Shown here in pieces: positions 1 to 31,078 of a stretch of 31,078 bases of DNA (its first letter is position 1; the number at the start of each line of letters is the position of its first letter). The position numbers and the translations under genes were made by a program. The stretch comes from Candidatus Iainarchaeum sp. Its GTDB lineage: Archaea > Iainarchaeota > Iainarchaeia > Iainarchaeales > GCA-2688035. The DNA lies in contig JAQTNI010000011.1 in NCBI GenBank assembly GCA_028713935.1, forward strand, positions 1 to 31,078, given 5' to 3'. A model generated the notes under the pieces. That model searched no databases and was not told the DNA's origin. It saw nothing but the letters and a program-made list of their open reading frames with translations.

Positions 1-57
1 CTCGTCGTCAGCAGGGGCCCTTGCATATGAATTTGAAGAATCAATGCCGTATGCCCT

Positions 58-2217
58 TTAATGCATTGTAAGCAGTGTGCTTGGCAGGGTTGTTTTTTTA
101 ACCCTGAACCATGCCCCGAAATAATAAATTCCGCTTTCAGCCTTGCTTATTGAAACATTAATCCACTTTGCATCTCCCTCTGAAAGGTTTTTTGAATCCT
201 CTTCATAGCCAATTGGCGAATTAAAAGTCAATCCTTTTATTATTGCAGAGGGCTTTCCAACAACACCTTCCACTACTGCCATTGGGTCGTTTTCAAACAA
301 TTTTTCATCCCCTGTCCTAAAATGCAATCCGAGTGTTTCAAAAGAAGTATTTTCAGGCACAGTTATTTTGAACACTGCCAAATATTTTTCTCCGGAACTT
401 AACAAGGTTGTTTTTTCATTGCTTTTTGAAAATATTCCTTCGCTTTCAACTTTAAGGGGCCCGCTTATTGCCTTTGGCACCATTGAAGCCTTGAATTCAA
501 ATTCCCTGTCAGGCCATAATTGCTGCGGCAATGCCTGCAGCTTTGCATAATCAGCATGGTTGAATACAACATACACTTTGTTGTCAGCTTTTATTGTGTA
601 ATCCACGCTGCCCTGGGGGAGAGGCACTCTCCCAAGGCTTTTTCCATCAACAGTAAAAATTTCCGCTTCAACTTCGGCTATTGGCTCGCCATCGGAATTT
701 AATGCGCTTAATTTCAGGGTTGCATTGCCAATAACCAATTCAACAACAAAATCAGTTATTCCCCTTGCATCAGGCTCTGCTGCAGAATCCTTGTTGTCTG
801 CAAATGCAACTGGCTCTCTTGTGGCATAAGCATAATATTTCGCCTGTTTCAGGCCGGAAAAAATTGCAATTCCATTGTAATCAGTCATTTTGTAGGGAAT
901 TGCAAGCACCCCGTCTTCCAAAGTGCGCAGGGCAACCTTTGCGCCTTCAACAGTTTTTCCGTCTTCATTTAGCACCTTTACCCTTATTATTCTTGAATTT
1001 TCAGGAGTCAGTTTTTCAAGTTTTATTGTTACATCAGAATCAGTTTCATTCAATTGCAGGCTTTCATAAATATATTCCTCATGCGACACGAGAACAGAAA
1101 ATTCCCCATTTTCTGCAAGCGGAAAAGAAACTATGTTTCCATTGTCATCTGTGCTGTCCTCTGCAATTATGTTTTCATAAGAATCAATCAGTTGCACTGT
1201 TGCATTTGAAATTTTTGCATTGGACTGCTTGTCCAGGACAGTTACTTTTATTGTGCGCTTTATGTTTTTGCTTACTGTTGCATCGGCTTCTTTTGTCTGG
1301 CTTTCCGCAACAACCAATCCGGACAAAAAAGCTATTCCATAATTTCCCGAATCATCCGTTATGCTCGCATTGTAAGTCCCTTCAGGAATTTCAGTAAAAA
1401 TCGCTTCCCCATAGGCCCCAGTGCTTTTTTCATCCACTGGAGAGCCGTCAGGCTTTGTTATTGTTACAGAAAAATCCGTGTCTGTTACAAGGTCTCCAGC
1501 CTGGTTTTTTACTGTTATTCTTAAAGTGCCTTTTGGCAGGTCAATATTCACTGGCTCAAGCAATGCTGTTTTCGGCTCTGAATCTATTTTTATTGTTGCC
1601 TGCTTGAATTCCGCAGGGCCTGTCACTATTGCAGTAAGGGCATCGCATTCCTGGGGCTGCATTATTCTTATTACCCCATCCTTGTCAGAATCAACTGCAT
1701 TGTCAGGCGACATTGCAAAGCCGTTTGCACAGGACAGCCTTATTGCAATCAGTTTTCCTGTTATTCTCGCATTATTTGTGCCCTTGAAAATAATTGTTTT
1801 TTCAACTGCAGCAGAGCTTGCCAGCTGCAAAGAAATTTCTTTTGAAACATTGTCGCTTACAGTGAAGGATTCAGTGTGCTCTTCAAATTCAGTTCCTGAA
1901 ATTGTCTGCGTTGAAATTTCAACAAGCACGCTTGCATTGAGAGGCGCGTCAAAAGAAACCCGCCCATCTGCATCTGTTGTTTTTGAACTTGGAATTTCAT
2001 TGACAGTATAAGTTACTACGACCCCTTCAAGCGCCACTCCTGAAGAATCGGAAATTCTCAAGTCAATTGCCTTCATTTCGGAAGAAGCGCCTTGCAACAA
2101 AAAAAATCCCGCAATGGCAATTATTGCAATTACTGCAACAACAATTCCAATTACGCCTTTTTTGCCGATTTTGTCCTCTAAAGAATAATAAGCATCTTTC
2201 AGGGATTCCAAAGCCAT
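58..2217 (-). CDS. Membrane-anchored surface protein with multiple carboxypeptidase-regulatory-like (prealbumin-fold) repeats
   Basis: 719-aa ORF. It has a hydrophilic N-terminus followed by one TM helix (GVIGIVVAVIAIIAIAGFFLL). Beta-sandwich-type segments recur, e.g. TDADGRVSFDAP, GAYGEAIFTEIPEGTYNASI, TDDNGNIVSFPL and TDYNGIAIFSGLKQAKYYAYA. Confidence 0.7.
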   Translation of the reverse strand: MALESLKDAYYSLEDKIGKKGVIGIVVAVIAIIAIAGFFLLQGASSEMKAIDLRISDSSGVALEGVVVTYTVNEIPSSKTTDADGRVSFDAPLNASVLVEISTQTISGTEFEEHTESFTVSDNVSKEISLQLASSAAVEKTIIFKGTNNARITGKLIAIRLSCANGFAMSPDNAVDSDKDGVIRIMQPQECDALTAIVTGPAEFKQATIKIDSEPKTALLEPVNIDLPKGTLRITVKNQAGDLVTDTDFSVTITKPDGSPVDEKSTGAYGEAIFTEIPEGTYNASITDDSGNYGIAFLSGLVVAESQTKEADATVSKNIKRTIKVTVLDKQSNAKISNATVQLIDSYENIIAEDSTDDNGNIVSFPLAENGEFSVLVSHEEYIYESLQLNETDSDVTIKLEKLTPENSRIIRVKVLNEDGKTVEGAKVALRTLEDGVLAIPYKMTDYNGIAIFSGLKQAKYYAYATREPVAFADNKDSAAEPDARGITDFVVELVIGNATLKLSALNSDGEPIAEVEAEIFTVDGKSLGRVPLPQGSVDYTIKADNKVYVVFNHADYAKLQALPQQLWPDREFEFKASMVPKAISGPLKVESEGIFSKSNEKTTLLSSGEKYLAVFKITVPENTSFETLGLHFRTGDEKLFENDPMAVVEGVVGKPSAIIKGLTFNSPIGYEEDSKNLSEGDAKWINVSISKAESGIYYFGAWFRVKKTTLPSTLLTMH

Positions 2218-2408
2218 TCAACCACAAACCCTAATTCAATTCTTTAATTATCTATTATTATGATTATTATATTGCTTAGTGCTTGCCAAGTAAATTTTTG
2301 CAAATAAATTACTCTTTTTTCCTATATAAACATATCTTGGCAGGCCTTGGCACTAAGAATCAGAAAATTTGGCGGAAATTTGAAATGTAAAAATTAGTAA
2401 TTGTCTTT

Positions 2409-2633
2409 TCAGAAGGGCAATTCCGGTGGCTGGCCTGTTCCCTCTGTATTTCCCGGCATTGGAATTTCGCCTTCAGGGCAGTCTGCCGGGCAATTCTGGA
2501 ATGTTTCTCCTGAATCACAGGCTGCATTGCCGCATGCAGCTGCGTTTTGCTGTGTGCAGCCGCTGAACAAAACAGCCAGTGCAACCAGGCAGAAAAGTGC
2601 AATTATAATTTTGTTTTTCATTCCAATCAACAA
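2409..2633 (-). CDS. Small secreted Cys-rich lipoprotein
   Basis: Signal peptide plus lipobox (MKNKIIIALFCLVALAVLFSGC). The start is probably the internal Met at 2621. The mature part carries CGNAACDSGETFQNCPADC, a module shared with the neighbouring 1044-aa protein. Confidence 0.6.
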   Translation of the reverse strand: MLIGMKNKIIIALFCLVALAVLFSGCTQQNAAACGNAACDSGETFQNCPADCPEGEIPMPGNTEGTGQPPELPF

Positions 2634-2654
2634 TGATTTTTGCCTTATTTAATT

Positions 2655-5600
2655 TTATTGTGCGGGCGGCATTGGCGGTGTTTCCGAAACAGCAACCCAA
2701 TTGCATGTTCCCTGTGAGAATACTGCCATTGCTTCTCCCAGGTTGTTTTCAGAAATTTTTTTGTCCAATGCTTTTTCCCATTTCTGCGCTGCAGAATTAA
2801 ATGTGAATGCGCTTGTGAAGCTGCAGTTTCCCGCTTCGTTAATTGTTTTTCCAGCCATTTCAGGAATTATTCCAATAAAATTCCAGCCTGTTCCAATTGA
2901 TTCAAGGTCCCCGAATGTTGCGGCTTTTCCAATTGTCCCTTTTGCAGTGCAGGTTTTTCCCGCATTGTAAATCCAGTAAGCTTTTCCTATTTTTGGACTT
3001 GAAACAATTTCAAATTTGTTCTGCCTCTTATTATATTCAAAAATCTTGAAATTGCTTGAATCGCAGTCGCTGTTTCCCGAGTTCATTTCGCCTGGCAATG
3101 AAAACAAGTTCCATCCCTTGTTAATCTGAATCACGATTTGCCTGCCAAGCCCTTTTTCTTTTACAACAAACACTGCGGCATTGGAATTCACTTCAAGGAC
3201 AGTTATTGTGTAATCGTTTTTTTCAATGCTCTGGCCTGCCTGCAGGGAATAAACCTCAAATGGCATTGGCGGCATTGATTCTGTTTGAACGCCTTGCTGT
3301 GCGGCAGTGGTTTCCGTTACTGCTGCCTCTATTGCTGCCTGGGAAACTTTTTTTCCAGCGTATTCTTTTGAATACAAATAATTGCTTATGCTGAATTTTA
3401 CTGTGTCATCGCTTAATCCCAAAACCTCTATTTTGATGTTTGCTTCCAAAACATTTGCACTCATGTTTTGGGCAAGTTTGAACGGGTCATTCAAATGCAC
3501 GTTTATTTCGCCCGGGTTTTCCTGCCGGCTTACAATGAACACTGCTGTTCCAGGGGATAATTTTGCGAGATTTATTTTATAGCCATACAATTCAATTGTT
3601 TCTCCCTGCGAAATTTTTATTTCCCTTTCAATGCTTGTTTTTTCATTTTCCAAACCATATTTTTCCTGCCAAACGCTTATCTGCGCAAATTGTTCTCCTT
3701 GGCAAAGTCCTCCGCTTTCACAAACTACCAAAGTAATATTGTTCAATTTCAAAAACAGGCTTGCATCAACAACAAGTGCTGTTTGCTTTGGCTGCAGGGA
3801 AAATTCCCGCCCAAGCCAGGTTTTGACATAATCTTCTTCAATGTCTTTTTTTACAATCAATACAATTCTGCCTGAATCAATTTGCAAGGCATGAATCCTA
3901 TAACCAAAAATTGTCCTTGATTCTCCCTGTCTCAGCCAGATTTCTGTTGCATTTGAAGTGCAACTGCTGTTGCCTGCTTCACAGGGCAATGGCATTGAGA
4001 TAAGCAATCTTGCTGCCTGCCTTGAATCAATTTGGATTGGCGCTTTAACTTCTTCCACTTTTCCTGAGCTTGAAACAGATTGGGCAGTTGTTGAATATGC
4101 CGTAGTGCTTTCCCCGTTTAAAGAGCGTATTGTGGAAGCAACAATATTTCCTGTGGATGTGCCCATGCCTGCACTTGTTGAGCCGATTTGTGTTGGCATT
4201 GCAATTCCCAGCAATTTTATTGACATGCCAGTTTCTTTTACCTGTGCTGTTTGCTCTGAAAGCAATTCGAATTTTTCATCCAGGCTTACAATTTTTACCT
4301 GCTGCCCTGCTTGTTTTGAAACAGTAAAATTTGCTACCAAGTTTTCTTTTGCAGAATTGAATTTTATGGAATAATCGCCAACTGTTTGTGTTCCGCCTTC
4401 GCTGATTGATAATTTGTAAGGGGGCAGATTTGTTTTTAAGTAAGCAATTGTTTCGCTTGGCGGGCAGCCAGTTCCCTGGCAAACAACTGTCTGTTCCAAA
4501 TTAACAAGAGTCAATTCCAATCCCTGTTCTTTCAGGATTGCTGTCTGGCTTGTGTTCAGCCAGAATGCCTCGTCAAGCCTTGCATAAACATTTGTTTCAG
4601 ATTCTTTTTGAACAATCAATGTTGCAATCCACTTGTTTTCTTTATAATAAAGGTTTGAAAGGGTTATTTTGTATTCCCCTACATTTGTGCTTTCACCAAA
4701 CAAAAGCCTGATATTATATTGCCCTGAGCTTGCAGTGCTGATTGAAAACTGGGCATAGCTTCCTCCGCAGGCAACACCCGGCTTTGTTTCCGAATCCTGT
4801 GTTGACGTGTTTTTCTGGCACAACAAGGATATGACATTTTCAAATTTTATTTTCATTACTGTTTCATTGTTTTCCCGGACATTTGCCTGCTGCCCCTCTG
4901 CAAAAGAAAAATTCTCGTTCAAATTGGCATAAATTGTGTCCTGAACACCTGTGCCTGCCACAAAAAACTTTGCACTGTTGGAAACATAATTCGGGGACCT
5001 GTTTGGGTTTTTTGCATTAACCAGTATGCTGAATGTCCCTTCATAATTTGGGATATTTGTTTTTGCCTCATAATAATTTGTTGCCGGGTTGTATGAAAGC
5101 GGAATTGCTTCTGATACCGCTGTGCTTGTTGTGCCTTCTGCCGGAGTATAAATTGCCCCATTGATTGCAGCATATGCGGTTGTGCCTTCTTCAGGCAGGC
5201 TTGGGCTTCCGTCAAAATCAACAATTTTTGCAAAAATCTGCATTTGTTTTAAATTTTTTTCTTCATTCAACGCATATTTTTCCTTGTCAGTCCAGACAGA
5301 ACTGATGTAAAAATTTTTTTGCGCTTCTTTAACACAGGTTCCCATTGCATCCGGATAATTTTCTTTTATCTGGCAGGTTAAACCTGAGCAACAAGAAATT
5401 CCCGCAATTCCGCCGCAATTTTGGTTTTCCTCTGAACAGGCAGTTTTACAGTCCTGCGGGCAATTGTAAATTGATTCTGTATCGGGATTGCATGTGCCAT
5501 CCCCGCATTTTGCAGTGCAGACTCCGCTTATCCCAAGAATTGCCTCTTCTTTTGGCAGAATAAGGCTAAGCCCTGGGCAGCAGGAAGGCGGGTTTGGAAT

Positions 5601-5789
5601 AACAGGGATTGTTTGCCCCTCGCCTATGCAATCAGTGCTGTTTGCATTGCCTGCATTGTTGTCATCCAAATTCTCTGCGGAGGCGCTTGCGCTTATGGCA
5701 ATTATAAAAACAAGTATAACAATCAGGAAAGGCAGTAAAGCCAAAAATCTTTTTTCTTTGTTCTGCATTTTGTTCACCAATAACCCCAT
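2655..5789 (-). CDS. Large secreted/surface protein: Cys-rich N-terminal domain, five tandem ~100-aa repeats, distinct C-terminal domain
   Basis: 1044-aa ORF with an N-terminal signal/TM segment (FLALLPFLIVILVFIIAISASASA). A Cys-rich region spans aa 54-152 and includes CGDGTCNPDTESIYNCPQDC. Repeats span aa ~284-880, and the C-terminal domain begins INKGWNLFSLPG. A TATA-like AAATAAATATAA lies 17-29 nt upstream of ATG 5789. An alternative ATG at 5768 is preceded by GGTGA. Confidence 0.8.
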   Translation of the reverse strand: MGLLVNKMQNKEKRFLALLPFLIVILVFIIAISASASAENLDDNNAGNANSTDCIGEGQTIPVIPNPPSCCPGLSLILPKEEAILGISGVCTAKCGDGTCNPDTESIYNCPQDCKTACSEENQNCGGIAGISCCSGLTCQIKENYPDAMGTCVKEAQKNFYISSVWTDKEKYALNEEKNLKQMQIFAKIVDFDGSPSLPEEGTTAYAAINGAIYTPAEGTTSTAVSEAIPLSYNPATNYYEAKTNIPNYEGTFSILVNAKNPNRSPNYVSNSAKFFVAGTGVQDTIYANLNENFSFAEGQQANVRENNETVMKIKFENVISLLCQKNTSTQDSETKPGVACGGSYAQFSISTASSGQYNIRLLFGESTNVGEYKITLSNLYYKENKWIATLIVQKESETNVYARLDEAFWLNTSQTAILKEQGLELTLVNLEQTVVCQGTGCPPSETIAYLKTNLPPYKLSISEGGTQTVGDYSIKFNSAKENLVANFTVSKQAGQQVKIVSLDEKFELLSEQTAQVKETGMSIKLLGIAMPTQIGSTSAGMGTSTGNIVASTIRSLNGESTTAYSTTAQSVSSSGKVEEVKAPIQIDSRQAARLLISMPLPCEAGNSSCTSNATEIWLRQGESRTIFGYRIHALQIDSGRIVLIVKKDIEEDYVKTWLGREFSLQPKQTALVVDASLFLKLNNITLVVCESGGLCQGEQFAQISVWQEKYGLENEKTSIEREIKISQGETIELYGYKINLAKLSPGTAVFIVSRQENPGEINVHLNDPFKLAQNMSANVLEANIKIEVLGLSDDTVKFSISNYLYSKEYAGKKVSQAAIEAAVTETTAAQQGVQTESMPPMPFEVYSLQAGQSIEKNDYTITVLEVNSNAAVFVVKEKGLGRQIVIQINKGWNLFSLPGEMNSGNSDCDSSNFKIFEYNKRQNKFEIVSSPKIGKAYWIYNAGKTCTAKGTIGKAATFGDLESIGTGWNFIGIIPEMAGKTINEAGNCSFTSAFTFNSAAQKWEKALDKKISENNLGEAMAVFSQGTCNWVAVSETPPMPPAQ
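3150..4940 (-). repeat. Five tandem protein-level repeats (~95-115 aa each) inside the 1044-aa surface protein
   Basis: Each unit opens with an (L/V)-x-(E/D)-x-F-x-(L/F)-xxx-Q-x-A-x-V motif: NLNENFSFAEGQQANV, RLDEAFWLNTSQTAIL, SLDEKFELLSEQTAQV, WLGREFSLQPKQTALV, LNDPFKLAQNMSANV. Each unit closes with a Y-x-I-x-L...V block: GEYKITLSNL..ATLIVQKE, GDYSIKFNSA..ANFTVSKQ, FGYRIHALQI..IVLIVKKD, YGYKINLAKL..AVFIVSRQ, NDYTITVLEV..AVFVVKEK. Confidence 0.75.
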
Positions 5790-5805
5790 ATTATTATTTT
5801 CTTTG

Positions 5806-5818
5806 TTATATTTATTTT
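5806..5818 (-). promoter_or_regulatory. TATA-like box upstream of the 1044-aa surface protein gene
   Basis: The minus strand reads AAATAAATATAA, centred about 24 nt upstream of ATG 5789. This fits an archaeal leaderless or short-leader promoter. Confidence 0.35.
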
Positions 5819-5925
5819 TTTGGCATTAATTTTGCCAAGCATATTTGCAGATAAATAATGTTTTATGCTTTTAAAAAGGCTATTGTTTTTTTCAGGCAGA
5901 AAACTAACGCCCTCAAAAGAAAGAA

Positions 5926-6387
5926 TTAGTCCTTCTTTTTTGGTTTCAGCCTGTTTTTTAGCAGCAAGAACCCGAGCGCAATTATGAAAACTGTGATTAT
6001 CCCATAAACAAGGTATTTTTCAAGCACGAGAATGCAGATGCCTGCAATGCCTGTTATTGCGCATGGTGCGCCAGGAGAACAGGTTCCGAAAACAATCAGG
6101 TTGTAAATGCTGTAAGCGGAATAAGCAAGGCTCACGAAAAAAGCAATTGTAAAAATCCAGGAAAGAATCTTGAAGTTTTTATAAAAAAATTTTGCAAGAA
6201 CAGGAACAACCATAAGCCTTGAAATAACCTTTGCCTTGATTTTTGTTTCAAGCTGGACATCACAGGGCCGAAAAGCAACCATTCTTGTAACGCATCGAAA
6301 AGCCTCTTTTGCCAATGTGCGGTAATTTGCAGACCAGATGCCAAGCACTGCAAAAACAAGCAATGCAACAATACAGAGAACCATCAA
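5926..6387 (-). CDS. Polytopic Cys-containing membrane protein of unknown function, tightly coupled to copA
   Basis: 153-aa ORF with about 4 hydrophobic helices. Cys pairs occur at FRCVTRMVAFRPCD and GTCSPGAPCAITGIAGIC. Its start lies 12 nt after the copA stop on the same strand. Confidence 0.6.
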   Translation of the reverse strand: MMVLCIVALLVFAVLGIWSANYRTLAKEAFRCVTRMVAFRPCDVQLETKIKAKVISRLMVVPVLAKFFYKNFKILSWIFTIAFFVSLAYSAYSIYNLIVFGTCSPGAPCAITGIAGICILVLEKYLVYGIITVFIIALGFLLLKNRLKPKKKD

Positions 6388-6398
6388 AACACCAACAA

Positions 6399-8591
6399 TT
6401 AGAGATTTGATTTTTTAAGCAGCAAGGAATTTGTCACTACTGATACGGAACTCAGAGCCATTGCACCACCAGCAATTATTGGCGACAAAAGAATTCCAAA
6501 AGAAAAATACAACACTCCGGCTGCAATCGGTATTCCTATTACATTGTAAATCAAGGCCCAGAACATGTTTTGTTTTATCTTCCCAATTGTGATTTTGCTC
6601 AGCCTTATTGCCTTTGCAACATCCTGCAGGTTGTTCTGCATCAGCACAATGTTTCCTGTTTCCATTGCAACATCTGTTCCTGAACCCATTGCTATTCCAA
6701 TGTCTGCCTGTGCCAATGCCGGGGAATCATTTATTCCATCGCCAACCATTGCAACTTTTCCTTTTTCCTGGAGTTTTTTTACATAGTTTGCCTTGTCCTG
6801 TGGCAATACTTCTGCAAAAATGTTTTTGATTCCTGCCTGCTGCGCTATTGCTTTTGCAGTCTTCTCATTGTCGCCTGTTATCATATAAACGTCTATTTTT
6901 AGTTTTTGGAGAGCTGAAACTGCCTCTTTTGAAGTGCCCTTTATTGCATCTGCAGCTGCAATCATTCCAAGCGCCTGATTTGCATCTGCAAGAAGCATTA
7001 CTGTTTTTCCCTGTGATTCCATTTCTTCAATCTGCGTTTTTATTTTGGCAATGCTGATTCCCTGTTTTGCAAGCAGTTTGCTGTTCCCGAGAAAATATTT
7101 TTTCCTGTCAAGCTCTGCTTGTATTCCAAAGCCGGGAATTGCCCTGAAATGCCTCGGCTCTTTTAATTTTATTTTTTCCTGTTTTGCCTTCTCGACTATC
7201 GCATCGGCCAGCGGGTGTTCGGATGCTTTCTCAAGGCTTGCTGCAATTTCAAGCACTTTTTTTTCAGTTGCTTTTCCCAAAGGAACAATATCTGTTACTT
7301 CGGGAATTCCTTTTGTTATTGTCCCTGTTTTGTCAAATATTACAAACTTTAGCTTGTGCGCTGTTTCAAGTGCATCTCCGCCTTTGATAAGAATGCCGTG
7401 CTTTGCCCCCATGCCTGTCCCAACCATTATTGAGGTGGGAGTTGCAAGCCCGAGGGCGCAGGGGCAGGCAATGACAAGCACTGCTATGCTTGTGAGAAGG
7501 CTGAATGTTATGCCCATGTTGAAAACAAAAAACCATGCCAAAAAAGTGCCAATTGCAATTAATATTACTGCGGGAACAAAATATCCCGAAATAGTGTCGG
7601 CATAGCGCTGTATCGGGGCCTTTCTTCCCTGTGCATCATCAATAAGCCTGATTATATGGGCAAGAGTCGTGTTTTCCCCGATTTTTGTTGCCTTGAACCT
7701 GAAAGCGCCGTTTTTGTTTATTGTGCCGCCAATAACCCCGCTGCCTGATTTTTTTTCAACAGGAATGCTTTCCCCTGTTATCATGCTTTCATCAATTGAA
7801 GAGTAGCCTTCAACAATAATTCCGTCCACTGCAATTCTTTCGCCTGGCTTTACAACAATAATGTCGCCAAGAGCAATGCTGTCCACAGGCACTTCAATTT
7901 CTTTCCCGTTTTTTATTACAATTGCTGTCTTTGGCGCGAGATTCATTAGCTTTTTTATTGCATCATTGGTCCTGTTTTTTGCAATTGCTTCAAGCCATTT
8001 CCCCAAAATTACAAGTGTTATGAGTATGGCTGATGTTTCAAAATACTGGCCAGCCGCAGGATTGAAAAAAATGTTATAAACGCTCATTGCATACGCCGCA
8101 CTTGTGCCGACAGCTATCAGGGTGTCCATGCTCCCTGCCTTGTTTTTTAAGGCAGACCATGCGCCGAGATAAAATTGTTTTCCCACAATGAACTGCACAG
8201 GCGTTGCAAGCAAAAAAAGAATGAACGCAAGGTAAGGCACTTCTATGCCGAGAGGCATAAGAACCATGCCGAGCAAAAAAGCAGGCAAAGTAAAAGCTAA
8301 ACTCAAAAAAAAAGTATTCCTTATTTTGTGCAGTTCTTCCTGCTGGAATTTATTCTGCCTTTCCGCATCAATTCCTGCCCCTAAAAGAGACGCGCCATAA
8401 CCCGCGCTTTTCACTGCCCGAATGATTTCATTTTCCTGCAGTTTTGTGCCATCAAATTCTATTGTTGCCTTTGAAGTTGAAAAATTAACATTGGCCTCTT
8501 TTACGCCTTCTTTTTTAACCAGGGCCTTGTTGATTATCAAAGCGCAGCTTGCGCAGTGCATTCCGCTTACCTGCAAAGTGACCTTTTTCAT
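6399..8591 (-). CDS. copA: Copper-translocating P1B-type ATPase
   Basis: N-terminal HMA domain GMHCASCA; actuator motif TGES (MITGESIPV); TM CPC motif (ACPCALGLATP); phosphorylation site DKTGT (FDKTGTITKG); SEHPL; hinge GDGINDSPALA. Confidence 0.95.
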   Translation of the reverse strand: MKKVTLQVSGMHCASCALIINKALVKKEGVKEANVNFSTSKATIEFDGTKLQENEIIRAVKSAGYGASLLGAGIDAERQNKFQQEELHKIRNTFFLSLAFTLPAFLLGMVLMPLGIEVPYLAFILFLLATPVQFIVGKQFYLGAWSALKNKAGSMDTLIAVGTSAAYAMSVYNIFFNPAAGQYFETSAILITLVILGKWLEAIAKNRTNDAIKKLMNLAPKTAIVIKNGKEIEVPVDSIALGDIIVVKPGERIAVDGIIVEGYSSIDESMITGESIPVEKKSGSGVIGGTINKNGAFRFKATKIGENTTLAHIIRLIDDAQGRKAPIQRYADTISGYFVPAVILIAIGTFLAWFFVFNMGITFSLLTSIAVLVIACPCALGLATPTSIMVGTGMGAKHGILIKGGDALETAHKLKFVIFDKTGTITKGIPEVTDIVPLGKATEKKVLEIAASLEKASEHPLADAIVEKAKQEKIKLKEPRHFRAIPGFGIQAELDRKKYFLGNSKLLAKQGISIAKIKTQIEEMESQGKTVMLLADANQALGMIAAADAIKGTSKEAVSALQKLKIDVYMITGDNEKTAKAIAQQAGIKNIFAEVLPQDKANYVKKLQEKGKVAMVGDGINDSPALAQADIGIAMGSGTDVAMETGNIVLMQNNLQDVAKAIRLSKITIGKIKQNMFWALIYNVIGIPIAAGVLYFSFGILLSPIIAGGAMALSSVSVVTNSLLLKKSNL

Positions 8592-8624
8592 TTTTTTCCA
8601 CGCCTTTTTTCCAGCAAGCCTAGT

Positions 8625-8948
8625 TCATCCGGCTTTCCTATTTTTAACCTGCCTTATTTTTGCGCATTCCTTGCATTTGCATCCCTTGCTGAAATGATTG
8701 TAGGCATCGCGCAAAATGCACCAGCAGAAATTTTCAGACAAATGAAAAGTTTTTTCCCTTCCGCTCTTATTATAGCCGACAACATCCGCCTGTTCCATCT
8801 GCTTGAGCTGGTGCGAAATTGCAGAAAGGGTCATTTTTTCCCTTCCAACAGAATCATAAACCTGGTTCACTGTTTTTTTCCCTTCTGCCAGCGCAAGAAG
8901 AATTCCAAGCCGCGTAGGGTCCGCGATTGTTGAAAAAAACCTTATCAC
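8625..8948 (-). CDS. ArsR/SmtB-family metalloregulator
   Basis: 107 aa with a GTG start. The wHTH signature reads ADPTRLGILLALAEGKKTVNQVYDSVGREKMTLSAISHQLKQMEQADVV. The tail is Cys-rich (CWC...GCKCKEC). It lies directly upstream of copA on the same strand. Confidence 0.85.
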   Translation of the reverse strand: MIRFFSTIADPTRLGILLALAEGKKTVNQVYDSVGREKMTLSAISHQLKQMEQADVVGYNKSGREKTFHLSENFCWCILRDAYNHFSKGCKCKECAKIRQVKNRKAG

Positions 8949-8992
8949 TTTCTTGTTTGCTTCCCTGCTGTGCCTTGCTATGCAACCACCCT

Positions 8993-9028
8993 AATAGTTG
9001 AATAGTTGCTCAAGTTTTTAAATATATT
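8993..9028 (-). promoter_or_regulatory. Putative arsR-copA promoter: TATA-like box plus tandem 8-mer candidate operator
   Basis: The plus strand carries aatagttg aatagttg at 8993-9008, followed by tttttaaatatatt at 9015-9028. On the minus strand the ATATATTTAAAAA box precedes CAACTATTCAACTATT, so the tandem repeat sits where transcription would start. Confidence 0.35.
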
Positions 9029-9035
9029 CCTTTTT

Positions 9036-10706
9036 TCATTTTCCCGCAGAACAGCTTCCGCTTCCTCCGCCTCCGCAGCCGCATCCCCCCTTTGGCTTGG
9101 GCGCCGATGCAACCTGCTGGCTTATTGCCTGCTGTGTTTGTGCAGAGGTTACAACCTTTCCTGTGCTGTCAATGCCTACATCGTCCCTTACAATGAATGT
9201 TCCCTGTATCATTCCCATCCAGCAGCTCCAGTTGATTACGCCGGCTTTTGTCGGGGTAAATTCTATTGTTTGTTCTCCCTGTTTTACTGGAATATTGAGG
9301 TTATATGCTGGCACAATTATTGTTCCATTGCAGCCGTTTACCTGTTTTCCATTAATCACCCATTTTACAGGAATCCCTGTTTTTAGGACAAAGCTGTTCG
9401 GGCTGTAACCTGAGCTGACAACATCCATGCTAATTACCTGATAGCCTGGGCCATTGTTCGGGTTTACTGTTCCTGTTTGCCCTGTATCCCCTGCTGCAAT
9501 CGGAAAAGAAACCTGGTTTCCGCTTAAGGCAAGCCCGTTGTTTATCATGAACAAGCCCATTATCAAGACAATTGCGCCTGACAGCCTTACAATTTTGTTT
9601 TGCATTGTATGGCTTATCAAAGAGGCAAAAACACCAAAGCCAAGCATTGGCATTAATGTCCCTACGGCGAATGCAAGCAATATCTTTGCGCCTCCGATAA
9701 AAGAGCCCGCTGTCATTGCCAGTATATACATTGCCTGCAATGGCCCGCAGGCAATGAACAGGCCGTTTGCAAGCCCAACAAGCATTGGGTTTGAGCTTTT
9801 CTTTAAAGGGCCTATGCGCAGCCTGCTGAAAAATCCCTGGGGCAGGCTAAGCTTTCTCAGAACAGGATGCACATTGAGCATTTTTAATCCGAACAATATC
9901 AAAAATGCGCCTGCAAGAATTGCTATTGCAGCCCTTATTGCAGGGCTGAATACAAATACGCTTCCAATTAACCCAAAAATTCCCCCTATTGCTGAATAGG
10001 AAATTATTTTTCCAAGTGCGTATTGGCCATGAAGGCTAAGGTTAAGCGCTTTCGGGTTTTCCTGCCTTGCCTTTGCAGTATAGCTGAGCACAAAACTTCC
10101 GCACATTCCTATGCAATGGAAGCCTGTCAGCAGCCCAACAAAAAATATTATTACTGCGCTTGTGTTTACATCAAGCTCAGGAATTGAAATATTCATCTGG
10201 CCAAGAGTTGCGGAAACAGCAAAATAAGAAATTATCAGGGCTGCCAAAGCAATTATTCCAATTGCCGCAAAAACCATTTTGTTATTAACTCTGCTTTTGG
10301 AAGGGCTGAGTTCCGAGCCGTATCCTGCTTCTTTTATTGCAGATGCAATTTTTTCAAGGGAAACTTTTTTCGGGTCATAAGTTATTTTTGCAGTGCTCTC
10401 CACGTAACTTGCCTTCACATGCTTTACGCCGGGAATTTTTTCAAGCGATTTTTCAATTCTCTTTTCACAGCTTTCGCAGACCATATTGCTTATCTTTATT
10501 TTTATGTGCTTCAAAGCCGCAGCCTGCACTGCAGGGGCCTGGGCCAGTGTTTCTTCTTGGCTTTCGCTTTGCACCTGGTTATTTGCACTTGTCTCAACAG
10601 CATCTGCAAAAGAGTTTGCTTCTTCCGCTTTAACCTGTTCTTGCTGAAGCTTATTGCTTTCAGCATCAATAATTTTGCCTGGCTCTGTTTGCCCATTTAA
10701 TCCCAT
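9036..10706 (-). CDS. Three-domain metal-handling membrane protein: HMA domain, DsbD_2/TauE-like permease, C-terminal cupredoxin-like domain
   Basis: 556 aa. The HMA motif is MVCESCEKRIEKSL. The polytopic core carries FHCIGMCGSF. The extracytoplasmic C-terminal beta domain reads GIPVKWVINGKQVNGCNGTIIVPAYN...INWSCWMGMIQGTFIV. The tail is Gly/Cys-rich (KGGCGCGGGGSGSCSAGK). Confidence 0.8.
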   Translation of the reverse strand: MGLNGQTEPGKIIDAESNKLQQEQVKAEEANSFADAVETSANNQVQSESQEETLAQAPAVQAAALKHIKIKISNMVCESCEKRIEKSLEKIPGVKHVKASYVESTAKITYDPKKVSLEKIASAIKEAGYGSELSPSKSRVNNKMVFAAIGIIALAALIISYFAVSATLGQMNISIPELDVNTSAVIIFFVGLLTGFHCIGMCGSFVLSYTAKARQENPKALNLSLHGQYALGKIISYSAIGGIFGLIGSVFVFSPAIRAAIAILAGAFLILFGLKMLNVHPVLRKLSLPQGFFSRLRIGPLKKSSNPMLVGLANGLFIACGPLQAMYILAMTAGSFIGGAKILLAFAVGTLMPMLGFGVFASLISHTMQNKIVRLSGAIVLIMGLFMINNGLALSGNQVSFPIAAGDTGQTGTVNPNNGPGYQVISMDVVSSGYSPNSFVLKTGIPVKWVINGKQVNGCNGTIIVPAYNLNIPVKQGEQTIEFTPTKAGVINWSCWMGMIQGTFIVRDDVGIDSTGKVVTSAQTQQAISQQVASAPKPKGGCGCGGGGSGSCSAGK

Positions 10707-10721
10707 TTTACCATCCTCGCT

Positions 10722-10946
10722 TTACCTTGTTTTTTTGCTCTGAGAAACCACTTTATAATTGCCTGTTTCTATTTTTTTGGTTATTTCCTGGATATTAGTT
10801 TCGGTTTCATCAAAATCCACCCTAATTGAATTTTTTTCCCTGCCGGCAGCCACTTCATTTATGCCTTTCAATTCTTCTATGCTCATTTTTATCAGGGACA
10901 CGCAGCTGTTGCAATGGATTCCAGATATTTTAAATTCCGCTATCAT
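10722..10946 (-). CDS. copZ: CopZ-like heavy-metal-associated chaperone
   Basis: 74 aa. It has a GIHCNSC (GxxCxxC) metal-binding loop at the N-terminus of a beta-alpha-beta-beta-alpha-beta-sized protein. Confidence 0.85.
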   Translation of the reverse strand: MIAEFKISGIHCNSCVSLIKMSIEELKGINEVAAGREKNSIRVDFDETETNIQEITKKIETGNYKVVSQSKKTR

Positions 10947-10990
10947 TTTTCTTCCCCATTATCTAACCTGAAATTTGAAATCCAGAATTC

Positions 10991-11395
10991 TCATCTTTGC
11001 CCTGCAGTAATTTTTGCAGGGAATTGCCTGAATATGCCTGCTGCAAGTATCTGCTCTTTTGATGTTTTTGCAGGGTTAAATGACACTTCAAAGTAATTCG
11101 GAAGGCTGAACTGCACTCCTTCGATCCCGGAAATTTTTTTCAATTCCCCTGAACTTAATGGAGCATGGCCCTGGCAGGGAATCTGCACCTGCAGAGTAAT
11201 TTTGCTTATTGAGTTATTTGCAGGATTTGCAGGCAATGTCTGCAGGCCTGTTGAGCCTGCTGAAACATTTGTGAAAAACATTGGCAGGGCAAAGTAAGAA
11301 AATATAATTATTGCAACTGCGATTACGCCAATTTCCGCCAAGGCAATATTGCGCTTATTGCCCTCTCTTATTCCAGTTGAAGTTTTTTCAGGCAT
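10991..11395 (-). CDS. Membrane-anchored HMA-like (ferredoxin-fold) protein with variant CQGH loop
   Basis: 134 aa with one N-terminal TM helix (IGVIAVAIIIFSYFALPMFF). The remainder reads ITLQVQIPCQGHAPLSSGELKKISGIEGVQFSLPNYFEVSFNPAKTSKEQIL. This has HMA-like spacing, but CQGH replaces the CxxC loop. Confidence 0.5.
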   Translation of the reverse strand: MPEKTSTGIREGNKRNIALAEIGVIAVAIIIFSYFALPMFFTNVSAGSTGLQTLPANPANNSISKITLQVQIPCQGHAPLSSGELKKISGIEGVQFSLPNYFEVSFNPAKTSKEQILAAGIFRQFPAKITAGQR

Positions 11396-11450
11396 TCAAA
11401 ATCACCTGAACAAATAGCAGCTGAAACCATTAATATGGCTTGCTGAAACC

Positions 11451-11527
11451 CTGCCCTTTTCTTTCTTGAGAAGAAAGAAAAGTGTAAGTTGCCCAAAAGA
11501 AAGAAGCCTAAACTTTTGATAAACAAG
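11451..11527. repeat. Intergenic repeat element, copy A (perfect 12-bp polypyrimidine/polypurine hairpin plus conserved tail)
   Basis: Sequence: ctgccCTTTTCTTTCTTgagAAGAAAGAAAAGtgtaag...ttgcccaaaagaaagaagcctaaacttttgataaacaag. A second copy lies at 25746-25853. Confidence 0.7.
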
Positions 11528-11536
11528 CAGCACGGA

Positions 11537-12052
11537 TTATTTTGGAATTAGCGCTTCCTGAATGTTTTTTGCCAGTTTTACAATATTTGTTTTCCCATGG
11601 CCTTCAATTTCAATTACTTTCCTGTCTGAAAGCCTCCGGAGAATCCTGTGGCTTTTTAGCTTTCCAATTCCTTCTATGCGCGAAATTTCCGACTGGTAAA
11701 CCTTGCCATTGTTTTCCAGTATTTTTTGCACAACTGTTTTTTCATCCCTGTTCAAAAATTGCACCAATGTTTCGGTCACTTTATTGATTTCTTTTTGCTT
11801 GTTGTCAAGCTTTGAGGACATGAAAAAGAAAATCACTGCGCCAATTACAATGCCCGCAAGGACAAAAACAGGCACAAGGTCTATCAGAAGATTGAGCCTT
11901 TGCTCGTGCTCGCAAACCCCGTCAACAGTGCATGCCTGCGGGTTTGTTGAAATAAGTATTGCGGGCAGGTAAGCAATAATTGCAATTACGCATACCAGCG
12001 CAATCAGGCCTGCAATTGTTTTTTTGCTTGAAAAATCAATTTTTAATTCCAT
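11537..12052 (-). CDS. Membrane-tethered winged-helix transcription regulator (two TM helices plus cytoplasmic wHTH)
   Basis: 171 aa. TM1 spans aa 13-34 and TM2 spans aa 55-77. The predicted outer loop is STNPQACTVDGVCEHEQRLN. The C-terminal wHTH-like segment reads EKTVVQKILENNGKVYQSEISRIEGIGKLKSHRILRRLSDRKVIEIEGHGKTNIV. Confidence 0.7.
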   Translation of the reverse strand: MELKIDFSSKKTIAGLIALVCVIAIIAYLPAILISTNPQACTVDGVCEHEQRLNLLIDLVPVFVLAGIVIGAVIFFFMSSKLDNKQKEINKVTETLVQFLNRDEKTVVQKILENNGKVYQSEISRIEGIGKLKSHRILRRLSDRKVIEIEGHGKTNIVKLAKNIQEALIPK

Positions 12053-12061
12053 AAAAACAAC

Positions 12062-12441
12062 TCATTTTTTCAGATTAGAAAAAAGCAACAGGGCAAAAGA
12101 AGCGTTTTCTCCTGCCTTCAAAGAGTGCTTTGCGTTTTTTTCCAGGTGAATAAATGTGCCTGCAAGCATTGGAATTTTTTTTCCTTTCAGGAAAAAATTC
12201 CTTTGCCTTCAATTACAAAGACAATGCCTTCTTTTGTTGAAGTGTGCTCCGAAATTTCAGTTCCTTTTGCCATGCAGAAAAGCGTGGCATCAATTGTTTT
12301 TGTCCTGAACAATGTTTTGCTTACAATGCCGCCGTTGGAATAAGAAACCAATTCCATTGCATTTTTCCAATTAAGGCTCATTTTTAGCACACATTTCAAT
12401 TTTTCCCAGGTTTTTGAAAGCGAGTGGAACGAGCGCTTCAA
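12062..12441 (-). pseudogene. Cupin-domain gene interrupted by a 1-nt frameshift in a homopolymer
   Basis: The upstream frame ends ...EHTSTKEGIVFVIEGKGIFS* at 12187. My own translation of the -1 frame continues FLKGKKIPMLAGTFIHLEKNAKHSLKAGENASFALLLFSNLKK* and stops at 12062-12064. One extra T in the T6 run (plus-strand A6 at 12192-12197) would fuse both halves into a ~105-aa cupin. The likely ATG is at 12381. Confidence 0.65.
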
Positions 12442-12450
12442 AAAGCTGTG

Positions 12451-12651
12451 TTATTTTTCAATTATTTTGATTGCCTCTACTGGGCAGGCGCTTTCTGCCT
12501 TTTTGTTTTCCTCTATTTCCTTGCCGGAAATTTTTGTTTTTAAAGGCCGTACTTTTTCGCCATTTTCAACCCAGTTGCTGCACACTACTGTGCAGGCCTT
12601 GCAGCCAATGCACTTGTCTTCAAAATATTTTACAACAGCTGTTTTTGCCAT
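12451..12651 (-). CDS. Small single-cluster [4Fe-4S]/[3Fe-4S] ferredoxin
   Basis: 66 aa. It has CIGCKACTVVC (CxxCxxC) plus a distal ACPVEAI Cys-Pro ligand. Confidence 0.8.
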   Translation of the reverse strand: MAKTAVVKYFEDKCIGCKACTVVCSNWVENGEKVRPLKTKISGKEIEENKKAESACPVEAIKIIEK

Positions 12652-12661
12652 TCAATCGCCC

Positions 12662-13171
12662 TTATTCTTTCAGCAATTGCTCAATCATTGCCCGGAATTC
12701 AGCTTTTTCCTTTGCAAGGTCCTGTTCAGCTTCAAAACCATTGCCAATCCTGTAATATTTTCCGCCAAAAACAAATGCAGGAATCCTGCTTTCAGGGCTG
12801 AACTTTTTAAAAATTGCAATTTCAGAATCTGGAATTTTTGTTGTTGCCGCATTGAGAGTGTCTGCGCCAGTGTCTATTTCCCAGTGATAAGCAACAATTT
12901 TTCCCTGCGCAACATATTCCTTCATTGTTGAATCAAAAGTTTCCTTTATCCAGATGCAGTGCGGGCACCAGGTAGTTGAAAACAGCCTTACAACTGGCTT
13001 TCCGTCAATCTTTTCAACAGTTGCATTTTCCTGATAAGAAAAAGTCCCGAATTTTTTTACATCGCCATTGTTGGGCAAAACAAAAAATCCAGTTGCAATT
13101 CCCATGAATGCAATCAGGACAACTGCAATTACTGCGACCCCGATTACAATTCCAATTTTTTTTGTTTCCAT
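12662..13171 (-). CDS. Membrane-anchored extracytoplasmic thioredoxin-fold thiol:disulfide oxidoreductase (CPHC)
   Basis: 169 aa with an N-terminal TM anchor (IGIVIGVAVIAVVLIAFMGIATGFFVL). The active site is WCPHC, and the cis-Pro segment is RIPAFVFGG. Confidence 0.8.
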   Translation of the reverse strand: METKKIGIVIGVAVIAVVLIAFMGIATGFFVLPNNGDVKKFGTFSYQENATVEKIDGKPVVRLFSTTWCPHCIWIKETFDSTMKEYVAQGKIVAYHWEIDTGADTLNAATTKIPDSEIAIFKKFSPESRIPAFVFGGKYYRIGNGFEAEQDLAKEKAEFRAMIEQLLKE

Positions 13172-13175
13172 AAAA

Positions 13176-13490
13176 TCAATCCCCCTTTTCCTGTTTCATT
13201 GCAAGGCACTTTTCGCAATTGCCGGCAACATGCTTTTCAGCAATCCTCATCATTGGCAAAACAGTTTTGTTATTCACAGAATAAAGCCTTTGCCTGCCGT
13301 CCTGTTCTGCATGGACAATCCTGCAGGCATTCATTGAAAGCAAAGCATGTGAAACCTTGCTTCTTTCGGCGTCAAGCGCACCGGCAAGCTCTGTCACTCC
13401 CATTGGCCTTGCCATGAGCTCTTCCAGAATCTGCACCTTGAGCCTGTTTGCAAACATGCCGAAAAAAAGCTGTTTCTCACACCTGCCCAT
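13176..13490 (-). CDS. ArsR-family transcriptional regulator
   Basis: The wHTH reads RLKVQILEELMARPMGVTELAGALDAERSKVSHALLSMNACRIV, with a C-terminal CEKC. The maximal ORF starts at GTG 13508. ATG 13490 is favoured because a TATA-like box lies about 25 nt upstream of it. Confidence 0.8.
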   Translation of the reverse strand: MGRCEKQLFFGMFANRLKVQILEELMARPMGVTELAGALDAERSKVSHALLSMNACRIVHAEQDGRQRLYSVNNKTVLPMMRIAEKHVAGNCEKCLAMKQEKGD

Positions 13491-13510
13491 ATGTGAATTA
13501 TAATTCACGC

Positions 13511-13520
13511 TATTTTTAAA
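13511..13520 (-). promoter_or_regulatory. TATA-like box for the ArsR/thioredoxin/ferredoxin/cupin operon
   Basis: The minus strand reads TTTAAAAATA, centred about 25 nt upstream of ATG 13490. Confidence 0.4.
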
Positions 13521-13526
13521 CCTATG

Positions 13527-15665
13527 TTATTTGCCAGTTTTTTGGCGGCTAGCCAGCACTATTCTCGCATCAACTGCAATCAGTTTTCCGTTTGAAATCA
13601 GCAATGGGTTTATGTCGGCTTCTTCTATTTCTTCCTTGAAATCGTTTGCAAAATTTGAGAATTTTTCAAGTATGCCTGCCAATTCCGCCAAATCCGCCTT
13701 AAACTTGTTCCTGTATCCTTTTAACAGGGAGTAAACCTTTGTCCTCTGGACAATTTGGCAGGGCGCATTTTTTGTCAGGGGAATTAATTCCAGGCTTTTG
13801 TCCTGGTATATTTCCGTTGCTGTTCCCCCAAGCCCAAACAGCAGGACTTTTCCAAAAGTCACATCTGTTTTTTCGCCTATTATCAATTCCAATCCCGAAG
13901 AATCAATCATTTTTTGCACTGTTACTCCTGCAATTTTTGCTTTTGGATTGAATTTTTTTGCACCCGACACAATCTGCAAAAATGCCTTTTCTGCTTCTTT
14001 TTCATTAACAAGGTTTAATGCCACTCCTTTTGCATCTGTTTTGTGGGTTATTTCGTTTGAAACAATTTTCATTGCAACTGGAAACCCTATTTGCCTTGCT
14101 TTCTGCGATGCTTCTCCGTTTGTTTTTGCAAATAGTGTTTCATTAACCGGAATTCCATACGCTTTGAGGATTTCTTTTGATTCCATTTCATTTAGCACTG
14201 CCCTCTTTTGCTTAATGGCTTCTTTTATTACTGCGGAAATTTTTTCCCTGTTTGGCCTCTGAATTGCGGGAATTTCGCAGCTGGGTTGATAAATGTTTTT
14301 TATGTTCTCCCTGTACTGGTTCATGTAACTGAAAACCCGCACTGCCTCTTCAGGGGTTTCAAAACACGGAATATTGTTTTGCTGCAATATTTCCCTGCCT
14401 GATTCAACAAAATTTTCCCCTATCCAGCTTGCAAGAATTGTTTTTCCGGAATTCTTTGCTTTTTCAGTTATTTTTTTTGCAACTTCATCAGGCCTTGAAA
14501 TTGCCTGGGGAGTAAGAATTACAATTATGCAATCAGAATTTTTTTCTTTGAGGGCTGTTTCAAATGCTTTTGCATATCTTTCAGGGGAGGCATCTCCAAG
14601 AATATCCACTGGATTGTTGTGGCTCCAGTTTTTCGGCAAAACCCTGTTGAGTTTTCTCATTGTTTCTCTGGAAAGGAAAGCAAGCCTGCACTTGTTTTTT
14701 ATTATTGCATCTGTTGCCATTACTCCTGGCCCGCCTGCATTTGTTATTACGAGTATCCTGTTTCCTTTTGGAACAGGCTGTTTTGAAAAGGCTTCTGAGC
14801 AGGAAAGCAAATCCTGGATTCCTTCCACCCTTACAATGCCTGCGCTCCTGAATGCCGCGTCAAAAACCTCGTCATTGCCAGCCATTGCGCCCGTGTGTGA
14901 AACAGCCGCTTTTGCGCTTTCTTCAAACCTGCCTGATTTTGCAACAATGATCGGCTTTTTTTTTGCAAATTTTTTTGCTGCTTCCAAAAATTTTTCAGGA
15001 TTTTTCACGCTTTCCATATACACAATAATGCTTTCTATTTCAGTGTCTTTTTCAAGAAAATCAATAATGTCGCCAAACCCAATGTCAAGCATTCCGCCAA
15101 TTGAAATGAAATATTTGAAGCCAACATTTTCCTTCTGGGCCCAATCCAGGATTCCAGAACAAAGAGCGCCTGACTGGCTTACCAAGGCAAGTTTTCCCGG
15201 CAAGGCATTCCTGATTGCAAAACTGGCATTGATTTTTTTGTCAGGTCGTATATAACCAAGGCAATTCGGCCCAAGCAGCCTTATTCCTGTTCCTGCAATT
15301 GCCTGTTTCAATTCTTTTTCAAGGTTAATTCCTTTTGTTCCTATTTCTGAAAAGCCTGAACTGATTACAATTATTGATTTTACTCCTGCAGAAACGCATT
15401 GCCTTGCAATTTTTGGAACTGTAAAGGAAGGGGTTGCAATTATTGCCAAATCAATTTTTTCCGGAACTTGCCCAACGCTTCTGTAACAATGGATTCCAAA
15501 AACACTTTTTCTTTTCGGGTTTACAGGATAAATGCTTCCAGAATAACCGCTTCCGACAAGGTTTTTCATTAATGCCTGGCCAATGCTGTCCTGATGGTCG
15601 CTTGCGCCAATAATCGCAATTGACTTCGGGTCAAACATTTTTTCAAGGGAATCCAAAAAACTCAC
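13527..15665 (-). CDS. ADP-forming acetyl-CoA synthetase (acetate--CoA ligase), fused alpha/beta subunits
   Basis: 712 aa with a GTG start. The N-terminal CoA-binding segment reads PKSIAIIGASDHQDSIGQALMKNL...IYPVNPK. A succinyl-CoA-synthetase-like flavodoxin segment and a C-terminal ATP-grasp part (KEILKAYGIPV...GFPVAMKIVS) follow. Confidence 0.9.
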   Translation of the reverse strand: MSFLDSLEKMFDPKSIAIIGASDHQDSIGQALMKNLVGSGYSGSIYPVNPKRKSVFGIHCYRSVGQVPEKIDLAIIATPSFTVPKIARQCVSAGVKSIIVISSGFSEIGTKGINLEKELKQAIAGTGIRLLGPNCLGYIRPDKKINASFAIRNALPGKLALVSQSGALCSGILDWAQKENVGFKYFISIGGMLDIGFGDIIDFLEKDTEIESIIVYMESVKNPEKFLEAAKKFAKKKPIIVAKSGRFEESAKAAVSHTGAMAGNDEVFDAAFRSAGIVRVEGIQDLLSCSEAFSKQPVPKGNRILVITNAGGPGVMATDAIIKNKCRLAFLSRETMRKLNRVLPKNWSHNNPVDILGDASPERYAKAFETALKEKNSDCIIVILTPQAISRPDEVAKKITEKAKNSGKTILASWIGENFVESGREILQQNNIPCFETPEEAVRVFSYMNQYRENIKNIYQPSCEIPAIQRPNREKISAVIKEAIKQKRAVLNEMESKEILKAYGIPVNETLFAKTNGEASQKARQIGFPVAMKIVSNEITHKTDAKGVALNLVNEKEAEKAFLQIVSGAKKFNPKAKIAGVTVQKMIDSSGLELIIGEKTDVTFGKVLLFGLGGTATEIYQDKSLELIPLTKNAPCQIVQRTKVYSLLKGYRNKFKADLAELAGILEKFSNFANDFKEEIEEADINPLLISNGKLIAVDARIVLASRQKTGK

Positions 15666-15685
15666 TCAACAAATAAGGAATTCGG

Positions 15686-15694
15686 AATATTTAA
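15686..15694 (-). promoter_or_regulatory. TATA-like box upstream of the acetyl-CoA synthetase gene
   Basis: The minus strand reads TTAAATATT, centred 25 nt upstream of GTG 15665. This spacing implies a leaderless mRNA. Confidence 0.4.
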
Positions 15695-15883
15695 TTCTTT
15701 TTTATTGCAGTACAAGGCCCTGTATTTTTTCACAAGCCTTTTGGGTTTTTTATTGCAATTTTTTACTGCAAAATCAATCAATTGTCGATTATTCGGGGTT
15801 TTTGCCATAGATTTAAATATAGATTGAAGAGGTAATTTTTTCAAGCAGTGTGGAAATTCGGCATTTTTTATAGGGGTGATTTG

Positions 15884-16264
15884 ATGGCTGAGAACCTTTT
15901 GTCTCTTAAGATTGGCAATAATTCTGAAATAATGAGTTCAATTGAAAAGTTTGCGGAAGAAAACCAGATTACTTACGGAATTTTTTTAAAAGGAAAAGGC
16001 AAAATAAAGGAAATTAACCTTGTTTCACATGGCCTTCGCGGAAGCATTATTGGCACAAAATCAGAAGGCAGTTTTGAAGTTAACACTGTCAGCGGCCAGA
16101 TCCAGAAAATTGCAGGCGACAAATTCAAAATTGACTTGAGAATGACAATCAGCAGTTCAGGTTTTACAGGGAAAGAAGGCCAATTGATAAACGCAAAAGC
16201 GGCCGCAGGCGGCCTTGAACTGGTAATACAAAAAAAAGACGTCAAAAAAATAATTGAGGCATAA
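15884..16264 (+). CDS. Small soluble protein, tentatively PPC/DUF296-like
   Basis: 126 aa from ATG 15884, preceded by GGGGTGAT (Shine-Dalgarno-like) at 5-nt spacing. Size and the alternating beta-strand pattern (ITYGIFLKGKGKIKEINLV...FEVNTVSGQI...GLELVIQ) resemble PPC-domain proteins. The family call is weak. Confidence 0.55.
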   Translation: MAENLLSLKIGNNSEIMSSIEKFAEENQITYGIFLKGKGKIKEINLVSHGLRGSIIGTKSEGSFEVNTVSGQIQKIAGDKFKIDLRMTISSSGFTGKEGQLINAKAAAGGLELVIQKKDVKKIIEA

Positions 16265-16301
16265 TTTTTTTGTTTTCTGATTGTCTGAAAGGGCTTGCAG
16301 C

Positions 16302-17162
16302 ATGCAAATTCCTACTGTAAAATTTAAGGCTGGAAATTCAATTCCCCTGCTTGGCCTTGGCACATGGCAATTAACAGGCAAAAAATGCATTGAAACAATC
16401 AAAATCGCCCTTGAAATCGGCTACACCCATATTGATACCGCTGAAATTTATGGAAATCAAAAAGAAATCCGCGAAGCAATAAAGGATTTTCCAAGGGAAA
16501 AGCTTTTTCTGACTTCAAAAGCCTGGATAAAAAACCTTGAATTTGAAAAAGCCATTAAAGCCTGCAAAAAAGCCCTTGCTGAACTTGGCACCAATTACCT
16601 TGATTTGTACCTTATCCACTGGCCAAACAAAAAAATTCCAATTGAAAATACGCTTAAAGCATTTGCCGAACTGCAAAAAAAAGGCCTTGCCAGATCCATT
16701 GGCGTAAGCAATTTTACAATCCCGCACCTGGAAGAAGCGCTGCCAAAAGCACAAGAGCTTGGCATTGAAATAGCAAACAACCAATGTGAATTTCACCCAT
16801 TGCTTTACCAAAAAAAATTATTAGATTACTGCAAGAACAAGGAAATTATTTTCACTGCCTATTCGCCTCTTGGAAGGGGCGGGATTCTGAAGAATCCGGT
16901 TATAAGAAACATTGCGGAAAAATACAAAAAAACCCCTGCCCAGATTTGCCTCAAATGGGTTTTGCAAAAAGGCGCAGTTGCAATTCCAAAAGCCTCTTCA
17001 CAATTGCATTTGCAGGAAAACCTGCCGGTTTTCAATTGGCAACTTTCAGGACAAGATGAAAAAGCAATTGATTTGCTCAACAAAAACCAGAGAATAATCG
17101 CGCCTTTTTTTGCGGAATTTGAAGGCAGTAAAGGCAGTTTTTTGGGAAACTTTTATAAATAA
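16302..17162 (+). CDS. Aldo/keto reductase (2,5-diketo-D-gluconate-reductase-like)
   Basis: LGLGTWQL opens the protein. The catalytic tetrad context is present: HIDTAEIYGN (Asp/Tyr), LTSKAW (Lys), LYLIHWP (His). The C-terminal region includes SPLGRG. The ATG at 16302 gives a canonical N-terminus. Confidence 0.9.
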   Translation: MQIPTVKFKAGNSIPLLGLGTWQLTGKKCIETIKIALEIGYTHIDTAEIYGNQKEIREAIKDFPREKLFLTSKAWIKNLEFEKAIKACKKALAELGTNYLDLYLIHWPNKKIPIENTLKAFAELQKKGLARSIGVSNFTIPHLEEALPKAQELGIEIANNQCEFHPLLYQKKLLDYCKNKEIIFTAYSPLGRGGILKNPVIRNIAEKYKKTPAQICLKWVLQKGAVAIPKASSQLHLQENLPVFNWQLSGQDEKAIDLLNKNQRIIAPFFAEFEGSKGSFLGNFYK

Positions 17163-17187
17163 TGCCTCTTTATTATTACTGGTTTTT

Positions 17188-17685
17188 ATGCCTCGCAGAA
17201 CAGGAAGAGTCAGGGTGAGAGTTGTGGGTCCAGCGCCCAATGCCAAAAGAACACTTTACATTGGCGAGGAGCGCAGAAAAAACATCAAAGAAAGGCGCAT
17301 TGTTCCTGAACGCAGGGCAATGCCAACTAATTTTTTGCAAAGCGTTGTTCTGGGCAGGAGGCGTGCAGGCATGTCTGATGCAGAAATTGCAAATGCAAGA
17401 AACCGTGATGGCAGAAGAGGCACTTTTCCTCATTCAAAAATAGAAAGCGCAATGCCTCACGAACTTGGGCTTCCTGTGCAGCAAACAACAAGGAGAGCTT
17501 CAACAACGAGAAGAATGGGCTTTGTTGGAAGAAAGGAAAACAGCGGAACCCACAAGCAAACTGAGATCGAATGGAAGCTTGGCTTAGACTCAACTGTTTT
17601 TGTTGCAAGACACAGGCACAAACAGGCAGAAGGCCCCACAGGAAGAAGAAGGCGTTCTTTTGGGCCTGTTGAAGACGACGCATAA
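17188..17685 (+). CDS. Orphan arginine-rich basic protein
   Basis: 165 aa from ATG 17188, the first ATG after the AKR stop. 30 of 165 residues are Arg, in clusters (MPRRTGRVRVRV, EERRKNIKERRIVPERR, GRRRAG, TTRRASTTRR, GRRRRS). I recognise no motif, and antisense ORFs in the region look like compositional artefacts. Confidence 0.45.
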   Translation: MPRRTGRVRVRVVGPAPNAKRTLYIGEERRKNIKERRIVPERRAMPTNFLQSVVLGRRRAGMSDAEIANARNRDGRRGTFPHSKIESAMPHELGLPVQQTTRRASTTRRMGFVGRKENSGTHKQTEIEWKLGLDSTVFVARHRHKQAEGPTGRRRRSFGPVEDDA

Positions 17686-17715
17686 GCTTATTCTGAAAAA
17701 AAGGCGCCTGAAAAA

Positions 17716-17734
17716 AAGTTTAACGCCCTGGCCG
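17716..17734. repeat. Direct repeat of the tRNA-Asp 3' end plus flank (att-like, distal copy)
   Basis: aagtttaaCGCCCTGGCCG matches aagattaagCGCCCTGGCCG at 18807-18826. The core is an 11-nt exact match, and 18 of 20 aligned columns are identical. Confidence 0.5.
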
Positions 17735-17976
17735 AAACAATATGCAATGAGTTCAAGTACCAAAGCAACCAATACAATTCCATTGCTGAGCAGGTTTTTT
17801 AAATCGTTGCGGCTGAAATTGGCTAGGCTTTCTGTATGGGCAATAGTAAGTAATTGCTGAAAAAGCGATAATCGTTATTTTTTTAATGGTTCGTATGCAT
17901 TATTATTTTAGAGTTGTATCTTTTAGGGGATCTTCTCGCATGGGAAGAAAAACACCTTAAAAGAGTTGAAGACTTA

Positions 17977-17997
17977 CCCGAAACCCACTGTTTCGGG
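17977..17997 (+). terminator. Perfect 8-bp stem-loop followed by a T-rich tract
   Basis: CCCGAAAC ccact GTTTCGGG is followed by aacattattttgtttgttg. It lies in otherwise non-coding DNA. Confidence 0.3.
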
Positions 17998-18034
17998 AAC
18001 ATTATTTTGTTTGTTGTGTAGTGTGTGATTTTGT

Positions 18035-18184
18035 ATGTATCCGCAAACTTGTGTTGTTGAAAGGCCTTATTCCAAGGAACAAATTACAGAGCTTAAGAAA
18101 CTTTTTTCTGTTCTTGAGAAGGCTCGTTATTCGAAGAGTGTTGAGGCTTACACCAAGAAGCTTATGGCTAGTCTCAAGGCTTAA
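18035..18184 (+). CDS. 49-aa helical small protein, convergent with the PIN gene and overlapping its 3' end
   Basis: My translation is MYPQTCVVERPYSKEQITELKKLFSVLEKARYSKSVEAYTKKLMASLKA*. GTGAT (Shine-Dalgarno-like) lies 6 nt upstream of the ATG, and an in-frame stop lies just upstream at 18026-18028. The ORF is not in the supplied track because it is under 60 aa. Confidence 0.4.
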   Translation: MYPQTCVVERPYSKEQITELKKLFSVLEKARYSKSVEAYTKKLMASLKA

Positions 18185-18699
18185 ACCAGTTCTTCTATTG
18201 AAATGAATTTTGGTGTTTCCAAGCAATTTTTGGCATTGACTTTTTCGTATGCTTGCATTGCAAGCTTTGATTTCATTGTTTTATCGTCTTCTGAAACAAC
18301 TATGTCTAACCTGTGGAGTGTTGCAACTGCCACAATAAGAAAGTCAGGGAATATTTTTCTTTTTGCTACTCCGCCAGAATATGATTTCCAATATTCTTCT
18401 GCCAGGGTTTCTGCAAGGCTTTCAACTGGATAAGTGTGGTCTTTTGTAAGCTGGTCATAAATTGAAAGCAATAATCCTCGGTAATTTTTTCCATCCACTG
18501 TGACGCTTTTTGGTATTTCTCGCAATTCATTTCTTATTACTCCGCAACCGTAAACTATGAGTTCGCCTGATTCGATTTTGTGCAAGATTTTGGAAAATTC
18601 TTTTTTGTACAAAATCTCGTAAGTATTGGTGTCAAGCATTGTTCTGGTTGGCTTTTTCATGCTATTTTCTGAAGATGAAAAATAATAAAAAAAGGTCAT
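18181..18699 (-). CDS. PIN-domain nuclease (VapC-like toxin)
   Basis: The acidic PIN residues are in context: TMLDTN, VIRNELRE, FPDFLIVAVA, IVVSEDD. An alternative start is Met14 at 18660. Confidence 0.75.
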   Translation of the reverse strand: MTFFYYFSSSENSMKKPTRTMLDTNTYEILYKKEFSKILHKIESGELIVYGCGVIRNELREIPKSVTVDGKNYRGLLLSIYDQLTKDHTYPVESLAETLAEEYWKSYSGGVAKRKIFPDFLIVAVATLHRLDIVVSEDDKTMKSKLAMQAYEKVNAKNCLETPKFISIEELV

Positions 18700-18815
18700 T
18701 TTATCCGCTTCCTTTCAATTTCAATTGTTTCAGAATTTCTTTTAATAGTTTGTTTTGTTCCGACAATAAGCGATTTGTTTCTGCGCCTGTTGCACTATAG
18801 AAATAGAAGATTAAG

Positions 18816-18887
18816 CGCCCTGGCCGGGAATCGGACCCGGGTCGCAGCCGTGACAGGGCCGCATCCTAACCGCTAGACTACCAGGGC
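18816..18887 (-). tRNA. tRNA-Asp: tRNA-Asp (anticodon GUC)
   Basis: I folded the reverse complement by hand: GCCCTGG ta GTCT agcggtta GGAT g CGGCC ctGTCac GGCTG cgac CCGGG tccgatt CCCGG CCAGGGC g. The acceptor stem is 7 bp, the anticodon stem 5 bp, the variable loop 4 nt and the discriminator G. No CCA is encoded. Confidence 0.85.
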
Positions 18888-18915
18888 AAATTGTTACCTA
18901 ATTAGGAATTGGGAA

Positions 18916-18925
18916 TTTTTTTAAA
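18916..18925 (-). promoter_or_regulatory. TATA-like box upstream of tRNA-Asp
   Basis: The minus strand reads TTTAAAAAAA, centred about 33 nt upstream of the mature tRNA 5' end. Confidence 0.35.
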
Positions 18926-18951
18926 TGAATGTTTTGGTATTGCAATTCAAA

Positions 18952-19046
18952 GCTTTTGCACAGCAAAAGCCTCTTTTCCCGAGGCTTTTCTCTTCAGAGA
19001 AAAGGCTCAAAAATAGAAAATTGAGAAAAGAGCTTTGACGCTCTTT
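18952..19046. other. Cluster of four mutually overlapping perfect hairpins (possible structured RNA or regulatory DNA)
   Basis: H1 is gcttttgc/gcaaaagc (18952-18970). H2 is aaaagcctc/gaggctttt (18965-18989). H3 is cttttctc/gagaaaag (18985-19004). H4 is aaagagc/gctcttt (19027-19046). H2 shares bases with both H1 and H3, and a second gagaaaag lies at 19023-19030. Confidence 0.4.
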
Positions 19047-19078
19047 CCCAACCACCTGTTTATTTTTGATTAAAAAAC

Positions 19079-19234
19079 TTATTTTCCGGCCAATTTTTTT
19101 CCTTTTACGTGTGCCCAGAGTTTTTTTGTCATTTCGCTTGGAGCGATGTTTCCTGTTCCGAAGACTTTTTCCATTGTGTCAGTGTCTCCCTTGAAGCAGA
19201 TTGAGTATCCTCCAAATGGTTTTTTTGCTGGCAT
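19079..19234 (-). CDS. 51-aa small basic protein with a SWIB/MDM2-like KKLWxxVK motif
   Basis: My translation is MPAKKPFGGYSICFKGDTDTMEKVFGTGNIAPSEMTKKLWAHVKGKKLAGK*. A strong GGAGGT lies 8 nt upstream of the ATG. A T6 run immediately after the stop resembles an archaeal oligo-T terminator. The gene is plausible, but the functional call is weak. Confidence 0.5.
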   Translation of the reverse strand: MPAKKPFGGYSICFKGDTDTMEKVFGTGNIAPSEMTKKLWAHVKGKKLAGK

Positions 19235-19322
19235 AAGTTATACCTCCATTTTTAATTTAAAAATTTTTTTTTATTTTTTTGATTAAACTTTTGAAAGCGA
19301 ATGAAATGAGCGCTTCAAAAGT

Positions 19323-19733
19323 TTATTGCATAATTTTTGCAATTATAATTCCTGCAATAACCATGTAAACCAAAGGTCCTATGAGGGAATTCAATGTGAA
19401 TCCTATTGGGTAATTCATGCTTGAAAAAACAATGAATGCCGATGGAATGCTTGAAACAAGCCAAGCAAGCAGGCCAAGGCTTAATCCCTGTGAAGTTGCT
19501 GTTCCGCTGAAAGCCTTTTTTGTTTTCTCAAAAAAGATTGCGACTACAAATGAAATTACGAACGGGTGCAAAAAGAAAAGCGCCATTATCGGGTCGTTTG
19601 CTGCACGCATTCCGCCAAGCGACAAGACATCAAAGCCAAAAGCCGCCTGAAAAAAATATGAAAATGCCATTGAAATAATCAAAATTGCAATTCCTGCCGC
19701 GATTCCCGCCAAAACAATTTTTACAATTCCCAT
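19323..19733 (-). CDS. Small polytopic membrane protein, unknown function
   Basis: About 136 aa from ATG 19733 with four hydrophobic helices. I recognise no motif. Confidence 0.6.
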   Translation of the reverse strand: MGIVKIVLAGIAAGIAILIISMAFSYFFQAAFGFDVLSLGGMRAANDPIMALFFLHPFVISFVVAIFFEKTKKAFSGTATSQGLSLGLLAWLVSSIPSAFIVFSSMNYPIGFTLNSLIGPLVYMVIAGIIIAKIMQ

Positions 19734-19790
19734 AACCCACACTTTTTTTTACGAGGTAAATTCCATTAATTAAATAAGATTTAATCCTTT

Positions 19791-21251
19791 TTATTCCTTT
19801 TGCTTTCCTTCTATTTTGAACAATTCCATAAAAGGCAGTGTTTTTGGCGGGTTTCTCCCAAAATCAGACAAAATTTGCTCGCCAATTGTTATTGCCCTGA
19901 ATCTTGCAATGTTTTTTGCGGCCACTTCAAACTTTGTCCTTTTTGTCTGCGAAACATGCTTTTTTATGGACTCATCTTTTTTTTCAAGAGTTTTGTTGCA
20001 GAATTCAACAATTGCATTAAACCCCTTGTGCGTGAACAGGCCCCATGGAGTTTCATAATCCCAAATTTCAGGTTTTTTCTTCAGCTTTTCAATTGCCTCA
20101 AGCGCCACTCTTCTTGCAAACCTGTGCGTTGGATGCGTGTCGCTTTCCTGGGGCAAAAAAACAATGTCAGGCCTTGTTTTGTTCAATGCCTGAAAAATCT
20201 TTTTTTTGTCCTTTACAAAGCTTTTTTCCCCCTCATCATAAAAACCAAGCTGCAAAAAAACAGGTTTTGTTTTCAGGATTTTTGCCTCCGCAATGCTTTC
20301 TCTCCGCCTGATTGCTGTTTTTTGCTCTTTGCTCTGGTTGTTTTTCACTGCCCTGTGCCCGGAAGTCATTACAAAAACAAGAACATTGTTGTGCCTTGCA
20401 AGCATTGAAAGGGTTGCTCCGGCCGCAATTGCACTGTCATCGGGGTGCGGGGAAATGAAAATTATTCTTTTTTTTTTAGGCAGGTTTTTTTCAGAAAAAA
20501 CAGTTGTGCCGTTATATTCAATTGACAATGCGCTTTCAAGCAAAAAAACAGCTTCTTCGTTGCAATAAATTTCCGCATTCCCGTGTTTTCCCAGTATTGA
20601 CGCTGGAACTTTTTCAGTTGCCTTTTCAAGCATTTTTTTTATTGCCCATGATTTTTTCTTTCCAATTGCCATCAAAATAATTTTTTTTGCTGCCATTATT
20701 GTTGCCAGGCCCATTGTAATCGCCTGAGTTGGAACGCCTTTCTTGGTTTTAAAAAATCGCGCATTGACCGCCCTTGTTGCATCCGCAAGCTTTACAATCC
20801 TTGTCCTTGAGGCAAAGCCCGAGCCCGGCTCGTTAAAGGCAATGTGCGCATTTTCCCCGATGCCGAGCAGTGCAATGTCAATGCCTCTTTTTTTTACAAG
20901 CGCTTCCCTTTCAAAAGCCTGTTTTTTCATGTCCTTTGCTTTTCCGTCAAACAAAAAAATGTTTTTTGAAGAAGCATTTATTTTATCCAAAAAATTTTTC
21001 CTCAAAAACCTTGCATATGACTGCGAATGCCCCTGAGCCAAGCCGGCATACTCGTCAAGATTCATGAAAATTGCTTTTGAAAAATCTATTTCCCCGTGCT
21101 CAAACTTTTCAACAAGCTCCTTATACAACCCAAGCGGAGTGCTTCCTGTTGGAAGGGCAATCACGCTTGACGGCTTTTTTTCCAGTGCCTTTGCTATCTG
21201 CGCAGCAATGCTCTTGAAAATCAATTCTTCAGAACAGACAAAAACATTCAT
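19791..21251 (-). CDS. nagB: Fusion protein: glucosamine-6-phosphate deaminase/isomerase (NagB-like) plus PIG-L/LmbE-family de-N-acetylase
   Basis: The N-terminal half carries ALPTGSTPLGLYKEL, MNLDEYAGL and LLGIGENAHIAFNEPGS. The C-terminal half carries the PIG-L signature IIFISPHPDDSAIAAGATL...VFVMTSGH. Confidence 0.85.
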   Translation of the reverse strand: MNVFVCSEELIFKSIAAQIAKALEKKPSSVIALPTGSTPLGLYKELVEKFEHGEIDFSKAIFMNLDEYAGLAQGHSQSYARFLRKNFLDKINASSKNIFLFDGKAKDMKKQAFEREALVKKRGIDIALLGIGENAHIAFNEPGSGFASRTRIVKLADATRAVNARFFKTKKGVPTQAITMGLATIMAAKKIILMAIGKKKSWAIKKMLEKATEKVPASILGKHGNAEIYCNEEAVFLLESALSIEYNGTTVFSEKNLPKKKRIIFISPHPDDSAIAAGATLSMLARHNNVLVFVMTSGHRAVKNNQSKEQKTAIRRRESIAEAKILKTKPVFLQLGFYDEGEKSFVKDKKKIFQALNKTRPDIVFLPQESDTHPTHRFARRVALEAIEKLKKKPEIWDYETPWGLFTHKGFNAIVEFCNKTLEKKDESIKKHVSQTKRTKFEVAAKNIARFRAITIGEQILSDFGRNPPKTLPFMELFKIEGKQKE

Positions 21252-21295
21252 GCAACCAGAGAAATTAGTGGTTAATTCTTAAAAAAGTTTTTGGT

Positions 21296-22396
21296 TCAAA
21301 GCGCGGGAGGCTTTTCAAACACAATTATGCTTTCCCTTACTGTTCCCACTTTTATTGTCCTGCAGCGCATGCAGTGGATTTGCCTTGCAACAATTTTTTG
21401 CACTAGCCTGAAGCCCAGTTTTTCCCCGATTTTTATGATTTCATCATCGCTTTCAACTGTTTCATAGGGAAAACAGCCCCCGCCAATTACAATAACCGCC
21501 TTTCCCCCGGATTTTAATGCAAAAAAAATGTTTTTCATTGCCTTTTCCATGTCTTCAAAATAAGCCTTTGCAATTAGGGGAAGGTTGGATTCATAATCCC
21601 TTCCTGTTGGGGCATCCGCAATGTGCGCCCGTAATTTTGTTTCCTGTGCATTGAAAAACAATCCTAATTCCATTTTGTAAACGCTTGTGTATTCAATTTT
21701 GTTCAGGTAAGGCGGAGAAGTAATGGCACAGCCCACTGAATTTTCTTCCAGCTTTGCTGTGCGTGCATCATCCTCAAAAATTTCAGGTTCAGGGCCTGTT
21801 TTTTGCGCCTGCTTCAAATCCAAAAGCATTTTTTTTATTTTGCCAAGAAGAAGTTTCTTTACAGGCATTTCCGGCTTTTTCTGTTTTCGCAGGGAGCCCC
21901 CGATTTTAATCACATTTGCAACCCTGCCTGTTGTGTCAATCAGGGCGAGCAAAAATAATTTGCGTGTGCGCGAATCAGTTATTTCATTTATTTTTTTGTA
22001 ATAAAAAAAAATGTCATCAAGGTTTTTTTCACGGAAAAGCCGCCTTATCTGCTTGTTTGAAAATTTTCCAATCTGCCTCGGCTCTAATTTTGAAAATTCT
22101 TCCAGTTGCTTTTCCAGTTCTTCAAGATTGTAATTCCTTGTTTTTGCTTCTGCTGCAAAAGCAGCAAGCGGGCTCGCATCAAGGCCAATGCTTTTCAATC
22201 CAAGGTTTTTTGCAGCAAGCAAAGTTGTTCCGACTCCGCAAAAAGGGTCCAGAATCGGCCCCTCCAATTTGAATTCTTCAACCAGCCATTCCACAAGCTT
22301 TTTTGCATAACCTTCTTTGTAATAAAACCAGTTATGGATTGGCTCTTCCTTGTTCGGGGTAAAAGTAACCAGTTCAGCCAGATTTGAAGGGATCAT
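21296..22396 (-). CDS. SAM-dependent DNA methyltransferase (N6-adenine or N4-cytosine type), orphan
   Basis: Motif I is ILDPFCGVGTTLLAA at about aa 50. Motif IV is ITSPPYLN at about aa 226, separated by a ~170-aa putative target-recognition region. No restriction or specificity gene is adjacent. Confidence 0.7.
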   Translation of the reverse strand: MIPSNLAELVTFTPNKEEPIHNWFYYKEGYAKKLVEWLVEEFKLEGPILDPFCGVGTTLLAAKNLGLKSIGLDASPLAAFAAEAKTRNYNLEELEKQLEEFSKLEPRQIGKFSNKQIRRLFREKNLDDIFFYYKKINEITDSRTRKLFLLALIDTTGRVANVIKIGGSLRKQKKPEMPVKKLLLGKIKKMLLDLKQAQKTGPEPEIFEDDARTAKLEENSVGCAITSPPYLNKIEYTSVYKMELGLFFNAQETKLRAHIADAPTGRDYESNLPLIAKAYFEDMEKAMKNIFFALKSGGKAVIVIGGGCFPYETVESDDEIIKIGEKLGFRLVQKIVARQIHCMRCRTIKVGTVRESIIVFEKPPAL

Positions 22397-22420
22397 AATT
22401 AAAAATTAGAATGAAATTCT

Positions 22421-23926
22421 TTAAATTCTCGCGTGTTTGGCGAGGTTTTTTATTGCCAAGAAGCAGTTTATTGCGGGGTAGGCTGCAAAGAAAAGGAAAA
22501 TTATTGCAGTTGTAATCTGCCTGCTGTAAAGGATTGGAACTCCGAAGCGCGGCAGTTCCTGGTATAGCAGGACAGCGACCCATGCAAAGCACAAAATTAC
22601 AAATAGGTTTAATGCAAGTTTTTTCAGCTGTTTTATTGAAAAAGAGTCATGCGGCCTGAGTTTTGATTCCTTCTGGCTTTCAGGGTGGGGCAGCATTGAA
22701 AATATTTTTTCATGAAAAGCCCTTAGGCTATACAGGGGCTGGAATATTACTACTGTCACTAAAATCACTAAAAAAGCAATTGGCGCCAGCAGTGTTGCTT
22801 CTGTTCCTGAAAAAATTTTTGCTGCAATTGCGGTGTTTGCTATTATTACTACAAATTCTCCAAGCGGCACAAGCAGTATTGCCGCAAGCGTTGAATCTTT
22901 CCTGTTTAACCCGAAGAAACCCCCAAACAGGTGTGTTGAAACGGAATGCGCTATCAAAGCGCTTATTGCAAGCAGTATGCATAGCCCTCCCAAAAACACA
23001 AGGCTTTCAAAAGCAGGGAGCATTAATTGCCCGGCTTCAATGCTGTAAAAAAGCGTTGTGCCAAAGGCAACAAAAAAGAAAACAAGGAAAAAATCCCTTA
23101 CAAATTCGACATCCTTTTTTGTCCTGTGCCCTGAATCTGTTTCTGCCAGTGCAAATCCCGCAAAGTATGCGCCTAATGCAGTTGACAATCCAAGGATGCT
23201 TGCAAGAGTTGCAACAACCAGGCCAATGCCAAGCGCATAAAGCGTTACTTCTGTATGGCCAAAATTGTTTTCTTTCAGCCATTTTTCAACCAGCTTTGAA
23301 AGGTGTGAAACTGCAAAAAAAGCTGCCACTGCAAATACAAGCGCTGCAAGCCCTAAGGCAAGCGGAGAAACACTGGATTCCGAAGAAGTGCTTGTGATGA
23401 AAACAAGCAATATTATTCCCAAAAAATCCTGCAGTATAAGGATTGCTATTGCAAGCTTTGCGGCATGGCTCTGCATTAATCCCCTGTCAAGGCAGAATTT
23501 TGCAACCACTGCTGTACTTGTGGAAAAAAGCATCATTCCCACTATGATTGAAAAAACCAGGCCAAAGCCGAATATCTCCATTATCAAAAAACCCAGCCCC
23601 ACTGAAAGTGTCATGTCAATCAGTGCAAGGCCGATTGCGCTTGAGCCTGCTTCCAGAAAGTCTTTCAGTGACATTTCCAGGCCCAAATAAAAAAGCAGTA
23701 TGAACAATCCAAGTTCGCTAAAACCGATTACAAGCGGGTCGCTTGGATGCAAAAAATTCAGCCAGAAAGGCCCCAACAAAAAGCCGGCAAGAATATATCC
23801 AAGCACAGGGTTTTGCCCTATTTTTTTGAAAAAAATGCTGAATACTATTGCAATGATAATAATTATTCCAACTGTTGTCAGGGGCAGGATTTCCATATTA
23901 ACCATTAAATTAATTGCTTTATCCAA
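22421..23926 (-). CDS. Monovalent cation:proton antiporter (CPA2/Kef-NapA-like)
   Basis: 501 aa with about 12-13 TM helices. The N-terminal signature is IGQNPVLGYILAGFLLGP. Confidence 0.8.
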   Translation of the reverse strand: MDKAINLMVNMEILPLTTVGIIIIIAIVFSIFFKKIGQNPVLGYILAGFLLGPFWLNFLHPSDPLVIGFSELGLFILLFYLGLEMSLKDFLEAGSSAIGLALIDMTLSVGLGFLIMEIFGFGLVFSIIVGMMLFSTSTAVVAKFCLDRGLMQSHAAKLAIAILILQDFLGIILLVFITSTSSESSVSPLALGLAALVFAVAAFFAVSHLSKLVEKWLKENNFGHTEVTLYALGIGLVVATLASILGLSTALGAYFAGFALAETDSGHRTKKDVEFVRDFFLVFFFVAFGTTLFYSIEAGQLMLPAFESLVFLGGLCILLAISALIAHSVSTHLFGGFFGLNRKDSTLAAILLVPLGEFVVIIANTAIAAKIFSGTEATLLAPIAFLVILVTVVIFQPLYSLRAFHEKIFSMLPHPESQKESKLRPHDSFSIKQLKKLALNLFVILCFAWVAVLLYQELPRFGVPILYSRQITTAIIFLFFAAYPAINCFLAIKNLAKHARI

Positions 23927-23946
23927 TAAAAAGCTTTTCCAAAGCG

Positions 23947-24525
23947 TTATTCTTCAAAAAAATCTTCGCCCAATATTTTCAAAAGATGCTGCCTTGCGCT
24001 GCCAATTCTTGACTTGACAGTTCCTTCTGGAATTCCAAGCAGGCTTGCGATTTCCTTGTAAGGCAATTGCGCCTGCGCCAAAGCCAATATCCCTTGGTCT
24101 TTTATTGATAATTTTTGCATGGCCTTTTTGGCGAGTTCCAGATTTTCTTTGCGCAATAATTGCGCTTCCGAGGATTCTTTGCGGCTGCCCCTGCGCAGGT
24201 CAATTCCCAGGTATTGAAAAAAAGCCTCTGGCAATTGATTTGCAGGCCTTATTCTTTTGCTTCGAAGCATGTCGTGGCAAACATTTTGTGCGATGGTTCC
24301 AATTAAGCTTGGGATATTTCTGCCTGGGTCGAGCTTGGCTCGGTTCCTCTGCAATCTCAAAAACACTTCCTGAAGCGCATCCTGCTGGTCTGCAGGATTG
24401 AGAAAATGAGTGCGGGCTATGCGCAGTACAAGCCCGTTGTATTGATTGAAAAGTTTCTTCAGAGGCGGGCGCCTCTGCTTTTGCGCAATTATTGGCTTTG
24501 CGCGGGGTTTGGCATTTCCAGGCAT
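23947..24525 (-). CDS. ECF-type sigma-70 family protein homologue
   Basis: The region 2-like segment is DQQDALQEVFLRLQRN...LIGTIAQNVCHDMLRSKR. The region 4.2-like HTH is LSIKDQGILALAQAQLPYKEIASLLGIPEGTVKSRIGSARQHLLKIL. Confidence 0.8.
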   Translation of the reverse strand: MPGNAKPRAKPIIAQKQRRPPLKKLFNQYNGLVLRIARTHFLNPADQQDALQEVFLRLQRNRAKLDPGRNIPSLIGTIAQNVCHDMLRSKRIRPANQLPEAFFQYLGIDLRRGSRKESSEAQLLRKENLELAKKAMQKLSIKDQGILALAQAQLPYKEIASLLGIPEGTVKSRIGSARQHLLKILGEDFFEE

Positions 24526-24547
24526 AGTAATTCTTTTGCCAAAAACT

Positions 24548-24555
24548 CTTTATAT
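24548..24555 (-). promoter_or_regulatory. TATA-like box upstream of the sigma-factor homologue
   Basis: The minus strand reads ATATAAAG, centred about 26 nt upstream of ATG 24525. There is no Shine-Dalgarno sequence between them. Confidence 0.4.
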
Positions 24556-24568
24556 GCTTTTCTTTTTT

Positions 24569-25690
24569 TTAAAAAAATTCTTTTATTTTTGCCTGTTTTT
24601 CTTTTTCCAATTGGATAAATGGCAGCGCCCTTCCTGCAATTCCGGCCTGCTTCAATTCTTCTGTTTCCCTGAATTTTTTTTCTTCCCTCAGCAGAATGAT
24701 TTTTTCACTTGTTTTCGGGCCAATTCCAGGCACGCGCAGCAATTCCTCCCTGCGCGCAGTGTTAATATCAAGGGGAAATTTGTCAGGGTTATTCATTGCA
24801 ATGTCCAGTTTCAAATCGTGATTAAGGGAAAAATTCCCGGTTTCCCCAGTGGCTGATTCAATTTCTTTTTTTTTGAAATCATAAACGCGAAGAAGCCAGT
24901 CTGCCTGGTAAAGCATGTGCTCCCTGTTTTTGCTTTCGGCTTTGTGCGATTCAAATTTTGTTCCCTTTACAGGCGAGAAAGCGGAAAAATAAGCCCTGTG
25001 CAGGGAAGTGTTTTCATAAAGCCAGTCCATTCTTTGCAGGACCTGGCTGTCTGTTTCCCCAAGAGCGCCGACAACAATTTGTGTTGTAAAGCCGCTTGGC
25101 AGCAGGCCTTTTTTGTTTGCTTCATCAATCCAGAAAAGCCGCTTAATCAAATCGTTCTGGTAATTTTTTGTGCTTGACATTTCAGAAAACAATGACGCAT
25201 CAACTGCCTCAAGGTTCAGGGAAATTCTGTTTGCATATTCCGCAGTTTCAAAAATTTTTTCTTTTGAAGAGCCAGGCAGCACCTTTAAATGCAGGTATCC
25301 TTTGAACCCGAATTTTTTTCTTATGATTTTTGCGGATTCAATTATTTTTTCAGTTGACCTGTCAGCATCAGCTGTCACTGCAGAGCTCAAAAACAGGCCC
25401 TGGACAATTCCTTTTTTTTCAAGGAAATTAAAGCTTTGCGCAAGCTCAATCGGCTCAAGCTCTTCCTTGCGCGATTTGCAGGTGTTTGCGCAATAATTGC
25501 AGTCGTGAATGCAGGAATTTGACTGGAGCACTTTCATGAGGCGGCAGTTTTCGCTTGTGTTGGAGCAGTCATAAACAATGTTTTCCAGTTCAGCAGGGAT
25601 ATGCACTTTCCTCAGGCTTTTTTGCCTTACTCCCCCGCAGGAATCCCATGAAGCGGAATTTCCCAGGACCCGTAATTTTTCAAGAAGCAT
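24569..25690 (-). CDS. Radical SAM protein of the putative DNA modification/repair type, with C-terminal helix-hairpin-helix
   Basis: The N-terminus reads LRVLGNSASWDSCGG. The radical SAM cluster is CIHDCNYC (Cx3Cx2C). The C-terminal HhH is ELLRVPGIGPKTSEKIILLRE. Confidence 0.75.
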   Translation of the reverse strand: MLLEKLRVLGNSASWDSCGGVRQKSLRKVHIPAELENIVYDCSNTSENCRLMKVLQSNSCIHDCNYCANTCKSRKEELEPIELAQSFNFLEKKGIVQGLFLSSAVTADADRSTEKIIESAKIIRKKFGFKGYLHLKVLPGSSKEKIFETAEYANRISLNLEAVDASLFSEMSSTKNYQNDLIKRLFWIDEANKKGLLPSGFTTQIVVGALGETDSQVLQRMDWLYENTSLHRAYFSAFSPVKGTKFESHKAESKNREHMLYQADWLLRVYDFKKKEIESATGETGNFSLNHDLKLDIAMNNPDKFPLDINTARREELLRVPGIGPKTSEKIILLREEKKFRETEELKQAGIAGRALPFIQLEKEKQAKIKEFF

Positions 25691-25745
25691 GCAAAGAATG
25701 CGGGTTTAAATAAAAAAAGGCTTTTGGAAGCAGGTTTCCCCTATT

Positions 25746-25853
25746 CTGCCCTTCTTTTCTTTTGGAAAGAAAAGAAGTGCAAGGTCCTGAATCTTTGATA
25801 AACAGAAAAGGAAATTGCCAAAAAGAAAGAATCTTAAACTTTTGATAAACAAG
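25746..25853. repeat. Intergenic repeat element, copy B
   Basis: Sequence: ctgccCTTCTTTTCTTTtggAAAGAAAAGAAGtgcaag...(46-nt insert containing a second ctttgataaaca)...ttgccaaaaagaaagaatcttaaacttttgataaacaag. The tail aaacttttgataaacaag is identical to copy A. Confidence 0.7.
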
Positions 25854-25868
25854 GAATTCAGAAGAGGT

Positions 25869-26648
25869 TTATGCGCCTTCAATCGGGTTTTCTTCTTTTT
25901 TGGCTTTGTTTTTGCCTGCCTTTCTGGATTTTTTTCCAGGTTCTTTGTTTTCTTCTGCAAGCGCTTCCGCAATTTTTTCAGGGCTTTCGCTTTCCGCCTT
26001 GTTTTCCTCTGGTTCTTTTCTCCAGCGAAGCGCAAGCACAATTGCGGCAATAAGAATCACAATTCCAATTCCCGCAATTATAAATGTGGTATTGTCAGGG
26101 ATGTTTAATCCGCCATTTCCACTGCCTGTGTTCTGGTCTGTGCCTGCTGGAAAATTTTGGTCAGGAAAATTTATGTTTTCATCAGGATAAGCTTCAAGGT
26201 TCTGGTCTGGGCAGGGAAGGCCTTTTGTGGCATGCTTTAATACCTGCGATTCAATCCACTTGTCAATCATTGCAAAGTCCCCAATCCTGTACTCTTTGCC
26301 TATAAACAGCACAGGGGTCTTGTCCCATACTGGGATGTAATTGCCCTGTGAATCCACAACATATTTTGGCACTAAATAATCTGGTTTTATGTAAAGCTCG
26401 TGCAGCAATTCTGTAGCGCCAGGGCTGTTAATGTCAAAATTGTTTACATCAAAATTGGAATATTTTGCCTGCACGGATTTTAAAGCAGCATCAACGTTTA
26501 CACAGTGCGGGCAGTCCTGTGTGTAAAAAAAATAAGCGCAGACATTGTTTGTATCCCGCGCATTGCTGTCCGCAGCAAAAACAGGCGCCGTTAAAACAGC
26601 AATTAAAAAAAATGCCAGCACTGCAAAAATTTTTTTCAATATAACCAC
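25869..26648 (-). CDS. Secreted thioredoxin/glutaredoxin-fold protein (CPHC) with C-terminal TM anchor and Lys/Glu-rich tail
   Basis: The signal peptide is FAVLAFFLIAVLTAPVFA. The active site is DCPHC and the cis-Pro segment is KTPVLFIG. The C-terminal TM helix is FIIAGIGIVILIAAIVLAL. A ~50-aa charged tail follows. The start is GTG. Confidence 0.75.
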   Translation of the reverse strand: MVILKKIFAVLAFFLIAVLTAPVFAADSNARDTNNVCAYFFYTQDCPHCVNVDAALKSVQAKYSNFDVNNFDINSPGATELLHELYIKPDYLVPKYVVDSQGNYIPVWDKTPVLFIGKEYRIGDFAMIDKWIESQVLKHATKGLPCPDQNLEAYPDENINFPDQNFPAGTDQNTGSGNGGLNIPDNTTFIIAGIGIVILIAAIVLALRWRKEPEENKAESESPEKIAEALAEENKEPGKKSRKAGKNKAKKEENPIEGA

Positions 26649-26670
26649 TTACTAATTGGCTTTTGCTAAA

Positions 26671-26684
26671 TTTTTTAAGTATAT
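26671..26684 (-). promoter_or_regulatory. TATA-like box upstream of the CPHC protein gene
   Basis: The minus strand reads ATATACTTAAAAAA, centred about 29 nt upstream of GTG 26648. Confidence 0.35.
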
Positions 26685-26703
26685 CAGTTTGCATAGTTTT
26701 TGG

Positions 26704-27438
26704 CTATTCAAACCCAACCTTCATTATGTATAAGAAAACAACCCCTATTATAAAAAATGCAAATGAAAAAATTACTTTTTTTGTTTCTGTTTCCTTGTGC
26801 AGTTCCGGAATCAAATCGCTTGCGGCAATGTAAATAAATCCGCCTGCAGCGAATGGCAGCAGGTAATTCGAAAAGCCTGTCTGCGCTGCAAGCAGGAAGC
26901 CAACAAGGCCGCCAGCTACGCAGGTTGCCTGTGACAAAAAGCTGAAAGCCAGTGCTTTTACCCTGCTGAATCCGCCGTATATAAGGACTCCAAAGTTTCC
27001 AAGCTCCTGGGGCACTTCGTGGGCAATTATTGCCATTGTGGTTATTGTCCCGAATTCAATTCCTACAAGAAAACTTGCCGCAATTACCAGGCCATCAATA
27101 AAATTGTGTATGCCGTCTCCAAGCAGGATAAGGTATGTCAATGGGTGTGTTTCACATTTTCCTTCGTGGCAATGGTGCCAGTGCAGCACTCTTTCAATCA
27201 GGAAAAAAAGTATAAACCCAAAGAAGAGGCTTGCAAATGCAATTGTTGTCCCCAAAGGTTCTATTGATTCCGCTAGCAAATGGAAAAAAGCCCCACTCAG
27301 CAAAGCCCCGGCTGAAAAGCCAACCAGGGCAAAAAGAATTTTTTCAAGATTTTTTTTGCTTAGCCAGAGGGAAAATATTCCGGCAAGGCCAACCAAGCTG
27401 TCAATTATTGTTGCAAGGATAATCCATTCCAGAACCAT
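26704..27438 (-). CDS. zupT: ZIP-family divalent metal transporter (ZupT-like)
   Basis: HNFIDGLVIAASF and IIAHEVPQELGNFGVL are ZIP signature helices. There is a His/Cys-rich loop, HWHHCHEGKCETH. Confidence 0.9.
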   Translation of the reverse strand: MVLEWIILATIIDSLVGLAGIFSLWLSKKNLEKILFALVGFSAGALLSGAFFHLLAESIEPLGTTIAFASLFFGFILFFLIERVLHWHHCHEGKCETHPLTYLILLGDGIHNFIDGLVIAASFLVGIEFGTITTMAIIAHEVPQELGNFGVLIYGGFSRVKALAFSFLSQATCVAGGLVGFLLAAQTGFSNYLLPFAAGGFIYIAASDLIPELHKETETKKVIFSFAFFIIGVVFLYIMKVGFE

Positions 27439-27528
27439 AAAACAAGCCTTTTATTTTTGAATGCCTTATTTTTATATATTAATTTTTTTTCAAATCTATT
27501 TTAAACAGGTGTTTTTTGTTTTTACGAG

Positions 27529-27622
27529 AGAATCAAACCGCTCATTGTCCGACCGAAATAGTTTCTGTCATTTCTGCTGAAAAAGCATTAGGTATAAAGT
27601 GCTATAAAGCGGTTTTGATTCT
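27529..27622. repeat. Long-range inverted repeat (14 bp with one bulge) enclosing 65 nt, immediately downstream of the aminomutase gene
   Basis: agaatcaaaccgct (27529-27542) pairs with agcggttttgattct (27608-27622). It lies at the left edge of the compositionally distinct segment. Confidence 0.5.
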
Positions 27623-27627
27623 GTTCT

Positions 27628-28896
27628 TCAGACGTCTTTGAATGTAAAAAGTTCGCCTTTATAGTTCCGTAGTGTGTACATTTTTTTGCCATCCGTATCG
27701 GTTCGAATGTTTTCGATGTAGTTTGGGCTTAACGGTATTTTTCCGCCACCACCTTCAATGTCTTTGATAAATTGTGGAACAGCGTGCCCTGAGGTCCAGG
27801 CATTTAATTTTTCCATTATTTCCAAACCAGTTTCCAACGTAGTTCTTAAGTGGTAGTTTCCTTTCGCTTTGTCACAAAGAAAGATGTAGTACGGTTTGAT
27901 GCCGACCATTAATAGCTTGTGATTGAGTTTTCTAACGATTTCTACATTGTCATTGACTTTTCGTAAGAGAACCATTTGGTTTCCCAATAGAGCCCCAGCA
28001 TCCAATAGTTTTTCGCATGCTTCCAATGTGTCCAGCGTGACTTCTGCGGGGTGGTTAAAGTGGGTATTGATGTATACCGGAGCATATTTACTGAGTATTT
28101 TTGTTAATGAGTCTGTAATCCTGTAGGGAAGTGTTACCAGGTTTCGGGTACCGATTCGGATCATTTCGACATGGTCGATTTTGGCTAGTGTGCTTAGGAT
28201 TTCGTATATTTTTTCATCGTCAAAAGAAAAAAAGTCTCCTCCGGATAGAATAACATCTCGGATTTGGGGGTGTTCTTTGATGTATTGGATGGCGAGGTCG
28301 AAATCATTTTTGCTTTGCGCGCTGCTGGGGTCGGATACTTTATATTTTCTAAAGCAATGGCGGCAATAAAGTGCGCAGTGAAATGTTGTGTAAAACAAAA
28401 CGCGGTCTGGGTATTTGTGTGTAAGAGCGTTTACTCTTGCTCCAAGTGGAATTCGTTCGATTGTTTTTTGGTCTATTTTTTCTCCGGTAACGTTGATGCC
28501 GTTTTTTTTCACCCAACCGGGAACCAAGAATTTTCCATCCGCCAATACGGGGGTAAATAGTTCGTCCTTTAATGGGTCATCGGATTCTTCTTCGTGTTTT
28601 TCCAATTCTTCGGGTTGCGGAATAGCCTGCAACCCCAGCGGGTCGCGCGCATCTTTAATCAAACCAGCATAATACGGCGTGATGCTGACGTTGAATGTTT
28701 CCTTGGACTTTCGAATGGCATCCGTTTCTTTTTTTCCAAGCCCATACAATTCGGCTATTCCTTTAGGAGTGTCCACGCGATTTTGTAATTGCCATTTCCA
28801 AGAAGTCCACTGTTCGTTCGGAACATCTTTCCACTTTGCATGGCGTGGCGCATGCTCAAATCGTTTTCGAATGCTCTCTCGAATCATCATTTCCAA
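27628..28896 (-). CDS. kamA: Lysine 2,3-aminomutase-like (KamA-family) radical SAM / PLP enzyme
   Basis: WKWQLQNR; ITPYY; LTHKYPDRVLF; radical SAM CALYCRHC; VILSGGD; NTHFNHP; LGNQMVLLR; PYYIFLCD; GGGGK (PLP lysine). Confidence 0.9.
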   Translation of the reverse strand: MEMMIRESIRKRFEHAPRHAKWKDVPNEQWTSWKWQLQNRVDTPKGIAELYGLGKKETDAIRKSKETFNVSITPYYAGLIKDARDPLGLQAIPQPEELEKHEEESDDPLKDELFTPVLADGKFLVPGWVKKNGINVTGEKIDQKTIERIPLGARVNALTHKYPDRVLFYTTFHCALYCRHCFRKYKVSDPSSAQSKNDFDLAIQYIKEHPQIRDVILSGGDFFSFDDEKIYEILSTLAKIDHVEMIRIGTRNLVTLPYRITDSLTKILSKYAPVYINTHFNHPAEVTLDTLEACEKLLDAGALLGNQMVLLRKVNDNVEIVRKLNHKLLMVGIKPYYIFLCDKAKGNYHLRTTLETGLEIMEKLNAWTSGHAVPQFIKDIEGGGGKIPLSPNYIENIRTDTDGKKMYTLRNYKGELFTFKDV

Positions 28897-28911
28897 CCGC
28901 CCTTCTTCTGG

Positions 28912-29001
28912 TCAGGCGAAGGTACTGTTCGGGTTAAAGTCGTCATTCCAACCACCGGTAAAGCCGAAGTAAGAAGGGTAGTCAAACAGGAGGGCTGTCA
29001 T
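28912..29001 (-). CDS. Possible 29-aa aromatic-rich small ORF upstream of kamA (speculative)
   Basis: My translation is MTALLFDYPSYFGFTGGWNDDFNPNSTFA*. Its stop lies 15 nt before the annotated kamA start at 28896. No clear Shine-Dalgarno sequence is present, and TATTATAC lies upstream. Confidence 0.2.
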   Translation of the reverse strand: MTALLFDYPSYFGFTGGWNDDFNPNSTFA

Positions 29002-29062
29002 AAGAAGTATGCTCTCATGGGCAGTATAATATTTTGCCTTCAAAAATTATTAAAGCAAAAAC

Positions 29063-29070
29063 TTTAAATA
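29063..29070 (+). promoter_or_regulatory. TATA-like box upstream of the wHTH-domain gene
   Basis: TTTAAATA is centred about 26 nt upstream of ATG 29093. Confidence 0.35.
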
Positions 29071-29092
29071 TTTTATTAAAGTTTATTCTTTA

Positions 29093-29950
29093 ATGATAAA
29101 CGATATTGCGGTATTGTGGGGAAAGAAAAACAGCACCAAAGACCTGATATTCAAAATCCTAATCAGCGACCACCCGCTCAAACTGATCGAACTAACCAAC
29201 TTCATCCAAAGGCGCTATGGAAAATCTGTCACATTCCAGGCGGTCAGGCAGGCGGTATTAGAGTTGGAGGAAGATGGCATTTTGACAAGGAAAAAAAACC
29301 AGTTCCAAATCAGTCATTCGTGGTTATTGGAAGCCCAAAAAACACTTGCGTTAGTTCAGGATGAAATCATGGCAACCGTCAAAAAGCCAAAAAGTGCAGA
29401 ATCTATCAAAGGGGAATTTTCCTCTTTTACGTTCGAAACCCTAAACGATATGATGAAGTTCTGGCAGCAACTCATCAACCATTGGTTTGCCGAATTTAAA
29501 GCAGGCGACTACCCGTACAATTGCTGGCAAGGACAGCATATCTGGGAAGCATTGGTACACTTGGACACAGAAAAAAAGATCATGGAACAGCTTAAACAAA
29601 AAAAAATCAAATCTTACGCCGTTATTTTTGGAAACACGCCATTGGACAAATATGTAAAGCGGTTTTACGAGTCCATCGGTCTGAAAGTAAAGATTATCCC
29701 TCCACAAACAAAATCCGACAACACCTATCACGTGGGAACCTATGGTGACCTAATCATCCAGGCCAAGTATCCCAAAAACCTTGTGCAAAAAATTGATTCC
29801 TTTTTCAAAAAAACGAAGTCTTTTGTGGACATGGATATCAAATCACTTCATGATGTCATCAGCACCAAGACAGAAATCAAACTAACAGTAATAAAAAACC
29901 AGGATATGGCAAAGCAAATAAACAAAATGATAATAGTGCAATGGACGTAG
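29093..29950 (+). CDS. Winged-helix-domain protein with uncharacterised C-terminal domain
   Basis: 285 aa. The N-terminal wHTH-like segment is KDLIFKILISDHPLKLIELTNFIQRRYGKSVTFQAVRQAVLELEEDGILTRKKNQFQIS. The ~190-aa C-terminal part has no motif I recognise. Confidence 0.65.
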   Translation: MINDIAVLWGKKNSTKDLIFKILISDHPLKLIELTNFIQRRYGKSVTFQAVRQAVLELEEDGILTRKKNQFQISHSWLLEAQKTLALVQDEIMATVKKPKSAESIKGEFSSFTFETLNDMMKFWQQLINHWFAEFKAGDYPYNCWQGQHIWEALVHLDTEKKIMEQLKQKKIKSYAVIFGNTPLDKYVKRFYESIGLKVKIIPPQTKSDNTYHVGTYGDLIIQAKYPKNLVQKIDSFFKKTKSFVDMDIKSLHDVISTKTEIKLTVIKNQDMAKQINKMIIVQWT

Positions 29951-29991
29951 TGGAGCGATTATCTCTGACGACAGCCATTGCAAAGTGTGCC

Positions 29992-31078
29992 TTATCCCAC
30001 GGCCCATTTCTTTTTTTTGCCAGCAGTTATTTTCCTGTGCCGGAATTTTTTTTCAAAGGAATAAATTCCAAGGCCGATTGCAATGAAAATTCCGGCAACT
30101 AGCAATTCAAACATTGAGTAATCTAGGAGCATGAAAGCGCATATTATTGCGCCAAGGCCCGCTGTCAGGGGAAATTTTCCAATGTTTAATGGAACCCTGA
30201 AATTTTGGCCAGGGTAATACCTGTTGTAGCGCAGCGCAATCAGTGAAAGGTTCACAAAAAGAAAACTCACAAAAACCATGAAAGTTGTTGCCCTTGCCAG
30301 GATTGAAACGTCTGAAAAAAAAGCCATTGCAATTGCCCCAAGCATTGCAAGCAAAACCGCAACATAAGGCGCGCCTGTTTTTGAACTGACTTTTGTTATT
30401 ATTTTTGGAAATTCGTGCTTTTCCCCCATTCCATACAGCACGCGTGAAGTTACAATAAGGCTTACCAGAACAGTGCTCAGCATTGCAAACAATGCAACAA
30501 CAAGGAAAACAAGGCTGAAATCAGCGCCGCTTGCTTTTGCAGCAGCTTCCGCAAGAGGCGCTTTTGATGATCCAAGTTCAGAAGGCGCCATTATGCTCAC
30601 TGCGCTGACTGCAACCAGAATGTAAAGAATGCTTGTAATTGCTATGCTTGCAAGCAATGCTTTTGGGACAACCTGCCTTGCGTGCTTTGTTTCTTCGCCA
30701 AGCTTTACGATTGCCTCAAAGCCGATGTATGCAAAGAAAACCAGTGTTGTTGCGCTGAGCACTCCTGCAAGGCCGTTGTTAAGCTGGAAATAATCTGTTT
30801 TTCCAAGGAAAGGCAGGCCCAGTGCAATTATGATTGCCATTCCAAGCAGGGAAAGCAGTGTGAAAAAAATGTTTATTTTTGACGAAATTTCTATGCCAAA
30901 CAGGTCAATTGCTGAAAGAATTATTATCAGCAGTATTGCCGTCAATACAATTGGCACTGGAATAATTGATGAAAGATATCTCGCAAACCCAAGCGAAACA
31001 GTTGTCGCGGCAATGAAGCCGATAACAGCAACAAGCCAGCCAAGCAAAAAAGCAAGCCAGTCCTTTCCGAAAGCGTGC
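29992..31078 (-). CDS. APC-superfamily amino-acid permease, 5'-truncated by the window edge
   Basis: The reading frame stays open to nt 31078 (HAFGKDWLAFLLGWLVAVIG...). The protein has about 9-10 TM helices with permease-like segments such as FFAYIGFEAI. Confidence 0.75.
   Translation of the reverse strand, partial: HAFGKDWLAFLLGWLVAVIGFIAATTVSLGFARYLSSIIPVPIVLTAILLIIILSAIDLFGIEISSKINIFFTLLSLLGMAIIIALGLPFLGKTDYFQLNNGLAGVLSATTLVFFAYIGFEAIVKLGEETKHARQVVPKALLASIAITSILYILVAVSAVSIMAPSELGSSKAPLAEAAAKASGADFSLVFLVVALFAMLSTVLVSLIVTSRVLYGMGEKHEFPKIITKVSSKTGAPYVAVLLAMLGAIAMAFFSDVSILARATTFMVFVSFLFVNLSLIALRYNRYYPGQNFRVPLNIGKFPLTAGLGAIICAFMLLDYSMFELLVAGIFIAIGLGIYSFEKKFRHRKITAGKKKKWAVG

Follow-up and report, generated by a model that had tools for sequence, protein, structure and literature searches.

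Transcription initiation in bacteria is characterized by sigma factors, in place of which archaea use TBP, TFB and TFE. How did an archaeal contig come to hold a gene for a sigma factor of bacterial type, and what could its product do there? We addressed these questions in a contig of 31,078 nucleotides from Candidatus Iainarchaeum sp. (JAQTNI010000011.1 of assembly GCA_028713935.1), the whole of which we call the window. The gene occupies positions 23947 to 24525 on the minus strand and encodes, from an ATG start, a protein of 192 residues (MDD5163104.1). An earlier note, made from the letters of this DNA, had read sigma-70 region 2 and region 4.2 signatures in the product and placed it at 23947–24555. 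The open reading frame begins at 24525; the end given in the earlier note, 24555, corresponds to the 5' edge of the TATA-like box.

The protein is a two-domain sigma-70 homologue of the extracytoplasmic function (ECF) family and belongs to no other helix-turn-helix (HTH) family. Both signatures are recovered above cut-off by profile searches: residues 25–91 match Pfam Sigma70_r2 (PF04542; E=2.4e-12, 46.9 bits, cut-off 24 bits) and residues 133–181 match Sigma70_r4_2 (PF08281; E=1.5e-10, 41 bits, cut-off 25.7 bits), with PF04545, a further test of sigma4, at 27.5 bits against a cut-off of 24.1. The NCBIfam sigma70-ECF profile (TIGR02937) aligns end to end (profile positions 3–164 of 165) with residues 22–184 and scores 82 bits against a cut-off of 42.9. 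Non-sigma HTH families (AsnC, LuxR/GerE, Xre-like and others), to which the earlier note had considered that the protein might belong, gave only partial, sub-cut-off matches in the Pfam search, all within residues 138–179. None of the named ECF subfamilies (SigW, SigE, SigH, SigM, Bacteroidetes type 1 and others) was reached in the NCBIfam search; the best subfamily profile, TIGR02985, scored 74 bits against a cut-off of 126.4, and the rest lay further below theirs. The sequence matches in the PDB are all ECF sigma factors, the best being M. tuberculosis SigH (6.7e-9). Among the highly conserved positions of the ECF alignment, 21 of 23 are kept.

The AlphaFold2 model (pLDDT 78) consists of two bundles of helices with a linker of low confidence between them. 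In a Foldseek comparison with the PDB, the top 28 matches are all ECF sigma factors at a probability score of 1.00, and include SigE, SigH, SigL and SigK of M. tuberculosis, E. coli sigmaE, AlgU, SigW and CnrH. The TM-scores are low (0.3–0.4), which we attribute to a different orientation of the domains. Only sigma2 and sigma4 are present, without region 1.1 or a sigma3 domain, and the length of 192 residues falls in the ECF range of about 170–220. The chain starts with a basic tail (residues 1–21, MPGNAKPRAKPIIAQKQRRPP; 24463..24525, minus strand) of low pLDDT and without helix, which lies 5' of the sigma2 domain (residues 22–91; 24253..24462, minus strand). The latter coincides with the Pfam region 2 match and forms helices at residues 22–40, 44–60 and 71–91. 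It is followed by the poorly conserved sigma2–sigma4 linker (residues 92–118; 24172..24252, minus strand; pLDDT 52–65) and the sigma4 domain (residues 119–191; 23953..24171, minus strand), which holds the Pfam region 4 match, the region 4.2 helix-turn-helix YKEIASLLGIPEGTVKSRI and an acidic, conserved C-terminus, LGEDFFEE.

The contig itself is archaeal, belonging neither to a CPR or other bacterium nor to a chimeric assembly. An ordinary bacterial sigma factor on a mis-binned bacterial (for example CPR) contig, or on a chimera, would be a rival answer to the question of origin. The organism is vouched for solely by the label of a metagenome-assembled genome, and the window contains no ribosomal or RNA polymerase marker genes. 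Its proteins are labelled 'Candidatus ainarchaeum sp.' by NCBI. As a taxonomic anchor we used an ADP-forming acetate-CoA ligase (ACD, ADP-forming acetyl-CoA synthetase; 13527..15665, minus strand), identified by family matches. Its closest relatives, 81–86% identical, carry the same 'Candidatus ainarchaeum sp.' label, and further named matches are nearly all archaeal (Bathyarchaeia, Nanoarchaeota, Diapherotrites, Methanobacteriota), with a single match labelled Patescibacteria, which speaks for mis-binning. Against it stand both immediate flanks of the sigma gene, archaeal by best matches and synteny. Upstream lies a native archaeal gene for a radical-SAM and helix-hairpin-helix protein (TIGR03916-like by family matches; 24569..25690, minus strand), whose best named matches come from Candidatus Diapherotrites archaeon (58–69%), followed by Asgard lineages. 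Downstream lies a likewise native gene for a CPA2 cation:proton antiporter of 491 residues (Pfam Na_H_Exchanger and TIGR00932; 22421..23896, minus strand), with orthologs at 74% in the related contig L008 and 71–75% in L128. The window shares synteny with five related contigs, L004, L005, L007, L008 and L128.

The assembly is likewise intact. A separate Logan assembly is 100% identical across 5.7 kb (window 21533..27214) spanning the sigma gene, and the junctions are seen again in two other samples. Composition is homogeneous along the window, with a tetranucleotide correlation of 0.96–0.97 around the sigma gene; GC3 of the gene is 0.48, compared to about 0.39 for the contig. The identity of the independent assembly and the homogeneous composition speak against the chimera that the earlier note had allowed for, and its impression of an archaeal contig is borne out by the flank and ACD matches, the synteny and the promoter architecture.

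This architecture extends along the whole contig. Most contig genes have an A/T box in the region of about −30 to −23 relative to the start codon; upstream A/T content peaks at 0.82/0.76 at positions −30 to −21, compared to about 0.67 elsewhere, and TATA-like octamers peak at −32 to −25, in agreement with the contig-wide boxes described in the note. An unsupervised Gibbs search of 23 upstream regions returned a scattered, G/C-containing motif and no A/T box, the background being A/T-rich. A Shine-Dalgarno-like motif precedes only 5 of 23 contig genes. In contrast, the closest bacterial relative of the sigma gene with genomic context, on contig L002 (65% GC), comes from a setting in which most genes are preceded by a GGAGG Shine-Dalgarno sequence. 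The window also encodes tRNA-Asp(GTC) (18815..18887, minus strand; ARAGORN, 57.9 bits with the Rfam tRNA model), whose acceptor reads GCCCUGG...CCAGGGC+G with discriminator G. It lacks an encoded CCA and has an A/T box some 30 nt 5' of it; both of these features also argue against a bacterial contig. We take its acceptor stem to be of the archaeal type; no tRNA-Asp was found in the other loci for comparison. Taken together, mis-binning or chimerism is close to refuted, and we give it hardly any credence.

The sigma gene carries a promoter of the same kind. A TATA-like box, ATATAAAG, is located at 24548..24555 on the minus strand, −30 to −23 from the ATG, in the same position class as the boxes of the other contig genes. 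It is preceded by an A-rich stretch, AAAAAAGAAAAGC (24556..24568, minus strand), which makes up the rest of the 43-nt intergenic spacer and may serve as a BRE. Neither a Shine-Dalgarno-like motif in the 20 nt 5' of the ATG nor a bacterial sigma-70-type promoter in the spacer was found. A T7 tract (24571..24577, minus strand) overlaps the stop codon of the radical-SAM gene and may be an archaeal oligo-T terminator parting the radical-SAM and sigma transcripts. The promoter is conserved in L128: both contigs keep AAAAAAGAAAA(G)CATATAAA, then 22–24 nt, then ATGCC, with CATATAAA 24 nt from the ATG in L128. The A-rich stretch is conserved there as well, and L128 retains a 20-nt remnant of the 3' end of the radical-SAM gene. 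The archaeal-style box first noted from the letters is found again in a second contig. Most likely, the gene would be transcribed by the archaeal TBP, TFB and RNA polymerase from its own BRE/TATA promoter, and its mRNA would be leaderless or nearly so.

The gene after it, named as a CPA2 antiporter in the note, is indeed one, while the 20-nt gap given there would hold only for translation from a TTG at 23926. Homology to L008 and the NCBI annotation of 491 residues both point to the ATG at 23896, which makes the spacer 50 nt. The antiporter has its own promoter, GGAAAAGCTTTTTATTG (23924..23940, minus strand), which begins 6 nt past the sigma stop codon and is conserved both with L128 and with L008, where the sigma gene is missing.

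Two further contigs from other samples, L128 (P0295/P0444) and L139 (a third copy), contain orthologs of the sigma gene with shared synteny; in all three contigs the CPA2 gene follows directly 3'. The kinship of the source organisms of L128 and L139 to that of the window is judged by synteny and by the 53–92% identity of the neighbouring genes. The source samples are SRR22315509 and the JGI projects 3300038466 and 3300038439. The orthologs open with an equally basic tail, MPRTIKKLRKTRRPRRKRAR, at the conserved ATGCC start. A word-indexed search had left the gene looking like a recent, lineage-specific singleton; this was overturned by P0295, found in an exhaustive search, and by the L128 and L139 orthologs. 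They also strengthen the suggestion of the note that the gene is retained in a non-canonical role. L128 is not among the matches listed by the scan of metagenome contigs, so that absence from the genome and metagenome contig scans proves nothing. In the more distant Diapherotrites contigs compared, the sigma gene is absent at the same locus. An apparently clean empty site in L005 and L008, with a radical-SAM gene followed by a Na/H exchanger, was rejected: the exchanger is not the CPA2 ortholog (23% over 102 residues). In L008, the actual ortholog sits three genes farther along; the locus was rearranged, not simply interrupted.

The sigma gene is the fastest-evolving gene of the block, with 40% amino acid identity, compared to 53–92% for its neighbours, and a dN of 0.54, compared to 0.05–0.40. 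Its dN/dS is 0.40 between the window and L128, a value that is approximate because dS, at about 1.3, is near saturation, and 0.64 between the close strains L128 and L139; the neighbours range from 0.02 to 0.22. These rates, the replacement of key sigma residues described below and the deviating GC3 would suit a passenger, neutral or decaying, that was transferred by chance and serves no function in its archaeal host. On the other hand, the frame is intact in three contigs at dS values of up to about 1.3, and under neutral simulation with 0.65 substitutions per site 0.02% of runs preserved it (at most this share overall), so its openness is not due to chance. The dN/dS ratio is below 1 in every pair, the promoter, the start codon and the C-terminal 42 residues are conserved among the orthologs, and the 21 kept ECF positions are difficult to reconcile with decay. 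We conclude that the gene is kept by purifying selection, despite evolving several-fold faster than its neighbours, and that a mere passenger is very unlikely.

Conservation is uneven along the protein. Sigma4 is the most conserved part, with 62% identity between the window and L128 and 98% between L128 and L139, and the linker shows the lowest identity across the three orthologs. We considered the difference between sigma4.2 (62%) and sigma2 (33%) as a sign of repurposing and dropped it, since 160 pairs of bacterial ECF sigma factors at 30–50% identity are equally asymmetric (0.57 for sigma4.2 and 0.33 for sigma2). The linker lies inside a hypervariable patch of 200 bp, corresponding to about 24115..24315 of the window, that differs by 30% between L128 and L139, strains otherwise 95% identical. 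The pattern suggests allele exchange. A diversity-generating retroelement was rejected as its source: L128 and the window contain no template repeat, and the substitution spectrum is mixed.

Such exchange would also fit cargo of an integrated virus or mobile element, comparable to the rpoS-like genes of DPANN proviruses. Sigma-like genes have been reported in DPANN viruses (PMC12647753), and the best PHROG match of the protein is a phage sigma-factor family (6.8e-19). Here, however, no integrase, capsid, terminase or transposase is found nearby; a single gene is inserted, with spacers of 43 nt and 50 nt, between native flanks whose relative order is kept in relatives, and its chromosomal position is the same in all carriers. 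In IMG/VR, identity over a substantial part of the protein never goes beyond 31%, and a viral origin was rejected on this ground. With PADLOC, nothing was matched in the sigma gene and the genes adjoining it except an orphan type II methyltransferase, and a link to a defence system was dropped as well. Carriage by a mobile element is accordingly given little weight, and appears scarcely probable.

The best reading of the origin is an old transfer from bacteria to an archaeon. The ancestor of a sublineage of the Iainarchaeota (Diapherotrites, DPANN) would have gained a bacterial ECF sigma gene horizontally, and the gene would since have been passed on vertically; both direction and age are inferred. 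Outside the ortholog group, relatives are at most 38% identical, and the closest with an organism name are all bacterial. The best 80 matches in GTDB species-representative genomes are bacterial without exception (80/80), and the top named matches of the exhaustive search belong to Acidobacteria and Eisenbacteria. In the bacterial relative on L002, a gene for a DUF4367 protein lies directly 3'. A MiST2 tally counted no ECF sigma factor in 69 archaeal genomes (PMC2808908). The identity of the protein and this evolutionary history, taken together, are held with high confidence.

What the protein does is less certain. The residues that contact the polymerase and the −10 element were compared with 113 ECF relatives. 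The region 2.2 motif D-x-x-Q-E is intact in the window protein (D49, Q52, E53); of the 113 relatives, 109 have D, 103 have Q and 74 have E at these positions. The L128 and L139 orthologs show a degraded motif, D-x-x-Q-T, with E replaced by T and F55 by L. In the −10 pocket, the Trp position is L74 in the window protein (W in 109/113 relatives) and the Phe/Tyr position is L65 (F or Y in 104/113), corresponding to W81 and F72 of M. tuberculosis SigH; I78 and N81 (SigH I85 and N88) are kept. The orthologs have F, still an aromatic residue, at the Trp position, and the change of the pocket is complete in the window protein only. In SigH, the W81A and F72A mutants have severe defects (PMC6411747). 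The neighbouring genes in the window, L128 and L139 encode no anti-sigma domain, in keeping with the note, which had seen no anti-sigma gene following.

As an archaeal-only RNA polymerase is expected, an anti-sigma partner is missing and two −10 aromatics are replaced, we tentatively favour a DNA-binding regulator over a specificity subunit of RNA polymerase, at somewhat less than even probability for this functional part. That the host has no bacterial-type RNA polymerase is an assumption from its taxonomy. The protein would keep the sigma2–linker–sigma4 fold with its basic N-terminal tail, and its sigma4 helix-turn-helix would bind specific DNA, repressing or assisting archaeal promoters. 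The explanation as a whole, comprising identity, evolution and function, we consider slightly more probable than its negation.

The alternative is that the protein still meets a polymerase. The archaeal clamp coiled-coil, on which TFE-alpha and Spt5 dock, is homologous to the coiled-coil of bacterial beta'. In bacteria, sigma4 pairs with the beta flap-tip helix; neither for this helix nor for the route that the linker takes across the polymerase is a demonstrated archaeal equivalent for a sigma factor known, which weighs against this alternative. As an accessory specificity factor, the sigma-derived protein would attach to the clamp of the archaeal RNA polymerase at its coiled-coil and modulate or redirect initiation. 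D49, Q52 and E53 are retained, so that the protein may still contact RNA polymerase; according to the SigH structure paper, sigma factors in general conserve the residues that touch the beta' coiled-coil (PMC6411747). Factors are known to bind the archaeal coiled-coil; TFE-alpha docks there, on the homologous counterpart of the site used by sigma2 (PMC7289017), and selection acts on the whole two-domain architecture, not on the HTH alone. The degraded D-x-x-Q-T motif and F55 to L change of the orthologs and the loss of the −10 pocket aromatics speak against such a factor, and we regard it as improbable. Improbable, too, is its more specific form, in which the sigma module was domesticated as a partner of the archaeal enzyme, with sigma2 on the Rpo1 clamp coiled-coil and the sigma4 HTH reading a promoter-proximal motif. 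If true, some Iainarchaeota would use a hybrid initiation that combines TBP and TFB with a sigma-derived specificity factor, and the rapid evolution of the central patch would be a sign of its adapting to a new interface.

In comparison with known systems, the protein resembles the bacterial ECF (group 4) sigma factors, such as M. tuberculosis SigH, SigE and SigL, E. coli sigmaE and B. subtilis SigW, in its sigma2–linker–sigma4 arrangement and size, as well as in the region 2.2 DxxQE and region 4.2 HTH residues that it keeps. Unlike them, it is the product of a gene in an archaeal genome, with a BRE/TATA promoter and no Shine-Dalgarno sequence, has Leu at the equivalents of SigH W81 and F72, and fits no named subfamily, with at most 38% identity to the bacterial sequences found. 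A cognate anti-sigma gene beside an ECF sigma gene is typical, though not universal, and the window gene differs from the typical case in having none adjoining. The role that sigma plays in bacteria, promoter recognition and melting, falls to TBP, TFB and TFE in archaea. No relation of these to the window protein emerged in sequence or fold; neither TFB nor TFE is among its profile or structure matches.

Sigma-70 genes without an anti-sigma partner have already been published for DPANN archaea. Castelle et al. (2021, Front Microbiol) described such genes (fam00359) on genuinely archaeal contigs, excluded mis-binning through the co-encoded proteins, found no anti-sigma and left the mechanism as unknown (PMC8204110). 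The window gene agrees with theirs in the archaeal nature of the other genes on its contig and in the lack of an anti-sigma gene. Their emphasis was on Woesearchaeota, whereas the window gene belongs to Iainarchaeota/Diapherotrites. Among homologues with an organism name, none from another archaeal lineage was found in searches that included the best 80 GTDB species-representative matches; the window gene may therefore be an independent acquisition. The rpoS-like sigma genes of viruses and proviruses of DPANN archaea (Nat Commun 2025; PMC12647753) likewise tie a sigma-family gene to a DPANN genome. In contrast to these larger, group-2-like genes on viral contigs, the window gene is of the ECF type, has a conserved chromosomal position and has no viral neighbours.

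Our results overturn nothing, the phenomenon being known from the literature. New here are the two syntenic orthologs, the conserved promoter and start codon, and the rate analysis. With them, the published observation extends to a second phylum-level lineage of DPANN, and the gene may have been acquired there independently. Since three orthologs are available, the promoter is known and the adjoining gene stays the same, the gene is a compact and well-delimited candidate for testing a plain DNA-binding regulator against contact with the archaeal polymerase. It offers a natural experiment in what a sigma fold does without its polymerase when it has long been kept by selection in archaea.

The sigma gene occupies 23947..24525 on the minus strand and encodes, from an ATG start, a protein of 192 residues (MDD5163104.1). 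The sigma-70 region 2 and region 4.2 signatures recognized in the earlier note are borne out by profile searches. Pfam Sigma70_r2 scores 46.9 bits against a curated cut-off of 24, Sigma70_r4_2 41 bits against 25.7, and the NCBIfam superfamily model TIGR02937 'sigma70-ECF' aligns nearly end to end with 82 bits (cut-off 42.9). None of the named NCBIfam ECF subfamily models reaches its cut-off. Non-sigma HTH families in Pfam cover the region 4.2 HTH alone and all stay under cut-off. A sequence search of the PDB returned ECF sigmas only, headed by Mycobacterium tuberculosis SigH (6.7e-9). The AlphaFold2 model has a mean pLDDT of 78, with two helical domains at ~85-94 and a linker at 52-65, and ECF sigma structures fill the top of its Foldseek match list. 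The observation of a sigma homologue is confirmed and its interpretation is correct.

NCBI lists the window as a MAG contig of 31,078 bp whose proteins are labelled 'Candidatus ainarchaeum sp.', which we take for the genus Candidatus Iainarchaeum (Iainarchaeota, DPANN). This label was not taken on trust and was tested against neighbouring genes and intrinsic signals. The best named relatives of the radical-SAM/helix-hairpin-helix protein encoded directly upstream of the sigma gene (24569..25690, minus strand) come from Candidatus Diapherotrites archaeon (58-69% identity), followed by 'archaeon', Asgard lineages and Micrarchaeota. Relatives of the ADP-forming acetate-CoA ligase at 81-86% identity carry the 'Candidatus ainarchaeum sp.' label too, and its named matches beyond these are nearly all archaeal. 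The CPA2 antiporter directly downstream of the sigma gene (22421..23896, minus strand) has a 74% identical ortholog in the related contig L008, a few genes from the ortholog of the window's radical-SAM gene. The intrinsic signals agree with these matches. Upstream of 23 genes, A/T is most frequent at -30..-21 (fractions of 0.82 and 0.76, against ~0.67 elsewhere upstream), the 5' ends of TTTAWATA-like octamers peak at -32..-25, and a Shine-Dalgarno-like motif precedes only 5 of the 23; the bacterial contig L002, by contrast, carries GGAGG before most genes. The contig is therefore archaeal in character, as the earlier note had judged.

The tRNA-Asp gene (18815..18887, minus strand) has the acceptor stem GCCCUGG, discriminator G and no encoded CCA, features which we take to fit an archaeal tRNA-Asp, and an A/T box ~30 nt upstream. 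Its T-loop, UCCGAUU, has C rather than the nearly universal U (pseudouridine) at position 55, and the gene nonetheless scores 57.9 bits with Rfam. Collinearity with the related contig L004 (GCA_020053055.1) extends over the metal-resistance half of the window. A metal and redox cluster at 6399..13508, for the most part collinear with L004, encodes a CopA-type P1B ATPase, a 556-aa HMA, DsbD_2 and cupredoxin-like fusion, a thioredoxin-like membrane protein, an ArsR/SmtB regulator and a DUF7343 membrane wHTH protein.

The sigma gene does not stem from faulty assembly. Tetranucleotide usage is uniform throughout the window, and its correlation around the gene is 0.96-0.97. The Logan assembly of run SRR22315509, made independently, matches 21533..27214 at 100% identity, from the zinc transporter to the methyltransferase genes with the sigma gene between them, and the sigma-CPA2 junction recurs in two contigs from other samples, L128 and L139. 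A mis-binned or chimeric contig is extremely improbable. The lowest tetranucleotide correlation in the window (0.865) falls at 27001..30000. Here lie the genes with the least typical codon usage (r ~0.68), a KamA-family aminomutase (27628..28890), which has no TATA-like box upstream, and a 285-aa hypothetical protein (29093..29950). Neither has a homologue in the examined part of L128, and the segment may be another acquisition.

A word-indexed search with the sigma protein found nothing closer than 38% identity. An exhaustive profile-free search of 1.84 billion representatives returned a single outlier, P0295 (42% identity, 122 bits), well ahead of the following match with 79 bits. P0295 is encoded on L128 (JGI 3300038466), a 31-kb contig syntenic with the window, in the order amino-acid permease, Zip, membrane protein, sigma and CPA2, followed by one inserted giant gene, a DNA methyltransferase and a NagB-PIG-L fusion. 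L139 (JGI 3300038439) carries a third copy, again flanked by this membrane protein and CPA2, and the copies in both contigs rule out a singleton. The radical-SAM gene is otherwise lost from L128, where a 20-nt remnant of its 3' end stays. This remnant (AAAAACAGGCAAAAATAAAA, L128:9850-9900) is identical to the window's radical-SAM/HhH 3' end, lies just upstream of the sigma promoter and looks like a deletion scar. Together with the conserved upstream DNA, it shows the order radical-SAM, sigma, CPA2 to be the ancestral one in these genomes. In Diapherotrites contigs that are more distantly related, the radical-SAM gene is followed by other genes or by nothing, and no sigma homologue is present.

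In the Diapherotrites contig L008 (1796-4804), three genes, encoding a different Na/H exchanger, a His_Phos_1 phosphatase and a GT2 glycosyltransferase, separate the radical-SAM and CPA2 orthologs, against the sigma gene alone at 23897..24568 of the window. The giant gene of L128 (12327-18422), absent from the window, sits between CPA2 and the methyltransferase and encodes a Big_7/Big_13 surface protein of 2031 residues. The methyltransferase, an orphan type II enzyme at 21296..22396 (minus strand; PADLOC MTase_II, 2.5e-47) with no restriction enzyme nearby, is the most conserved gene of the block, 92% identical in L128. The window's NagB-PIG-L counterpart (19791..21251, minus strand) is a 486-aa fusion of glucosamine-6-phosphate deaminase-like and PIG-L/LmbE deacetylase domains, 80% conserved in L128.

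The TATA-like box and the lack of a Shine-Dalgarno sequence, both claimed from the DNA, were found again: ATATAAAG lies at 24548..24555 on the minus strand (-30..-23 relative to the sigma ATG), directly preceded by an A-rich stretch, and the 22 nt between box and ATG hold no Shine-Dalgarno-like motif. This upstream DNA has been conserved in L128, the shared elements being AAAAAAGAAAA(G)CATATAAA and, after a further 22-24 nt, ATGCC. A single point needs correction: the gap to CPA2, given as 20 nt, measures 50 nt with the CPA2 ATG at 23896. This start is backed by the L008 ortholog and the 491-aa NCBI annotation. The window and L008 share a conserved CPA2 promoter, AAAAGCTTTT(T)ATTG. These results show that a protein of ECF fold is encoded in an archaeal chromosome, in a conserved position and behind a conserved archaeal-type promoter. 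The centre of the TATA box lies ~26 nt before the ATG, the usual archaeal TATA-to-start distance (PMC7289017). Transcription by TBP, TFB and RNA polymerase would probably be directed by this box and yield a leaderless mRNA.

No other gene of the block evolves nearly as fast as the sigma gene, which is nonetheless not neutral. Between the window and L128, amino-acid identity is 40% for sigma and 53-92% for neighbouring genes, dN (NG86) is 0.535 against 0.05-0.40, and dS ~1.3 against ~0.7-1.8; dN/dS is ~0.40, an approximate value with dS near saturation, against 0.07-0.22. Between L128 and L139, whose DNA is 95% identical overall, the corresponding values are 77-79% against 94-99.5% identity and a dN/dS of 0.62-0.64 against 0.02-0.19. 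Conservation is seen in the promoter (window and L128), at the start codon and over the last 42 residues of the protein. In a substitution-only simulation at 0.65 substitutions per site, half the observed dS, a 192-codon frame stayed open in 0.02% of runs. Weak-to-moderate purifying selection is shown by these data, and a functionless passenger, which the rapid divergence might suggest, is very unlikely.

A 200-bp patch in the middle of the gene (L128:10142-10361 and L139:1701-1900; window ~24115..24315), reaching from the end of sigma2 through the linker into the start of sigma4, is only 70-71% identical between these two strains, against 92-100% DNA identity elsewhere. As dN and dS are both raised, the patch points to exchange of divergent alleles; a search for a DGR as its source found no template repeat, and the substitutions show a mixed spectrum. 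Second in rate within the block is the gene at 25869..26648 (minus strand; 53% identity to L128, dN/dS 0.22). It encodes a membrane protein of 259 residues that has a signal peptide, a glutaredoxin/thioredoxin-like domain, another TM helix and a tail rich in Lys and Glu. Its homologue lies directly upstream of sigma in L128 and L139, and it has no anti-sigma domain.

Outside the trio of window, L128 and L139, every relative carrying an organism name is bacterial. The best 80 matches in GTDB species-representative genomes are all bacterial (26-37% identity), mainly Acidobacteriota, Actinomycetota and Clostridia, and the named top matches of the exhaustive search are Acidobacteria and Eisenbacteria. 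The closest match with gene context, on L002, sits in DNA of 65% GC with strong Shine-Dalgarno sites and is followed by a DUF4367 gene. The GC3 of the sigma gene (0.48) is somewhat above the contig norm of ~0.39, and its codon usage deviates no more than that of other short window genes. A MiST2 count found zero ECF factors in 69 archaeal genomes (PMC2808908). The simplest account is that the gene was transferred long ago from a bacterial donor that is unsampled or has diverged greatly, the distribution of relatives suggesting the direction from bacteria to the archaeon. That the gene is cargo of a mobile element is extremely improbable; among viral contigs, no relative exceeds 31% identity across a substantial part of the protein.

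In an alignment with 26 relatives, the sigma protein keeps 21 of 23 invariant or nearly invariant columns, including region 4.2 residues. The region 2 residues singled out in the earlier note give a divided picture: the core-binding motif D49-x-x-Q52-E53 of region 2.2 is kept, while the -10 aromatics are replaced. Position 74 is Leu instead of the Trp of 109/113 relatives, and position 65 is Leu instead of the Phe/Tyr of 104/113. These align with W81 and F72 of SigH, which touch flipped -10 nucleotides and whose alanine mutants lose most transcription activity (PMC6411747). The L128 and L139 orthologs have Phe and Leu at the two positions and have also lost the Glu of the region 2.2 motif. Each of the three proteins begins with a tail that is strongly basic and non-homologous. 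As claimed, domain searches of neighbouring genes found no anti-sigma gene beside sigma in the window, L128 or L139. We tentatively propose that the protein may act as a DNA-binding regulator through its sigma4 HTH, to which the basic tail would contribute, and may have relaxed its -10 melting function; we hold this reading at somewhat below even chances. The greater conservation of the HTH than of sigma2 was discarded as an argument, being equally true of ordinary bacterial ECF pairs. The main rival is that contact with RNA polymerase is kept, region 2.2 docking on the archaeal clamp coiled-coil, the binding site of TFE-alpha and Spt5 (PMC7289017). The window's intact motif would suit such contact and its erosion in L128 and L139 would not, and we consider it unlikely. 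The probability not taken up by these readings goes to some other role.

Sigma-70-class genes were described in DPANN genomes, especially Woesearchaeota, by Castelle et al. 2021, who excluded mis-binning, found no anti-sigma factors and left the mechanism open (PMC8204110), and rpoS-like genes were reported from DPANN viruses in 2025 (PMC12647753). This sigma gene is therefore not new in kind. It differs in its host, Iainarchaeota/Diapherotrites, and since no named relative comes from another archaeal lineage, it may be a separate acquisition. In the literature searched, synteny, promoter conservation, rate and replaced -10 aromatics were not found reported for such genes. What is added here is evidence of conserved synteny, a conserved archaeal promoter and replaced aromatics in the -10 pocket, in a gene that evolves at about three to ten times the rate of its neighbours with dN/dS below 1.
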